Shown in pieces: positions 1-64,000 of a stretch of DNA of 64,000 bases. The position numbers and the translations under genes are program-made. Below the pieces are notes generated by a model that did not search any database, was not told the DNA's origin, and saw nothing but the letters and a program-made list of their open reading frames with translations. Within the stretch, counting starts at the first letter, position 1; each line of letters starts with the position of its first letter. This stretch comes from an uncultured bacterium (GTDB taxonomy: Bacteria > Krumholzibacteriota > Krumholzibacteriia > LZORAL124-64-63), in NCBI GenBank assembly GCA_963732385.1, contig CAVSZB010000003.1, forward strand, positions 192,001 to 256,000, read 5' to 3'.

Positions 1-336
1 TACACGGGGTTGGTGTCAAAGGAGCACTCCAGCGGCGAGCAACAACATCGTGGTTCGATCACCAAGGCGGGCAACACATTCCTAAGACGGATCCTAGTCG
101 AAGCCGCTTGGCACTACCAGTACAGGGTAGGCTCGACCTTGATCCTCGATCGCCGCCGGATGGGTCAGGATCCTGAAATGGTCGCGATCGCCGTGAAGGC
201 CCAGCATCGACTCGGCAGGCGATTCCATCACCTGGAGAAGACGAAGCATCGCAACAAGGTCGCCGTCGCGGTGGCCCGTGAACTGAGTGGATTCGTGTGG
301 GCCGCGATGTGGGTCGCAGCCACGAAGCAACACTAG
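1..336 (+). CDS. IS110-family transposase/recombinase, C-terminal part (5' truncated by window)
   Basis: Frame is open from base 1: YTGLVSKEHSSGEQQHRGSITKAGNTFLRRILVEAAW...KVAVAVARELSGFVWA, matching the IS110/IS116 Transposase_20 pattern (GLvP..hSSG...G.ItK.GN..LR..LveAA). Confidence 0.93.
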   Translation, partial: YTGLVSKEHSSGEQQHRGSITKAGNTFLRRILVEAAWHYQYRVGSTLILDRRRMGQDPEMVAIAVKAQHRLGRRFHHLEKTKHRNKVAVAVARELSGFVWAAMWVAATKQH

Positions 337-346
337 GACGCTGAGT

Positions 347-507
347 GGAGCAGGGACCGGTCAGGGGAATCCTCGTTTGAAGTATGCGGCAGGCCATGAG
401 CTGGACCCGCGGTGTTAGACGGAGGTCACCCCGAGACGGACAGAATTGTGTGCGGTAACCAACCCGCGGATATCAGTCTGATCAACCGTCGTTGCAGTCC
501 CTGCTCC
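347..507 (+). ncRNA. Candidate IS110 bridge/seek RNA
   Basis: Lies directly 3' of the transposase and is closed by an 11-bp long-range stem (GGAGCAGGGAC 347-357 / GTCCCTGCTCC 497-507). A perfect 10-bp hairpin follows at 527-550. Confidence 0.55.
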
Positions 508-591
508 CAACAACCAGGCGTAAGAAGGGCCCCGGCTGTCGCCGGGGCCCCCGAGGAGCGCACTAATCAACGTTTGACTAGCCGTTCCATA

Positions 592-3500
592 TCACTTCAC
601 CAGCGTCATCTTCTCCGTCTTCTCGTAGCTGCCGGCCTTCAGGCTGTAGAAGTACACGCCCGAGGAGACCGACTGACCGGTGGAGTTGCGGCCGTCCCAG
701 ATCACGGAGTGCGTCGTCGCATCCATGTTCTCGTTCAGCAGCGTCTTCACCAGTTCACCGCGCACGTTGTAGATCTTCAGCTCAACCTGGCTCTTGGCCG
801 GCAGGGTGAACTCGATTTTCGTGCTCGGGTTGAAAGGATTCGGGAAGTTCCTGGCCGTGAACACTGCCGCGGGCGTCACGCCCACTGCAGCCCCGCTAGG
901 CAACTTGCCGAAGAAGGCCAGAACGTCCATAAGGATCTGGGTACGGACCGCGATCCCGCCGGTCGGGGCCCCGTCCCAGATGATGCTCAGGTCGCAGGGC
1001 ATGAAAACGACGCGAGCCGTGTTGTCTGTGACGTTGTTGTAGACCGCCGCCGCGTACGGGTAGGCCCCGAGGGCGCCGGTCGGGCTGGTGAACTGGGCAA
1101 TCCGGACCGCCGGAGCGAGCGCGGTGACGGCGTCAAAGTCACTGATGAAGTTTGCACAGCCACCCTGCACCAGGTAGGACTTGGTCAGCACCGGCGCGTC
1201 CGCCACGGTGATCGGGCTCACGTGTGGCGTCAGCTGGCCACCAATAAGCGGCGCGAGGTTGAAGCCGTTGTATGCGACCTTGAACCACTTGTCTCTGAAC
1301 AGGACCGCGTTGACGCCGGAGCGTGACAGATCCTGGATGAGGTTATCTCCGGTGGCAAAGAAGTTCTTGCCGCCCTGATTCAGCCAGGCATCCAGACAGG
1401 CGATATCGTTGCCGGGATCGCCTTTTGTGGTGCTGGATATCGTATACGCGTCCAGGCTTCCTGAAGTGTAAAGCAACGTGTTGTAACCGGACATTTGCAG
1501 CGCGTTCGTCCGGCCGCCGAGGCCGTTGCCCAGGCCGGAGGACGGGCCGGCATTGCAGTAAATGTCATAGTCGATGCCCTGGCGGAAGCCGAGATTGTCC
1601 AGGGAAGAGAACCATTCATTCTGGTTGCTGCGGTCCTGGGAATCGTCCCAGAACAGCACTTCGGGCTGGACAAAGGTCGTATCACCCTTGTCCGGTGATA
1701 TCGTCATCGACATCGTCGGCAGAGCGTCAATCTTCCAGAGTTCATAATAGCAGTACGAGTCGTAGTGCAGGTCGCCCGGGAAATAGGAGAAGCCGGTGGT
1801 ATCTGTCGGCATGATCGTGACACCCTCAACCCCGCCCACGATGTCCGAGGCTCTGAAATAGTAGTGGAAACTGTCGCCGGGGAAGAAGAACCCGGTGTCG
1901 GGCAGGTCGAACTGGAAGAGGTTCGGCAGGCGAACCGGCGGAATGGACTCATTCCAGACCGTGTCGCCCAGCACGGTACCGTAGAGATAGGGACCGTCCT
2001 GGGTAAAGCCGGCCGGAATGGCCGTGCGGTAGGCGTCGAACAGGGGATTCATCTTCATCTTGACGTGCATGGTGGGCTGACCGGTAAGCACGGCGCCGTT
2101 GCGGACCGCCTTGACTGTCACGACGACAGAGTCGCCCGGAGTGTTGAGCACGTCGTCGGTGTTCCCGGCGATATCCACGCGCACCCAGTTCTGGGCCAGA
2201 TCCGTATAGTTGATTTCGGCATTTTCGGGCCAGCCGTCGTTGAACATGTTCCAATCACCATTGAACATGATCGCGGGCCCGCCGAAGGGGAAGGTGAGCA
2301 GCCTCACGTTGTCGAAATACGGTGCCGGCGTGTTGTCGTTGTTGGTATATTTATCGAGCCACGGCTCAGTTACGCCCAGCAGGATTTGGACCTTGTCGCG
2401 GCCGGAGTTCAGCAGGGAGGTCACTGCCTCGCCGTGCACGTAGTACTCGGCCAGAAGGCCGCCGTACCAGACGGTATTGAAATCCTTCCAGCCGCCGGGC
2501 CAGGTGAGACCGCCGTCCTTGGAGGTGCGGATGCCCCAGAAGTAGAAGATGCCGTTTTCGATCGGAAGGTGGGCGTAATTGTCCCACATTAAATAGCAGC
2601 CGTCGAAGCCTCCATCAGCGCCCCCGGGCCAATCCATAGGAGGTGACCAGACGCTGTTGTTGATCCCGTAAAGATCGCCGGCGAGACCACCGGTTGTCGT
2701 CACGCCCCAGCCACCGGGGCCGTAGTTCCAGGTCGTGCATTGAGTGCCGCCCGTCCCGGGGACCACAATGCCGTCGTCGATGAACGCCATTTGCGGCGTG
2801 TTGTTGCTGGCGCACACGTCGGCGTCCCCCAGCAACGGCCACACCTTGTGGAAATCTCCGACATACGGCGGTTTGACGTTGACCCAGTGCACCGGATCGC
2901 CGGGCTGGAAAGTATCATAAGTCTGCCGCACCTCAGCGTGCAGCTTGCCGAACAGCACCTCGATGTTGTCGAGCTGCGCGAGGCCATCGCTGGGCCAATA
3001 GCAGTCGTCGTCGGACCAGGCGCCGTCGGAATAACCGAGCCAGCGCAGGTGGATCTCGTTGTTGAGGTCCCCGACGTAGCAGTCCGGTTCTACGGTGAAG
3101 GCCACTTCCACAGCCACGGCGACATTCACGCCGTCCCAGGCGCTCGTCTTGCCCGCCTGTTCCATAACGCCGAGCTTCTCGACCTGGAGAATCAGATAGT
3201 CGTAGCGCTTCTCGGAATTGGAGTTGAAAATCGCTCTTACGGTGACGTCCGTGGCCACGGTATTGCTCGCGACCTGGCCGTACCAATCGAGCCAAAGGTT
3301 GTAGCCGTTAGCGTAGCCTTCGACCGGGTCCTCTTCGGTGCAGCTCGCTGCAAAAGTCTCGCCGCACCACATGGCGAGGTTGGCGGCGCCGAGGGGATCC
3401 AGGTTCGCGCAATTGTAGTCGGAGATGTGCCAAAAGGCCGTCATGTTCGTGATGTCCTTGCCGGTCCATCCCTGATCGTCCGGCACCAATGCCTTGGTTG

Positions 3501-3732
3501 AAGTCTGGAACTTGCCGTCCAGCCGGTCCGGGCCGCCCATAATATAAACTGTATCGGCCGCGGCTTTGCCGCTGCTCACGGGCCCGCCAGTAAGCGCGCT
3601 GTTGATGGCGCCCCTGGCGTTAAACGGGTAAAGCCGGCCCTGTCCGCTGTCATCCCTGGAAGAATCGCCAGCGATCGCGAGGCTGGCGAAGAGCGCCAGA
3701 GACAGACATACGGAAAATGTGAGTCTCCTCAT
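592..3732 (-). CDS. Large secreted protein (1046 aa) with C-terminal FlgD-Ig/T9SS type A-like sorting domain, copy 1
   Basis: N-terminal signal peptide (MRRLTFSVCLSLALFASLAIA); C-terminus FPNPFNPSTKIEFTLP...IYNVRGELVKTL...WDGRNSTGQSVSSGVYFYSLKAG. Confidence 0.9.
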   Translation of the reverse strand: MRRLTFSVCLSLALFASLAIAGDSSRDDSGQGRLYPFNARGAINSALTGGPVSSGKAAADTVYIMGGPDRLDGKFQTSTKALVPDDQGWTGKDITNMTAFWHISDYNCANLDPLGAANLAMWCGETFAASCTEEDPVEGYANGYNLWLDWYGQVASNTVATDVTVRAIFNSNSEKRYDYLILQVEKLGVMEQAGKTSAWDGVNVAVAVEVAFTVEPDCYVGDLNNEIHLRWLGYSDGAWSDDDCYWPSDGLAQLDNIEVLFGKLHAEVRQTYDTFQPGDPVHWVNVKPPYVGDFHKVWPLLGDADVCASNNTPQMAFIDDGIVVPGTGGTQCTTWNYGPGGWGVTTTGGLAGDLYGINNSVWSPPMDWPGGADGGFDGCYLMWDNYAHLPIENGIFYFWGIRTSKDGGLTWPGGWKDFNTVWYGGLLAEYYVHGEAVTSLLNSGRDKVQILLGVTEPWLDKYTNNDNTPAPYFDNVRLLTFPFGGPAIMFNGDWNMFNDGWPENAEINYTDLAQNWVRVDIAGNTDDVLNTPGDSVVVTVKAVRNGAVLTGQPTMHVKMKMNPLFDAYRTAIPAGFTQDGPYLYGTVLGDTVWNESIPPVRLPNLFQFDLPDTGFFFPGDSFHYYFRASDIVGGVEGVTIMPTDTTGFSYFPGDLHYDSYCYYELWKIDALPTMSMTISPDKGDTTFVQPEVLFWDDSQDRSNQNEWFSSLDNLGFRQGIDYDIYCNAGPSSGLGNGLGGRTNALQMSGYNTLLYTSGSLDAYTISSTTKGDPGNDIACLDAWLNQGGKNFFATGDNLIQDLSRSGVNAVLFRDKWFKVAYNGFNLAPLIGGQLTPHVSPITVADAPVLTKSYLVQGGCANFISDFDAVTALAPAVRIAQFTSPTGALGAYPYAAAVYNNVTDNTARVVFMPCDLSIIWDGAPTGGIAVRTQILMDVLAFFGKLPSGAAVGVTPAAVFTARNFPNPFNPSTKIEFTLPAKSQVELKIYNVRGELVKTLLNENMDATTHSVIWDGRNSTGQSVSSGVYFYSLKAGSYEKTEKMTLVK

Positions 3733-4504
3733 GTTTTCCCCCTAACGTTGATCCAATCAACGCAATCAAGGTTGCGCACACGTCACCGGCGGCCACTCAC
3801 TAACTCAGCCGGGAGCAAATCAAGGGAGGCCAAAGTTCATTCCCGCACAGTTTCGCGGCGCAAAGCCGGGCGAGAAATGAAGCTTACCTCCTTCGAATTG
3901 GAACGTGGGCGTATGGAACTTAGCTACAGTACCGAATGTCAAGTGCGCGGACGACTGAGAGAGTGGAACCCAGGGACAGCGCGCATTGCACGAACTTTTG
4001 CCCATGAGCCACTACATGAGACACAAAGGTGAGATTGGCCTCCTCTGTATATTTGGTGGGGAATGATGCAATTTGGAGCAACAGCAGCAGAAAGGGCTTG
4101 GGCGGGGGCATATCGACCCGAGCCATCGACCACGGCTTCGCCAGTCCTAAAGCCACATCGTCGAACCGCTCGGTCGCAAACACATCCATCTCCAGGCCCC
4201 TCTCTAAGCCTCAATGCCAGGCCAAGACCGGAATGGTCCAAACAGCGGCGCAGCACTGACGATAGGCTCAGCAGCAGGGCGGCGAGGATGGTATTGCAGA
4301 GACTTCCTGCCGGACTCTTCCCACGGGAAGCAGCGAGGAACATGAGGTTACCAAATTGCCGCCTCTCTGTCAACGGTCCCTGCATGGAGGTGAAGAACAA
4401 TCTCACCGTCTGTTATTAAATTTACCCTTTCGCCATATATGCAAACCTCTTAGGTTGGGCATTGTCGCTGTTTGTGAAATCCCCGGATCGGGCGCACCAA
4501 CAGA

Positions 4505-4531
4505 AGCGGCCCCCCGTGCGGGGGGGCCGCT
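4505..4531 (-). terminator. GC-rich hairpin, probable terminator of the copy-2 gene
   Basis: AGCGGCCCCCC-GTGCG-GGGGGGCCGCT, 30 nt downstream of the stop codon at 4562. Confidence 0.65.
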
Positions 4532-4561
4532 CCCTTGAGACTCGGCCGTGAAGCAACCGGA

Positions 4562-7500
4562 TCACTTCACCAGCGTCATCTTCTCCATCTTCTCGTAGCT
4601 GCCGGCCTTCAGGCTGTAGAAGTACACGCCCGAGGAGACCGACTGACCGGTGGAGTTGCGGCCGTCCCAGATCACGGAGTGCGTCGTCGCATCCATGTTC
4701 TCGTTCAGCAGCGTCTTCACCAGTTCACCGCGCACGTTGTAGATCTTCAGCTCAACCTGGCTCTTGGCCGGCAGGGTGAACTCGATTTTCGTGCTCGGGT
4801 TGAAAGGATTCGGGAAGTTCCTGGCCGTGAACACTGCCTCGGGCGTCACGCCCACTGCAGCCCCGCCAGGCAAATTGCCGAAGAAGGCCAGAACGTCCAT
4901 AAGGATCTGGGTACGGACCGCGATCCCGCCGGTCGGGGCGCCGTCCCAGATATTGCTCAGGTCGTAGGGCATGAAAACGACGCGAGCCGTGTTTTCTGTG
5001 ACGTTGTTGTAGACCGCCGCCGCGTACGGGTAGGCCCCGAGGGCGCCGGTCGGGCTGGTGAACTGGGCAATCCGGACCGCCGGAGCAAGCGCGGTGACGG
5101 CGTCAAAGTCACTGATGTAGTTTGCACAGCCACCCTGCACCAGGTAGGACTTGGTAAGCACAGGCGCGCCCGCGACGGTGATCGGGCTCACGTGCGGTGC
5201 AACCTGGCCGCCGATGAGCGGCGCGAGGTTGAAGCCGTTGTATGCGACCTTGAACCACTTGTCTCTGAACAGGACCGCATTGACGCCGGAGCGTGAGATG
5301 TCCTGGATGAGGTTATCTCCGGTGGCAAAGAAGTTCTTGCCGCCCTGATTCAGCCAGGCATCCAGACAGGCGATATCGTTGCCGGGATCGCCTTTTGTGG
5401 TGCTGGATATCGTATACGCGTCCAGGCTTCCTGAAGTGTAAAGCAGCGTGTTGTAACCGGACATTTTCAGCGCGTTCGTCCGGCCGCCGAGGCCGTTGCC
5501 CAGGCCGGAGGACGGGCCGGCATTGGCGTAAATGTCATAGTCGATGCCCTGGCGGAAGCCGAGATTGTCCAGGGAAGAGAACCATTCATTCTGGTTGCCG
5601 CGGTCCGCGGAATCGTCCCAGAACAGCAGGTGAGGCTGCCCAACGTCCTTCACCGCCGTGATCATCGTCGGCAGAGCGTCGACCTTCCAGACTTCATAAT
5701 AGCGGTACGAGTCGTAGTGCAGATCGCCAGGGAAATAGGAGAAACCGGTGGAATCCCTGGGCATTTGCGAGACACCGACAACCCCGCCCACGGTGTCCTC
5801 GGCTCTGATGTAGTAGTGGAAACTGTCGCCGGGGAAGAAGAACCCGGTGTCGGGCAGGTCGAACTGGAAGAGGTTCGGCAGGCGAACCGGCGGGATGGAC
5901 TCATTCCAGACCGTGTCGCCCAGCACGGTACCGTAGAGATAGGGACCGTCCTGGGTAAAGCCGGCCGGAATGGCCGTGCGGTAGGCGTCGAACAGGGGAT
6001 TCATCTTCATCTTGACGTGCATGGTGGGCGGACCGGTAAGCACGGCGCCGTTGCGGACCGCCTTGACTGTCACGACGACAGAGTCGCCCGGAGTGTTGGC
6101 AACGTCGTCGGTGTTCCCGGCGATGTCCACGCGCACCCAGTTCTGGGCCAGATCCGTATAGTTGATTTCGGCATTTTCGGGCCAGCCGTCGTTGAACAAG
6201 GCCCACTCACCCGTCACCGACAGCGCGGGCCCCCCGAAGGGGTAAACGGCCAGCGCCACGTTGTCGAAGTACGGCGACGGCGTGTTATCGTTGCTGAGAT
6301 ATTTATCGAGCCAGGGCTCAGTCACGCCCAACGAGAGCTGGACCGCGTTGCGGCCGGAGTTCAGCAGGGAGGTCACTCCATACCAGTCGCGGTAGTACTC
6401 ACCCAGGACGCCGCCGTAGATCACGGTATTGAAATCCTTCCAGCCTCCGGGCCAGGTGATGCCGCCGTCTTTGGAAGTGCGGATGCCCCAGAAGTAGAAG
6501 ATCCCGTTATCGATCGGGAGGTGGTTGTAAACGTCCCACAGGAAAGTGGCGCCGTCGTAGCCCCCATCAGCGCCCCCGGGCCAGGCCATTACGGGGGAAA
6601 TGACGCTGTTGTTGATCCCGTAAAGATCGCCGGCGAGACCACCGGTTGTCGTCACGCCCCAGCCACCGGGGCCGTAGTTCCAGGTCGTGCATTGAGTGCC
6701 GCCCGTCCCGGGGACCACAATGCCGTCGTCGATGAACGCCATTTGCGGCGTGTTGTTGCTAAGACACACGTCGGCGTCCCCCAGCAACGGCCACACCTTG
6801 TGGAATTCGCCGACATACGGCGGTTTGACGTTGACCCAGTGCACCGGATCGCCGGGCTGGAAAGTATCATAAGTCTGCCGCACCTCAGCGTGCAGCTTGC
6901 CGAAGAGCACCTCGATGTTGTCGAGCTGCGCGAGGCCATCGCTGGGCCAATAGCAGTCGCCGTCGGACCAGCCGGTGTCGGAATAACCGAGCCAGCGCAG
7001 GTGGATCTCGTTGTTGAGATCCCCGACGTAGCTGTCCGGTTCTACGGTGAAGGCCACTTCCACAGCCACGGCGACATTCACGCCGTCCCAGGCGCTCGTC
7101 TTGCCCGCCTGTTCCATAACGCCGAGCTTCTCGACCTGGAGAATCAGATAGTCGTAGCGCTTCTCGGAATTGGAGTTGAAAATCGCTCTTACGGTGACGT
7201 CCGTGGCCACGGTATTGCTCGCGACCTGGCCGTACCAATCGAGCCAAAGGTTATAGTTGTTATCGTAGCCTTCGACCGGATCCACTTCACTGCAGGATCC
7301 GGAGAAAACCTCGCCGCACCACATGGCGAGGTTGGCGGCGCCGAGGGGATCCAGGTTCGCGCAATTGTAGTCGGAGATGTGCCAGGTTGCCGTCATGTTC
7401 GTGTCGTCATTGCCGGTCCATCCCTGATCGTCAGGCACCAATGCCTTGGTCGAAGACTCGAACTTTCCGTCCAGCCGGTTCGGTCCGCCCATGATATAAA

Positions 7501-7684
7501 CTGAATCGACGGCGGCCTTGCCGCTGCTCACGGGCCCGCCAGTAAGCGCGCTGTTGTTGGCGCCCCTGGCGTTAAACGGGTAAAGCCGGGCCTGTCCGCT
7601 GTCATCCCTGGAAGAATCGTCGGCGATCGCGAGGCTGGCGAAGAGCGCCAGAGACAGACATACGGTAAATGTGAGTCTCTTCAT
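4562..7684 (-). CDS. Large secreted protein (1040 aa) with C-terminal FlgD-Ig/T9SS type A-like sorting domain, copy 2
   Basis: Near-identical paralogue of 592..3732, with a near-identical signal peptide and C-terminal domain. Confidence 0.9.
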   Translation of the reverse strand: MKRLTFTVCLSLALFASLAIADDSSRDDSGQARLYPFNARGANNSALTGGPVSSGKAAVDSVYIMGGPNRLDGKFESSTKALVPDDQGWTGNDDTNMTATWHISDYNCANLDPLGAANLAMWCGEVFSGSCSEVDPVEGYDNNYNLWLDWYGQVASNTVATDVTVRAIFNSNSEKRYDYLILQVEKLGVMEQAGKTSAWDGVNVAVAVEVAFTVEPDSYVGDLNNEIHLRWLGYSDTGWSDGDCYWPSDGLAQLDNIEVLFGKLHAEVRQTYDTFQPGDPVHWVNVKPPYVGEFHKVWPLLGDADVCLSNNTPQMAFIDDGIVVPGTGGTQCTTWNYGPGGWGVTTTGGLAGDLYGINNSVISPVMAWPGGADGGYDGATFLWDVYNHLPIDNGIFYFWGIRTSKDGGITWPGGWKDFNTVIYGGVLGEYYRDWYGVTSLLNSGRNAVQLSLGVTEPWLDKYLSNDNTPSPYFDNVALAVYPFGGPALSVTGEWALFNDGWPENAEINYTDLAQNWVRVDIAGNTDDVANTPGDSVVVTVKAVRNGAVLTGPPTMHVKMKMNPLFDAYRTAIPAGFTQDGPYLYGTVLGDTVWNESIPPVRLPNLFQFDLPDTGFFFPGDSFHYYIRAEDTVGGVVGVSQMPRDSTGFSYFPGDLHYDSYRYYEVWKVDALPTMITAVKDVGQPHLLFWDDSADRGNQNEWFSSLDNLGFRQGIDYDIYANAGPSSGLGNGLGGRTNALKMSGYNTLLYTSGSLDAYTISSTTKGDPGNDIACLDAWLNQGGKNFFATGDNLIQDISRSGVNAVLFRDKWFKVAYNGFNLAPLIGGQVAPHVSPITVAGAPVLTKSYLVQGGCANYISDFDAVTALAPAVRIAQFTSPTGALGAYPYAAAVYNNVTENTARVVFMPYDLSNIWDGAPTGGIAVRTQILMDVLAFFGNLPGGAAVGVTPEAVFTARNFPNPFNPSTKIEFTLPAKSQVELKIYNVRGELVKTLLNENMDATTHSVIWDGRNSTGQSVSSGVYFYSLKAGSYEKMEKMTLVK

Positions 7685-8461
7685 GTTTCCCCCTAACGTT
7701 GATTCGATTCAACGCAATCAAGGTTGCGCACACGTCACCGGCTGCCACTTACTAACTCAGCCGGGAGCAAATCAAGGGAGGCCAAAGTTCATCCCCGCAC
7801 AGTTTCGCGGCGCAAAGCCGGGCGAGAAATGAAGCTTATCTCCTTCAAGCTGGAACGTGGGCGAGTGGAACTTGGCAACAGTGCAACAGTACCGAATGTC
7901 AAGTGCGCGGACGACTGAGAGAGTGGAGCCCAGGGACAGCGCGCATCGCACGAACTTTTGCCCATGAGCCACTACATGAGTCACAAAGGTGAGATCGCCT
8001 CCTCTGAATATTTTGGTGGAGAATGATGCAATTTGGAGCAGCAGCAGCAGAAAGGGCTTGGGCGGGGGCATATCGACCCGAACCATCGACCACGGCTTCG
8101 CCAATCCCAAAGCCAAGCCGAACCGCTCGGTCGCAATCACACCCATCTCCAAGACCTCTCTAACCTCAATGCCAGGCCAAGACCGGAATGGTCCAAACAG
8201 CGGCGCAGCACTGACGATAGGCTCAGCAGCAGGTCGGCGAGGATGGTATTGCAGAGTCTTCCCGTCGGACTTTGCCAACGGGAAGCAGCGAGGATACTCA
8301 GATTACCAGATTGCCCTTCCCTCTGTCAACGGTCCTCTACATGGAAGTGGGGAATAATCTCACCGTCTGTTATCAAATTTGCCCCTTCGCTATATATGCA
8401 AACCTCTTAGGTTGGGCATTGTCTCGAGTTGTGAAATCCCCGGATCGGGCGCACCAACAGA

Positions 8462-8489
8462 AGCGGCCCCCCCGTGCGGGGGGGCCGCT
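8462..8489 (-). terminator. Second copy of the GC-rich hairpin, now downstream of the ABC operon
   Basis: AGCGGCCCCCCC-GTGC-GGGGGGGCCGCT. Confidence 0.55.
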
Positions 8490-8709
8490 CCCTTCAGACT
8501 CGGCCGTGAAGCAAAGGGAAATGGATCGAGCAGCACTTCAGGCAGAAGATAGGAATTTCAACCGCCCGGTCCGCCTTTTCGCTCCCTGTCGGTTGGACGG
8601 TTACGCTCCGGCGTTCTCGGCGGCATGACCCAATTGTGTCTGGCAGCAGTCTCCAGTATTGGCTGGCGGCGCGCGGGAAAAGGGACGGTCCGCAATCGCT
8701 GCCGTCACC

Positions 8710-10362
8710 TCAGATGTCCAGTTCAGCCATCCGTTCCGCCGCCGCGCGGCCGGCCAGCATAGCCACGGCGAGCGCGCCAAGATTGACCACGACCGGCACC
8801 GCCCAGACCACGCCCGGCGGCAGATCCAGCGAAATGCAGCCCACCAGCACCACGGCGTTCACCGCCAGCAACGCGATTCCCGCCAGCAGGCCGAAAAGCA
8901 CGTTCAGATTCTGCTTAACCGCCTCGATGGTCTCTTTCCAGGCCAGCTTGGGGCGCGAGGCATCGATGGCCAGACCGAACGCGCCGGCCGCCGCCAGGGC
9001 CAGCTCGCCCGTGAACCAGGCGTAGAGCCACGGCCCGGGCGTCAGGCGCAACAGCAGGCCGGCCGCCGCCATCGTGGCCAGATGCGCCACCGAGGCGATC
9101 GTCAGGGCGCCGAGCCATTTGCCGAAAAACAGCGCGAACGGCTCCACCGGCAGAGACCGCTCGATCCAGAGCCGGCGGCCGTCCTTCGACCAGCTCGCCG
9201 AGAACAGCGATGACAGAGTGCCGAGGGCGGCCACGGCGAGCCCGAGACCGGCCGCCGCGACCGGGCGCAGCGCCGACTCCTGAGGGGCGGCGAACGCCCC
9301 CGCCAGTTCCCGCAGGCCGCCGCCGTCGGCGCCGCCGTGCCGGGTCAGCAACGACATCGTCACCCCGATCGGAACCGCCACGTAGCCGCCCAGCGCGTTC
9401 ATCGCCACCGCGGGGTCGCGCATGACGCAGGCGATCTCCTTGCGCGCGCAGGAGAGCAGGAACGCACGCGGTCGCGACGCTTCCGCACGCCCCCGTCCGC
9501 GCGCGCTGGCGCCCGCCCCCTCGAGCACGGGGCGCAGGTAGATACGTTCCGCCGCCAGCAGCACGACGCCGACCGCGACGGCCGGGGCGGCCAGCGCGAG
9601 CAGGAAATTCACGGCCGCCGTCGGCCCCGGCGCGGTCAGAGCGCGGATCGCGAAGAGGGAGCCGGGCAGTTGGCGACCGATCGACTCGAACTGGCGCATC
9701 TTGACCTGCACGAAATCCATGGCGTCGGTCACCGGCAGGCCCGGGTCGACGACCCGTCGCAGGACCAGCCAGGCGGCCAGCATGGCGGAGGTCAGCATCA
9801 GGTGCCAGAACCAGCGGTTACGCCCCAGTCCCGGGATGTTTCCCACCAGCAGCACCAGCAGCGTGCCGGCGCAGAGCGGGATCACCGGCATGGCCAGCGC
9901 CAGTGGTGCCGCCGCCAGCCAGCGCAGCGGTCCGGCCCCGGTGTGCGCGAGGTGCTGGAGGAGCGGCGGCAGGAAGAACGCCCCCCCGATGGCGAGTTCG
10001 ATCAGCCAGACCACCGCCAGCTTGGCCGCCACGATCTGCGTCGGGCGGTACGGCAGTGGCAGCAATATCGACAGATCCCGCGCGCGCAACAGCGTGGCGT
10101 GCGCGACGGTCACCGAGGTGAACAGGACCGTGATCTGGGCGAGCGCGTAGATCCCCGCCAGCAGCAGGTCCTGCAGCGGCAGTCCCTGCTGCTCCATCGC
10201 GGCGTAGGCGCCGCCGATTCCGACCGTGTAGGCGACCGCCAGCGGCGCCACGCCGAGCGTGATCACGCCGAGCGTGGCCAGCATCCGCCAGCGCCGGCGC
10301 GGCGACCGCAGAGCATTGAGATCGAAGTTGGCGATCAGCATGGTGCGCATCAGCGTGAGCAT
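8710..10362 (-). CDS. ABC-2-type exporter permease (550 aa)
   Basis: Many hydrophobic helices; DLSILLPLP and SWSKDGRRLWIERSLPV motifs typical of this permease family; directly downstream of an ABC ATPase. Confidence 0.85.
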   Translation of the reverse strand: MLTLMRTMLIANFDLNALRSPRRRWRMLATLGVITLGVAPLAVAYTVGIGGAYAAMEQQGLPLQDLLLAGIYALAQITVLFTSVTVAHATLLRARDLSILLPLPYRPTQIVAAKLAVVWLIELAIGGAFFLPPLLQHLAHTGAGPLRWLAAAPLALAMPVIPLCAGTLLVLLVGNIPGLGRNRWFWHLMLTSAMLAAWLVLRRVVDPGLPVTDAMDFVQVKMRQFESIGRQLPGSLFAIRALTAPGPTAAVNFLLALAAPAVAVGVVLLAAERIYLRPVLEGAGASARGRGRAEASRPRAFLLSCARKEIACVMRDPAVAMNALGGYVAVPIGVTMSLLTRHGGADGGGLRELAGAFAAPQESALRPVAAAGLGLAVAALGTLSSLFSASWSKDGRRLWIERSLPVEPFALFFGKWLGALTIASVAHLATMAAAGLLLRLTPGPWLYAWFTGELALAAAGAFGLAIDASRPKLAWKETIEAVKQNLNVLFGLLAGIALLAVNAVVLVGCISLDLPPGVVWAVPVVVNLGALAVAMLAGRAAAERMAELDI

Positions 10363-10372
10363 GGGAGTATCC

Positions 10373-11086
10373 TCACCGCTCGGTCCGCTCGAGGAAGAGA
10401 CTCTCCAGTGACTCGCCGGGGCGCGAGCGCAGCTCGTCGAGCGTTCCGCATGCGATCAACCGCCCGTTCACGATGATGCCCACCCGGTCGCACAGCTTTT
10501 CGGCCACTTCGAGGATGTGCGTGGAGAAGAAGACGGTGTTCCCGGCGTCGGCGTGCGTCCGCATCATGTTCTTGAGCGTGAACGCCGAGCGCGGGTCGAG
10601 CCCCACCAGCGGCTCGTCGAGGATCCAGATGCGCGGAGCGTGCACCAGCGCCGCCAGCAGCACGATCTTCTGCCGCATGCCGTGCGAGTACGACTCGATA
10701 AGGTCGCCCAACGCCGCGGTCAGTTCGAACGCGGCCGACAGCTCGGTCGTCCGCCGCGCCCGCTCCACCCGCGGCACGCGGTAGGCGTCGGCCACGAAGT
10801 TCACGAACTGCGCGCCAGTCAGTTTCTCGTATACGTCCGGGCCGTCGGGCACGTAGGCCAGCTGCCGCTTCGCGCGGATCGGCTCCCGCCGCACATCCAC
10901 GTGGTCGACCAGCACCGCCCCCGCGTCGGGCCGCAGCAATCCCGCGATCATCCTGATGGTGGTCGTCTTCCCGGCTCCGTTCGGCCCGAGGAACCCGAAG
11001 ATTTCCCCGTCCCGCACGGTGAGGTCGAGCCCCTCGACCGCCACCTTGTCCCCGAAACTCTTGCGCGCGCCCTGGATTTCGATCAT
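10373..11086 (-). CDS. ABC transporter ATP-binding protein
   Basis: Walker A GPNGAGKTT, signature YSHGMRQK, Walker B ILDEP, H-loop STH. Confidence 0.95.
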   Translation of the reverse strand: MIEIQGARKSFGDKVAVEGLDLTVRDGEIFGFLGPNGAGKTTTIRMIAGLLRPDAGAVLVDHVDVRREPIRAKRQLAYVPDGPDVYEKLTGAQFVNFVADAYRVPRVERARRTTELSAAFELTAALGDLIESYSHGMRQKIVLLAALVHAPRIWILDEPLVGLDPRSAFTLKNMMRTHADAGNTVFFSTHILEVAEKLCDRVGIIVNGRLIACGTLDELRSRPGESLESLFLERTER

Positions 11087-11275
11087 CGGCCCGCCTCTCG
11101 CGGCTGGGGAAAGAGGCCCAGTTTAGGGCTCCGCCTGCCGGAAGGCCAGAGTCCGGTGTCCGTGCCCCGCCATGCCGCATCGCGCCATCTCAGGAATTGC
11201 GAGTATTTTCTTGAGCGATATTTCCCCCCTGACAGACAATCCTCTGTGAGATCACCTGCCACGCGAGGAGAACCG

Positions 11276-12625
11276 ATGGCCGCGCTCGAAAGATTCCTTC
11301 AGGCCGTGAGCAACGTTGTCTGGGGGCCGCCGCTGCTGGTGCTCCTGTTCGGCACGCACCTCTATCTGACGTTCCGTCTGCGTTTCATGCAGCGCTACAT
11401 TTTCCGTGCGATCCGGCTCTCGTTCTCGCGGAGGCGCGAGGGGGAGGGAGACATCTCACAGTTCGGGGCGCTTACCACCGCGCTTGCCGCGACCATTGGC
11501 ACCGGGAACATCGTCGGAGTGGCCACCGCCATCGGCGCGGGCGGACCGGGCGCGGTGCTCTGGATGTGGCTGACCGGCGTGTTCGGCATCGCCACCAAGT
11601 ACGCCGAGGCGGTGCTGGCGGTGAAATTCCGGGTCCGCACGCCGCAGGGGACGATGGCCGGCGGACCGATGTACGCGCTGGAGCGGGGACTCGGCCTGCG
11701 CTGGCTGGCCGTGCTGTTCGCCGCCTTTACCGCGATCGCCGCCTTCGGGATCGGCTGCATGGTGCAGGCGAACTCGATCTCATCGCTCGCCCGGGAGACG
11801 TTCCGGGTCTCGCCCTGGCTCACCGGCGCAATCATGACCGCCTTCACGGCGGTGGTGATATTGGGCGGGATCAGGAGCATCGCCGCAGTCTGCGAACGGC
11901 TGGTGCCGTTCATGGCGGTGTTCTATGTGCTCGGCTGTGTCGTCCTGCTCGTCCTGCGCGCCGACACGCTGCCCGACAGCCTCGGTCTGATCGTGCGCGG
12001 CGCCTTCAATGGCCAGGCGGCCGTGGGCGGCTTCCTTGGCGCCGGCATGAAGGAGGCGGTGCGCTACGGCATCGCGCGCGGCCTTTTCTCCAACGAATCG
12101 GGTCTGGGCAGCGCGCCGATCGTCGCGGCCGCCGCGCAGACGCGCAATCCGGTGCGCCAGGCGCTCGTATCATCGACCGGCACGTTCTGGGACACCGTCG
12201 TCGTCTGCGCCCTGACGGGGCTCATGCTCGTCAACATGGGGGATTGGCGGCAGGGGCTGCAGGGGGCTGCCCTGACGAGCGCCGCCTTCGGAGAGATCCA
12301 CGCGTTCGGCCCGATGGTGCTGACGGTCGGGCTGCTGACCTTCGTCTTCTCGACGATCCTCGGCTGGTCGTACTACGGGGAGCGCGCCGCCGAGTACCTC
12401 TTCGGAACGCGCGCGATCCGTCCCTACAGGCTGGCCTGGGTGGCGGCTGTGATGGTGGGGTCGGTGGTCTCGCTGCCGGCCGTCTGGGCCTTCGCAGACA
12501 TCGCCAACGGCCTGATGGCCGTGCCCAACCTCGTGTCGTTGCTCCTGCTCTCGGGCGTCATCGTGGCCGAAACGAGGGAGCACCTCTGGAAGCAGCCGGC
12601 GGCCGGGACGCGCCGCGATATCTGA
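11276..12625 (+). CDS. alsT: Alanine/glycine:cation symporter (AGCS family)
   Basis: Motifs ALAATIGTGNIVGVATAI, GGPGAVLWMW, GGPMY, RGLFSNESGLGSAP. ATG at 11276 follows a GAGGAG RBS; the 10517 start in the ORF track is over-extended. Confidence 0.93.
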   Translation: MAALERFLQAVSNVVWGPPLLVLLFGTHLYLTFRLRFMQRYIFRAIRLSFSRRREGEGDISQFGALTTALAATIGTGNIVGVATAIGAGGPGAVLWMWLTGVFGIATKYAEAVLAVKFRVRTPQGTMAGGPMYALERGLGLRWLAVLFAAFTAIAAFGIGCMVQANSISSLARETFRVSPWLTGAIMTAFTAVVILGGIRSIAAVCERLVPFMAVFYVLGCVVLLVLRADTLPDSLGLIVRGAFNGQAAVGGFLGAGMKEAVRYGIARGLFSNESGLGSAPIVAAAAQTRNPVRQALVSSTGTFWDTVVVCALTGLMLVNMGDWRQGLQGAALTSAAFGEIHAFGPMVLTVGLLTFVFSTILGWSYYGERAAEYLFGTRAIRPYRLAWVAAVMVGSVVSLPAVWAFADIANGLMAVPNLVSLLLLSGVIVAETREHLWKQPAAGTRRDI

Positions 12626-12759
12626 GCCGGGCCGCGTCGGGTCGGCCCGGCGGCCGATGTTGCGCGCGGAGTCGCCTGCAAACGACGGCGGCCCGGCTGA
12701 AGCCGGGCCGCCGCCTGGAGGAGCGCGCGGTCACGCGCCTTCCACTACAGATTCCCTCA

Positions 12760-13854
12760 TCAGTCGGTCACGAACAGGTCCAGGTAAGTGTAGGACCCGG
12801 TCGGATCGTCCGACAACACAACGGTCGGATGGAAATCGCAGGTGTCGTCGAGGTCGCCCAGGTCGAGGCCCTTGATCGCCGCGTTGCGGGTGGTGGTGTC
12901 CCAGCTCGGATCGAAATTGAAGGTCAGACGCCACCAGCCGACCTTGGTCACGCCAGGAACCCAGTTGAACCCCGGGGTGGGCTTCTTCGGCGTTGTTGGC
13001 GGCTTGAAGTGCGCCAGATCCCAGTTGTAGCCGTAGATGACCTTGCCCGGCACGTTCAGCTCGGCCGAGTAGGCTCCGCTCGGACCGTCCACGCCGTAAA
13101 GCTCGTAGACGGCGCTGTTGTAGTACGTGGAGGCGATGTAGTCAGCATAGCCCGGCGCGAAGGTGTCCGGGATGAGGCCGGTCGGCACGTTCGAGATGTC
13201 AGCCGGCCAGTCCAGCTTCTCGATCCGGAAGCGGGCGCAGCTCGAATAGGCGGTCGCGGCGTCGGCCGGGATGAGCGTGCCCGTCGCGTTGCCGGTGGCC
13301 GGATCGGCCGGAGTGCCCCAGACCTCTTCGATGCCCTCGCCGAACAGGTAGTTCATCGCGTAGGCGTTCAGCGGCGCGGCCAGGCTGGCCTGATACGCCG
13401 CGAAGTCGGTCTTGAACAGCACGACTTCGGTACGGATGATGGAGTGCTCGGTCCAGATCTGGTGGGTCAGAGCGTCGGCCCAGTCGCTGTCGACCTCAAC
13501 GGGCGGGGCGCCGGCGCCGCTCGCCCAGTCGGCCTGCCAGATGTTACCGCTCTGCTGCAGGTAGTAGAGAACGTCGAGATAACTGTAGGTCGCGCCCCAG
13601 ACATCGCCGGCATCGCCCGGCATGCCGGTGCTCTCGAGCACGTTCAGACCCGTGAGGCCAACGCCCTCCGTGAAGAAAACCGGCAAAGACAGATTGTTGG
13701 CTCCGGCGGTGTTACCGCCCATCTTGGCCAACGACGCGCCGTCGGTGGCCGGCGCCAGAGGATCGCTGCGTTCGCAACCGGCCAGCAGCACCATGCCCAT
13801 GCATAAAGCCACGGTCAGGGCGGCCCAGCGCACTCGGTGGGAAGTGCCAGTCAT
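12760..13854 (-). CDS. Hypothetical lipoprotein A (364 aa)
   Basis: Signal peptide with lipobox LAGC; close paralogue of 15367..16458. Confidence 0.8.
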   Translation of the reverse strand: MTGTSHRVRWAALTVALCMGMVLLAGCERSDPLAPATDGASLAKMGGNTAGANNLSLPVFFTEGVGLTGLNVLESTGMPGDAGDVWGATYSYLDVLYYLQQSGNIWQADWASGAGAPPVEVDSDWADALTHQIWTEHSIIRTEVVLFKTDFAAYQASLAAPLNAYAMNYLFGEGIEEVWGTPADPATGNATGTLIPADAATAYSSCARFRIEKLDWPADISNVPTGLIPDTFAPGYADYIASTYYNSAVYELYGVDGPSGAYSAELNVPGKVIYGYNWDLAHFKPPTTPKKPTPGFNWVPGVTKVGWWRLTFNFDPSWDTTTRNAAIKGLDLGDLDDTCDFHPTVVLSDDPTGSYTYLDLFVTD

Positions 13855-14068
13855 CGTCTACCCCCTTGTGAAACAATGATGTCGAATCGCTAAGCTATCA
13901 TGGCCTGATCGTCCGAATCATCACCTCCGTATCCGCGAGGCTAAGACACAGCGATTTCGGTGGGCAGACGAGGATGCCGCTACACGAGTGACTGTTGGCG
14001 GGCCGCACTCGGCCTGGGTGCGTCCGAATCAACGTTGAGTTCCCTCAACCCCCTGAGGGAGCTTTTTG

Positions 14069-14098
14069 ATTGTGCAGCAGAACGGATTCAAAAGTCAA
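14069..14098 (-). promoter_or_regulatory. Sigma70-type promoter for lipoprotein A
   Basis: TTGACT-N18-CACAAT on the minus strand, conserved in position with the copy at 16683-16712. Confidence 0.55.
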
Positions 14099-14236
14099 CA
14101 TGAAAGTAATGAGATGTTTATTATTTCGGGCATGGGGCGTCGCGGTTCGTGCGGTGCCGCGAAACCGGAGGCGGAAACGAGCGCCGCCCGGAGCGGGGCT
14201 CCGGGCGGCGCGAACTCCCGGGGGTTCGGGTCTCGG

Positions 14237-15022
14237 TCAGGTGCGCACGATTTCACCGGTGCGCAAATTGAGCTGATAGGTCCAGCCACCCTCCACTTCG
14301 AGCTCGGCCGTGTCGCCGCCGGTGAAGCGCACGGTTACCGTAGCCCGCAGCTGCGCCGCGAGCTGGGTACGCTCAGCGTCCATGTAGCGGGCGGCGATCA
14401 TCTCCCAGGTCATCACGCCGGAGCACGGCAGCTCGCCGCTTTCGACCGGCTTCAGGTAGGCCACGTTCTGCACCTGGACCTGGCTCTCCAGTCGGAAGTG
14501 CCGCTGGTACTGGTACATGAGTGCAGTGAAGGAGCTCTGGCACGAGTCGCTGCAGGTGCCGTTGAATTTCAGCGAGTCAGCCAGCGCGTTCACGCCCTGC
14601 AGTTCGAACTGCGAGCGGTGCTGCACCTGGGCCTGGTAGCGGACCGTCGTGATCTCGCCCGCGGCCCGCAGCTGCGTCTGCAGTCGCACGGTCAGCAGGG
14701 GATCGTAGCTGGCCATGGTGTCGCCGGCGGCATTGATGAAGCGGATCTGGTAGTGATAGGTGAAACCGCCGATCGTGGTCTCTCCCTCGGTCGGAGGGGG
14801 GGCGGTCTTCGCGACCGTGGTCTCCACATTGAGCGTCGGCAGCACGGCCAGTGTGCCGCCGTTGTCGAGGGCCAGCGTGGAGGCGACCTGGGTCGCCAGA
14901 TCGTCGGCTTCATCCTGCGTCAGGGTAGCCGGAGAGGTGGCATCGTCGCTGCAGCCGGCGGCCAGGCTCAGAACGGTCAGCGCGGCGAGCGACAACATTG
15001 ATCTCATAACCCGGGAACTCAT
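14237..15022 (-). CDS. Hypothetical lipoprotein (261 aa)
   Basis: AAGGAGG RBS before ATG at 15022; MSSRVMRSMLSLAALTVLSLAAGC lipobox. Confidence 0.8.
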   Translation of the reverse strand: MSSRVMRSMLSLAALTVLSLAAGCSDDATSPATLTQDEADDLATQVASTLALDNGGTLAVLPTLNVETTVAKTAPPPTEGETTIGGFTYHYQIRFINAAGDTMASYDPLLTVRLQTQLRAAGEITTVRYQAQVQHRSQFELQGVNALADSLKFNGTCSDSCQSSFTALMYQYQRHFRLESQVQVQNVAYLKPVESGELPCSGVMTWEMIAARYMDAERTQLAAQLRATVTVRFTGGDTAELEVEGGWTYQLNLRTGEIVRT

Positions 15023-15291
15023 AACGGCCTCCTTGGGCATTCGGGCTCCTGCCTGGCGAGGAACTGGTGCCGGGGAATGCAAGGGGCGTTCCAGATTGAG
15101 AATAGTCTGCATGCCGGTTCAGGATAACCCGCTGTTGCCGGATGTGGCGTATCGCGGCCGGACGCCGGCAGACTGCTTTGGCAGGCTGAACCCAGGGGTG
15201 CGCCCGCCGACCCGATCCGACCGGAGTACCCGCGGCGTTGCTGCCCCCTCTTGGACTCCGCCGGTTTCGCTGCAGCGGAATCAAATGGGAA

Positions 15292-15319
15292 AGCGGCCCG
15301 GCCGAGTGGCCGGGCCGCT
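15292..15319 (-). terminator. Hairpin terminator after lipoprotein B
   Basis: AGCGGCCCGGCC-ACTC-GGCCGGGCCGCT followed by TTCCCATTT on the minus strand. Confidence 0.6.
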
Positions 15320-15366
15320 GTCTGCCGATTCGCGACGTTACGCGCCAGCCGCGAAAAATCTCTCTG

Positions 15367-16458
15367 TCAGTCGGCCACGAAGAGGTCCAGGTACGTGTAC
15401 GCGGCCGTGGGATCGTCCGTCGGCACGACAACCACCGGATGGAAGTCGCAGATGTCTTCGAGGTCGCCGGGATCCAGCGCCGTTATGGCGGCGTTGCGGG
15501 TCGTGGTGTCCCAGCTCGGATCCAGGTTGAAGGTCAGACGCCACCAGCCGACTTTGGTCACGCCGTTGACCCAGTCGAAACCGGCGGTGACCTTCGGCGC
15601 CACCGGCGGCTTGAAGTGCGCCAGATCCCAGTTGTAGCCGTAGATGACCTTGCCCGGCACGTTCAGCTCGGCCGAGTAGGCTGCGGTCGGTCCGTCCACG
15701 CCGTAGCGTTCGTAGACGCTGCTGTTGTAGAAGGTCGACGCGATGTAAGCGTCATAACCCGGCGCAAAGGTGTCCGGGATGATGCCGGTCGGCACGTTCG
15801 TGATGTCGGCCGGCCAGGCCAGCTTCTCGATCCTGAAGCGGGCGCAGCTCGAATACGCGGTCGCCGCGGTGGCCGGGATGACCGTGCCCATGGCGGGGTT
15901 GGCCGGGTCGGCGGGCGTGCCCCAGACCTCTTCGAGGCCGTCGCCGTACAGGTAGTTCATGGCATAACCGGTCAGCGGGGTGGCCTGGGCGGCCTGATAT
16001 GCCTCGAAGTCGGACTTGAACAGCACCACTTCGGTGCGGATGAGCGAATGCTGGTCCCAGGCCTGGTGGGTCAGGGCGTCGGCCCAGTCGCTGACGACCT
16101 CCACCGGCGGCGAACCGGCGCCGTTCACCCAGTCGGCCTGCCAGACGTTGACGGTCTGCTGCAGGTAATAGGTAACGTCGAGATAAGTGAAGGTCCCGGC
16201 CCAGATATCGCCGGCATCGCCCGGCAGGCCGGTGGCGATGGCCACGTTCGATCCGGTGAGGCCAATGCCTTCCGTGAAGAAGACCGGCGTGGACAGGTTG
16301 TTGCCGACCGTGGTCGTGGGCGCGGGCTTGGTCAGCGATGCGCCGTCGGCGCCGGGCGAAAGAGGATCGCTGCGTTCGCAACCGGCCAGAAACGCCATGC
16401 ACATGCAAGCGGCCACGGCCAAAGTGACCCAGCGCACTCGGTGGGAAGTGCTAGTCAT
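15367..16458 (-). CDS. Hypothetical lipoprotein B (363 aa), paralogue of 12760..13854
   Basis: Lipobox LAGC; shares blocks such as YSAELNVPGKVIYGYNWDLAHFKPP and GWWRLTFN. Confidence 0.8.
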   Translation of the reverse strand: MTSTSHRVRWVTLAVAACMCMAFLAGCERSDPLSPGADGASLTKPAPTTTVGNNLSTPVFFTEGIGLTGSNVAIATGLPGDAGDIWAGTFTYLDVTYYLQQTVNVWQADWVNGAGSPPVEVVSDWADALTHQAWDQHSLIRTEVVLFKSDFEAYQAAQATPLTGYAMNYLYGDGLEEVWGTPADPANPAMGTVIPATAATAYSSCARFRIEKLAWPADITNVPTGIIPDTFAPGYDAYIASTFYNSSVYERYGVDGPTAAYSAELNVPGKVIYGYNWDLAHFKPPVAPKVTAGFDWVNGVTKVGWWRLTFNLDPSWDTTTRNAAITALDPGDLEDICDFHPVVVVPTDDPTAAYTYLDLFVAD

Positions 16459-16682
16459 TGTCTACTCCCTATGTGACACAATTAATGATATAGAATCGCG
16501 AAGCAACCATGGCCTGACCGTACGAATCATCACCTCCGCATCCGCGAGGCAAAGACCCTACAACTTCAGCGGTCAGACGAGGATGCCGCGACACCAGAGA
16601 GTGCTGCTGGCGGGTCGCCAGGGCGAAGTGCGACCGGATCAACCGCGAGTTCCCTCAACCCCCCCTTGAGGGGCGCTTTTTG

Positions 16683-16712
16683 ATCATGCAATAGAATGGA
16701 GCTAATAGTCAA
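16683..16712 (-). promoter_or_regulatory. Sigma70-type promoter for lipoprotein B
   Basis: TTGACT-N18-CATGAT; hexamers are conserved with the other copy while the spacer has diverged. Confidence 0.55.
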
Positions 16713-16984
16713 TGGGAAAGTAACGAAGAGTCAACAATATTGGGCGTGGTGCGTCGGGGCAGGGTCGTCGCGGCCTTTAAGAAGCGGGTCTGGTAGCGAC
16801 AGGCGAAATCGCCGGTCGTGGTCTCTCCCTCGACTGAACCCAGGGGGTGCGCCCGGCGGCCCGTTCCGGCCGGAGTGCCCCCTGAGTCGCTCCCCTCCTC
16901 TTTGACACAGCCGGTTTTGCCTGATAGCCTTGTCTCGGCGGAGAGGGCCCCGGGCCGATCTCTGCATACCGGGGAGATCTGGTC

Positions 16985-17779
16985 TTGAAGTGGTTGCGCC
17001 TCGCCCTGCAAACCGCTGTCATGGCTGCCGCCGTCTTCGCTGGCGCGCGGTTCGCGATGGGCCGCTCCGTGGTTTCCGTGGAGACCTGGTGTCCCTTCGG
17101 CGGCCTGGAAACGGCCTGGTCGTTCGTCACGCACAGGCGCTTCTCCTGCGCTGCGGGTGAATTGAACCTGGCGCTTTTCCTGGGGTTGCTGATTCTCACT
17201 TTGCTGGCGCGCAAGGCCTTCTGCGGCTGGGTCTGTCCGGTCGGGGCGCTTTTCGAGTGGGAGGGACGGCTGGCGCGGCGCCTGTTCCACCGGCCCGGAT
17301 TCACCGGGCTTGTGCGGGTGCCTCCCCGCGTGGACCGGTGGCTGAAGGTCGTCCTGCGGCTCGTGGTTTTGGCCGTCGTGCTGGCCGCCACCTGGAAGAC
17401 CGGGGAGCTGGTCTTCCGCGGCTACGATCCCTATTACATCCTCTTCAGCGCCAATGGGCACGACGTGCAGGCCTGGAGCTACGCCATCCTGGGCGGCCTG
17501 CTGCTGCTGGCCCTGCTGTGGCCGATGGCGTGGTGCAAATACCTCTGCCCGCTCGGGGCGGCGATCTGGCCGTTCTCAGTGGCGGGTCGGCTGAGGCTGG
17601 CAAGGGTCGCCTCCGTCTGCACCGGCTGTGGCGCCTGCGACCGGGCCTGCCCGCAGGCGCTGGACGTTTCGGGTGTGGACGAGGTGCGGTCGGGGGAATG
17701 CACCTTGTGCTTCGAGTGCACGGCTGTCTGCCCGTCTGAGGAGGCGCTCGAACTGCGCTGGGCGGGGGTGAAGCGGTGA
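16985..17779 (+). CDS. Membrane 4Fe-4S binding protein (NapH/YccM-like)
   Basis: WCPFGGLE, FCGWVCPVG, WCKYLCPLG plus two CxxCxxCxxxCP ferredoxin motifs; transmembrane helices. Confidence 0.88.
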   Translation: MKWLRLALQTAVMAAAVFAGARFAMGRSVVSVETWCPFGGLETAWSFVTHRRFSCAAGELNLALFLGLLILTLLARKAFCGWVCPVGALFEWEGRLARRLFHRPGFTGLVRVPPRVDRWLKVVLRLVVLAVVLAATWKTGELVFRGYDPYYILFSANGHDVQAWSYAILGGLLLLALLWPMAWCKYLCPLGAAIWPFSVAGRLRLARVASVCTGCGACDRACPQALDVSGVDEVRSGECTLCFECTAVCPSEEALELRWAGVKR

Positions 17780-18183
17780 AGGCGCCGTTGTGGATCGTGC
17801 CGGCGCTGATCGTGGCGTGCACCGCGGCTGCCGCGGGGGGGGCGCGGCTGTTCGCGGCCCCGAGCGTCACCCGGGAATTCGCCGCGGCGGCGCAGGGAAC
17901 CGTGTCGCGGCGCGTTGTGTTCGTGGTGAGCGGCGTCAGGTGCGTCGACACGGCGGAGGGGGCCGCGCGGCAGCTTGCGGAAACACCGGGCGCGCTCTCC
18001 TTCGCGGCGTACGCATCGCGCGGGCGGGTGGAAGTGACCTACGACGCCGCCGTCACCGATGTCCCGGCTCTGATCGAGGCGATCGAGGGGCCCGCCTACG
18101 ACGAGGCCGCGCAGGAGTTCCGGTTCGGCGTCTACGTCGTGCGCGAAGTGGATGGCGCGCGGGTCGACCAGCCCTTTCCTTGA
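17776..18183 (+). CDS. Heavy-metal-associated (HMA-like) domain protein
   Basis: N-terminal hydrophobic segment; VVFVVSGVRCVDTA...VEVTYDAAVTDVPALIEAIE fits the HMA fold but has a single Cys. Confidence 0.65.
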   Translation: MKAPLWIVPALIVACTAAAAGGARLFAAPSVTREFAAAAQGTVSRRVVFVVSGVRCVDTAEGAARQLAETPGALSFAAYASRGRVEVTYDAAVTDVPALIEAIEGPAYDEAAQEFRFGVYVVREVDGARVDQPFP

Positions 18184-18259
18184 CAGCCTGCCGATCATTT
18201 TGACGGGCTGAAGATCATTCTGACCGCTTGCAGATCATCATCACAGGAGGCGGATTTCG

Positions 18260-18658
18260 ATGCGCATCAAGAACCTCGCCCTGATTCCCGGCATTCTCCT
18301 GCTCCTGGTCGCGACTTCGGCGCTGGCGGACGAGGCCCCCGCCAAAGACGCCGTGCCGGCCGCCGAAACCGCGATTTTCGCGGTGCCGGGCCTGACCGAC
18401 GCCGCGTTGGTCAAGGATCTGACGAAGGCGCTCGCGAAACACAAGGGGGTCGTCGCCGCGAAGGCGGACGCCGAAACCGGCAAGTTCCTCGTCACCTTCG
18501 AGCCGGGCAGGACCAGCCCCGAGGCGCTGACGCGAATCGTGGCGAAGGTGGCGCCGAAGGCGCATTTCGAAACTGTCCAGGCGGCCGATGGCAAGGCGGC
18601 CGGCGGTGATCCCTGTGGCGGGTGCCCGAGCAAGGCGACCTGCGGCGGGAAGAAGTAG
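18260..18658 (+). CDS. Exported HMA-like protein with Cys-rich tail
   Basis: Signal peptide; FAVPGL...LVTFEPGRTSPEAL HMA-like fold; C-terminal CGGCPSKATC; GGAGG RBS. Confidence 0.65.
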   Translation: MRIKNLALIPGILLLLVATSALADEAPAKDAVPAAETAIFAVPGLTDAALVKDLTKALAKHKGVVAAKADAETGKFLVTFEPGRTSPEALTRIVAKVAPKAHFETVQAADGKAAGGDPCGGCPSKATCGGKK

Positions 18659-18968
18659 GAGTCGGCGGGAAGCCGTCAGGGCGGACATGGCTCGGGGAGG
18701 GCGGTGCATGACCTGGCGCCGCCCTGACCGTCTCGGGTCGTATCGACCTGCCAGGGGGCCGCGGATTTCAGCAGGTACTTGCAGGACCAGCGTGTAGCCA
18801 GTCTGAGCCGGCGCCACGCGATTGACGCCAGGCTTCCGGCGATGCTAGCATTCGGCAGCCAGACGGGAAAAAGGGGAATATGCGGTTGGACAGCCCGTTT
18901 CCTGTCGTATGGCATTGCCTGAACGCAGGCTCCGTGGAGCCTGGCGAGCAGGTTATCGGAGGCTTCCG

Positions 18969-20564
18969 GTGGTGAGGGTTTTCGTCCACAAGGAAGCGTA
19001 CTTCGATTCCGTGGTGCTGATGCTCCTCGGCCGGGAACTCAAGGGCCTGCCCGGGGTCACGGATGCCGCGGTGGCCATGGGCACCCCGATGAATCTCGCC
19101 CTGCTGACGTCCATGGGCTGCGCCGCTGGTGACCTCGCGGGGGTCGGGCCTAACGATCTCGTGATCGCTGTGGATTGCGCGGATCCTGCGCTGCTGGAGG
19201 CGGCGCTGGCGGCCGCCGAGACGGCGCTGACTCGCAGGAAAGGCTCGTCCGCGCCCGCGGGCCGGGCCGTGCGCGAGCCCTCGACGCTGGCTGGCGCGCT
19301 CGAGATGTTGCCCGGCGCCAACGTCGTGATGATCTCCATCCCCGGCGTGTACGCCGCGCGCGAGGCGCGCAAGGCGCTCGATCGCGGGCGGCATGTGATG
19401 CTCTTCTCGGACAACGTCACGCTCGATGACGAGATCGCGCTCAAGACGCACGCGCGCGAGAAGGGCCTGCTCGTGATGGGGCCCGACTGCGGTTCGGCGA
19501 TCCTGAACGGCAGGCCGCTCGGCTTCGCGAACGTCGTGCGTCGCGGACCCATTGGTGTGGTCGCCGCGTCGGGCACGGGTCTGCAGGAACTGTCCGTGCT
19601 GATCGACCGCGCGGGCTCGGGCGTCAGCCAGGCGATCGGCACCGGTGGGCGCGATCTCAGGAACGAGAGGGTCGGGGGCATCACCATGCTCATGGGCATC
19701 GAGGCGCTTGCGCGCGACGAGGCGACCAGGGTCATCGTCGTGATCTCGAAGCCGCCGGCGCCCGCGGTCGCCGCGAAGGTCGTCGCCGCGCTCGAGGCGA
19801 CGGGCAAGAGTGCGGTGGTGCATTTCATCGGCCAGGCGCGCGCGGGCGGCCCGGCGCGGTCGAACTCGCGCCTGCGACACGCGACGAACCTCGAGGAGGC
19901 CGCGGGCATGGCGGTCGCCATCGCCGGAGGGCAGAGCTACACGCCGCGCCTGTTCGCGCGGCCGGACGTCGAGATCGACGCGATCGTCGCGCGCGAGACC
20001 GCCGGTATGGCGAAGGCGCAGCGCTGGATCCGTGGCTACTTCACGGGTGGCACGCTGGCCGACGAGGCGTGGATCCTGCTGCACGCGCTCACCGGCGCGG
20101 TGTACTCGAACAACCAGACGGACCCGGCGTTCGTTCTGGCGGACCCCCGTACGTCGGTCGGGCACACGGTGGTGGATCTGGGCGACGACATGTTCACCGT
20201 CGGCCGTCCGCACCCGATGATCGACCCGGGCACGCGCACGGAGCGGATAGACGCCGAGGCCGGCGACGATTCGATCGCCGTCATGCTCGTCGACATCGTG
20301 CTCGGTTATGGTTCGCACGCCGATCCGGCGGGCGCCCTCGCGCCGTCGCTGGTCGCGGCGAAGCAGGCGGCCGCGCAACGCGGGGGGCGCCTCGCGGTGG
20401 TCGCCTCGATCACCGGCACGAACGGCGACCACCAGGGCTACGCGCGGCAGAAGGCGGTGCTCGAGGCGGCCGACGTCGTGGTAATGCCCTCGAACTTCCA
20501 GGCGTCGATGCTGGCGGTGCGCATCCTGGAGAAGGTTCTGGCGAACGCGGCCGGTGCGCGATGA
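18969..20564 (+). CDS. fdrA: FdrA/YahF (AllF)-like acyl-CoA synthetase-fold protein
   Basis: YFDSVVLM, MLFSDNV, LLVMGPDCG, VAASGTGLQE, AIGTGGRDL, DLGDDMFTVGRPHPMIDP; GTG start after GGAGG. Confidence 0.92.
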   Translation: MVRVFVHKEAYFDSVVLMLLGRELKGLPGVTDAAVAMGTPMNLALLTSMGCAAGDLAGVGPNDLVIAVDCADPALLEAALAAAETALTRRKGSSAPAGRAVREPSTLAGALEMLPGANVVMISIPGVYAAREARKALDRGRHVMLFSDNVTLDDEIALKTHAREKGLLVMGPDCGSAILNGRPLGFANVVRRGPIGVVAASGTGLQELSVLIDRAGSGVSQAIGTGGRDLRNERVGGITMLMGIEALARDEATRVIVVISKPPAPAVAAKVVAALEATGKSAVVHFIGQARAGGPARSNSRLRHATNLEEAAGMAVAIAGGQSYTPRLFARPDVEIDAIVARETAGMAKAQRWIRGYFTGGTLADEAWILLHALTGAVYSNNQTDPAFVLADPRTSVGHTVVDLGDDMFTVGRPHPMIDPGTRTERIDAEAGDDSIAVMLVDIVLGYGSHADPAGALAPSLVAAKQAAAQRGGRLAVVASITGTNGDHQGYARQKAVLEAADVVVMPSNFQASMLAVRILEKVLANAAGAR

Positions 20565-21994
20565 GCGGGCCCGACGTCCAGGCGGTCACCGATTTGTTTG
20601 CGTCCGAACTGGCGGTCATCAACCTCGGTCTGGAGGCCTTCGCGGAGAACCTGCGGGCGTGCGACACGCCCGTGGTGCAGGTGCGCTGGAAGCCGCCGGC
20701 AGGCGGTGACGCGCGCATGATCGAGGCTCTTGACCGCATCGCGAGCAACCCGCGCGTGGATGTCGATGCCGCCAACGCGCTCGCCGCGGAGCGCATCATG
20801 AAGAGCAGGCCGATGCTCATGGGTGTCGGTGTCGCGGGCGAGGTCGTGCCCGGGATGAAGCCGAACATGGTGCTTCACTCCGGTCCGCCGGTGACGTGGC
20901 AGAGGATGTGCGGCCCCCTGAAGGGCGCGGTCATCGGCGGCCTGCTCTACGAGGGCCTGGCGAATACGCGCGCCCAGGCCGAGGACCTCGCCGCTTCGGG
21001 CGCCATTGTATTCGAGCCCTGTCATCACCACGACGCGGTGGGCCCCATGGCGGGGGTGATGACGTCGCGCATGCCGGTGTGGATCCTCGGGAACGCCACG
21101 TACGGCAACCGCGCCTACTGCACGTTCAACGAGGGGCTTGGCAAGGTCCTGCGGTACGGTGCGTTTTCCGGCGAAGTGCTCGAGCGGTTGCGCTGGCTGG
21201 AGACCGATCTCGCACCAGTTCTGAGCAAGGCGCTGGAACTCCACGGGCCGATCGACATGCGCAGCCTTATCGCGCAGGCGCTGCAGATGGGGGATGAAGG
21301 GCATAACCGCAATCGCGCCGGCACTTCGCTGTTGATCCGCGAGCTCGCGTCCTTCCTGGTGCAGGTGGACGAGCCGAAGGAGCGTATTGCGAAGGTCCTC
21401 TTATTCATGCATGAGAACGACCATTTCTTCCTCAACCTCACGATGCCTTCCGCCAAGTGCGCGGTGGACGCGGCGCGGGGCATCGAGGGCAGCTCCGTCA
21501 TCACGACCATGGCGCGCAACGGCACCGACTTCGGCATTCGCCTCTCCGGCCTGGGGGAGCGCTGGTTCACCGGTCCGGCGGGGATGGTCGACGGGCTCTA
21601 CCTGCCGGGCTTCGGTCCGCAGGACGCCGCGCCGGACATCGGCGACTCGGTGATCACCGAGACCGCGGGCATCGGCGGATTCGCGATGGCCGCTGCGCCC
21701 GCGATCGTGAAGTTCATCGGCGGCAAACCGGCGGATGCGATCGACTTCACGCTGAGCATGTACGAGATCACAGTAGCGGAAAACAACGCCTATCAGATTC
21801 CGGTTCTCGATTTCCGCGGCACGCCCACGGGCATCGACGTCCGCAAGGTCGTCGAATCGGGGATCCTCCCGGTAATCAATACGGGAATCGCCCATCGAGA
21901 GCCGGGGATCGGCATGGTGGGCGCGGGGCTCGTCAAGCCCCCCAGGAACTGTTTCGAGGACGCGTTGCTGGCGTTCGCGGCGGCAATCGCCTGA
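20561..21994 (+). CDS. ylbE: DUF1116 (YlbE/YahG, AllG)-family protein
   Basis: LHSGPP, PCHHHDAVGPMAG, NEGLGKVLRYGA, MGDEGHNRN, NDHFFLNL, DIGDSVITET, INTGIAH; start overlaps the fdrA stop (ATGA). Confidence 0.92.
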   Translation: MSGPDVQAVTDLFASELAVINLGLEAFAENLRACDTPVVQVRWKPPAGGDARMIEALDRIASNPRVDVDAANALAAERIMKSRPMLMGVGVAGEVVPGMKPNMVLHSGPPVTWQRMCGPLKGAVIGGLLYEGLANTRAQAEDLAASGAIVFEPCHHHDAVGPMAGVMTSRMPVWILGNATYGNRAYCTFNEGLGKVLRYGAFSGEVLERLRWLETDLAPVLSKALELHGPIDMRSLIAQALQMGDEGHNRNRAGTSLLIRELASFLVQVDEPKERIAKVLLFMHENDHFFLNLTMPSAKCAVDAARGIEGSSVITTMARNGTDFGIRLSGLGERWFTGPAGMVDGLYLPGFGPQDAAPDIGDSVITETAGIGGFAMAAAPAIVKFIGGKPADAIDFTLSMYEITVAENNAYQIPVLDFRGTPTGIDVRKVVESGILPVINTGIAHREPGIGMVGAGLVKPPRNCFEDALLAFAAAIA

Positions 21995-22022
21995 ACGGGA
22001 AACACGGTCCAGGAGACGCACC

Positions 22023-22901
22023 ATGAAGATGATCGATTTGACCATTCCGCTCGGCATCGGCACCCCGCCGTGGCCGACGTACACGCCGCTGCAGGTCCAG
22101 TACTTCAAGCGCCTCGCTCCCCACGGCGCCAATGGACAGGTGGTGACGCACTCGAACCATGTCGGCACCCATCTCGACGGCGAGATCCACTTCCACTCGC
22201 CGGGCAAGGACATCGCAAGTCTCGACATGGATTTCCTGGTCCACGATGGCGCGATCGTCGATCTCTCGGACGTCTGCGGCGACTATGACGTGTACACGTC
22301 GAAGATGGTCGAGGAGCGCGTCGAGGTCTTGCCGGGCGACATCCTTCTCATCCACACCGGTTTCCATCACTACGGCTGGGATCAGCCGACCGCGGACGAG
22401 GTCCGCTACATGGTCAGGCACCCGGGTCCGGATCGGGAGTTCGCCGTCTGGGCCAAGAAGAAGAAGCTGCGCTGGATCGGCGTGGACTGCGGCAGCGCCG
22501 ACCATCCGATGAACACCAAGATCCGCGAATGGATGCCTGTCCAGGCCAGGGAGTGCGACGAGCACTTTCGCGCCAGATACAAGCGGGGCCTGGAAGAGGT
22601 GTTCACTCCGGACAAGTACCAGTTGATGCACCTGGAGATGTTCCACAAGGGCCTGATCCATGCCGAGTGCGTCGGCGGCGACATCGACCTGCTGCTGAAC
22701 CAGAGGGCGCTCATCGGCTGCTTCCCGTGGCGGTTCGTCGACGGCGAGTCGAGCATCGCCCGCATCGTCGCCATGGTTGAAGACGCACGCTACGCCAGGC
22801 TCATGGCCAAAAAGAAGAAAGCCAGGCTCACGAAGTTCGGCGACGTCGCGGGCGCCCGGAATCCGTGGCTCCACGACGAGGCGAAGAAGAAACGGAAGTA
22901 A
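22023..22901 (+). CDS. Cyclase-family (kynurenine formamidase-like) metal-dependent amidohydrolase
   Basis: IDLTIPL, HVGTHLDG (HxGTHxD), GDILLIHTG, IGVDCGSAD. Confidence 0.9.
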   Translation: MKMIDLTIPLGIGTPPWPTYTPLQVQYFKRLAPHGANGQVVTHSNHVGTHLDGEIHFHSPGKDIASLDMDFLVHDGAIVDLSDVCGDYDVYTSKMVEERVEVLPGDILLIHTGFHHYGWDQPTADEVRYMVRHPGPDREFAVWAKKKKLRWIGVDCGSADHPMNTKIREWMPVQARECDEHFRARYKRGLEEVFTPDKYQLMHLEMFHKGLIHAECVGGDIDLLLNQRALIGCFPWRFVDGESSIARIVAMVEDARYARLMAKKKKARLTKFGDVAGARNPWLHDEAKKKRK

Positions 22902-22974
22902 GGCGGGCCCGCGAACGCCCGGAAACCTGCCGGCCGACAAGCGCCGGCGTCATTGACCGGAATGGAGAAGCACG

Positions 22975-23667
22975 ATGGCGATCGACCAGCTGGAAATGAA
23001 ACTCCGGCCCCCGGCAGCGAAGCTGGCGCCGTACCCCGCGAAGCTGATCACTCTCGCCTCAGGGGAGAAGATGGTCGTGCGCGAGGCGCGTCGCGAAGAC
23101 ACCGGCGCCCTGCTGGGCACCGTGTACCCGTTGCTTGCGGTAGCGAAGGACTACTACGACATCGTCGCCGCCCGCATGTACAGCGAGATTCTCGGCTGGT
23201 TTCGCTATCGGGTCGCCAACGAATTCATCATCGTCGGAGCCATCGATGGCATCATCGCGGGCATTGTCACGAGCCGTCACGTCAAAGAAGGGCTCGGCAT
23301 GAGCCTGCACACGCTTACCATCAAGCGCGGCCTGCGCGTCGGCGCCCAGCTCTTCGCGGCCAAGATGGAGCATCATATCGAATATCTGGACGAGAACGAG
23401 GTGCACATCGTCGCGGAGAGCCCGATCGGCTTCAAGCGCTGGATGATCGAGTACGAACTCGAGGACCGTTCCGCCCAGTACCCGGAACTGCGCCACGAAC
23501 TCGGCGGCGTGCCCACGTTCACGCTCACGCGCAAGCTGTGGGAAGCGGTCAGGCCGGCGAAGTGCACGGGCACGCGGCCCGTGCCGGCCGAGCTTCTGAA
23601 GACTGCGGAAAAGCTCATCATGCCCGATGAGTACGTGCAGCTTCCCGGCTGGAAGCGGGGCGACTGA
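22975..23667 (+). CDS. Putative GNAT-fold acyltransferase
   Basis: VVREARRED...IVGAIDGIIAG...KRGLRVGAQLF resembles GNAT motif A; co-oriented within the operon. Confidence 0.6.
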   Translation: MAIDQLEMKLRPPAAKLAPYPAKLITLASGEKMVVREARREDTGALLGTVYPLLAVAKDYYDIVAARMYSEILGWFRYRVANEFIIVGAIDGIIAGIVTSRHVKEGLGMSLHTLTIKRGLRVGAQLFAAKMEHHIEYLDENEVHIVAESPIGFKRWMIEYELEDRSAQYPELRHELGGVPTFTLTRKLWEAVRPAKCTGTRPVPAELLKTAEKLIMPDEYVQLPGWKRGD

Positions 23668-24866
23668 TGGCGCCTCGTATCGGAATCGTCGGCATCGGAC
23701 ATTGCCGGTTCGGCAATTCGAGCGAGTACGATCTCGTGGACGTGATCGCGTATTCGGCGAACGACGCCTTCCGCGACGCGGGCGGTCTTCACTTGCGCAA
23801 GCAGGTCGACCAGGTCCTCGTCGGCAACATGGCGGCGGGCCTGTTCAACCACCAGACCTCCGTGGCCTCCGCGCTGGTCAGCCGGATGGATATGGAACCG
23901 TGTCCGGCCGAACTTGTCGAGAACGGTCCAGCCTCGGGTGCGAGCGCGATACGTTTGGGGTACATGGCGATCGCCTCGGGCATGGCCGACGTCGTCCTGG
24001 TGGCGGCGGGTGAGGTCATGCGGACGGTGTCGGGCTGGGAGGCCACGAACATCGTGGCCACCATGGCGCACACCGAGGCCGAGTACAACATGGGTCTTAC
24101 GCTGCCTGGTTTCGCCGGGATGTTCACGCGGTTGTACATGCAGAAGTACGGCATGACCGAGCGCGATCTCGCCCTGGTGGCGGTGAAGGACCACGCGAAC
24201 GGCGCGAAGAACATCTATGCGCATGTCCAGATCCCCGTCACGATCGAGGCGATCGCCGATGGCGAGAACGCAAGCGTGGTGAACAACTACGTCGCCGAGC
24301 CGCTGCGCATGTATTCGACCTGCCCGATCAGCGACGGCTCCGCGGCGGTGATCCTGGTCAACATGGACTCGCCCAAGGTGGATCTCTTCAGGAACAAGCC
24401 CATCCGGATCGCGGGGATCGCTTCAGCGACCGATACCCACTGCGTACACAATCGCAAGGATCCGCTCGTACTCGACGCCGTCCGCTTGTCGGCGGAAAAA
24501 GCGTATGCCATGGCGGGCGTGACGCCGCAGGACATCTCTCTGGCCGAGCTGCACGATGCGTTCGTGATCTTCGAGCTTCTCAACAGCGAGGAAGTCGGCT
24601 TCTTCGAGCGCGGCAAGTCGTTTCTCGGCGTGCGCAACGGCGAGACCGAAATCGGCGGCCGGATCCCGATCAACACCTCGGGCGGCCTCAAGGCCAAAGG
24701 GCACCCCGTGGGCGCCACCGGCGTATCTCAGGTCGTGGAACTCGTCCGGCAGCTGCGCGGCGAGGCCGAAGAAGGGCGCCAGGTCAAGGACCCAAAATTC
24801 GGCCTGGCGGTCAATTTCGGCGGTTTTGGCAACAATGTCGTAACCACGATCCTGGCGAAGGACTAG
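23667..24866 (+). CDS. SCP2/archaeal-type thiolase-fold protein lacking the canonical nucleophilic Cys
   Basis: CPISDGSAA, AELHDAF, INTSGGLKAKGHPVGATG, NFGG; the usual ExACASG reads ENGPASG. Confidence 0.88.
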   Translation: MAPRIGIVGIGHCRFGNSSEYDLVDVIAYSANDAFRDAGGLHLRKQVDQVLVGNMAAGLFNHQTSVASALVSRMDMEPCPAELVENGPASGASAIRLGYMAIASGMADVVLVAAGEVMRTVSGWEATNIVATMAHTEAEYNMGLTLPGFAGMFTRLYMQKYGMTERDLALVAVKDHANGAKNIYAHVQIPVTIEAIADGENASVVNNYVAEPLRMYSTCPISDGSAAVILVNMDSPKVDLFRNKPIRIAGIASATDTHCVHNRKDPLVLDAVRLSAEKAYAMAGVTPQDISLAELHDAFVIFELLNSEEVGFFERGKSFLGVRNGETEIGGRIPINTSGGLKAKGHPVGATGVSQVVELVRQLRGEAEEGRQVKDPKFGLAVNFGGFGNNVVTTILAKD

Positions 24867-24876
24867 GGAGCCACTG

Positions 24877-25260
24877 ATGATCGATTTCAGCATTTACGGC
24901 GAGCAGACGCCCCACATCAGCGGCTACCGGTGCCTGAAGTGCGGCTCGATCTATTACCCTGCGCCCATGGTGTGCAGGAAGTGCGACGCCCCCCGCGACC
25001 CCTCCACGGGGCGCCATTGGGAGCCCTTCGATCTCGAAGGACCGTGCACCCTGCTTACCTGGACACGGGTGTGGAATCTGCCCGAGGGCTTCAACGTGAA
25101 GTTCCTGATGTTCGCCATGGTGGAGTTCCCGAACGGCCTGCGCGCTTCAGGGCGTCTCGAATGCGAAGGAGACCCGGTTATCGGGGCGAAGCTCGATGCG
25201 AGGGTGATCGAGGCTGACGAACGCCCCGGCCCGGCGGTGAAGGTGTTCGTTTTCAGTTGA
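24877..25260 (+). CDS. DUF35 Zn-ribbon/OB-fold protein (thiolase partner)
   Basis: GYRCLKCGSIYYPAPMVCRKC followed by an OB-fold-like segment; adjacent to the thiolase. Confidence 0.85.
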   Translation: MIDFSIYGEQTPHISGYRCLKCGSIYYPAPMVCRKCDAPRDPSTGRHWEPFDLEGPCTLLTWTRVWNLPEGFNVKFLMFAMVEFPNGLRASGRLECEGDPVIGAKLDARVIEADERPGPAVKVFVFS

Positions 25261-25291
25261 GACGGGATTCCCGTGAAGGAAGCCCTGATCC

Positions 25292-26224
25292 GTGCATCAC
25301 GTGTCCCTCATAACAACGCGGCGGACCGCGGTCGCGATCGGCTCCGAAGTCCCGGTCGGGGGCTTCGATTTTCGCGTCCACAGCCTGTTCGGCCCGGCGA
25401 TGAATCTGGCGGTTCCGGGACGCCGCGGCCTCATCACGCTCGTCGGTGCAGACGCCGACGATTACCCTCAGGGCATCCGGCTCGCGACGCACGAACGCTT
25501 CGATGCGTGGCCTGTGTCCGCCGGAACGCGCGGTCATCGCGAGGGCGACACGCTGGTGTTCGAAGGCCAGGACGGCGATGATAACCCCGTTGTCGATCTC
25601 TCGGTCGCCGTCAGGGCGACGCGCCGGGCGCCGCCGCGCATCGACCCGGGCGCCAAGACGTCACGCGAAACCTGGGTGGTCTGCGCCCGCCATCTCGACG
25701 CGCTGCAGGAGGAGAAGCGGACGGACCTGCGGCTGGCGGCGCTCTGCGGCGGATCATCCCCGCCTACGCGCCTGGGTGCGCGGCTGGCCGGGGAGGCGCG
25801 CAGGCTGGCGAGCGGTTTGCGCGCGAAGAACGCGGACCTGGCTGGCGGCGCCGCGGCCGGCATGATGGGTCTTGGCGCGGGGCTGACCCCCGCGGGAGAC
25901 GATTTCCTGTGCGGGCTCCTCGCCGCGCTCTGGTGCGCGAGCGGAGAGGGCAGCCAGGAGCGCGGTTTCATGGTCGAGTGGGGCGGGACTCTCGCGGCCC
26001 GGCTGGGGGCGACGACCGTGATCAGCGCGACCTGTCTGGAGTGCGCGATCGCCGGATGTTTCTCCGGAGCGGTGTCCGCGCTCGCCGCCGCCTTCGCCGG
26101 CGATCATGCGCACGAAGGCGCGCGCGCGGCACTGGACGACCTGTGCGCGCATGGTCACAGTTCAGGGATGGATACCGCGACCGGATTCCTGTTCGGACTC
26201 CGGCTCCGGGCCACCGAGGAATGA
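25292..26224 (+). CDS. ylbF: DUF2877 (YlbF/AllH)-family protein
   Basis: MGLGAGLTPAGDDFLCG, TTVISA and GHSSGMDTATG signatures. Confidence 0.85.
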   Translation: MHHVSLITTRRTAVAIGSEVPVGGFDFRVHSLFGPAMNLAVPGRRGLITLVGADADDYPQGIRLATHERFDAWPVSAGTRGHREGDTLVFEGQDGDDNPVVDLSVAVRATRRAPPRIDPGAKTSRETWVVCARHLDALQEEKRTDLRLAALCGGSSPPTRLGARLAGEARRLASGLRAKNADLAGGAAAGMMGLGAGLTPAGDDFLCGLLAALWCASGEGSQERGFMVEWGGTLAARLGATTVISATCLECAIAGCFSGAVSALAAAFAGDHAHEGARAALDDLCAHGHSSGMDTATGFLFGLRLRATEE

Positions 26225-26230
26225 GGCGAT

Positions 26231-27046
26231 ATGCTCCACAGCTTTGAATACCGGGCGCCACGGCAGCGCGCCGAGCTCCTCGGGCTCCTCGCCGACCACG
26301 GCGGGGCGGCCAGGCTGCTGGCCGGAGGCACCGATCTGCTCGTCAACATCCGCGCCGGTTCCGTTTCGCCGGCGCTGGTGCTCGATGTCAAGCGCGTGGC
26401 GGGCTATGGCGAGATGTCGTGGAGCGAGGCGGAAGGTCTCGTGATCCGGCCCGCGACGACGATCAACGACATCCTGCGCGATTCGCGAATCCATGAGGAC
26501 TATCCGCTGCTCGTTTCGTGCGCGCGCGACCTCGCGTCCTACCAGATACGCAATCGCGCGACGGTGATCGGCAACATAGTCAACGCGTCGCCGTGCGCCG
26601 ATATGGCGCCGGCCCTGCTGTGCCTGGACGCGTACGCGGTGATCGCCTCGATGAAGGGTGAGCGCGTGGTTCCGCTTCGCGAGTTCTTCACCGGCGTCCG
26701 GCGCACCGTGCTCGCGACCGGTGAAATCATCGACCGCGTCGTGGTGCCCGCCGCGGCCGCCGGCGCTCGCGGCGCATACCGGAAGCTCAAGCGCATCAAT
26801 GGCCACGACCTCGGCATTGTCGGAGTGGCCGTCCACAAGCAGTCCGGAGCAATGCGGCTCGCCATCAGCTCGGCGGCGCCAACGCCCGTGCTCGTGGACG
26901 GGCTCGCGGAGTCCGCGCCCGCCGATACGGTCGTCGCGGCCGTCCGCGAGGCGATCAGCCCCATCAGCGACCTGCGCTGCACGAAGGAGTATCGCGAACA
27001 CATGGTTGAGGTCTTCGTTCGTCGGCTGTTGCTGGAGGTGAAGTAA
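26231..27046 (+). CDS. Xanthine dehydrogenase-family FAD-binding subunit
   Basis: LLAGGTDL, QIRNRATVIGNIVNASPCAD, SPISDLR. Confidence 0.92.
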   Translation: MLHSFEYRAPRQRAELLGLLADHGGAARLLAGGTDLLVNIRAGSVSPALVLDVKRVAGYGEMSWSEAEGLVIRPATTINDILRDSRIHEDYPLLVSCARDLASYQIRNRATVIGNIVNASPCADMAPALLCLDAYAVIASMKGERVVPLREFFTGVRRTVLATGEIIDRVVVPAAAAGARGAYRKLKRINGHDLGIVGVAVHKQSGAMRLAISSAAPTPVLVDGLAESAPADTVVAAVREAISPISDLRCTKEYREHMVEVFVRRLLLEVK

Positions 27047-27531
27047 TGAAGATCTCGGTCACGGTCAACGGACAGGCTTACGAGCGCGAGATAGTGGGAC
27101 ACCGCACGCTGCTGCATTTCCTGCGTGAGGATGTCGGGCTGACGGGCGCCAGGGAGGGCTGCGGCGCCGGCGAGTGTGGCGCCTGCACCGTACTGCTCGA
27201 CGGGCTCGCCGTGAACGCATGCATGATCCTCGCCGTCGAAGCCGACGGGCGCAGGATCGAGACGATCGAAGGCGAGGCGAAGGACGGGCGGCTCTCGGCG
27301 ATCCAGGAGGCGTTCAGCCGCAATCACGCCGTGCAGTGCGGCTTCTGCACCGGCGGCATGATCATGTCTGTACGCGAACTGCTGGCGCGCAACCCGAAAC
27401 CCACGATTGCCGAGATCAAGGCGGGCATCGAGGGCAACTTCTGCCGTTGCACCGGTTACCAGCAGATCATCGAGGCCGTGCTTGACGCGTCCGGTCAGCT
27501 CACGGAAAAGGGCGGGGTGAAGTATGCATGA
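27046..27531 (+). CDS. Xanthine dehydrogenase-family 2Fe-2S subunit
   Basis: GCGAGECGACTV, QCGFCTGG, GNFCRCTGY. Confidence 0.95.
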   Translation: MKISVTVNGQAYEREIVGHRTLLHFLREDVGLTGAREGCGAGECGACTVLLDGLAVNACMILAVEADGRRIETIEGEAKDGRLSAIQEAFSRNHAVQCGFCTGGMIMSVRELLARNPKPTIAEIKAGIEGNFCRCTGYQQIIEAVLDASGQLTEKGGVKYA

Positions 27532-29935
27532 GAACGCCGACCCCGGGACGCTGAAGTACGTCGGCAAAAGCAGCGATCGCTCGGAGGTCACCGAGAAGCT
27601 GACCGGCGAGGCCGTCTATACCAGCGACCTGTCGTTTCCCGGCATGCTGCACGCCCAGATCAAGCAGAGCCCGCACGCACGGGCGCGCATCTGCAGCATC
27701 GACACCTCGCAGGCCGAGCGTCTGCCTGGAGTGCGCGCCGTACTCACGGGCGCAGAACTGGACTACCGGCTCGGTCTTTACATTGTCGACAAGCACATCC
27801 TTGCCCGCGGTGAAGTGCGCCACTTCGGCGAAGCCGTCGCCGCGGTCGCCGCGGACACGCTTGCCATCGCCCGGCGCGCGGCCGACCTGATCGAGGTGGA
27901 ATACGCCGTGCTGCCCGCCGTCCTGAACCACATGGACGCACTGAAGGAAGGCGCCCCGCTGGTTCATCCGGACCTTGGCCGGTACGACCACGTCGCCGCG
28001 GCCTTCACGCCGGCTCCGGGCACCAACATCGCGAACCTGACCAGGCTGCGGAAGGGTGACGTCGAGCAGGGCTTTGCCGAATCCGCGTGGCTGATCGAGC
28101 GCGAGTACACGAATCCCTCGGTGCAGCACGTGCCGATGGAGACACACGTCGCGATCGCCGAATGGAAGGCGGGCGACAACATCAACATCTGGTCCAGCGC
28201 GCAGTCGCCGTTCACCGTGCGCAATCTGTTCTGCCATACGTTCGGGCTGCCGCTCAACAAGGTGCGGGTGATGGTGCCGCACGTCGGCGGCGGATTCGGA
28301 GGCAAGGCCGGCATCCATCTCGAGCCCCTCGTGGCCTGCCTCTCGCGCAAGGCGGGCGGCCGGCCGGTCAAATTCCAGGCCACGCGCGAAGAGGAGTTCA
28401 GCCTGCTGCCGTGCCGCAGCGCGCTCACCTACCGGATCAAGACCGGCGTCGCCGCTGACGGCAAAATCATCGCCCAGAAGATGACCATGTATTGGGACGC
28501 CGGCGCCTACGCCGACTACGCGGTGAATGTCACGCGCGCGTCGGGCTACTCCGCTGCGGGTCCCTACGAGATTCCCAACGCCTGGGTGGACGCCTACACG
28601 CTTTACACGAACAAGCCGTACGGCACGGCGTATCGCGGCTTCGGGCACGTTGAGTTCTTCTGGGGGGTCGAGCGCCACATGGAGCTCATCGCCGATGTTA
28701 TCGGCATGGACCCGCTTGAGTTCCGCCGCAGGAACGCGCTCGTGCCCGGTTCGAAAACGTTGACTGGCGAGACGATCACCAGCAACACCGGCGACGTCAC
28801 CCGGTGCATCGACGCGGTTGCCGAGTCGATCGGTTACGGCCGGCTCGATGCTGACGAATCGGCCCGCGAGCAGCGCACCGGCCGCAAGATCGGCAAGGGC
28901 CTCGCGGCATTGCACAAGGCGCCGGCCATGCCGCCGTTCACCGCCTCGGCCATTGTCATCAAGATGAACTCCGACGGCACCGTGGTCGTCAACCTCGGCC
29001 TGACCGAAATCGGCCAGGGCTCCACCACGGCGATGGCGCAGATCGTGGCCGAGCGGCTGAAATTCGATATGGCGAAAGTAAAGATCTGCGTAGACAAGGA
29101 TACCGACCGCGATCCGTACGACTGGCAGACCGTCGCCTCGAAGGGGCTGATCCTGAGTGGAAACGCGGCGATCCTGGCGTGTGATGACCTGCTGGGAAAC
29201 GCGTACAGCGTCGCCGCCCAGGTGCTGCGGGCCCAGGTGCTGGACCTCGATCATGACTCCGAGAAGGTGTTCGTGAAGCACCATCCCGATCACTCGGTGA
29301 CCTTCGCGGCCCTTGCGGTCGGCTATGCGTTTCCCAACGGCAATGCGATCGGCGGTCCGCTCATCGGCGTGGGACGATACGTGGCGCAGGGGCTTTCGAA
29401 CCTCGACAAGGAGACCGGACAGGGCAACCCCGCCCTCGACTGGACCTATGGGGCGCACGGCGTGATCGTGGAGGTGGATCCCGTGAGCGGCGAGTACCAC
29501 GTCCTCAAGATTGCGTCGGCGTTCGACGTCGGCAAGGTGATCAACCCGGAGATCGTGCGCGGCCAGTGCATCGGCGGCATGGTGCAGGGCCTCGGGACCG
29601 CGATCTGCGAAGGCTACATCTACGACGAGCAGGGGCACCTCCTGAACCCGTCGTTTACGGACAACAAGATCCCCACCGCGCGCGATATCCCCGATGTGAT
29701 CGAAAGCATTGCGGTGGAGACGCCGCAGCTCGACGGACCATACGGCGCCCGCGGCGTTGGCGAGCATCCGATGATTTCCGTGGCTCCCGCGCTCGGCAAT
29801 GCCATCAGGCATGCCGTCGGCGCCGAGCTGACGCACATGCCGATTCGGGCCGAGGACGTGTGGCGCGCGATGGGAAACAGGGAATCAATCGATAACTGGA
29901 TCACGAAGACGCCGAACAGGTCCTGCAAAGCGTGA
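27524..29935 (+). CDS. Xanthine dehydrogenase-family molybdopterin-binding subunit
   Basis: VGGGFGGK, AYRGFG, EIGQG, GPYGARGVGE with the catalytic Glu. Confidence 0.93.
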   Translation: MHENADPGTLKYVGKSSDRSEVTEKLTGEAVYTSDLSFPGMLHAQIKQSPHARARICSIDTSQAERLPGVRAVLTGAELDYRLGLYIVDKHILARGEVRHFGEAVAAVAADTLAIARRAADLIEVEYAVLPAVLNHMDALKEGAPLVHPDLGRYDHVAAAFTPAPGTNIANLTRLRKGDVEQGFAESAWLIEREYTNPSVQHVPMETHVAIAEWKAGDNINIWSSAQSPFTVRNLFCHTFGLPLNKVRVMVPHVGGGFGGKAGIHLEPLVACLSRKAGGRPVKFQATREEEFSLLPCRSALTYRIKTGVAADGKIIAQKMTMYWDAGAYADYAVNVTRASGYSAAGPYEIPNAWVDAYTLYTNKPYGTAYRGFGHVEFFWGVERHMELIADVIGMDPLEFRRRNALVPGSKTLTGETITSNTGDVTRCIDAVAESIGYGRLDADESAREQRTGRKIGKGLAALHKAPAMPPFTASAIVIKMNSDGTVVVNLGLTEIGQGSTTAMAQIVAERLKFDMAKVKICVDKDTDRDPYDWQTVASKGLILSGNAAILACDDLLGNAYSVAAQVLRAQVLDLDHDSEKVFVKHHPDHSVTFAALAVGYAFPNGNAIGGPLIGVGRYVAQGLSNLDKETGQGNPALDWTYGAHGVIVEVDPVSGEYHVLKIASAFDVGKVINPEIVRGQCIGGMVQGLGTAICEGYIYDEQGHLLNPSFTDNKIPTARDIPDVIESIAVETPQLDGPYGARGVGEHPMISVAPALGNAIRHAVGAELTHMPIRAEDVWRAMGNRESIDNWITKTPNRSCKA

Positions 29936-29966
29936 GGTGCGTGAGGGGGCGTGGCGGCGCATACGT

Positions 29967-29998
29967 ACAGCGGTTGCTACGGGAGCAATAAGTGCGCG
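29967..29998 (+). repeat. Dispersed intergenic repeat, copy 1 (ACAGCGGTTGCTACGSGWGCAA..AGT..GCG)
   Basis: ACAGCGGTTGCTACGGGAGCAATAAGTGCGCG; related copies at 42604, 42671, 44264, 47548, 54094, 54256 and 54322. Confidence 0.8.
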
Positions 29999-30353
29999 GC
30001 GGCGAGTCGCCGGGGTGCGCGGCGCTTCCGGCGGGAATTGCGGTGTCGGTGCGCATGGGGTGCGCCGTCTAAGGTCCTCGTCCCGCGGTCCGGGGGATCT
30101 GAAGCCCGAACCGGACTTATCCCGCACATCGCGCTAGCTTTTCCCAGTACCAGGCTCAGAAAGGCGGGCTCTAAGTATACTTCAGCAAATTAACAATCTT
30201 TAGCGCAAAATACATTTCCGACCCGAAGCGCTGCTATCATTCACTCCTGTAGTCATTTACGGGACCAGTATCCCGACCGCAACCCCCCAATAATGAAAAT
30301 CCCTTGACAGCCGCAGAGCAGGCTACGAATTTGCCCCCGTGCATAGCATCACA

Positions 30354-30371
30354 GTGTGACTTTCTTCACAA
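30354..30371 (+). promoter_or_regulatory. Putative Rex operator upstream of the hydrogenase operon
   Basis: GTGTGACTTTCTTCACAA matches TTGTGAAnnnnTTCACAA at 12 of 14 positions; a weaker site at 30337-30354 and a TTGACA at 30304-30309. Confidence 0.6.
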
Positions 30372-30488
30372 TGTCGATTGCAAATGCTCGTCCAGAACGT
30401 GTAGCAGCTGCCGATAGCATAACGGGAACAGGCGGGCGCTCTTATTCCGCGGGCGTTGATGAGCCTGGCACAGAGGGGAGTCGGGAGC

Positions 30489-30983
30489 ATGAGCAGTCAG
30501 GTTGAAGCTGTCCTGGCGAGTCACCCCGGGGCGGGGCGAGACAAGCTGATCCCGATCCTGCAGGAGGTGCAGGAGGCCGAGGGCTACCTGTCGGAGCCGG
30601 CGATCGTGGCGATAGGCCGGCACCTGAAGCTGCCGGCCAGCAAGATCTACGGGGTGGCCACCTTCTACAACCAGTTCCGCTTCGCGCCAAAGGGGCGCTT
30701 CCACGTCATGATCTGCCGCGGCACCGCCTGTCACGTGAAGGGCTCGGCCAAGGTGCTCGATACGGTGACCCGGTCGCTGCGCCTGGAGCCGGGGCAGACC
30801 TCCCGCGACGGGCTGTTCAGCCTCGAGGTGGTGGCGTGCATGGGCGCCTGCGCCCTGTCGCCGGCGATCGCCATCAACGGGCAGTTCTTTCCGAAGGTGT
30901 CGCCCACGAAGATCGTCAAGCTGCTGGACCAGTGCCGGCAGGAAGCGGCGGCGAAGACCCCGGATGCGGTGACCAACGCGTGA
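30489..30983 (+). CDS. hydC: NuoE-like 2Fe-2S hydrogenase subunit (HydC/HndA-like)
   Basis: LIPILQEVQ, YGVATFYNQF, CRGTACHVKGS, VACMGACALSP. Confidence 0.92.
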   Translation: MSSQVEAVLASHPGAGRDKLIPILQEVQEAEGYLSEPAIVAIGRHLKLPASKIYGVATFYNQFRFAPKGRFHVMICRGTACHVKGSAKVLDTVTRSLRLEPGQTSRDGLFSLEVVACMGACALSPAIAINGQFFPKVSPTKIVKLLDQCRQEAAAKTPDAVTNA

Positions 30984-31043
30984 CGAAGTAACCCCCCGCG
31001 CCGGCGGTCGGGCCGCGGGCGGCGGGGCCGAGGAGAGTACGTC

Positions 31044-34000
31044 ATGATGCGATTCGCCAATGAACGGCAGCTGGAAACCTACCGAGAGTCCCTCAAGGCC
31101 GCACACGACCCGACCAGAACGCGCATCTGCGTGTGCGGCGGCACGGGGTGCAACGCGCAGGGGTCGATCGATCTGGTGCGCGAGCTGCGGGCGGCGGTCG
31201 GGAAGTACGGGCTGGCCGACAGGGTCGAGGTCAAGGCCACCGGGTGCCACGGCTTCTGCGAGAAGGGGCCGGTAGTGGTGGTGCGGCCCGAGAACATCTT
31301 CTACGTGCTCGTGAAGCCGGACGACGCCGACGAACTGGTGCGGGTGACCTGCGTCGAGAAAGGCGTGGTTGAGCGGCTGCAGTACATCGACCCGACCTCC
31401 GGGCAGCGCATCTTGCGTGAGCAGGACGTGCCATTCTACAAGCAGCAGATGCGCGTCATTCTGGGCGACAACGGGCACCTCGACCCCACCTCCATCGACG
31501 ACTACCTGCTCAACGGCGGCTACATGGCGCTGGGGAAGGCCCTCACGAACCTGACGCCGGAAGACGTCATCGACGAAGTGAAGCGCGCCGGGCTGCGCGG
31601 GCGCGGGGGAGCCGGCTTCCCCACCGCCCGCAAGTGGGAGCTGTGCCGCCAGCAGCCGGGCGACGAGAAATACATCATCTGCAACGCCGATGAGGGCGAT
31701 CCGGGCGCCTACATGAACCGCTCGGAGCTGGAAGGCAATCCGCACCTCATGATCGAGGGCATGATGATCGGGGCCTACGCCATCGGGGCGAGCAAGGCCT
31801 ACATCTACTGCCGCGCGGAGTATCCCCTGGCGATCGAGCAGGTGGAACGGGCGATCGCGCAGGCCCGGGAATGCGGGCTGCTCGGGGAGAACATCCTCGA
31901 CAGCGGCTTCAGCCTCGACATGGTCATCAAGATGGGCGCCGGCGCCTTCGTGTGCGGCGAGGAGACCGCCCTCATGGCCAGCATCGAGGGCAAGCGCGGC
32001 ATGCCGCGGCCGCGGCCGCCGTTCCCGGCGCAGTCGGGCGTGTTCGGCAGTCCGTCGAACATCAACAACGTCGAGACCTGGTGCAACGTGCCGCTCATTT
32101 TGGCGCGTGGCGCCGACTGGTTCGCCGGCATCGGGAGCGAGAAGTCTAAGGGGACGAAGGTGTTCTCGCTGGTCGGCTGTGTGAACAACACCGGTCTGGT
32201 GGAGGTGCCGTTCGGCACCTCGTTGCGTGAGATAGTCAATGAGATAGGCGGCGGCGTTCCGCGCGGGCGGAAGTTCAAGGCCGCGCAGATGGGTGGGCCG
32301 TCGGGCGGGTGCATCCCGGCCAGCCAGATGGACGTCAAGATCGATTACGAGTCTCTGCAGTCGCTCGGCGCGATCGTCGGTTCGGGCGGCCTGGTGGTGA
32401 TGGACGAGAGCACCTGCATGGTGGACCTCGCCAAGTACTTCATGGAGTTCATCCAGTCCGAGTCGTGCGGCAAGTGCATTCCGTGCCGCGAGGGAACGCG
32501 GCGCATGCACGAGATCCTGGTCGCGCTGACGCGGCCGCGGGGCAAGGACGAGGAGCTCGACGCGCTGCTGCGATTCCAGGGTGTTATGGAGCTGGAACGA
32601 CTGGCCGAGGTGATCCGGCGCACGTCGCTGTGCGGGCTGGGGCAGACCGCCCCGAATCCGGTGCTCAGCACGCTGAGGTGGTTCCGCGAAGAGTACGAGC
32701 AGCACGTGTTCGAGCGGCGGTGCGCCGCCGGTTCGTGCAAGGAGCTCGTCGGCGCGCCGTGCCAGAACGGCTGCCCGGTCGGCACGGAGGTGTGGCGCTA
32801 CGTGGCGCACATCGGCCGCGGCGAGGTGCAGGAGGCGTACCAGGCGATCCGCAGCGCGAATCCGTTCCCGTCGGCCTGCGCGCGCGTGTGCAATCACCCC
32901 TGCGAGATGATCTGCCGCGCCGGCGCCAGCGGACGGCGACCCGGTCGCCATCCGCACGCTGAAGCGTTACGTGGTGGATCACGTCGATCCGGCCAGCTAC
33001 CGGACGACCATTCTGCCCGCGGCCCCCGAGGCGAAGAAGGTGGCTGTGGTCGGCGCCGGTCCGGCGGGGCTCACGGCGGCGCACGAGCTTTCGAAGCGGG
33101 GTTACCGCGTGGCTCTGATCGAGCGCGAGGCGAAGGCCGGCGGCATGCTGGTGGCCGGCATCCCCGCGTACCGGTTGCCGCGCGACATCCTCGAACGTGA
33201 GATCGCCGCTCTGCTCGATCCCAACATCACGCTGCGCCTGAACACGGAGCTCGGGCGGGATGTCACGCTCGAAGAGCTGCGGCGCGACCACGCGGCCGTG
33301 TACGTGACCCTGGGCTCGCACCGCTCGAAGACGCTCGGGCTGCCGGGTGAGGAGGTGGCGGGGGTCGTGCCGGGCATCCGCTTCCTGAAGGCGTGGAACC
33401 TGGGCGGTGAGTGCCTCGCTCGCGGGCGCGTGGGGGTCATCGGCGGCGGAAACTCGGCGCTCGACGCGGCGCGGGTGGCTCTGCGCCAGCCGGACGTGAC
33501 GTCGGTCACCATCCTCTACCGACGCTCCCGCGAGGAGATGCCGGCGTACGCGGAGGAGATCCACGCGGCGCTCGAGGAAGGCATCGCGCTCGAGACGATG
33601 GTGGCGCCCACCGGTCTCGCCGCAGCGAGCGGACATCTGACCGGCGTGCTGCTCCAGCGCAACACTTTGGGTGAGCCCGATGCCGGCGGTCGGCGACGGC
33701 CGGTACCGATCCCCGGCAGCGAATTCATGTTGTCGCTCGATACGCTCGTGGTGGCGATCAGCGAGGAGCCGGAGCTTGAAGCCCTGGCTGAGCTCAAGAA
33801 GACGCGCGGCGGCGGCCTGAGCGTGGACACCGAGGCTTCCACGACCAGCCTGCCGGGCGTCTTCGCCGGCGGCGATGTGGCGACGGGGCCCAACACGGTG
33901 ATCGCGGCGATTGCGGCCGGCAAGGACGCGGCGATGATGATCGACCGCTATGTGCATGGACGCCAGTTGAAACGGCTGCCGCGGGTGCTGCTGCCTACGG

Positions 34001-34191
34001 TCTTCGTGGCGCCGCCGGTCGATGGCGACGAAAGCGACACGGCGCCGGTGCGGCGGGTGCACCAGCCGTGTCTGGAGGCCGCGCTGAGGCAGGGTTTCGC
34101 CGAGGTCGAACTGTGCATCTCCGACGAGGACGCGATCCGCGAGGCGCGGCGCTGCATGCGCTGCGACCTGGAGTTCACGCACCCGGCGTAA
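31044..34191 (+). CDS. hydB: NuoF-like diaphorase subunit (HydB) fused to a GltD/NfnB-like flavoprotein; one extra base near 32934
   Basis: CGGTGC/GCHGFC domain, GLRGRGGAGFP, CNADEGDPGA, ESCGKCIPCREG, SLCGLG; then CQNGCPVG, NPFPSACARVCNHPCE, VGAGPAGL, IGGGNSALDAAR, YRRSREEMPA, EARRCMRC. Removing one base from AGC GGA C GGC GAC joins the two ORFs as SGGDPVAIRTLKRY. Confidence 0.88.
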
Positions 34192-34233
34192 CGGGCGGCA
34201 CGTCATGTGGGACGCTGAAAGAGGAGACTCCTC

Positions 34234-35955
34234 ATGCTGAACATGCAGATCAACGGCCGCGCGGCCGAGGCCAGGCCCGGCGAAACCATTCTGCAGGCGC
34301 TCAACCGCGCGGGAGTGAAGGTGCCGACGCTGTGCCACGTGGAGGGGCTCACCCCCACCGGCGCTTGCCGGCTGTGCATGGTCGAACTGGAGGCCAGCCA
34401 CCAGCTCGTGCCTGCCTGTTCCTACCCGGTGGCCGAGGGGATGGCGGTAAACACCCGCACGCCCACGGTGCTCGAGGCGCGTCGCACGATCCTGGAGCTG
34501 TTGCTGTCGAACCACCCCGACGACTGCCTCTACTGCCTGCGCAACGGCCACTGCGACCTGCAGCGGCTGGCGCAGGAGCACGGCATCGACCAGCGCCTCT
34601 ATCGTGGCAAGAAGACGAAGACGCCGCTCGACAAGTCGGGCCCGGCGCTGATCCGCGATCCGGAGAAGTGCATCCTGTGCGGGCGCTGCGTGCGCGTGTG
34701 CGAGGAGATCCAGACGGTCGCGGCGATCGACTTCATGGGCCGCGGCTGTAATGCCTACGTGGGCACCGCTTTCGACCGCGGGCTGAACGTGTCGAGCTGC
34801 ATACTCTGCGGCCAGTGCGTGCGCGTGTGCCCGACCGGAGCGCTGGTCGAGCGCAACCAGGTGCGTGAAGTGCTGCAGGCGCTGGCCGACCCGGAGGCGT
34901 TCTGCGTCGTGCAACACGCGCCGGCGGTGTCGGTGACCGTGGCCGAGGAATTCGGGCTCAAGCCGGGCGGCGACGTGGACGGGAAAATGGTGGCGGCGCT
35001 GCGCAGCATCGGCTTCAAGCGCGTGTTCGACACCTCTTTCACCGCAGATCTGACCATCATGGAGGAGGGCTCCGAACTGGTCCAGCGCATCAAAACCGGC
35101 GGCGTGCTGCCGATGATGACCTCCTGCTCGCCGGGCTGGATCAAGTTCGTGGAGGAGTTCTACCCGGAGTTCATCCCCAACCTCTCGACCTGCAAGAGTC
35201 CGCAGCAGATGATGGGCGCGCTGATCAAGAGCTTCGTGGCCGAGCGCGAAGGTATTCCGCCGCGGCGCATCGTAAGCGTGTCGATCATGCCGTGCACCGC
35301 CAAGAAGTTCGAATGTGCCCGTCCGGAGATGGGCCAGGACCACGTACCCGATGTCGACATCGTGCTCACCACGCGCGAACTGGCGCAGTTGCTGCGCCTG
35401 TGCGGTGTCGATCTTAACGGCTTCGAGCCGGAAGGCACCGACACCCCGTTCGGCGAGCGTTCGAGCGCGGGCAAGCTGTTCGGCGCCACCGGCGGAGTCA
35501 TGGAGGCGGCGGTGCGCTCGGCGCACTGGCTTTTGACCGGCAGGAACCTGCCGGACCTGAAGGTGGAGCCGCTGCGCGGACTGGACGGCTGCAAGGAGCT
35601 CACCGCGAACCTCGGCGGCATCGAGGTGAAGGCCGCCGTGGTGAGCGGGCTGGGCAATGCCCGCCGTCTGCTCGAGGAGGTGCGCGCGGGACGCAAGCAG
35701 TTCCACTTCATCGAGGTCATGACCTGTCCGGGCGGCTGCATCAACGGTGGCGGTCAGCCGCTTTCCACCACGACCGAAGCGGTCAAGGCGCGCATGAAGC
35801 GTCTCTACCAGATTGATCGCGACGAGACGCTGCGCCTCAGCCACGAGAACCCGTGGGTGAAGCGACTCTATGAGGAGTTCCTGGGTCAGCCGCTCGGCGA
35901 GAAGAGTCACCACCTGCTGCACACGCACTACGCGCAGCGCGACGTCGTGCTGTAA
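34234..35955 (+). CDS. hydA: [FeFe]-hydrogenase catalytic subunit (group A, multimeric)
   Basis: H-cluster motifs TSCSPGW, IMPCTAKKFE, EVMTCPGGCINGGGQP; N-terminal 2Fe-2S, His-ligated 4Fe-4S and 2x4Fe-4S domains; C-terminal SHENP...LLHTHY. Confidence 0.96.
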   Translation: MLNMQINGRAAEARPGETILQALNRAGVKVPTLCHVEGLTPTGACRLCMVELEASHQLVPACSYPVAEGMAVNTRTPTVLEARRTILELLLSNHPDDCLYCLRNGHCDLQRLAQEHGIDQRLYRGKKTKTPLDKSGPALIRDPEKCILCGRCVRVCEEIQTVAAIDFMGRGCNAYVGTAFDRGLNVSSCILCGQCVRVCPTGALVERNQVREVLQALADPEAFCVVQHAPAVSVTVAEEFGLKPGGDVDGKMVAALRSIGFKRVFDTSFTADLTIMEEGSELVQRIKTGGVLPMMTSCSPGWIKFVEEFYPEFIPNLSTCKSPQQMMGALIKSFVAEREGIPPRRIVSVSIMPCTAKKFECARPEMGQDHVPDVDIVLTTRELAQLLRLCGVDLNGFEPEGTDTPFGERSSAGKLFGATGGVMEAAVRSAHWLLTGRNLPDLKVEPLRGLDGCKELTANLGGIEVKAAVVSGLGNARRLLEEVRAGRKQFHFIEVMTCPGGCINGGGQPLSTTTEAVKARMKRLYQIDRDETLRLSHENPWVKRLYEEFLGQPLGEKSHHLLHTHYAQRDVVL

Positions 35956-35972
35956 CGGGAGGAAGAGGGCAT

Positions 35973-36365
35973 ATGGAGACCGGGAAGAGGGTCCTGCTGG
36001 TCGACGATGACGACGATATCCTGGCTCAGTTGAGCCTGCTGTTCCGGGCCGACGGCTTCGAGGTGACAACCGCCGGCAGCCGCGCCGAGGGAGAGGAGGC
36101 GCTGCTGGGTCTCCACCCGGACCTGTGCGTGTTCGACCTGATGATGGAGGAGATGGACGCTGGGTTCGTGCTGTCAAACACGGCCAAGCGACTCTATCCC
36201 GACGTGCCGGTGATTCTCCTCACGGCTGTCGCTTCGGCTACTGGCCTGGACTTCCGGCCCAAGTCGGCCACGGCCCGCGCCTGGGTGAAGGCCGATGCGA
36301 TCCTCGACAAGCCGGTACGACCCGAGCAGTTGCGGGCCGAGGTAAGAAAACTGCTTTCGGCCTGA
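35973..36365 (+). CDS. Stand-alone response regulator receiver protein
   Basis: VLLVDDD, CVFDLMME, VILLT, LDKPV. Confidence 0.9.
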   Translation: METGKRVLLVDDDDDILAQLSLLFRADGFEVTTAGSRAEGEEALLGLHPDLCVFDLMMEEMDAGFVLSNTAKRLYPDVPVILLTAVASATGLDFRPKSATARAWVKADAILDKPVRPEQLRAEVRKLLSA

Positions 36366-36372
36366 AGGACCG

Positions 36373-38457
36373 GTGCAACCGATGGAGCGAGCGGACGATT
36401 CGAGCGGGCGCGGCGCGGCGACGACCTGTTACGTGCGCACGGTGAAGAACCGTTGCCGGCTCTGCTTCACCTGCGTCCGCCGCTGTCCGGCCAAGGCCAT
36501 CCGTATCAAGCAGCGGCAGGCCGAAGTTATTCCCGAGCGCTGCATCGGGTGCGGCAACTGCGTGCGGGTCTGCAGCCAGGGCGCCAAGGAGGTCGTCCCC
36601 ACGACCGAGTTCGTGGAGGCGATCCTCAAGAGCGGCGCCCCCGTGGCCGCCATGATCGCGCCCAGCTTCCCGGCCGAGTTCCAGGCCGAGGTCGATTTCC
36701 GCCAGCTCGTGGGGATGGTGCGCGCCCTCGGCTTCAATTATGTGACCGAGGTAGCGTTCGGAGCCGATCTGGTGGCCGAACGTTACCGGCGCCTGCTGGT
36801 CGAGGACAAGGGGTCGCGCCACATCGCCACGACCTGCCCGGCGGTGGTGGGCCTGGTCGAACGCTACCACCCCGACCTGGTGGACCACCTGGCGCCGATC
36901 GTATCGCCCATGATCGCCGAGGCGCGGGCGCTGCGACAGATCTACGGGGAAGACCTGCGCATGATCTTCGTAGGCCCGTGCGTGGGCAAGAAGATGGAGG
37001 CGGCCGACGAGGATGTGGCCGGCGAGGTCGATGCGGTCATCACCTTCCCCGAGCTGCGCGCTATGTTCAAGGCCCGCCGGATCCGCGCTGAACGCGTGGA
37101 GCCATCCGACTTCGATCCGCCGCATCCGGCGCTCGGCGCCCTCTTCGCCATCAGCCGCGGGATCCTGCAGGCCGCCGGCGTGCACGAGGATCTGCTGCGA
37201 GGCGAAGTGGTCGCGGCCGAGGGGGTGCGCAGTCTGACCAGCGCCATCGCGGCGTTCGCCGACGGGACGCTCGAGGCGGGCCTGCTGGAAATCCTCTCCT
37301 GCGACGGCTGTATCTCGGGCGCCTGCATAACCTCGGGCGAGTCGCGTTTCAAGCGCCGGGCGCGCGTCAGCCACTACGTCAACTACCGCATGGGCAGTCA
37401 CGACGCCTTGCAGTGGCACAAGAGCATCGATCGCCTGGCCGGTCTCGACCTGACCCGGTCGTTCCGCCCGCGCGACCAGCGCCTGACCGAGGTCGCTCCG
37501 CGCGAGGTCCGGCTAATCCTCAAGCGGATGGGCAAGCTCGAGAAGAGCGACGAGCTCAACTGTGGCGCCTGTGGCTATCAGACCTGTCGTGATCACGCCA
37601 TCGCGATCAAGAAGGGGCTGGCCGAAAGCGAAATGTGCCTGCCGTTCGTGATCGAGGAGTTCCAGCGCACCATCCATGAACTGCAGCTGTCGGGCGAGAA
37701 ACTGGCCAGCACGCAGGAACAGCTGATGCACTCGGAGCGCCTGGCCAGCATGGGGCAGCTCGCGGCGGGCGTGGCGCACGAGCTCAACAATCCGCTCGGC
37801 GTCATCCTGATGTATGCCCACCTGATGGCCGACGAACTGGCTGCCGACGCCGACGGACGCGAAGACCTGCAGACCATCGTGCAGCAGGCCGACCGCTGTC
37901 GACGCATCGTGGCCGGACTCCTCGACTTCGCGCGCGAGAACAAGGCGCTGTTGCAGGCCGTCGACGTGGGCGAGCTGATCGGCCAGAGCGTGAAGAGCGT
38001 GCCCGCGCCGCGGTCGGTGCGCGTGCGTGTCGAGCCGGGTCACACGACGCAGTTCTGGGACCTGGATCCCGACCAGCTAGTCCAGGTGCTGACCAACCTG
38101 ATCAGCAATGCCTTCGCGGCCATGCCGGAGGGGGGCGGGCTGGACATTCGCACTGCGGAGACGCCCGAGCACCTGGTCATCGAGGTGGAGGATACCGGCT
38201 GTGGCATCCCGCGGGCCGACCTGTCGAAGGTCTTTCAGCCGTTCTTCACCACCAAGAAGCTTGGCAAGGGAACCGGCCTCGGCCTGGCCGTCGCCTACGG
38301 CATCGTCAAGATGCACCGCGGCGACATCACCGTGCGTTCGAACGCCGATCCGGAAGCGGGCCCTACCGGAACTACCTTCACGGTGGTCATCCCGGTCCGT
38401 GCGCCGCAGGAGCGCGTGGTTGCGGGCGCGGGTCGCGACGCGGAGGAGATCGCATGA
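36373..38457 (+). CDS. Sensory [FeFe]-hydrogenase-like domain (HydS/group C) fused to a histidine kinase
   Basis: 2x4Fe-4S N-terminus; divergent H-cluster motifs TTCPAVV, GPCVGKKMEA, EILSCDGCISG; FeS motif CGACGYQTC; HisKA AHELNNPL; HATPase DTGCGI, PFFTTK, GTGLGL. Confidence 0.9.
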   Translation: MQPMERADDSSGRGAATTCYVRTVKNRCRLCFTCVRRCPAKAIRIKQRQAEVIPERCIGCGNCVRVCSQGAKEVVPTTEFVEAILKSGAPVAAMIAPSFPAEFQAEVDFRQLVGMVRALGFNYVTEVAFGADLVAERYRRLLVEDKGSRHIATTCPAVVGLVERYHPDLVDHLAPIVSPMIAEARALRQIYGEDLRMIFVGPCVGKKMEAADEDVAGEVDAVITFPELRAMFKARRIRAERVEPSDFDPPHPALGALFAISRGILQAAGVHEDLLRGEVVAAEGVRSLTSAIAAFADGTLEAGLLEILSCDGCISGACITSGESRFKRRARVSHYVNYRMGSHDALQWHKSIDRLAGLDLTRSFRPRDQRLTEVAPREVRLILKRMGKLEKSDELNCGACGYQTCRDHAIAIKKGLAESEMCLPFVIEEFQRTIHELQLSGEKLASTQEQLMHSERLASMGQLAAGVAHELNNPLGVILMYAHLMADELAADADGREDLQTIVQQADRCRRIVAGLLDFARENKALLQAVDVGELIGQSVKSVPAPRSVRVRVEPGHTTQFWDLDPDQLVQVLTNLISNAFAAMPEGGGLDIRTAETPEHLVIEVEDTGCGIPRADLSKVFQPFFTTKKLGKGTGLGLAVAYGIVKMHRGDITVRSNADPEAGPTGTTFTVVIPVRAPQERVVAGAGRDAEEIA

Positions 38458-39593
38458 AAGAGACGCTGCGCGTGCTCGTCGTGGACGACGAGGAGGGGAT
38501 GCGACGCGGCGCCGAGCGTGCGCTCGCCCGCTTCACGGCGCTTTTGCCCGACCTGGACAGGGAGCTGGATTTCGCGACCGAAGCGGCGGAGAGCGCCGAG
38601 GAGGCGCTCGCCGCCATCGAGAAGCGTCCGCCCGACCTGATGCTCCTGGACTACAAGCTGCCCGGCATGACCGGCCTGGACCTGCTCGACCGCCTGGAGC
38701 CGATGGGGCTCGACACCGTGATCATCATGATGACCGCCTACGCGTCGATCGAAACGGCGATCGTCGCCACCAAGCGCGGAGCCTACGATCTGCTGCCCAA
38801 GCCGTTCACTCCCGAGGATCTCAAGGCGGCCGTGCGCAAGGGCTGCCGCCATCTGGTGCTGCAGCGCGAGGCGCGCCGACTGGCCGCCGAGCGCCGGCAG
38901 ATCCGCTTCCAGTTTCTGTCGGTGCTGGCCCACGAGCTCAAGGCCCCGCTTGCCGCCATCGAGGGCTATCTGAACATTTTGCAGGACCACGCCCTCGGCA
39001 ACGAAGTGGACGCCTACGCAGAGCCGATCCAGCGTACACTCGTGCGCCTTGACGGCATGCGCAAACTGATCTTCGATCTGCTCGACCTTACGCGCATCGA
39101 GTCGGGGCAGAAGAGGCGGGATCTGGCTGACGTCGATCTGGTCGAAGTGGCGCGTACGGCCATCGAGACGGTACAGCCGCTGGCGGATCGGCGCGGCATC
39201 GTCGTTACACTCCTGGCCCCGCCCGCCCTGCGCCTGACCGCCGATCGCGGCGAAATCGAGATCATCCTCAACAACCTGGTCTCGAACGCCGTGAAGTACA
39301 ACCGCGACCAGGGTTCGGTGTCGGTGCGGCTGGAGGAGCGGGTCGATGGCACGCTCGCCATCGCGGTGCAGGACACGGGCATCGGCATGACGGCCGAGGA
39401 ATCGGCCCGTCTGTTCGGCGAGTTCGTGCGCATCAAGAACGCCCAAACGCGCGCCATCCCGGGCAGCGGTCTGGGCCTGTCGATCCTGAAACGTCTCGCC
39501 GAGCTGTATGGTGGGAGCGTCAGCGTCGCGACTACGCCCGACGTCGGCTCCACGTTCACGGTCAGTCTGTGCCGCTGCTCCGTCGCCGGGTAG
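38454..39593 (+). CDS. Hybrid receiver-histidine kinase (REC-HisKA-HATPase)
   Basis: VLVVDDE, LLDYKLPG, LPKPF; AHELKAPL, NAVKY, DTGIGM, GSGLGL. Confidence 0.92.
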   Translation: MKETLRVLVVDDEEGMRRGAERALARFTALLPDLDRELDFATEAAESAEEALAAIEKRPPDLMLLDYKLPGMTGLDLLDRLEPMGLDTVIIMMTAYASIETAIVATKRGAYDLLPKPFTPEDLKAAVRKGCRHLVLQREARRLAAERRQIRFQFLSVLAHELKAPLAAIEGYLNILQDHALGNEVDAYAEPIQRTLVRLDGMRKLIFDLLDLTRIESGQKRRDLADVDLVEVARTAIETVQPLADRRGIVVTLLAPPALRLTADRGEIEIILNNLVSNAVKYNRDQGSVSVRLEERVDGTLAIAVQDTGIGMTAEESARLFGEFVRIKNAQTRAIPGSGLGLSILKRLAELYGGSVSVATTPDVGSTFTVSLCRCSVAG

Positions 39594-41238
39594 CGATCAC
39601 CACGGCGAGAAGCCGGGCGCGGGAGAGTCCGACATAGAGCAGCGCCCGCTCCCGCCCGGCGAAGGGGCCCGCATCGTCGGCCGTCAGGGTGGCCTCATCC
39701 GTGCCGGTGAGCAGCGCCACATCCGCCTCGAGCCCCTTGAACCGGTAGATTGTCGCGTAGCGGACCTGGTGCGGAGCGCCCGGCTCGAGGTTGTCGATGA
39801 TCTGGTAGTTGCCCAGACGCGGCCGGCTGGCGAACGACGAATGCTCGAAGCGGTGTCGCCCCAGGATCACGATCCGCTCGGCGCGGATTCCCTGCTCGTG
39901 GATGAGCCGGTGCAGGAACTTGCGGACCGTCTCGTGCTCCTCATCCTCGTCAGCCACCACCACGATCTCCACCGGCTGACCGTCAGGGGTGCGCGGCGAT
40001 GGGCGCCCCGGAATCGCAGCGAAGCGGTTCACCATGTCGGCGATCCGCGCCGTGTTGCGGCAGTTGGTTGCCAGACGGAAGACCGGTTCCGTGAACGGAG
40101 GCCGCCCCGCGCGCCTGAACAGGTCCTGGCCAGGGTCCGTGAAGACGGCGAACGTGCTTTCGCGCGGGTCCGCGAGCAGCGCCTCGAGCGGCGGCCACCA
40201 CTCGTCGGCGAAGTCCTGCGCCTCGTCCACGATCAATGCGTCCCAGCGCGTCGCGAAGCGCGGCACGGCCTCGTAGAACAGCTCCACGACCGTCCGGTCG
40301 TAGAACTCCTGCCGGTTTTCCAGCGGCACCGCATACTCGAGGCCTGCGCCCTCGATGACATGGCGCACCAGGTCGTGGAAACAGAAAACGTCCGCTGTGG
40401 CGCCACGCTCGGCCAGGAGCGCGCGCAGGCGGTCGGCCAGCGGGATGTTGAAGCAGACCAGCAGGACCCGCCTCCCCGCGGCCGCCAGGCGCAGGGTCTT
40501 CTCGAGCGCGAGGATCGTCTTGCCCGAGCCGGCCCCCCCTTCGACCAGAAGACGGCGATTGCCTTCGAGTCCTTCGAGCAGGCGCGTCTGTTCGGCGGTG
40601 AGGCGGACGAGTTGCGTCTCCTGTGACTCGAGCCTGGCCGCCAGCGGGGCCACGACGTCGAACACCGGCAGCAGCGCGCCTAGCGCGTCATGGACCGTCT
40701 CCGGCAGCAGGCATGACAACGCTTCGCGGTAGCGGGCGAGAATCGACTCCACCCGGACCTGCAGGTGCTCCAGGTCAGGGCGCAGGATCAGGATGTCGGG
40801 CACGGCGTGCGGCGGCAGGTTGCCGGGCACATTGTCGGCCTCGGGGAATGCCACGGCGTGTCCGAACGGTGGCTGCAACTTCTTCCACTGCGGCACGCGC
40901 CGTCCGATCAATTCGTTCAAATAGTGCACACAGGTCGCCGCCTGGCGGAACGGATCCTTGATCACGATCCCGGTTCCGCTGCGCATCCAGGTGCGCGTGG
41001 GGCCGTCGTACCGGATCTCGCCCGACTTCGCTTCGACCGCCAGCAGGCCCCGTTCGGGGTGCAGCAACAGGAAGTCGCACTCCCCTTCGCGCAGGGTTCG
41101 CCCGGAGTCGTCCAGCCAGGGGAAGGAGTGAAGGACGGTCCAGCGTCGGTCCAGGCCGTCGCGCAGCGCCTCGAAGAGTCGCCACTCCGCCGAACTGGTC
41201 ACGTCGACGGGGAGCGTGCGGGGAATCATGCGGGCCAT
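39562..41238 (-). CDS. NERD nuclease domain plus SF1 (UvrD-like) helicase
   Basis: EGECDFLLLHPERGLLAVEAK (NERD PD-ExK); GGAGSGKT, VDEAQD, LATNCRN, TIYRFKGLE, LYVGLSRAR. Confidence 0.9.
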   Translation of the reverse strand: MARMIPRTLPVDVTSSAEWRLFEALRDGLDRRWTVLHSFPWLDDSGRTLREGECDFLLLHPERGLLAVEAKSGEIRYDGPTRTWMRSGTGIVIKDPFRQAATCVHYLNELIGRRVPQWKKLQPPFGHAVAFPEADNVPGNLPPHAVPDILILRPDLEHLQVRVESILARYREALSCLLPETVHDALGALLPVFDVVAPLAARLESQETQLVRLTAEQTRLLEGLEGNRRLLVEGGAGSGKTILALEKTLRLAAAGRRVLLVCFNIPLADRLRALLAERGATADVFCFHDLVRHVIEGAGLEYAVPLENRQEFYDRTVVELFYEAVPRFATRWDALIVDEAQDFADEWWPPLEALLADPRESTFAVFTDPGQDLFRRAGRPPFTEPVFRLATNCRNTARIADMVNRFAAIPGRPSPRTPDGQPVEIVVVADEDEEHETVRKFLHRLIHEQGIRAERIVILGRHRFEHSSFASRPRLGNYQIIDNLEPGAPHQVRYATIYRFKGLEADVALLTGTDEATLTADDAGPFAGRERALLYVGLSRARLLAVVIATRRRSSGTD

Positions 41239-41392
41239 GGCCCGATTCTAGCACGCTGGGCCCCTTCCGCGCAGCCGGCGAGTGCCCGGGGGGGCGGATG
41301 CGCCTCGGGACGGGGGCGCAGCGGGTGTACGGGCCCGGTTCGTGGGGGCGCGGCGGTGTTAACGGGCGATGACGGAGGGGAGGGGGGTGTCC

Positions 41393-42550
41393 ATGACAGG
41401 CGACAACGGTGACTTCCGGACCAGCGGTCTGCCGCCCTTGCACCTCCTGGCTGCGGCTCTGGCCGAAACGGAGGGGGCGTTCCTCTCCCACGGCGCTGCC
41501 CTGGCCTGGCACGGACTCGCCCAGCCTCCGCCCGGCTTCGTTACGGCGACCGCCGCGCGGTATGGACGCAGCCGGCGGCTTGGGGGAGTCGCGCTGCGGT
41601 TTGTGCGGTGTGGGGCGGGGGCCCCCTTCGGAGTCACGATGCAGGTCGTTCCCGGCGGTCCGGGGATGCTCGTCAGCGATCCGGAGCGCACCGTGGTGGA
41701 TGCGCTCCGCCGGCCGGACCTCTGCGGCGGCCTCGCCGCGGTCGTGGGGGCGCTGTGGCGGGGGCGATTCCAACTGGTTCCCGACCGTCTGGCGGACTAC
41801 GCCCTGCAGTCACCGGTCGCATCGGCCGGCCGCCGGCTCGGCTTCCTGCTGGAACTCCTCGCCATCGACGGCCCCGACGCCGTCTCCCGGCTGCTGCCGG
41901 GCCGCACGACATCCTGGACCCTGCTCGACCCGATCCAGAACCCGTCCGGCCCGCGCCTGCGGCGCTGGGGGCTGCGTCTCAACGCGGATCCACGAGACCT
42001 GGCGCTGGCGGCGGGTGTGGAGGGGGTGGAGGGGGTTGCCCAAAATGCCGGGCTCGGCGCGGGCCGGGCAGCCCTGCCGCCGTCGCTATCGGTCCTGTTT
42101 CCGCGGACGGATGAGGTCGCGGCTCCGCCGCTTGTCCAAACCGCGCGCGCCTGGCCGGTCCAGGTTGTCCGGCCGCGCCGGCTGGCCGGGCTTTGCCGTC
42201 GCTACGACCTGTTGCGGCTGGTCGTGCTCGAGGGGGCCTGGGCCGAGATCGCGGGCGCAGCGGTCCGCGACCGGCAGGGCCGGTTGCCGGCCTTCGACCC
42301 TGTGCGCATCCGAACGGAGAGGGCGCGGTACGACGAGCGTAAAGACCCGGCCCTGCTGCCGATCCTCACCGAGAAGCTCGCCGACCGGATCCTCGGCCCC
42401 GCTGAACGGCTGGCGATCGAAAGCGAACTGGCGCAGATCCTGGGCCGCCCCGTCGTGCTGCGCACCATGTGCGAACTGCTGCACCGGGTGGCGCGCCTGG
42501 CGCGCCATGCGGGTACGGTCGTTTATCACAGGCACGAGCTGGGGCAGTAA
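41393..42550 (+). CDS. AbiEi-like domain fused to a degenerate minimal-nucleotidyltransferase-like domain
   Basis: FLSHGAALAWHGL, VSDPERTVVDALRRPDLCGG, RRLGFLLE (AbiEi-like); C-terminal LAGLCRRYDLLRLVVL...ESELAQILGRPVVLRT (MNT-like). Confidence 0.65.
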   Translation: MTGDNGDFRTSGLPPLHLLAAALAETEGAFLSHGAALAWHGLAQPPPGFVTATAARYGRSRRLGGVALRFVRCGAGAPFGVTMQVVPGGPGMLVSDPERTVVDALRRPDLCGGLAAVVGALWRGRFQLVPDRLADYALQSPVASAGRRLGFLLELLAIDGPDAVSRLLPGRTTSWTLLDPIQNPSGPRLRRWGLRLNADPRDLALAAGVEGVEGVAQNAGLGAGRAALPPSLSVLFPRTDEVAAPPLVQTARAWPVQVVRPRRLAGLCRRYDLLRLVVLEGAWAEIAGAAVRDRQGRLPAFDPVRIRTERARYDERKDPALLPILTEKLADRILGPAERLAIESELAQILGRPVVLRTMCELLHRVARLARHAGTVVYHRHELGQ

Positions 42551-42603
42551 GCCGGGGGGGGGCGGGCCCGGGAGTGTTGACAGGAAATTATCAGTGCATC
42601 CGG

Positions 42604-42700
42604 ACAGAGATTGCTACGGGAGCAAAAAGTGCGCGAAGGCGAAGAGAGGGAGCAACCGCACCTCCAGGTACGCAAAATTTTTGCACGCGTAGCAGTCCCT
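42604..42700. repeat. Inverted pair of the dispersed repeat (copies 2 and 3)
   Basis: ACAGAGATTGCTACGGGAGCAAAAAGTGCGCG on plus, then CGCAAAATTTTTGCACGCGTAGCAGTCCCT as the reverse-orientation copy. Confidence 0.7.
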
Positions 42701-42821
42701 ATAAAGAAGGACTTCCGCACCTCCGATACTTCTTGTACCTCCCGAACTCCCCACGCCTTTCCGCATCCCCCGGACCCCCTGCTGGCCTCGCGACACGGCA
42801 TCGGTTAACTTGAGCCATCCT

Positions 42822-43724
42822 ATGCCTTACCTGCGTGCATGGCCATCCGCCCGAGCCTCCCTCTGCGCAGCCCTGCTGGCCGTCGCGGCCGTTTGTGCCG
42901 GTCCGCGTGCGATCGCCGCGGACGGCCCCTGGCGCGCGCTGGAGGTCGGTCTGGACTGGGCGGAACTGCCCGTGCCGCTCGCCTGCGTGGCCGGCGACGG
43001 GACGGTTCGCGTTCTGCGCATCGATCCCGGGCGCTTCGAACTGAAGCTGCTCATGGCGTCGGCGCCTGGGCAGGGTAAGGCTTTTACGCCGCGCGAATGG
43101 TGCCGGCACGGTCGACTCGTCGCCGCGATCAATGCCGGCATGTTCGCCGAGGACTACCTGACGGCGGTCTCTTTGCTGCGCTCGCGTCACCACGTCAACA
43201 ACCAGCGCCTGACCCGCCACATGGCGGTGCTGGCCTTCGATCGCCGCGACGTCGGCGTGCCGGCGGCGCAGATCATCGACCGCGAGCTGCAGGATGTGGC
43301 GGCGTTGTCATCGCGATACGGCAGCCTGGTGCAGAGCATCCGGATGGTGGCGCTCGACGGTCGAAACGTCTGGCATCCGCAGGCGCGTCGATGGAGCGCC
43401 GCCGCCGCCGGTATCGATACCCTGGGACGGGTCCTGCTGCTGCACGTGCGGTCGCCTTACCCGATGCACGATCTGGTGAACAAGCTGCTGGATCTGCCGC
43501 TGGGGCTGCGGAACCTGATGTACCTCGAGGGGGGGGCGCAGGCGCAACTCTACGTCGAGGCGGACGGTGAGGAGCACGAGCTGGCCGGTTGTTATGATCC
43601 GGAGGGACCGGCCGCCGGTCGCGAGGCGGGGCCGAGCCCCATTCCGAACGTGATCGGCGTGTCGCGTCTCGTGCCGTGGGCGCCCACCGACGCTCTGCAC
43701 GGCGATGGTCCGCGGGTTCCCTGA
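42822..43724 (+). CDS. Exported phosphodiester glycosidase (NAGPA) family protein
   Basis: Signal peptide; VLRIDPGRFEL, AAINAGMF, MYLEGGAQAQL, PIPNVIGV. Confidence 0.75.
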   Translation: MPYLRAWPSARASLCAALLAVAAVCAGPRAIAADGPWRALEVGLDWAELPVPLACVAGDGTVRVLRIDPGRFELKLLMASAPGQGKAFTPREWCRHGRLVAAINAGMFAEDYLTAVSLLRSRHHVNNQRLTRHMAVLAFDRRDVGVPAAQIIDRELQDVAALSSRYGSLVQSIRMVALDGRNVWHPQARRWSAAAAGIDTLGRVLLLHVRSPYPMHDLVNKLLDLPLGLRNLMYLEGGAQAQLYVEADGEEHELAGCYDPEGPAAGREAGPSPIPNVIGVSRLVPWAPTDALHGDGPRVP

Positions 43725-43738
43725 CGGAAGGACACCTC

Positions 43739-44146
43739 ATGGACATCGGCGAAAGCGTGAGTCTCGTCCTCGCCTCGCAGGACAGCTTCGGCAATGCTTT
43801 CTATGCCGAGTTCTTCCGCCGCAGCCCCGAGGCGAGGGCCCACTTCGTGGGCCTCGACATGGAGCGGCAGGCCCTCTCCCTCACGATGGCGCTTCCTTTG
43901 ATCGAGCAACTGCACCGCCACGCCTACCCCGCCATCGAGAACTACCTGGGAATCCTCGGTCACCGCCACGGCCATCGTGGCATCCCCCCGGAGCTCTACC
44001 CGGTGTGGGGCGAGGCGATGCTCGCCTCGCTGGAGCGATTCCTTGGGGAGGCGTGGGACGCGGGGCTGGCGGGACAGTGGCGCGAGGCCATCGCCGGGGC
44101 CTCGCGCGTCATGCTGGAGGGATATGGGCGGCACGGGGGGATGTAG
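43739..44146 (+). CDS. Single-domain globin
   Basis: FYAEFFRRSPEARAHF...DMERQ...LGHRHGHRGIPPELYPVWGEAML...W, including the proximal His. Confidence 0.85.
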   Translation: MDIGESVSLVLASQDSFGNAFYAEFFRRSPEARAHFVGLDMERQALSLTMALPLIEQLHRHAYPAIENYLGILGHRHGHRGIPPELYPVWGEAMLASLERFLGEAWDAGLAGQWREAIAGASRVMLEGYGRHGGM

Positions 44147-44263
44147 GCTCATGTTGCCGCAGGTGATCGGCGTCGCGCCGGCGAGCGCCCAGGCGTCGGG
44201 CACTGCGGGTGCTTGTTCAAACCGGGCGAACGCTTCTGGTGGTGGGGCTTCGAGTCAGTAGTT

Positions 44264-44295
44264 ACAGCGGTTGCTACGCGAGCAAAAAGTGCGCG
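44264..44295 (+). repeat. Dispersed intergenic repeat, copy 4
   Basis: ACAGCGGTTGCTACGCGAGCAAAAAGTGCGCG between convergent genes. Confidence 0.8.
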
Positions 44296-44326
44296 TGTCT
44301 CCGACCAGCCGCCCCCCCCGCTCAGG

Positions 44327-45307
44327 TCATTTCAGATGCACGTTCAATCCCGGCAGCCATTTCGTGCCGCGTCGATTGTTCCCGGCGTAGTTGAGCAGTC
44401 CGATCTGCACGCCGTGCAGCTCACGCGTCCAGTTGAAAATGGCGATGGCGAGGCCGTCGCAACGCTCACCGGCACGCGCGTACCCCGCCATGCTCAGACC
44501 GGCGAAGCGGTCACATCTCAGATAGCCGCCGGTCACCGCCAGCCCCCGCCAGTCGGCCGCCTTGAGGCCCGCTCCGCCGATGCCCACGCCGGTGAAGCGC
44601 CTGCCGGCGCCGGCGGCCAGTCCGCCGATCGCGAGCCCGGTGAGATTGTCGCCGGCGCCGGCGGCGAGACCGCCGAGCAGCACGCCGGTGGCCGCATCTC
44701 CGGCGCCGGCGGCGAGACCGCCGGCAATCACGCCAGTGGCGCGATTCCCTGCACCCGCGGCCAGGCCGCCCAGCACGACGCCCGTGGCATCGTCTCCGGC
44801 GCCTGCCCCGAGGCCGCCCATGATGAGTCCCCTGGCGTTCGTTCCGGCGCCGGCGCCCAGCCCGCCCAGAATCACGCCCGTGGAATTGTCTCCGGCGCCG
44901 GCGCCCAGGCCGCCCACGATGATCCCTTTGGCGTTCGTTCCGGTACCCGCGCCCAGCCCCCCGATCAGGATGCCGCGCGCTCGCTGTGTTGCGCCGACCC
45001 CGACCAGATTGATCGACAGGCCGTCGATGCACTCCGCTCCGGTCCCGACCACCCCGAGCGAGAGGCCGCGCACCCGGCCCCGGGGGTCGTCGCGCGGGAT
45101 CCAGAACGTGGTGCTCAAGCCGGTGATGGTGCCGATGTCGCGGTCGCGCAGGTTGAAGCGCAGGCCGGTGAAATCGTGGGAGCTGCCGAAGCTCAGCCCC
45201 CAGCGGTGCGTTGGAAGGTCGAGGGAGCCGGCTCGTGACGTGGCGACCGGCGCCACCGCGAGGACGAGCGCGCACAAAGCCATAAGACGACGCGGCGAAA
45301 CCTGCAT
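44327..45307 (-). CDS. Secreted Gly-rich 16-aa-repeat protein (predicted beta-solenoid, LA_2272-like surface repeat)
   Basis: Signal peptide; about 8 tandem repeats like TGVILGGLGAGAGDNA; C-terminal GVQIGLLNYA. Confidence 0.75.
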   Translation of the reverse strand: MQVSPRRLMALCALVLAVAPVATSRAGSLDLPTHRWGLSFGSSHDFTGLRFNLRDRDIGTITGLSTTFWIPRDDPRGRVRGLSLGVVGTGAECIDGLSINLVGVGATQRARGILIGGLGAGTGTNAKGIIVGGLGAGAGDNSTGVILGGLGAGAGTNARGLIMGGLGAGAGDDATGVVLGGLAAGAGNRATGVIAGGLAAGAGDAATGVLLGGLAAGAGDNLTGLAIGGLAAGAGRRFTGVGIGGAGLKAADWRGLAVTGGYLRCDRFAGLSMAGYARAGERCDGLAIAIFNWTRELHGVQIGLLNYAGNNRRGTKWLPGLNVHLK

Positions 45308-45504
45308 GGCGCGACCCCCCTCTAAATGAGGATGCGAATCAGACGGCTAGACGGACGCGGGGCGAGGAAAGTTGCCTTCCCGCCGCCGATCCGTCCCATT
45401 CGCCCGAGTTGGCGGGCGATGTTCAATATTCCTATACTGATGCCAACTCCTCGCCCGGCTACCCCACGGCTGCTGTTCCGTGATTGCCGAAAAGGAGTCA
45501 TGCC

Positions 45505-47409
45505 ATGGTCAAGCATTGTGACCGAATGTCCTGGTCCCCCTTGGCTGCGTGTCTTCTCGCTGTCGTGTTCTCATCCGCCCTGCTGATCCCGCAGGCTGGC
45601 GCCGCGCGCCCCGCGAAAACGGCGCCCGTCGCGCCCGAAAAAATCCTCGTTACCGATGGCTCGTTCGTGCATGACATCGGTCGACTCGGCTGCAACATCA
45701 CGAACTGGGGCCTGATCGGCTCCCATCCGGACGTAGTCTCGGCGTTCTCTGACGCGCCGTCGTGCCAATGGCCGGCGCCTGGAGCCGCCGAGTACCTCTG
45801 GGGAGCCGGGCTGTGGGTCGGTGCCGTATCGCTCGGCGAGCATCTGGTCACCACCGGCGAGTTCCAGCACGAATTTGTCCCGACGGACAATCCGCTCGAC
45901 ACGCTCTACCGCAGCGCCATGGGCGCGTCTGGTGGCCACCGCTACCCCGAGCCGCTGCCTGATGACGACGCCGACGGGCTGGAGGATGAGGATCCGCTCA
46001 ACGGTCTCGACGACGACGGCGACGGCCTGATCGACGAGGACTTCGCCGCCATCAGCCAGCAATATTTCCGCTGCCGGTACGCGGACCCCTTGTCCACCAC
46101 CTACCTGGGGCACGTGCCTCTCGGCCTCGAGGTCACCCAGCAGACCTGCCAGTGGTCCGATCCGCTCATCGGCGACGCGTTCGCCTTCGACTTCACGATC
46201 CGCAACGCCGGCTCCCACGTGCTCGAAAACGTGTACGCCGGCTTCTTCGCCGACTGCGACATCGGCCTGCGCACCGGAATCGCCATCGCGGCGGACGACC
46301 TGGCCGGCTGGTTCCAGGGGTCCGTTTGCGCGAGTGATGACACCTGGGTCCCGCTCTCGGTCGGCTACATGTACGACAAGGACGGCGACAGCGGCACGGC
46401 GCCCGGATACATCGGCTTCGTCCTCCTGGACCACACGACAGATGCCTCGGGAGCGAGCGCGCCGGTGGCGGCGGGGATTGCGAGCTTCCAGATCATGGAA
46501 GGGCAGACCGCCTTCGATCTGGGCGGCGATCCGACCAACGATGCCGAGCGCTATGCGCTGATGTCAGCCGATGACATCGATCCGAACGTACCCGTCGACA
46601 AGCAAAGCGACTACCGCGTCCTGATCTCCTCCGGCCCGTTCGTCGCCCTGGCGCCGGGCGAAGAGATCTTCTATCGCCTCGCGGTCGTCGTGGGCGCCGG
46701 CCTGGACGGCATGCTGGCGAACGCGGCGGAAGTGGTTCGCCTCTACCAGGGCGCCACCTTCAATCGTGACGGCGATCCGGCCACCGGCGTGGACGGCTGC
46801 GAGTACCTCGTGCACTGGCTGCGTCCCGCGGACGTTCCGGTGCCGGCGTACTGCGGCCTGCTCGCCGCCACGCATGCCACCGGCGGCGTGCGGATCGACT
46901 GGGAGTCGAACCTGGCCGAGGCCTCCGAGCTGGCGGTCGTGCGGCGTGTCGGCGCGCTCGAGCGGCGTTTCGAGGGCACGGCCCTCGGCGACGGGCTCGC
47001 CGGAGGCCTCGGCTGGCGGGGCGGCTTCGTCGACAGGGAGGCGGGCGGCTGGCCGCGCGTTTACAACCTGCTCCTGCGGGCGGCACCAGCGGCTTCGCCG
47101 TTGGCCACGGTCGTGTTGGACGGCCCCCCCGCCGCGACCCTGCGGCTCGACGCCTGGCCCAACCCCGCCAACCCGCGCGTGACCGTGTCGTTCGGCCTGC
47201 CCGCGGCTGGCCTGGCGACCCTCACGGTGCACGACGCGCGCGGCCGGCGCGTGCGCACCCTGCTGGCGGCAGAACGGATCCCAGGCACGGACCAGATCGT
47301 CTGGGACGGCGCCGACGATGCCGGTCTTCCGGTCCCGAGCGGCATCTACCAGCTGCGGCTCGATGCGGCCGGTCGCGTGGCGAAGCGGTCGGTGACGTTG
47401 GTCAGGTGA
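45505..47409 (+). CDS. Secreted protein with C-terminal FlgD-Ig/T9SS-type sorting domain
   Basis: AAGGAG RBS and signal peptide; acidic DEDPLNGLDDDGDGLIDED motif; C-terminal AWPNPANP...HDARGRRVRTL...WDGADDAG.PVPSGIY. Confidence 0.85.
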   Translation: MVKHCDRMSWSPLAACLLAVVFSSALLIPQAGAARPAKTAPVAPEKILVTDGSFVHDIGRLGCNITNWGLIGSHPDVVSAFSDAPSCQWPAPGAAEYLWGAGLWVGAVSLGEHLVTTGEFQHEFVPTDNPLDTLYRSAMGASGGHRYPEPLPDDDADGLEDEDPLNGLDDDGDGLIDEDFAAISQQYFRCRYADPLSTTYLGHVPLGLEVTQQTCQWSDPLIGDAFAFDFTIRNAGSHVLENVYAGFFADCDIGLRTGIAIAADDLAGWFQGSVCASDDTWVPLSVGYMYDKDGDSGTAPGYIGFVLLDHTTDASGASAPVAAGIASFQIMEGQTAFDLGGDPTNDAERYALMSADDIDPNVPVDKQSDYRVLISSGPFVALAPGEEIFYRLAVVVGAGLDGMLANAAEVVRLYQGATFNRDGDPATGVDGCEYLVHWLRPADVPVPAYCGLLAATHATGGVRIDWESNLAEASELAVVRRVGALERRFEGTALGDGLAGGLGWRGGFVDREAGGWPRVYNLLLRAAPAASPLATVVLDGPPAATLRLDAWPNPANPRVTVSFGLPAAGLATLTVHDARGRRVRTLLAAERIPGTDQIVWDGADDAGLPVPSGIYQLRLDAAGRVAKRSVTLVR

Positions 47410-47482
47410 CGACGGACGGCGGGGTTTCCTGAACCTACGGCAACAACGTCGGCATCGAGGTGCTTGGCCAGGCGGGGTACTA

Positions 47483-47609
47483 ACGGTTCCCGTGGACGGC
47501 CTCGTTGACGCATCGAGCCAAAAGTTGTCCTTTCAGACGCTCCGGCCTGAAAACTCGTTGCACGCGTAGCAACCGCTGTCAGGAAGGACCGCCAACCGCC
47601 TCATGCAGG
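47483..47609 (-). repeat. Extended dispersed repeat (copy 5), colinear with 54063-54156
   Basis: Shared ACGGTTCCCGTRGACG...AAACTCGTTGCACGCGTAGCAACCGCTGT..GGAAGGACCGCCAACCGCCTCATGCAGGC. Confidence 0.8.
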
Positions 47610-47745
47610 CAGGGTCGTGCCGTCGCCCCCCAGCCGCCGAACAGCACACCCGCGCACCCGGCCCCCAAAATCGTCGCGCGGGATCCGCAACAATTGCCCG
47701 CGCACGGCGTATAGCAGCGTCGGCAATTTTCCAGGGGAGGCTGTC

Positions 47746-49278
47746 ATGGCATTGCTCACCCGACGTGATTTTCTCAGGAACGCCGCGGTGGCGGCGGCGG
47801 GGACCGCGATGCTTCCCGCCCTCTCGAAGAGCTGGTTCGCTCTGGCCGCGGCCGAGGCGCCCGGCTACTTCGAACGCGAGTTCGGCATCTCCGACGCGCT
47901 CAGTCACAAGGTTCTGGCGGAGGCGCTGTCGAAGGGCGGGGACTTCGCCGATCTCTTCTTCGAGCACACCATCCAGAACTGGCTCGTCCTGGAGGACGGC
48001 CAGGTGAACCGGGCCTACTGCCAGGTCTCCCTCGGCGTCGGCATCAGGACGGTCACGGGGGACCAGGTCGGCTACGGCTTCACCCAGCAGCTGGCGGAGA
48101 AGCCGATGCTGATGGCTGCGGCCACCGCCGCCACGATCGCCGCCGGCGGTCGGGCTTCGGCGGCCAAGACGTTCGACAATCTCAAGACCGGCGACGTCTA
48201 TCCGCTCGATCACCTCCTGAGCTCGGTGCCTCTCGAAACCAAGCTGCCGCTCGTGCAGTCGCTGGGCGACCAGTGCTTCGCCCGCTCCCCGCTGGTGAAC
48301 AAGGTCGTCGTCCAGTTCCACGACGAGCAGAAACGCATCATGGTCGTGACGAGCGACGGCGCCAGGGCCGAGGATCTGCAGCCGCGCACCTATCTCTCGG
48401 CGACCGTGCTGGCCGAGAAGGATGGCAAACGCGAGCGGTCCAACTGGCACCAGGGCGGCCGGCGAGGCTTCGATTTCTACACGCCCGGGCTCGTCGACGG
48501 GATCGCCGAGGCGGCCGTGAACCGTGTTCTGGTCCTCTTCGATGCCGTGCGGCCGCCGGCCGGCGAGATGCCGGTCGTTTTGGGTCCCGGCATCACCGGC
48601 ATCCTGCTGCACGAAGCCATCGGGCACGGCATGGAGGCCGACTTCAACCGCAAGAAGACCTCCACCTATGCGACGATGCTGGGCCGCAAGGTCGCCGAAC
48701 CGGCGGTCACGATCATCGACGACGGCACCATCCCGAACCTCATGGGCTCGCTCAATTTCGACGACGAAGGCACGCCGGCGCAGCGCACGGTGCTCGTGGA
48801 CCGGGGGATGTTGACCAGCTACATGCACGATCGCATCTCCGCCACGCACTACGGAGTGCCGCCGACCGGCAACGGCCGGCGCGAGAGCTATCAGCACTAT
48901 GTGCAGCCGCGCATGCGCAACACCTACATGCTGCCGGGCGAGGCGACGCCGGACGAGGTCATTCGCCAGGCCGGCTCCGGCATCTACGTGCAGGACGTCA
49001 GCAACGGGCAGGTGAAGATCGGCGAAGGCGACTTCGCGTTCTACGTCTCGCAGGGCCGGCTGATCGAGAACGGCCGTCTGGGCGCCCCGATCAAGGATAT
49101 CAACATCATGGGCAACGGGCCCAAGATGCTGGCGAACATCGTCGCGGTGGCGGGCGACATGGAGATGGCGCGGAACGGCTCGGGCGGCTGCGGCAAGGGC
49201 GGCCAGTCTGTCCCGGTCGGATTCGGTCAGCCAACCGTTTTGGTTCAATCGCTGACCGTCGGCGGCTCGAAGTCCTGA
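47746..49278 (+). CDS. tldD: TldD metalloprotease with N-terminal twin-arginine signal
   Basis: HEAIGHGMEAD zinc motif, DDEGTP, TGNGRRESY, PRMRNTY, CGKGGQSVPVG; starts MALLTRRDFLRNAAVAAAG after GGAGG. Confidence 0.93.
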   Translation: MALLTRRDFLRNAAVAAAGTAMLPALSKSWFALAAAEAPGYFEREFGISDALSHKVLAEALSKGGDFADLFFEHTIQNWLVLEDGQVNRAYCQVSLGVGIRTVTGDQVGYGFTQQLAEKPMLMAAATAATIAAGGRASAAKTFDNLKTGDVYPLDHLLSSVPLETKLPLVQSLGDQCFARSPLVNKVVVQFHDEQKRIMVVTSDGARAEDLQPRTYLSATVLAEKDGKRERSNWHQGGRRGFDFYTPGLVDGIAEAAVNRVLVLFDAVRPPAGEMPVVLGPGITGILLHEAIGHGMEADFNRKKTSTYATMLGRKVAEPAVTIIDDGTIPNLMGSLNFDDEGTPAQRTVLVDRGMLTSYMHDRISATHYGVPPTGNGRRESYQHYVQPRMRNTYMLPGEATPDEVIRQAGSGIYVQDVSNGQVKIGEGDFAFYVSQGRLIENGRLGAPIKDINIMGNGPKMLANIVAVAGDMEMARNGSGGCGKGGQSVPVGFGQPTVLVQSLTVGGSKS

Positions 49279-49294
49279 GGCAAGGAGTGGCGTC

Positions 49295-50617
49295 ATGAAC
49301 AAGGAAATGCTCGATCTGGCTTCCCTGGCCATAGACACCGCCAAGCGCGCCGGCGCCAATGCCTGCAGGGCGGCCATCAGCAGCCAGCGCAACGTGGAGG
49401 TCAGCTACCGCGAGCGCAAGCCGGAGACGATCAAGGAAGCCTCCACGCGCGACCTGCAGATCACCATCTTCGTCGATGGGCGCTATTCCGTCCAGGGCAC
49501 GTCGGACCTGCGTCCGCAGGCCCTGTCGCGCTTCATCGCCGATGCCGTGGCGATGACCCGGTTGTTGGCCGAGGATCCGAACCGCTCTCTTCCCGATCCC
49601 AAATACTACGCCGGGCTCGTCGAGCGCGATCTCGGCCTTTGCGATCCGGCCTACGCCCGGATGGAGCCCGCCCACCGCCATGACATGGCGCGGGCGATCG
49701 AGGCCGCCTCCCTGGCGAAGGGGGGTGCGAAACTCGTCTCCGTCACGTCCCAGTTCCAGGACGGCCGCGGCGAGGACCTGCTGCTGGCCAGCAACGGCTT
49801 CCAGGGCTTCAGCGAGTCCACCTACTATGTCGCCGGCGCGATGGTGACGGCGCAGGACGAGGGCGATCGCCGGCCGGCGGGCGCCAACTTCGCGGTGTGT
49901 GTCAACCGCGGCGATCTTCCCCGTCCGGAGGCGATCGGCGCCGAGGCGGTGTCGCGCACCCTGGCCATGTTCGGCGGGCGCAAGATCGCGACCGCGACCC
50001 TGCCCATCATCGTCGAGAACCGGGTCGCCCCCCGCCTCCTGGGCGGTCTGCTCGGCGCCATGAGCGGCCGGGCCGTGCAGCAGAAACAGTCGTTCCTGGC
50101 CGACAAAAAAGGCCAGAAGATCGGCGGCGACAGCCTCACCCTGGTGGACGATCCGTTCCTCGAGCGGGGCCTTGGCAGTCGCCTCCACGACGGCGACGGG
50201 ATCACCGCCGTACGCCGCGCGATGATCGAGGCTGGCGTGCTGCGGGAGTTCTACGTCGACTGGTACTACAGCCGCAAGCTCGACTGTGAGCCGACGACCG
50301 GCAGATCGTCCAATCTGATCATCCCGCCGGGCCGCCGTTCGGTGCCCGAGATCATGAAGGACCTCGGCCGCGGGATCTTCATCACGGAGTTCATCGGAGG
50401 CAACAACAACACGACCACGGGCGACGCCTCGGTGGGTATCGCCGGGCAGTTGTTCGAAAACGGCGCGCCCGTGCACGCGGTCGCCGAGATGAACATCGCC
50501 GGCAACGCCCTCGATTTCTGGTCGAAGCTGATCGAAGTGGCCAACGACCCCTACATGTACTCGTCCCAGCGCCTGCCGAGCCTGGTGTTCCGGGACGTCG
50601 TCGTGTCGGGCGCCTGA
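49295..50617 (+). CDS. pmbA: TldE/PmbA family protein
   Basis: LVDDPFLERGLGSR.HDGDG, NTTTGDAS, EMNIAGN; no HExxH; follows tldD. Confidence 0.92.
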   Translation: MNKEMLDLASLAIDTAKRAGANACRAAISSQRNVEVSYRERKPETIKEASTRDLQITIFVDGRYSVQGTSDLRPQALSRFIADAVAMTRLLAEDPNRSLPDPKYYAGLVERDLGLCDPAYARMEPAHRHDMARAIEAASLAKGGAKLVSVTSQFQDGRGEDLLLASNGFQGFSESTYYVAGAMVTAQDEGDRRPAGANFAVCVNRGDLPRPEAIGAEAVSRTLAMFGGRKIATATLPIIVENRVAPRLLGGLLGAMSGRAVQQKQSFLADKKGQKIGGDSLTLVDDPFLERGLGSRLHDGDGITAVRRAMIEAGVLREFYVDWYYSRKLDCEPTTGRSSNLIIPPGRRSVPEIMKDLGRGIFITEFIGGNNNTTTGDASVGIAGQLFENGAPVHAVAEMNIAGNALDFWSKLIEVANDPYMYSSQRLPSLVFRDVVVSGA

Positions 50618-50864
50618 GCGCCCCCGACCCGCGGTGCGACGCGCGCCGACCCGCCATGCCCGGCATGGGGGTCGGCGCGTCGTTTTCCGGGCGCCGGACG
50701 CGCCTGAAACGACAGAAATATGCGCCGGCCATCGACTTGGCTGTCAGACGGCGATTCTCCGCGATTTCCCTCAACCAAGGCCAGGCGCGGGCGATAACCC
50801 ATAATCGGAGGAGCGTCCCCGCCCATCCTGATCGCGGCGTTCAAAATCATGGAGGCCCGGGCCC

Positions 50865-53987
<3,123 letters not shown>

Positions 53988-54062
53988 GCCGCCGGGCTGC
54001 TATCCAACGGTAGGTTGGCGGCCGGATGACTATTGCGGCCGCAAAGTGTCCGCGCTGATCGC

Positions 54063-54353
54063 ACGGTTCCCGTAGACGATCTCTCCTCCCGCCCGCAAAC
54101 TCGTTGCACGCGTAGCAACCGCTGTGCGGAAGGACCGCCAACCGCCTCATGCAGGCGTGGCCGCCGCCACCCCACATCGGCGCGCCATCGCCGTGTAGAC
54201 GTTACCCCAGGGTCGGGTCGGCACAGCATCGATGGTGGTCTGTGCAGACCCCTGAACAGCCACTGCTACGGCTGCAAAAAGTGCGCAGCCCGCGATCGGC
54301 AGCCCGATCACCTCCGCGTCCCGCAAACTCGTTGCCGCAGTAGCAATGGCGGT
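54063..54353. repeat. Cluster of three dispersed-repeat copies (54094-54125 minus, 54256-54286 plus, 54322-54353 minus)
   Basis: Each carries the TGCTAC..GCAA..AGT core; located between convergent genes. Confidence 0.75.
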
Positions 54354-54378
54354 TCGGAAGCGCAGCCGCCCGCCCGCC

Positions 54379-55882
54379 TCAGCCCCCTGCGTGCCCCGTC
54401 TCCCGCCGCCGCAGGCTCACCGCCAGCCCGCCACCGCCGAGCGCCAGCATGATGCACGCCTGCACCACGGTCTTGTACGCCACCGGCTGTCCCCGCAGCC
54501 CCAGCGCCATGAACCAGACGCCCAGCCCGATGATCAGCAGGTAGACGATCGTCATCACGACCCGCGCCAGCGCGTTGGTGCGCGGCGTGTCGGCCGCGAA
54601 GATGCGGTTGTAGATGATCATGCCGCCCGAGGCCACGACACCGAGCCCCGCGAAGATCAGCCAGAATGTGCGCAGGTTGCCGGCGATGATCGCCTGGCCC
54701 GCCTGCGGCACCAGCGGCTTGAGCATCGACGCGTACATCGCCCCGCCCACGCTCGAGCCGACGAGGCTGCCGATGACGCCGTACAGGAACGCGTAGCCCA
54801 TGTAGACCGCCTTGCGGTCGGCCGGGGCCACCAGCCCGATGTAGCTGTAGTACTTCGGGTGGGCGGTCATCTCGCCGATCGAGAAGACCGCGATGCCGAG
54901 GATGAACCCCCAGACGCTCGACGTCAGCGCGAGGACCAGGAAGCCGGCCGCGCCGATCGTGATCCCGGCCACCATCGTCGGCAGCGGCTTGATGTCGCGC
55001 ACGATGCGGCTGACGAGGATCTGCAGCAGGATGATCGTGCCGGCGTTGATCACGGTGACGTGCTCCGCGTCGAACTTCAGCGGGATGCCCAGGCCGGCGA
55101 AGAAGCGGTCCACCGGCGACGGCGTCGATGAAGTCGCGCAGATACCACAGCACCGACCCGAAATTCTGGAAGTAGAGGATCCAGAAGCAGGAGTAGACGA
55201 GGATCATCAGCATGAAGCGGGCGTCGCCCAGCACCATCGCCGCCCCGCCGAGCACCTCGCGCAGCGTCTTGGTGCTGGCCGGACGCGGCGGATCGCGATA
55301 GAAGAACAACGTCGGGATGAACATCAAAGCGCAGTAGAGCGACGACGCCGTGAACACATATGACCACGAGAACCCCTTCAGCACGCTGACCGCCAGCGGT
55401 GCCAAAAACGCCCCAAGGTTGATCATCCAATAGTAGATGCCGAACCCGATCCCCGAGTTCTTCTCGTTCGTGGACCGCGCGATCGTCCCCGAGATGATCG
55501 GCTTGAACAGCCCCGACCCCGCCGCCATCACCGCCAGACTCGCGAACACGAACCCGTACGCGCTGACGTGACCCGCCGCGAAGTAGCCGGCCGCCAGCAG
55601 CGAGAACGCCACCAGCAGCATCCGCCGGTACCCGTAGCGGTCGGCCAGCGCCCCGCCGAGGATCGGCACGACATAGGTGAGCGCGTACACGATGCTCTGC
55701 AGGAACCCCACCGACTGTTCGGTGAACCCGAGCCCCCCCTTCGCCACCTCATTGCTCAGGTAGACCGCCAGCACGGAGTTCATCCCGTAGTAGGCGGCCC
55801 GCTCGAACAACTCCATGACGTTGGCGGTCCAGAACACGCGCGGGAAGGAGCGCAACAGGCCGGTCGGCTTGGCGTCGGTCAT
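54379..55882 (-). CDS. MFS transporter (POT/peptide transporter-like); one extra base near 55120
   Basis: ELFERAAYYG (ExxER), GGALADRYG, GLFKP, YYWMINLGAF; the C-terminal half continues in ORF 54379..55113 after a single-base shift. Confidence 0.85.
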
Positions 55883-56199
55883 GCGAAATCCTGCCTTGCG
55901 GTTGAGGGCACGGAAGGGGCCGGGGGCGAAGGGGGATTGTAGGGCAGGGGGCGGTCCGGTGCCAGCGGCGACGTTCCGGCGGGGCGAAGGCGCATTCGAC
56001 CGTTACCTGCGCGCGCTGCGGCTGCGGCAGGAGTTCGATCAGCGCCGGCCATCCGCCAGCGGCGGCCGTCAAACACCTGGAGTGGCGCGCCGTCTCGATC
56101 AGCCCGCTGCAACTTCTGAAATTGAAGACTCCCCGTCGGCGAGTCTTCAGAAGGCGGGGCCTGGGGGGCAGCGGCCAAGGAGGGTGACTCCGGGACTGA

Positions 56200-56296
56200 A
56201 AAATGTCGGCACCATAAGCACATATGCCGACATTTTCTATTGACAATCCGCCTGTTCGCCTGTAAAGTGTCGGCATAAGTGAGATGTATGCCGACA
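56200..56296 (+). promoter_or_regulatory. abiE promoter with two inverted-repeat operators
   Basis: TGTCGGCA-N13-TGCCGACA occurs twice (56204-56232 and 56268-56296), around TTGACA (56240-56245)-N17-TAAAGT (56263-56268). Confidence 0.85.
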
Positions 56297-56306
56297 TTTT
56301 TTTGAG

Positions 56307-56921
56307 ATGGAAACCTTGGAGAGTCTCGACCTGACCACCCGCAAACTGCGCACAGGCCGCCTCGGAGCCTTCTTCAGGCCCCGACAGCTGGCAGCGATCG
56401 GCATCAGCTACGACCGCCTCCAGAACCTAGTGGAGGCCGGGGCTGTCGAGCGTGTGGGGTGGGGGCTTTACCGCCTGGCTGACGAGGAGCCCACCGAGCA
56501 TCACAGTCTGGCCGAAACCTGCGCCAGAGTGCCGCATTCGATCATCTGCCTGCTGTCGGCGCTGCAGGTGCATGGCATCGGCACGCAACTCCCACGCGAG
56601 ATCTGGCTGGCGATCCCGCACAAGTCCAGGCCGCCGCGCGAGCAAGGCGTGAAGCTCCGGCTGTTGCGCTTCAGCGGACCCGCCTGGACCTATGGCGTGG
56701 TCCAGACCGAGTTCGAGGGAGTTCCGGCGCGCATCACGAATCCGGCGCGAACGGTCGTGGACTGCTTCCGCTTCGAACGGCTCATCGGACGCGAGGCCGC
56801 GATGGAGGCGCTCCGGGACACCCTGCGCCAGAAGCTCGCGACGACCGACGCGCTCTACCGCACGCTCGATGTGCTGCCCTCGCGCCTCCTCCACTCCGTG
56901 CTGGAGGCGACGGCCCCATGA
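56307..56921 (+). CDS. abiEi: Type IV TA antitoxin AbiEi
   Basis: VERVGWGLYRL wHTH, ICLLSALQVHGIGTQLP, NPARTVVDCFRF. Confidence 0.92.
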   Translation: METLESLDLTTRKLRTGRLGAFFRPRQLAAIGISYDRLQNLVEAGAVERVGWGLYRLADEEPTEHHSLAETCARVPHSIICLLSALQVHGIGTQLPREIWLAIPHKSRPPREQGVKLRLLRFSGPAWTYGVVQTEFEGVPARITNPARTVVDCFRFERLIGREAAMEALRDTLRQKLATTDALYRTLDVLPSRLLHSVLEATAP

Positions 56922-57829
56922 GCCAGAACGTGGCAGCTTCGATCAAGGCCCGGCTGCTCAAGAGGGCCAATCAACACGGCGAGCAGTTCGAAATGACTCT
57001 CGTGCGCTACGCCTCCGAGCGGTTCCTGTACCGAATGGGCGCCTCGATTCTGCGCGAAAGCTGCATTCTGAAGGGCGCCGGACTGCTGACGGTGTGGATG
57101 GCTGATCCCTATCGCGCCACGCGCGACATCGATCTGCTGGCCTACGGCGAAAACGATGACGCAGGCGTCCGGGCGACCATGAGAGCGATCTGCTCGGTGC
57201 CCTGCCCCGAAGACGGCCTGGATTTCGACCTCGGCACCCTCGACGTCTCGCCGATCCGCGAGGAGGACGAGTACGCCGGACAGCGGGCCGTACTACGTGC
57301 CTATCTCGGCAAGGCGAAAATTCGGGTACAGGTCGACTTTGGATTCGGCGATGCCGTCGTGCCGGGCCCCGAGGACGCCGAGTATCCCACGCTGCTCGAT
57401 GGGCTGCCAGCCCCACATGTGCGAACGTACCCGCGGATCGTTACCGTAGCGGAAAAATTCGAAGCCATGGTCCAACTCGGCCGACGGAACAGCCGCATGA
57501 AGGACTTCCACGACGTGTGGGCCCTCTCAGCGCAGTTCGCGTTCAAGGGACCGGAGCTTCGGGAGGCCGTCTCCGCCTGCTTCAGGCGCCGCCGCACCGA
57601 GTGGACGCCGGAGATTCCAGATGTGCTGCTGCGGACCTTCTATGGCGACGAAGGCCTTGCCGTGCGCTGGACCAGCTACGTGCGCGCCGGGGCCTACCGC
57701 GCCGCCCCGCCGGCGGACTTCGAAGCGATCGGAAACCGGGTGATCGAGTTCCTGGGACCCATCCGCGAGAGCCTCGTCTCCGGTTCGTCTTTCGAAAGGA
57801 ACTGGAGCGGGGGAGGGCCATGGACGTGA
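56918..57829 (+). CDS. abiEii: Type IV TA toxin AbiEii nucleotidyltransferase
   Basis: ERFLYR, ILKGAGLL, RATRDIDL, QVDFGFGD, AEKFEAM, NSRMKDFHD; ATGA overlap with abiEi. Confidence 0.93.
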   Translation: MSQNVAASIKARLLKRANQHGEQFEMTLVRYASERFLYRMGASILRESCILKGAGLLTVWMADPYRATRDIDLLAYGENDDAGVRATMRAICSVPCPEDGLDFDLGTLDVSPIREEDEYAGQRAVLRAYLGKAKIRVQVDFGFGDAVVPGPEDAEYPTLLDGLPAPHVRTYPRIVTVAEKFEAMVQLGRRNSRMKDFHDVWALSAQFAFKGPELREAVSACFRRRRTEWTPEIPDVLLRTFYGDEGLAVRWTSYVRAGAYRAAPPADFEAIGNRVIEFLGPIRESLVSGSSFERNWSGGGPWT

Positions 57830-57989
57830 CGGTGGCGAGGGGCGCAATTGCCGCTGTCGCCCGCCACTGAGTAAAATTACTCAGTACGCTGAGTAATCCG
57901 TCCGGTCGCAGCCAAGCCGATTTCCAGCAACAACTTTCATCCCCCCGCCGTAATATCAATTCTCCCCCCACCTCCCCGGAGGTCCTCTC

Positions 57990-59875
57990 ATGCGCCACCC
58001 CGTCGCCCTCGCGCTGCTCTGCTGCGCCCTGACGCCGGCGCCCTTCGCCCGCGCCGCCGCCATCCACGAAGCCGCCCGGTCCGGCGACCTTCCCGCCGTC
58101 ACCGCCCAGCTCGCCGCCGACCCCTCCGCGCGCGACGCCCGCGACGACGCCGGCCGCACCCCCCTGCACCACGCCGCCCGCGCCGGCCAGCTCGAGGTGA
58201 TCCGCCTCCTGCTCGCCCGCGGCGCCGACCCCAACCCGATCGACACCAACGGCGCCACCCCCCTGCACAGCCTCGCCTCGCGCGGCCACGCGGAAGCGGC
58301 CCGCACCCTGCTCGACCAAGGCGCCGCCATCGAGCTGACGATGCCCGACGGCCTCACCCCCCTCGGCCTGGCCGCCCAGTCGGGCCAGTTGGAGGTGGTG
58401 CGCCTCCTGCTGGCGCGCGGCGCCGCCCTGGAACACCGCAACAGCTACGAGCGCACCCCGCTCGTCCTGGCCGCCCGCGAGCAGGGGGGAGTGGAGGTGG
58501 TCCGCGCCCTGCTCGACGCCGGCGCCGCCATCGACGTCCGCGACCGTTTCGGCGACACCGCCCTCAGCCTGGCCGCCTGGCGCGGCTACGCCGACGTGGT
58601 GGACCTCCTGCTCGACCGCAACGCCAGCACTCCCCGACGCGCCCGCCGAAGCGGCCAAGCTGATCGGCCGCGCCGCCGACAAGGGCCTGCCCCGCCTCTT
58701 CACCCGCATGCTCGACACCGGTTTCGACCCCCGCCCCGCCCCCGACGCCCGCGCGACCCTGCTCCACCGCGCCGCCGCCGGCGGCTCCGTCCCGATCATG
58801 ACGGCGCTGATGGCCCGGGGCCTCGACCCCACCGCCCCCGACCCCAACGGCTGGACCCCCCTCCACTACGCCGCCGACATGGGCCGCACCGACGCCGTGG
58901 ACCACCTGCTGACCCACGGCGCCGCCATGAGACGCCAGAACCGCCATGGGCCAGACCCCCCTGAACCTGGCCCAGGAACGCGACGACGCGGAGATGGTGT
59001 CCCACCTCACCGCCGCCGGCGCCGACCCGTCGCCCCCCCGCTTCCCCGACCTGAGGGGCCCCTGGCTCGGCCAGGGCGACCCACCCCCCTGCGCCACCCC
59101 CTTCGCCCCCGGCATCGTGAGCGCGAGGTGGGGCCAGCACAGCGTCCCCACCTTCTCCCCCGACGGCACCGAAGCCCTCTGGAACTGCATGATCGTGCCC
59201 CGCGACACCGGCTACAGCACCGGCCGCACCCTCCGCACCAGACTGGTGGACGGGAGATGGACCTACCCGATCCCCGCCGTCTTCGACGGCGTGCGCGTGG
59301 AGGACGTCCCCCTGATCTCCCCCGACGGCACGAAGCTGTACGACGTCGCCCGCCGCCCCGACCCCGACGGCACCCCCCAGGGCGAGCGGATCTGGACATG
59401 GGAAAGGCAGGGTGACGACTGGGCGAACCCGAGCCTGCTCGCCGACCCCGTGAACGCCAAACCCCTGCACTGGCAGTTCGGCCTGGACCGCGACCACAAC
59501 GTCTACCTGACGCTGAACATCCCCGGCACCCTGGGCGGCTCCGACATCTACGTCTCCCGCCCGACCGACGGCGTCCACGCCGAGCCGGAGAACCTCGGCC
59601 CCGCCATCAACACGACCGCCGACGAAGCCTTCCCCTACATCACCCCCGACGGCAACTGCCTCCTGTTCGGCCGCGACTCCGACATCTGGCTCTCCCGCCG
59701 CGACGCGGCAGGCAACTGGCTCCCCGCCACCCCCCTGAGCCCCGAGGTCAACACGGAGGTACCAGAACTGCTGCCGACCCTCTCACCGGACGGCCGGGCC
59801 CTGTTCTTCCTCCGCAACTGGGGCGTCTACTGGATCGACGCGGAGGCCGCCGGCATCCCCCCGGCAATCAGATAG
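57990..59875 (+). CDS. Secreted ankyrin-repeat plus PD40 (TolB-like propeller) protein; extra bases near 58626 and 58930
   Basis: Signal peptide; repeated GxTPLH ankyrin units across three successive frames; PD40 motifs PTFSPDG, PENLGPAINT, PYITPDG, PTLSPDGRALFF. Confidence 0.8.
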
Positions 59876-59987
59876 GGGAGGCCCGCACCTGGCCCGAAGC
59901 GGTCTCGCCAGCAACATCGCGTTTGTCGTTTACCAGGCGCAATTCCAGGCGTATTGTCCATGCCTGGCACGTGCCGGAGGTGCAAAC

Positions 59988-60242
59988 TTGGCGTTGGTAA
60001 AGAAGCTTGTTGAGTCCGACAGGGAACGCTTCGCTGTTCACGATGAAGTCGAGGCGACCTACAGCGTGTTCGTGGACGACGGGGGAAGTCCGGTCCTACA
60101 AATCGATACGTTTGGGTCAACAAGCCGAAAACTGCCAGGAAAGGTGAGTCAAAGCGTACAATTTGACGCCGCAACCCTGGTAGTGCTTCGCGACATCATC
60201 GCACACGCGCTTGATAAGGCGGGCCGCAAGCTCCCTGAGTGA
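59988..60242 (+). CDS. Small hypothetical protein (84 aa)
   Basis: GGAGG RBS before TTG; compact globular-looking sequence containing LQIDTFGS...PGKVSQSVQFD. Confidence 0.65.
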   Translation: MALVKKLVESDRERFAVHDEVEATYSVFVDDGGSPVLQIDTFGSTSRKLPGKVSQSVQFDAATLVVLRDIIAHALDKAGRKLPE

Positions 60243-60406
60243 TGGCTTGAACCGCGGAAGGAGCGCGAGGAGTCAGCCTCGCCGCATTATCCCCGCGCTC
60301 ACGAAGATCGCACGCGTTCTTGGCGGAATGTCCCATGACAACCGCAGGCAATAGCTCTGGCCTGGAAAGACCTATCCAGACAAACGCCAAAATACGGAGG
60401 CCATTC

Positions 60407-60757
60407 ATGCGAGCGTGGGCGCTGATTGTTACTGCCACGATCTTGTGCGGATGCAATGTATCCAATCTCGGCGACCGCGTGGTCATGGACCAGCTGCTAG
60501 TGCTCAAAGATGGCGAGTCTAACATCTTCAAGCTAAGTCCTGGCTCCTATCGGCTTGAGCTGACCGCCAGCAACGATGGCGCCTCTGTCGAGTGGATCGG
60601 CGGAGAATGCCAGCCCATCCCACAAACCAAGTCAATGACAAGCCATTGTCGCCTTTCGAAAACAGGCCAACTCATCATTTCGAATCCAACCGCGCTCGGC
60701 CTAGGTGCCTCAACAAGCTGCACCGTCAAGGTGACGAAGCTCGGTCGCGATCTTTGA
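60407..60757 (+). CDS. Small hypothetical lipoprotein
   Basis: GGAGG RBS; MRAWALIVTATILCGC lipobox. Confidence 0.65.
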   Translation: MRAWALIVTATILCGCNVSNLGDRVVMDQLLVLKDGESNIFKLSPGSYRLELTASNDGASVEWIGGECQPIPQTKSMTSHCRLSKTGQLIISNPTALGLGASTSCTVKVTKLGRDL

Positions 60758-60764
60758 GCGCCAC

Positions 60765-61090
60765 GGGCAGTTCAACTTGGACCGGGATTACAACCTCAAT
60801 TTGAACCAGGAAATCCCTGGCGCCCAAGGTGGCTTGGTCATCTACATTTTTCGCCCAGCCAACGGCCTTCACGCCGAGCCCAAGAGACATCGGTTCAGCG
60901 AATTGGACAAGCGCGGACGAGGCCTTCCCTTACGTGACCCCGGGCGGGAGCAGTCTGTTGTTTCCGACGGAACTCAGGCATCTGGATGGCCCACGATTCG
61001 CGTCACAGAGAGCCCCTGGACTTGTTCCGGCGCCGGGAGCAGTCCGCCCTGCTGCCGCTGCCTGACGCCCCCTACGATCTGTGTATGGCG
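60765..61090 (+). pseudogene. Decayed copy of the PD40 3' end of the upstream ankyrin/PD40 gene
   Basis: Colinear with ~59470-59800 (GQFNLDRDYNL vs WQFGLDRDHNV; ADEAFPYVTPGG vs ADEAFPYITPDG), with frameshifts. Confidence 0.75.
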
Positions 61091-61337
61091 CCAGGCGAAG
61101 CTACTGTAGCGCTCAGGAACTGCTCCGCGGGGGCAGTGTGCCCTCCCTGGCGGCGGGATGCCGCCTCCCTGGCCCACAGACTGGACAGACGCCGAACAGA
61201 ACGGCTGCATCTTATTTCTCTGCAAGGTGATAGCCGACGCATTGACCGGGCGGACCGTCCCGAGTATCTTGCAGGCCTGAGACGGCAAGAACCCAATGTC
61301 GGCTGGTTGCTTCCTCTGCAAGCGAGGACCACTAGGG

Positions 61338-62249
61338 ATGACAGTCGCTCAAGATATCGTCAAATCGCGGGAACACGAGATGTTGGTCTATTTGGGCTCC
61401 ATGGAGGCGATGTACGACAACGCATTCCTCCAAAACGTTGAAATATATGACCTTGCGGCTGGTCTGACGGACGATTTTCGGAGCATCACTGCGGATGCGG
61501 TTCTTGCTGATTCTAGGATCATCAGGGTATTGCGCTACGCGATTGCTCCATCGATCAGCCAGATGAAATTTGGGCAATTCTTCGGGATTAGTTCTATCGA
61601 TCGATTCGAAAACCAGAAAGTTGCCAACCCAACGGCCAAACACCGGGAGCTTCAAGCGATTGCACCACGGATAGCGACGTTTGTGACCGAGCATTTGGAC
61701 AAGTCCAGATTCCTATGGCTGGAGGAAGAATTGGAGGAGGGCCTTCGTGGCTTGGCGCGTGATTACGCTCGGAAGTGGACGTGTTCCATTGCGGCGGATC
61801 AAAACGCTCAGACACGTTATCGTAATTGGAGGAAGGATCAGCAGGAACACGCGATTGCTGGTGCGCTGATCGACTTGGAATATACTCGGTCTTTATTCCG
61901 CGGGTTGTTGAGCAATTCCACCGATATCGCGATCGGAGAGTTTGCTCAAGAGACGCGAATCCAAGGCCGGACGCGGCAAAAGGCGGATCTTGTGGTCCGA
62001 GCCAAAGTAAGCAAGAAGATCGTTCTGATCGAAGCCAAGGCCGTCGGCGTCGAGATCGATTCTACAAAGAGAATCAAGGAATGTTGCGACAAAGCAAGCG
62101 ATTGGAAGTCGTGCGCTGCCTTGGGTAATCCGATCGTCGTTGCGATCATCGGCGGCTTCTTCACCGAAATTGGGATTCGTAGCCTGGAGGCTTCGGGGAT
62201 CACGGTCATTTGGGAGCATAGGCTGAGCGACCTTGAGAGGATTCTATAG
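61338..62249 (+). CDS. Putative type II restriction endonuclease, XamI-like
   Basis: PD-(D/E)xK core KADLVVR...LIEAK; LRYAIAPSIS, DSTKRI...KASDW and VIWEHRLSDL recall the RE_XamI family; adjacent to a methyltransferase. Confidence 0.72.
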   Translation: MTVAQDIVKSREHEMLVYLGSMEAMYDNAFLQNVEIYDLAAGLTDDFRSITADAVLADSRIIRVLRYAIAPSISQMKFGQFFGISSIDRFENQKVANPTAKHRELQAIAPRIATFVTEHLDKSRFLWLEEELEEGLRGLARDYARKWTCSIAADQNAQTRYRNWRKDQQEHAIAGALIDLEYTRSLFRGLLSNSTDIAIGEFAQETRIQGRTRQKADLVVRAKVSKKIVLIEAKAVGVEIDSTKRIKECCDKASDWKSCAALGNPIVVAIIGGFFTEIGIRSLEASGITVIWEHRLSDLERIL

Positions 62250-63418
62250 TGGAGAGTCGAAACTATGTAAGCCTCTTCTCCGGTGCTGGAGGCTTAGATA
62301 TTGGTCTTGAGCAAGCCGGTCTAAAGGCTGTTTCTCAATGCGAGATCGATCCGGTGTTCTGCGGCACGCTCGCCGCGAATCAGGGATTTACGAAGGAAGA
62401 TGGGCGCCGGTACTTCGTCGGCACGCAGTTGTTGAATTCAGACATTCGGGAAATAGGGGGAGGGGACCTGTGTCGGGGCGAGCGCGTCGATGTGGTAGTT
62501 GGTGGTCCGCCATGCCAGGCCTTCTCGAGTGCGGGCAGGCAATTGAGTGTTCTCGACCCTCGGGGTCTTCTCGTTAACGAGTTCGTTAGGATCGTCGATG
62601 AAATCCGCCCCAAGGTGTTTCTCTTGGAGAACGTGCGAGGGCTTGTGACTGCGCGCGACTCAAACGGAGAGCCTGGCGGAGTCCTCCACGGACTTCTCGA
62701 TCGATTCTGGCGGCATGGATACAGTTGCAGGGCGACTCTGCTCAATTCTGCAGATTACGGTTCATGTCAAAGACGGGTGCGGTGCTTCATTCTTGGGACC
62801 TCGGCAGGACGGGCTCCCGTTTTCCCCGAGCCCAGCCACCAGAGACAATCCGGCTTGATTCATCGTCGATGGAACACGTTGGCCGATTTCCTGCGAATGT
62901 ATGCCGATGCCAACGAAGCCAATTACACATATCCGACCGAGTCTTTGGCGAGTCAGTTGCGTGTACTTCCGGACGGAGCAGGGCTGAAGAGTGTAGGTAG
63001 GGCCGAAGCGACTCGGCCAGGCGGTCACTGGGGCTACAGGCAGGGCACGTTCATTGCCGACCTGACGTTACCAGCGCGAACGGTAACGGGATCTGCAAGT
63101 CAGGACTGGGTGCGGTGGAACGGCGCACTGCGTCGGCTGACACTTCGAGAGGTCATGATGCTTCAGGGGTTTCCGGTCGATTGGGACGTGCGAGGGACTA
63201 AGGCCCAGCAGTACAAGCAGATTGGCAATGCCGTCCCAACTGTGTTTGGCAGGGTTCTGGGGGAGCATATTCAGGTGATCCTCAATGATTTCCCGACGAC
63301 CAAAGCTGAAAAGATCGAAATGCCGAATACCCTTCAAGGCTACATTGCCTACACAAAGAAGGACGAGGCGCGAAACGGTGATTCGCGAGTTGTGCATAAA
63401 AGGTTTGCGAAGGCCTGA
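62249..63418 (+). CDS. DNA cytosine-5 methyltransferase
   Basis: Motif I LFSGAGG, IV GGPPCQAFS, VI LENV, VIII QRRVR, IX-X RRLTLREVMMLQGFP...YKQIGNAVP. Confidence 0.96.
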   Translation: MESRNYVSLFSGAGGLDIGLEQAGLKAVSQCEIDPVFCGTLAANQGFTKEDGRRYFVGTQLLNSDIREIGGGDLCRGERVDVVVGGPPCQAFSSAGRQLSVLDPRGLLVNEFVRIVDEIRPKVFLLENVRGLVTARDSNGEPGGVLHGLLDRFWRHGYSCRATLLNSADYGSCQRRVRCFILGTSAGRAPVFPEPSHQRQSGLIHRRWNTLADFLRMYADANEANYTYPTESLASQLRVLPDGAGLKSVGRAEATRPGGHWGYRQGTFIADLTLPARTVTGSASQDWVRWNGALRRLTLREVMMLQGFPVDWDVRGTKAQQYKQIGNAVPTVFGRVLGEHIQVILNDFPTTKAEKIEMPNTLQGYIAYTKKDEARNGDSRVVHKRFAKA

Positions 63419-63562
63419 AGGGACGCGAAGCGCGTAGCTGGGAGGGATTGCAACGCATATCTCAACAGCGCGCCGGAATGGCCTTCAGCAGGCTGTTCAT
63501 TAGCCGCGGGTTTGCCCCGTACGGTTTCTTCGGCCGCGGGGCTATCACGGATGCCCGGTAGT

Positions 63563-64000
63563 CTACGCTCGCGGCGAGGCCTTCTTCGCCTCCTTCCACG
63601 CCCCCCGAATGATCACCATCGACGCATCGTCAGGATCCTCGCATCCGCAGGATTCGACCAGAGCGCGGTTGTGCCAGAGGCCGAAGGCATTGCGGATGCC
63701 GGTGCCCCAGCCGTGGTGGTACATGATCAGATCCTCCTCGGCGATCGCGGCCAGTGACGCGAGGTCGTCCGGCGACATGCCCTTCAGGAGGATCGCGACA
63801 GCCTCGTCCAGCGTGTCTGGCATCGGGAAATCGTCGTGAGGCGACAGGGGGTCTTCCGGATCGTAGTCAGGAATCAAGCCTGACAGCCATTCGTGGCAGT
63901 CGTCGATGGTCGGGAAGCGGCCTTGGAGGACGACCTCGCCGGAGATGATCACGGCCGGCAGCGCGCGGACGCCGAGCTCATCCAGGTGGGGCTGATTCGG
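63563..64000 (-). CDS. Thioredoxin-like segment fused to a DUF6794-like domain (5' truncated by window)
   Basis: Frame is open to the window edge: ELGVRALPAVIISGEVVLQGRFP, then PDTLDEAV...HHGWGTGIRNAFGLW...DPDDASMVII. Confidence 0.65.
   Translation of the reverse strand, partial: PNQPHLDELGVRALPAVIISGEVVLQGRFPTIDDCHEWLSGLIPDYDPEDPLSPHDDFPMPDTLDEAVAILLKGMSPDDLASLAAIAEEDLIMYHHGWGTGIRNAFGLWHNRALVESCGCEDPDDASMVIIRGAWKEAKKASPRA

Follow-up and report, generated by a model that had tools for sequence, protein, structure and literature searches.

An IS110-family recombinase gene runs into the left edge of the DNA analysed here, a stretch of 64,000 nucleotides (the window, G000:C3:192001-256000), and the element that carries it ends at the stop codon of a host gene. 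This arrangement raises the question of whether an RNA encoded by the element guides it to that codon. Our best explanation, which we consider very probable, is that this is an IS1111-type RNA-guided element that homes to the stop codons of sorting-domain genes and restores the stop when it inserts.

An IS1111-type element joined to the stop codon of a host gene

1..336 (+): 3' end of the recombinase gene (371 aa, IS110-family DEDD), whose start lies before the window, at G000:C3:191221
527..550 (-): GC hairpin followed by U-rich sequence; a possible terminator for host transcript entering the element
574..579 (+): -35 hexamer TTGACT, 17 nt from the left-end CATAAT -10 once the element circularises
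580..593 (+): right subterminal inverted repeat (580-590) with a 3-bp extension (591-593), matching the 11-bp left repeat behind its 7-bp extension
592..3732 (-): host gene, 1046 aa, with a C-terminal FlgD_ig / type IX secretion sorting domain (open reading frame, profiles)
592..594 (-): replacement TGA stop that closes the host open reading frame 592-3732; the element contributes two of its bases and the target one
594..599 (+): right target half ACTTCA, antisense of the last host codons (Val-Lys)

The recombinase has Pfam matches to DEDD_Tnp_IS110 and Transposase_20 and a match to NCBIfam NF033542 (239 bits, cut-off 140), and residues D14, E62, D100, D103 and S270-S271-G272 do not change among 11 relatives. 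Its sequence places it in the IS110 superfamily, with a RuvC-like DEDD domain and a Tnp domain that carries a serine motif. Among solved structures, only IS621 and ISCro4 matched (PDB 8WT6 family, IS621, profile E 1.4e-14), and no IS1111-type structure was among the matches.

The left end of the element was read from the DNA upstream of the window, and the pre-insertion site carries T before ACTTCA. The element is 1474 bp long and is present in three identical copies in the genome, all of them at sorting-domain stop codons. In each copy, the subterminal inverted repeats of 11 bp carry an outer extension, 7 bp long at the left end and 3 bp long at the right end. Because IS1111 elements follow this 7-bp/3-bp extension rule (PMC11187229, used here and below in excerpt), we placed the element end at window position 593, and empty paralogous sites fixed the boundary. 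The flanks of the three copies and the empty sites revealed no target duplication. The first-pass annotation had located the junction at the stop codon of the minus-strand gene at 592-3732 and had noted an outward-facing TTGACT; both readings were borne out, with the hexamer at 574-579.

Non-coding DNA in the element amounts to 257 nt downstream of the recombinase gene versus 101 nt upstream. A promoter-like pattern spanning the joined ends was found in 65/76 elements under a loose, sequence-only definition. A promoter scan of the linear element gave none, and no circle junctions were found in two RNA runs, which consisted of contigs of relatives with partial cover. Hairpins resembling that at 527-550 occur in 20/77 elements, mostly from the same subclade; a terminator scan did not call the 527-550 hairpin. 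This hairpin may replace the host terminator that insertion leaves stranded in the left flank.

Structural criteria, and not tree position, assign the element to the IS1111 type. Like the IS1111 seekRNA elements ISEc11, ISKpn4, ISPst6 and ISPa11 (PMC11187229), it combines a DEDD transposase, 11-bp subterminal repeats and extensions of 7 and 3 bp with a long non-coding region downstream, no target duplication and natural reprogramming. IS1111 elements have a junction promoter, the counterpart here being the promoter-like TTGACT/CATAAT. The transposase differs in length, since its 371 aa fall outside the IS1111 range of 330-350 aa, and repeat-bearing exceptions exist in a deep IS110 branch (PMC11187229).

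Relatives above 50% identity were found at 128 loci, which gave 90 distinct loci with a parsable right end; 11 were duplicates, five were missed or unresolved and most of the others were incomplete. The 90 loci formed 77 clusters at 90% RNA identity, the target arm was parsed in 75 and the tree was built on 74. The phylum-level search set was the same as the class-level set (208 genomes), and the relatives came from records of Krumholzibacteriia, Fibrobacteraceae, Gemmatimonadota and Eisenbacteria. Only two matches, both distant, came from viral contigs. Eight plasmid relatives at ~42% identity mostly share the RNA scaffold. Three plasmid relatives with a parsable end have the same stop-forming end without a sorting-domain stop as target, so the stop-forming end predates the stop-codon habit.

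The downstream RNA is predicted to fold into two arms

347..507 (+): predicted bridge/seek RNA with closing stem 347-357/497-507 (fold and covariation, from sequence alone)
356..363 (+): end of the closing stem plus multiloop linker, not a guide (no covariation with flanks)
364..432 (+): target-binding arm, helices 364-367/429-432, 372-374/422-424 and 385-389/407-411 (consensus structure)
436..489 (+): donor-binding arm, helices 436-439/486-489 and 451-455/464-468 (consensus structure, covariation)

The 11-bp stem 347-357/497-507 proposed in the first-pass annotation is perfect in sequence, and the surrounding region (337-590) folds at z -4.26. A consensus built on 48 of the 75 RNAs, picked for similar length, comprises the closing stem and two arms with an internal loop in each. 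Compensatory changes were found at 17/29 consensus pairs in these 48 RNAs, a count that 0/500 shuffles reached, and slid controls scored far lower than the real alignment. A TTAGAC/GTCTGA pairing within the RNA, which had appeared in a single-sequence fold, was rejected because it is absent from the consensus. No Rfam family came near its gathering score in 1-1500, and blastn against the genome revealed no stand-alone RNA copy.

Guides in the first arm covary with both target strands

378..384 (+): right target guide TGAAGTA, 7 nt, complementary to the top strand over T+6 to T-1 (covariation)
415..417 (+): left target guide TTA, pairing with the bottom strand, antisense of the stop codon (covariation; 414 possibly adds to it)

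We scanned all RNA columns against all flank positions without bias. On one diagonal of the scan, 378-382 and 384 were complementary to T+6 to T-1. Watson-Crick pairing was found at 379 in 52/72 elements (permutation mean 26.9), at 380 in 71/73 (44.6), at 381 in 71/73 (41.7), at 382 in 58/74 (33.3) and at 384 in 61/64 (46.4), with 383 invariant across RNAs. On a second diagonal, 415-416 were identical to T-2 and T-1: base 415 matched the left-flank base in 58/63 elements (permutation mean 31.8) and base 416 in 64/64 (44.4). Position 414 was marginal (24/60 versus 17.5), and 377, 412 and 413 showed no covariation signal with the flanks. A 6-nt left guide at 412-417 was rejected; 415-417 holds, with 414 marginal. 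Left-flank information is close to zero beyond T-2, and none of the top signals reflected guide-target covariation beyond T+6. The left guide lies on the other side of the internal loop that holds the right guide, and the two follow the reversed IS1111 order; in IS1111 seekRNAs the top-strand guide likewise lies 5' of the bottom-strand guide (PMC11187229).

Independent pairs on the tree gave the same picture. Guide and target changed together in 11/11 pairs that switch between Lys and Arg codons, and the guide followed the target in 6/6 pairs that contrast TGA with other stops. Among pairs contrasting TAA with TAG, ~6/9 were concordant and none was opposite, while position 379 was concordant in 9.7/10. 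Guide changes on the tree numbered at least 20 and at least 22.

From this covariation, the first arm of 347-507 is predicted to be a target-binding loop that reads both target strands. The first-pass annotation had suggested just such a loop of an RNA-guided IS110/IS1111 recombinase, partly because TGAAGT (378-383), when reverse-complemented, gives the right-flank ACTTCA (594-599). The match is exact and the segment covaries with the right flank, and the addition of 384 extends the guide to 7 nt.

A second arm tracks the ends of the element

470..475 (+): left donor guide (covariation with the element end)
near 445-448 (+): right donor guide, weaker (40/62 and 44/62 versus 17.7 and 20.4; register variable)

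Base 474 agreed with the last base of the element in 72/72 cases (permutation mean 40.1), and 473 agreed in 71/72 (permutation mean 41.6). The counts for the right donor guide include some mis-anchored rows. Covariation thus indicates that the second arm tracks both donor halves of the element's own ends, clearly on the left and more weakly on the right. The first-pass annotation had included neither this donor-binding loop (436-489) nor the clade-wide aim at secretion-signal stop codons described below.

Two cross-arm signals resemble the handshake pairing described for IS621 (PMC11208158, in excerpt). Base 420 agreed with D+4 in 42/64 elements, which was not significant on independent pairs, and 420 as a handshake base is unsupported by that test. 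Base 477 agreed with T+3 in 63/70 (p ~0.03), and pairing with RNA base 381 explains this signal equally well.

Most insertions sit in, and rebuild, the stop codons of sorting-domain genes

The host gene in the window has Pfam matches to FlgD_ig at 38.1 bits and to Por_Secre_tail at 30.1 bits (both with a cut-off of 27), and it matches TIGR04183 (31 bits, cut-off 23). The genome encodes ~93 sorting-domain genes, together with homologues of the type IX secretion proteins SprA (G000:C4:162482-166537) and PorV (C7:226138-226731).

Read on the host strand, the guide consists of a hydrophobic codon, a Lys or Arg codon and a stop. The T at 378 that specifies the hydrophobic codon is present in 72/74 elements, the guide spells Lys or Arg in 69/74, and the left guide is an antisense stop in 73/74. 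The residue spelt by the guide is the last residue of the host protein in 70/72 elements. Of the 73 insertions whose flank reached 90 nt or more, 57 had a Pfam FlgD_ig or Por_Secre_tail match in the junction frame with E no higher than 0.01 (the scan covered 70; three had frames shorter than 20 aa). The 16/73 without a Pfam match include some short fragments with the same tail and ~10 that are truly elsewhere. An own-genome profile, partly circular because it was seeded from these flanks, matched 60/73 in the junction frame and 0 in the other two frames.

The pre-insertion triplet was a stop in 72/75 cases. Empty paralogous sites carry TAA, and the occupied host copy in the window reads TGA. 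The triplet supplied by the element was a stop in 90/90 kept loci (TGA 63, TAG 24, TAA 3), a result partly built in, since three of the four ends that the pattern permitted form stops. When the element ends were audited, L076 proved to be a non-stop counter-example, L066 and L105 turned out to be stop-forming loci that had been missed, and two loci gave no end.

Several further loci are recorded here. L013, a relative with its target arm deleted, lies at a non-stop site unlike the others; the left flank of L076 is very similar to that of L013, and a G follows its right end. The left flank of L106 ends like the right end of another element, which suggests tandem insertion at a rebuilt stop. Relic right ends without a transposase lie at the stops of similar genes (C3:169050-169070, C5:377574 and C4:12097-12221). 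A second IS1111-type family at ~41% identity (G000:C6:53883-55400, which is L165, with L151, L154, L156, L163 and the closer L072) inserts at stops that follow a W/F-G-x-x-K-x-x-Y/F-R-like motif and also supplies TGA. This motif may be a second sorting signal.

Empty matches to the guide outnumber insertions

4555..4570 (+): unoccupied paralogous site where gene 4562-7684 ends in TGA; its C at 4563 is mismatched to 384 and forms a wobble pair with 416

The first-pass annotation gave the sequence of 4555-4570 correctly, but as the empty target this paralogous site falls short, since one core-adjacent base mismatches the guide and exact empty sites lie elsewhere. Three empty paralogous sites (C3:187267, C7:175702 and C4:90455) have T before ACTTCA, like the left flank of the occupied copy. 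Because position 4563 is a C where T is found elsewhere, we regard 4555-4570 as a near miss and not the exact pre-insertion site. We rejected the idea that 4555-4570 is the true empty site and shares an AT core with the element: the other copies have GC, and the other paralogues have T. The C at 4563 is the base that the right end of the element would leave, and it could be an excision footprint or a product of gene conversion from copy 1, but TGA is also common at sorting-domain stops (7 such genes). Three tandem paralogues encode a secreted protein of roughly 1045 aa, 82-90% identical (window 592-7684 and G000:C3:187268-190396). Two further paralogues of this ~1045-aa protein lie on C4 and C7, and Pfam recognises only its C-terminal sorting domain.

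The 8-nt target derived from the guide has 164 empty matches in the genome, of which 103 lie inside roughly predicted genes, 35 are intergenic or unassigned and 26 are at gene stops; 8 are at sorting-domain stops. With so many empty matches, 103 of them within predicted genes, the guide alone is insufficient to explain placement. The presence of 3/3 copies at sorting-domain stops has p 0.0002 against all 167 sites, and p 0.012 if A at T+9 is also needed, and we infer that selection or an extra recognition layer contributes. T+9 is A in 64/67 right flanks, with no RNA base that covaries with it, and also in 8/11 long-enough insertions that lack a clear sorting-domain match.

Alternative explanations for the choice of target

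The most serious alternative accepts the RNA guide as real but loose (~8 nt): the element would insert at any match, and selection would purge hits in genes and operons, so that the pattern reflects survival and not aim. The 164 empty matches and their distribution fit this account, as does the lack of further covariation beyond T+6 among the top signals. We nonetheless think it unlikely, because the guides have changed at least 20 times, in some cases by multi-base switches from Lys to Arg, and still keep to Lys/Arg-stop, and because ~60 non-coding or stop sites seem tolerable, yet 3/3 copies are in the 11 sorting-domain ones. Selection acting on guide lineages would, moreover, produce the same strategy anyway. 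Far less probable is that a protein or a DNA structure, such as a host terminator hairpin by the stop, picks the target and leaves the RNA matches as by-products. Many left flanks do contain GC hairpins, and the A at T+9 lacks a covarying RNA base, but the base-by-base covariation survives independent-pair tests, and L013, whose target arm is missing, is at a non-stop site. Recognition by protein or structure could supplement the guide, not replace it.

We give almost no credence to an IS621-like loop in which a left guide at 356-363 precedes a right guide at 378-383 and the two read a ~14-nt target like 4555-4570. The first-pass annotation had favored this arrangement while allowing that its matches could be chance. 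ACCGGTCA is present at 356-363 and the left flank of the copy described here contains ACCGG, but the two other identical copies have unrelated left flanks without ACCGG. In 61 elements, the mean longest match of 356-363 to the left flank was 2.39 versus 2.57 when shuffled, with 289/300 shuffles at least as high, and the segment overlaps the closing stem by 2 nt. It also lacks covariation with the flanks, L002 has the same 356-363 next to another flank, and left-flank information is near zero past T-2. Thus, of the proposed guides, 378-384 exceeds chance and tracks its flank, whereas 356-363 does neither and the real left guide is 415-417.

Comparison with known RNA-guided elements

Like IS621 (PMC11208160 and PMC11208158, both in excerpt), the element is predicted to encode one RNA with target and donor arms that each read both strands, and its recombinase conserves composite DEDD and serine residues. 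In those excerpts, the IS621 RNA lies upstream, its left guide comes first and recognition covers ~14 nt around a CT core common to target and donor; the present RNA lies downstream, with the guide order reversed, and reads ~8 nt. Target and donor share only the junction A (T-then-A versus C-then-A), unlike IS621. A donor-reading arm is seen here by covariation, which is a difference from IS1111 as excerpted. IS1111 targets described there are short linear sites, attC sites and REP, whereas the present targets are last codons plus a stop that is rebuilt.

The nearest named element belongs to the ISSfr2 family (transposase 42.6% identical), which has the same RNA scaffold motifs downstream but a different end sequence; inspected plasmid relatives were not at sorting-domain stops. 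ISEc21, of the IS110 group (PMC11187229), likewise directs its guide to codons that are conserved within a protein family. It disrupts catalytic codons inside IS3 transposases, whereas the clade described here inserts on the stop and preserves the protein.

The mechanism is known, and the target strategy (stop codon, sorting domain) is new as far as the literature examined goes. Neither the excerpts nor the papers listed by literature searches described stop-codon or sorting-domain targeting. The term 'stop codon' was absent or irrelevant in passages of PMC11208160, PMC13626964 and PMC13604230, as it was in passages of 10.1101/2024.04.26.591405, 10.64898/2026.04.29.721476 and 10.64898/2026.10.21.760802. 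This clade may be listed in the tables of targets that accompany PMC11208160 and PMC11187229, or in the 10.64898/2026.10.21.760802 database.

Model and implications

We propose that the element, by analogy with IS1111 biology, excises as a circle whose joined ends form a promoter for the recombinase and the downstream RNA. The first arm would present a 7-nt guide to the top strand (378-384) and then a 3-nt guide to the bottom strand (415-417), and the second arm would read the joined element ends (470-475 and, more weakly, 445-448); the pairings of both arms rest on covariation. On the host strand, the target is a hydrophobic codon, Lys or Arg and a stop, that is, the tail of a type IX secretion sorting domain. 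Insertion takes place inside the stop codon, antiparallel to the host gene, and two end bases plus one retained base make a new stop (here TAA to TGA). The host protein would be unchanged, and a large family of secreted proteins would therefore offer a supply of near-harmless landing sites. The guide has been re-aimed many times with the motif kept, and we infer adaptive targeting, aided by the loss of harmful insertions elsewhere.

A wider joint reading is tentative, and we hold it to be somewhat less probable than not. In it, the whole lineage would read host sorting signals at the codon level and swap one stop for another, with one subclade bringing a replacement terminator, and a sister lineage would home to the W/F-G-x-x-K-x-x-Y/F-R signal. 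Because an 8-nt guide cannot give such specificity, this reading adds an extra recognition layer, either a protein-read T+9 or coupling to transcription termination, and it includes cross-arm pairing mirrored relative to IS621. If it were true, an RNA-guided lineage would have evolved to read protein-sorting signals.

The 75 naturally reprogrammed guides and their targets provide a base-by-base map of an IS1111-type RNA, donor arm included, and the extent to which an 8-nt guide falls short of the specificity seen bears on how these recombinases choose sites. For the family that we favor, an RNA-guided element homing to sorting-domain stops, the locus would represent natural insertion at the 3' end of a gene that leaves the protein scarless, with the sorting signal of a gene family serving as a renewable safe site.

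Follow-up and report, generated by a model that had tools for sequence, protein, structure and literature searches.

Which compound does the ten-gene locus at positions 18969–29935 break down, and by which reactions? The locus lies within the window (the whole 64-kb stretch of DNA that was analysed), and had been described in an earlier note as ten co-oriented, close-packed or overlapping genes; all ten were confirmed on the + strand (Table 1). Adjacent genes are spaced from an 8-nt overlap up to a 73-nt gap. The first gene, allF, starts with a GTG 6 nt downstream of a GGAGG, and the ATG of allG overlaps the allF stop by 4 nt. The cluster contains all three subunit families of the AllFGH enzyme (FdrA, AllG and AllH). 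In agreement with the earlier note, neither an allantoinase nor a carbamate kinase is encoded within the 64-kb window; the window's own cluster contains no permease, regulator or carbamate kinase.

Table 1. The ten genes of the cluster: window coordinates, strand, and the domains or methods behind each assignment.
Gene or product	Position	Strand	Basis
allF (FdrA-type subunit)	18969-20564	+	succinyl-CoA-synthetase-alpha-like CoA_binding and Ligase_CoA domains; PF00549, PF02629
allG (DUF1116 subunit)	20561-21994	+	PF06545, E 1e-99
Cyclase-family metal-dependent hydrolase	22023-22901	+	PF04199, E 3e-29
230-aa GNAT-fold protein, unnamed compact family	22975-23667	+	AlphaFold2 model and Foldseek
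Thiolase-fold protein without nucleophilic Cys (ENGPASG)	23667-24866	+	Thiolase_N and Thiolase_C_1 (PF00108, PF22691)
DUF35 zinc-ribbon/OB-fold partner protein	24877-25260	+	PF12172
allH (DUF2877 subunit)	25292-26224	+	PF11392, E 3e-25
XDH-family FAD-binding subunit	26231-27046	+	PF00941, PF03450
XDH-family 2x[2Fe-2S] subunit	27046-27531	+	PF01799, PF00111
XDH-family molybdopterin (Mo) subunit	27524-29935	+	PF01315, PF02738, PF20256

The cluster was compared with 80 related loci, drawn from 317 matches among species-representative genomes. The full ten-gene set, in identical order and on the same strand, is present in 28 of these loci, the records of which carry five phylum-level labels (Spirochaetota, Acidobacteriota, Eisenbacteria, Anaeromyxobacter and Caldisericota). 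The six-gene core from allF to the DUF35 gene is found in 44 of the 80, and many loci outside these counts are truncated by contig ends. This gene arrangement is far beyond chance; the ten genes are conserved as a unit, a point on which the earlier proposal of a single, undescribed pathway depended. That proposal also stands in a second respect: no characterised pathway matching the cassette gene for gene was found in the literature searched. Across the 28 full loci, median identity is 62–85% for nine of the genes and 32% for allH, the least conserved member (range 27–55%), while the cyclase is 80–89% identical.

We propose, with a probability of roughly one half, that the operon encodes a version of the oxidative pyrimidine pathway that needs no oxygen and yields ATP, with the substrate and all enzyme steps predicted from sequence. 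The aerobic oxidative pathway consists of uracil/thymine dehydrogenase, barbiturase and ureidomalonase. It is named as one of four known pyrimidine routes (PMC12507026). In the proposed anaerobic form, (i) hydroxylation of uracil (or thymine) at C6 by the FAD/2Fe-2S/Mo enzyme would produce barbiturate, (ii) opening of the barbiturate ring by the cyclase-family metal hydrolase would generate the N-acylurea ureidomalonate, (iii) the AllF-AllG-AllH complex would use phosphate to convert ureidomalonate to carbamoyl phosphate and malonamate, (iv) a carbamate kinase encoded elsewhere in the window's genome would turn carbamoyl phosphate into ATP, CO2 and NH3, and (v) the GNAT-fold, Cys-less thiolase-fold and DUF35 proteins would jointly convert the C3 amide (malonamate or malonate) to an acetyl unit, CO2 and NH3. 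The general logic of the earlier note—Mo-hydroxylase, ring-opening hydrolase, AllFGH-type step, processing of the carbon remnant—fits the comparative context. Two of its parts are less well borne out: C-C cleavage, which is unlikely as a thiolytic step (see below), and the possible passing of electrons to the adjacent hydrogenase, for which synteny gives no support (HydC lies downstream of the cluster in only one of the 80 loci, the 96%-identical relative L001).

The predicted route shares with the aerobic one the intermediates uracil, barbiturate and ureidomalonate, and a first step that is a hydroxylation with oxygen taken from water. It would differ in four ways. Firstly, a cyclase-family hydrolase takes the place of the AtzD/TrzD-type barbiturase (PF09663), for which there is no match in the genome and likewise none in 14 control genomes. 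Secondly, whereas the aerobic ureidomalonase is hydrolytic and yields urea, AllFGH would act phosphorolytically and, with carbamate kinase, yield ATP. Thirdly, there is an additional GNAT/thiolase-like/DUF35 unit for the C3 remnant. Finally, the cluster occurs in anaerobes.

The AllFGH step has the closest characterised counterpart. AllF exceeds the cut-off of the NCBIfam FdrA model (NF004760; 514.7 bits, cut-off 433), and E. coli FdrA (3DMY, E 6e-88) is its top match in the PDB. E. coli AllFGH has been shown to interconvert oxalurate plus phosphate and oxamate plus carbamoyl phosphate (PMC11326118). Its subunits (FdrA/YlbE/YlbF), which are accompanied by the carbamate kinase AllK, belong to the same three families as those of the cluster. 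The predicted third step mirrors this reaction—oxalurate being the homologue of ureidomalonate that is one CH2 shorter—and would again be phosphorolysis of an N-acylurea to carbamoyl phosphate and an amide. As in E. coli, AllFGH genes adjoin a carbamate kinase gene, but in relatives rather than in the window: 8 of 50 allG-containing loci have arcC within the cluster (the L045 copy reaches 374.4 bits, cut-off 358.25), and the window's genome carries a single arcC above the cut-off, on another contig (C4). On this genomic evidence, the missing carbamate kinase is a local feature of the cluster, and AllFGH probably still makes carbamoyl phosphate, rather than performing the different 'activation' put forward earlier. 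Unlike in E. coli, four other genes stand between the allF-allG pair and allH, allantoin genes are lacking, a Mo-hydroxylase, a cyclase and the GNAT/thiolase-like/DUF35 trio are added, and the predicted substrate is ureidomalonate in place of oxalurate.

Clues to the substrate come from the relatives' clusters, which include an NCS2 permease in 31, and a GntR/FCD regulator in 34, of the 50 allG-containing loci; some also carry MobA-like or XdhC cofactor genes. Five permeases were tested, and each matches the NCBIfam uracil permease model (NF007995) best, at 343–587 bits versus 189–231 bits for xanthine permease. One of these (from L024) scores 587.5 bits against the uracil permease cut-off of 477, and the other four fall under it. 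The NAT motif begins with Glu in all three permeases inspected, which we take to be the UraA type. Since relatives' clusters carry a UraA-type uracil permease, a GntR regulator and carbamate kinase, a pyrimidine is the predicted substrate, with uracil or thymine as the likeliest. The range suggested earlier (purine-, pyridine- or pyrimidine-like) is thus narrowed to its pyrimidine part.

The Mo subunit scores under every NCBIfam equivalog cut-off; its best NCBIfam match is XdhA (502.6 bits, cut-off 780) and its best PDB match is the alpha subunit of 4-hydroxybenzoyl-CoA reductase (4-HBCR; 1RM6, E 1e-92), neither of which points to uracil. The subunit carries GVGE, the catalytic-Glu motif, and a GGGFGGKA stretch in which Ala occupies the position of bovine XDH Glu802. 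This XDH-family enzyme is predicted to be a uracil/thymine hydroxylase.

These scores leave room for a different reading, albeit an unlikely one: the same enzyme logic may serve another N-heterocycle or ureide (orotate, 5-substituted uracils, deaminated cytosine, hydantoin-like or pyridine-type rings), with uracil not the physiological substrate. Such a reading would agree with the low-scoring Mo subunit and the four sub-cut-off permeases, with the lack of any NCS2 permease in the window's genome (95.8% complete), and with the divergent XDH paralogues (41–53% identity) of variant cassettes L067, L070, L074, L076 and L079. Nevertheless, AllFGH chemistry requires an N-acylurea, which pyridines cannot supply, the recurrent transporter is of the UraA type, and the thiolase-fold protein would suit a C3 beta-dicarbonyl remnant.

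A purine route is doubtful. Here, the Mo enzyme would be a xanthine/hypoxanthine dehydrogenase, AllFGH would use oxalurate, its substrate in E. coli, and the remaining genes would process oxamate or oxalate. Oxalurate, which is purine-derived, is indeed the only characterised AllFGH substrate, XdhA is the best NCBIfam match of the Mo subunit, and the NCS2 family has carriers of xanthine and urate as well. However, the XdhA score is far under its cut-off and the Glu802 equivalent is Ala; all five permeases favour the uracil over the xanthine model; the best allantoinase match in the genome, on another contig, has 233.7 bits where the cut-off is 357.85; and none of the loci scanned showed allantoin genes. 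Furthermore, the thiolase-fold/DUF35 unit would have no obvious role on a C2 oxamate. Thiolase folds stabilise enolates, and so the fold would suit a beta-carboxy C3 unit (pyrimidine C4–C6), rather than the C2 oxamate derived from purines.

Highly improbable is an aromatic acyl-CoA route, in which AllF would be an acyl-CoA synthetase, the Mo enzyme a 4-HBCR-like dehydroxylase and the thiolase-like/DUF35 pair a BbsAB-like benzoylsuccinyl-CoA thiolase: the 1RM6 match, the CoA-ligase domains of AllF and weak BbsA and BbsB matches speak for it, but the cluster falls short of the 4-HBCR models (alpha 474.5 versus a cut-off of 994.55, beta 101.7 versus 404.55, gamma 176.5 versus 257.8) and of BbsB (152 versus 750), the Cys nucleophile that a BbsB-type thiolase needs is missing, and in relatives the cluster is partnered by a uracil-type permease and carbamate kinase instead of aromatic-CoA genes.

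Within the pyrimidine pathway, the cyclase is predicted to be the ring-opening amidohydrolase that converts barbiturate to ureidomalonate. Among solved structures, kynurenine formamidases come closest to it (E 5e-9), and it contains HVGTHLDGEIH, which we take to be the metal-binding motif of the family. Alternatively, the cyclase could hydrolyse the C3 amide and leave ring opening to another protein: of the 30 loci where no allG was detected, 14 have a CN_hydrolase in its place beside the GNAT/thiolase-like/DUF35 trio.

The trio itself begins with a 230-aa protein that has no Pfam or NCBIfam match. Its AlphaFold2 model (pLDDT 91.3) gave 225 PDB matches in Foldseek at E<=0.001, and the matches listed are all GNAT-type acyl/acetyltransferases or uncharacterised; the top ones (RimJ, Rv0998 and the PatZ GNAT domain) show 11–16% identity and TM scores of 0.42–0.52. 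Judged by its model, the protein has a GNAT fold, which bears out the original GNAT call. At the sequence level, PF00583 touches 3 of 41 family members (best E 0.0096), and the best PDB matches of the family profile are GNATs at a non-significant E of 0.42. The protein has 2556 homologues, with 74–100% identity across phyla among the 120 listed; the family has only 158 representatives in 1.84 billion. Residues R118, G119, L120, R121, G123 and A124 are invariant.

The second member of the trio is closest to archaeal-type acetoacetyl-CoA thiolases (7YVY, E 6e-79; 6ESQ, E 8e-63) and scores 394.5 bits for PRK06064 (cut-off 420). Alignment to the acetyl-CoA acetyltransferase 7YVY places Pro88 at the Cys position of AACASG, and Pro replaces this nucleophilic Cys in 80 of 80 homologues. 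A true thiolase is thereby ruled out, and a thiolytic form of the C-C cleavage envisaged earlier becomes unlikely. The NCBIfam matches suggest that the protein is a thiolase-fold member probably mis-annotated as an acetyl-CoA acetyltransferase. In the third member, the DUF35 protein, zinc-ribbon residues C19, C22, C33 and C36 are invariant (30 sequences).

Thiolase-DUF35 assemblies are known from PhlACB, BbsAB and Ltp2-ChsH2. The layout of the trio resembles that of the archaeal thiolase/HMG-CoA synthase/DUF35 complex (PDB 6ESQ/6ET9): the thiolase-fold gene is followed by a DUF35 zinc-ribbon gene and directly preceded by a gene for a third protein. In contrast to the archaeal complex, the third partner has a GNAT rather than an HMG-CoA synthase or KAS III fold (no HMG-CoA synthase is encoded in the cluster), the nucleophilic Cys is Pro, and the proposed context is catabolic nucleobase use. 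A speculative and rather improbable extension is that the trio forms a new enzyme complex converting malonamate directly to acetyl-CoA. The GNAT subunit would run an N-acyltransferase reaction in reverse, releasing NH3 in an uphill amide-to-thioester exchange, and the thiolase-fold subunit would draw this exchange forward by decarboxylating malonyl-CoA; an uphill step would thus be coupled to a downhill one, as in the archaeal complex. One fermented uracil ring would then deliver two high-energy compounds (carbamoyl phosphate and acetyl-CoA), making pyrimidines a real energy source for sediment and gut anaerobes.

If the anaerobic pyrimidine pathway is correct, candidate genes that can be tested become available for steps of the oxidative degradation of pyrimidines, and the recently defined AllFGH transcarbamylase family acts on a second substrate, in a second pathway. 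The ureide portion of pyrimidines would join allantoin and arginine as a source of ATP for anaerobes, and a widespread, near-invariant three-protein unit would be brought to light.

The cassette is present in at least 317 species-representative genomes, and its proteins are 70–96% identical across phyla. Among its cultured carriers are Sphaerochaeta sp. PS 2 (L062), Gracilinema caldarium and Sphaerochaeta halotolerans. Among 151 sampled genomes of the window's own phylum, the GNAT-fold protein was found in seven, AllG in seven, and both in six. High identity between phyla, yet patchy occurrence within the phylum (7 of 151 genomes), suggests that a useful catabolic module has spread horizontally. 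The trio and AllG are also linked at the level of whole genomes: in four of five genomes with a trio locus devoid of allG, AllG is encoded elsewhere. In L011, the cassette is joined to a PydA-like Fer4_20/Pyr_redox_2 protein, an M20 peptidase and an aldehyde dehydrogenase.

The segment of interest is a run of ten co-directional genes, in which neighbours overlap by at most 8 nt and stand at most 73 nt apart; its boundaries and gene list, as drawn up in the earlier note, agree with the Pfam and NCBIfam assignments and with the gene spacing. The allF gene starts with a GTG that lies 6 nt past a GGAGG. A single promoter-like site was found 5' of allF, in a promoter scan whose site count is at chance level, and a terminator scan returned no terminator-like site on the + strand 3' of the Mo gene. 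The three genes directly upstream of allF are kept only in the closest relative (L001, 96% identical), and so are not regarded as members of the cassette.

Coordinates of the operon genes, of other features in the window, and of features in related loci
Record	Coordinates	Strand	Feature	Basis
Window	592-3741; 4562-7708	-	Two ~1050-aa proteins, common C-terminal FlgD_ig and type IX secretion sorting domains	
Window	16985-18658		Fer4_5 membrane Fe-S protein, unknown 135-aa protein, HMA-domain protein	
Window	18822-18851		Promoter-like site	Promoter scan
Window	18969-29935	+	Ten-gene operon	Pfam, NCBIfam, gene spacing
Window	from 18969	+	allF	FdrA model, 514.7 bits vs cut-off 433 (NCBIfam)
Window		+	allG	PF06545 (Pfam)
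Window		+	Cyclase-family hydrolase	PF04199 (Pfam)
Window		+	230-aa protein	No family assignment in Pfam/NCBIfam
Window		+	Thiolase-fold protein	Pfam/NCBIfam
Window		+	DUF35 zinc-ribbon protein	Pfam/NCBIfam
Window		+	allH	PF11392 (Pfam)
Window		+	FAD, 2Fe-2S and molybdopterin subunits of XDH-family enzyme	Pfam/NCBIfam
Window	30456-35955	+	HydC-like (PF01257), NuoF-like HydB with Fer4_20, GltD-like Pyr_redox_2 protein, HydA	
Window	31044-33200	+	HydB frame	
Window	32971-34191	+	ORF after HydB	
Window	36346-38457		[FeFe]-hydrogenase H-cluster domain (PF02906) and Fe-S motifs fused to HisKA and HATPase_c	
Window	39562-42550; 56283-56921		NERD-UvrD helicase-like gene and two AbiEi antitoxin-like genes	
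Window	58001-62000		Abrupt composition shift	
L001	14954-17620		Mo-subunit region as separate ORFs: MoCoBD_1 (14954-15487), MoCoBD_2 (16547-17620)	
L011	12537-16826		Reductive-pyrimidine-type genes	
L066	4795-12280		Trio and upstream genes	
L069	8665-11682		Variant cassette	

Being the most specific marker of the set, the 230-aa protein was chosen as the probe for related loci. Its family is compact (158 representatives among 1.84 billion), and of its 2556 homologues the 120 listed are 74–100% identical and come from very different phyla. A one-genome-per-species scan gave 317 confirmed loci, 80 of which were used for locus comparison by tblastn with the window's proteins. The gene set is conserved as a unit: the trio—the 230-aa, thiolase-fold and DUF35 proteins—is present in 74–77 of the 80 loci, the six genes from allF to DUF35 stand in order in 44, and all ten share order and strand in 28, with many of the other loci cut by contig ends, and with related genomes in these counts sharing kinship rather than being independent samples. 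The record labels of the 28 full loci are Spirochaetota (Sphaerochaeta, Treponema, Gracilinema, Rectinemataceae), Acidobacteriota, Eisenbacteria, Anaeromyxobacter and Caldisericota. Candidate carriers in culture are Sphaerochaeta sp. PS 2, Sphaerochaeta halotolerans and Gracilinema caldarium. In a 151-genome sample of the window's own phylum, seven genomes carry the 230-aa protein and seven AllG (six carry both), and all carriers belong to one family. High identity across phyla, together with this patchy presence in the home phylum, points to horizontal spread of the cassette.

Extra genes inside the relatives' clusters are of four kinds by Pfam and NCBIfam: (i) NCS2 permeases, (ii) GntR/FCD regulators, (iii) carbamate kinases, and (iv) Mo-cofactor helpers (MobA-like, XdhC). 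Among the 50 allG-holding loci, tblastn detected the permease in 31, GntR in 34, arcC in 8 and MobA-like genes in 8. For all five permeases tested the best model is the uracil permease NF007995; that of locus L024 scores 587.5 bits against a cut-off of 477, while the other four lie below it (343–417). The NAT signature starts with Glu in all three permeases inspected; Glu here marks the UraA/PyrP type, and Gln the xanthine and urate carriers. With 374.4 bits, the carbamate kinase of a further locus (L045) passes its cut-off, which is 358.25. None of these four kinds of extra gene occurs in the window; its genome holds one carbamate kinase, on a different contig, and an NCS2 permease was not found in that genome (95.8% completeness). 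In one relative, L011, the genes after the cassette encode an aldehyde dehydrogenase, an M20 peptidase and a PydA-like Fer4_20/Pyr_redox_2 protein, so that genes of the reductive-pyrimidine type adjoin the trio; XDH genes were not detected at this locus by tblastn.

The Mo enzyme looks like a hydroxylase. Comparison of its Mo subunit with reference hydroxylases by NCBIfam score places it below every curated equivalog cut-off: 502.6 against 780 for XdhA, 474.5 against 994.55 for 4-hydroxybenzoyl-CoA reductase (4-HBCR) alpha, 427.3 against 783.65 for PucD, and 342.9 and 391.8 against 991.15 and 950 for the CO dehydrogenase models. Among solved structures, its closest relatives are a mixed group (4-HBCR, a CoxL-like protein, a 6-hydroxypseudooxynicotine dehydrogenase subunit). 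The catalytic glutamate of the GVGE motif is retained, and Ala stands at the position of bovine XDH Glu802. In L001 the Mo-subunit region consists of separate ORFs and tblastn found no full-length Mo-subunit match; this relative may have a broken gene or a replacement for it. In locus L069, a variant cassette whose Mo enzyme is divergent adjoins SelD-like (AIRS), class-V aminotransferase and TusA genes, a hint that the Mo hydroxylase of this lineage depends on selenium.

The trio is a putative new three-protein unit. In an alignment with 7YVY, a solved acetyl-CoA acetyltransferase of archaeal type, the thiolase-fold protein carries Pro88 at the position of the acyl-accepting Cys (ENGPASG versus EAACASG), and Pro occupies this position in 80 of 80 homologues. 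Canonical thiolysis was rejected because of this change; the fold is kept, and without this Cys the protein cannot function as a thiolase. The DUF35 protein retains its four zinc-ribbon cysteines. For the 230-aa protein, nothing significant was returned by Pfam, NCBIfam, phmmer against the PDB, or a profile of a 41-row alignment against the PDB. Its AlphaFold2 model reaches a pLDDT of 91.3 on the 41-row alignment (33.7 from the single sequence) and has the GNAT fold that had earlier been proposed for it: Foldseek gives 225 PDB matches at E≤0.001, with RimJ, Rv0998 and PatZ at the top (11–16% identity), and a language-model search points in the same direction. An R118-G-L-R-V-G123-A124 stretch is invariant and resembles the usual GNAT pyrophosphate-binding motif. 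Complex prediction of the thiolase-like and DUF35 proteins with the GNAT-fold protein as partner, run without controls, scored 0.01 against a mark of 0.32 and is counted neither for nor against a complex.

A CN_hydrolase gene adjoins the trio in 14 of the 30 loci without detected allG, and in none of the 50 that hold it. AllG is encoded elsewhere in four of five genomes whose trio locus had no allG, and in one Verrucomicrobia genome allF-allG-cyclase stands apart as a module. These three observations suggest two modules, one made up of allF, allG and the cyclase, the other of the trio and a nearby hydrolase of amides or nitriles. In a Desulfovibrionaceae locus (L066) the trio lies behind a sigma-54 activator, DUF485 and ActP-like monocarboxylate symporter genes and a Nit6803-type nitrilase; AllG was not found in this genome, where the trio thus has another feeder.

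We place at roughly even odds (a probability of about 0.5) the favoured reading, that the operon encodes a variant of the oxidative pyrimidine pathway that works anaerobically and yields carbamoyl phosphate. Its steps would be (i) hydroxylation by the Mo enzyme, giving (5-methyl)barbiturate from uracil or thymine, (ii) ring opening to ureidomalonate by the cyclase-family hydrolase, in which the HxGTHxD metal motif is present, (iii) cleavage of ureidomalonate by AllFGH and phosphate to carbamoyl phosphate and malonamate, (iv) ATP formation from carbamoyl phosphate by carbamate kinase, and (v) breakdown of the C3 amide by the trio, perhaps with an amidase, into an acetyl unit, CO2 and NH3. Individual assignments are less likely than the reading as a whole, especially the trio's substrate and the choice of ring opener over amidase for the cyclase. 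PMC11326118 describes cleavage of oxalurate with phosphate by E. coli AllFGH; the predicted ureidomalonate is the CH2-extended analogue of that substrate.

Another ureide-forming heterocycle is a possible substrate. A purine route through oxalurate fares less well, since no allantoinase reaches cut-off in the window's genome, relatives carry uracil-type permeases, and the score of the Mo subunit falls short of that of an XDH. A 4-HBCR- or BbsAB-like aromatic CoA route is opposed by scores far under cut-off, by the missing nucleophilic Cys of the thiolase-fold protein, and by cluster partners in relatives that are uracil-type permeases and carbamate kinase, not aromatic-CoA genes. The earlier note's N-heterocycle pathway is supported in part and sharpened to a probable pyrimidine route. 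Known pyrimidine routes, as listed in a 2025 paper, are the oxidative, reductive, Rut and URC pathways (PMC12507026). The operon is widely spread and predicted to be catabolic, and the literature covered, which takes in few subscription journals, gave no account of this cluster, of the trio, or of AllFGH homologues that take part in breaking down pyrimidines.

A bifurcating-type [FeFe] hydrogenase lies 521 nt 3' of the operon. The suggested electron transfer from operon to hydrogenase lacks synteny support: the two adjoin in one of the 80 loci, that of the closest relative, and a conserved link was rejected on this count. In the pyrimidine pathway, the electrons of the first step would need a sink, and this hydrogenase would be a plausible one in the window's organism. 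The HydB frame overlaps the next ORF by ~230 nt in a different frame, and the Fer4_20 and Pyr_redox_2 halves of the usual GltD-type unit sit on either side of the overlap. Either a fused gene has suffered a frameshift here, or the two genes may truly overlap. A putative hydrogen-sensing histidine kinase adjoins the hydrogenase.

Elsewhere in the window, the two neighbouring ~1050-aa proteins look like a tandem duplicate, and the GC content of their stretch is 0.60 versus about 0.67 elsewhere. The NERD-UvrD-like and AbiEi-like genes are possible defence or toxin-antitoxin elements. Towards the 3' end, composition shifts from GC 0.737 and GC skew -0.21 at 58–60 kb to GC 0.565 at 60–62 kb.
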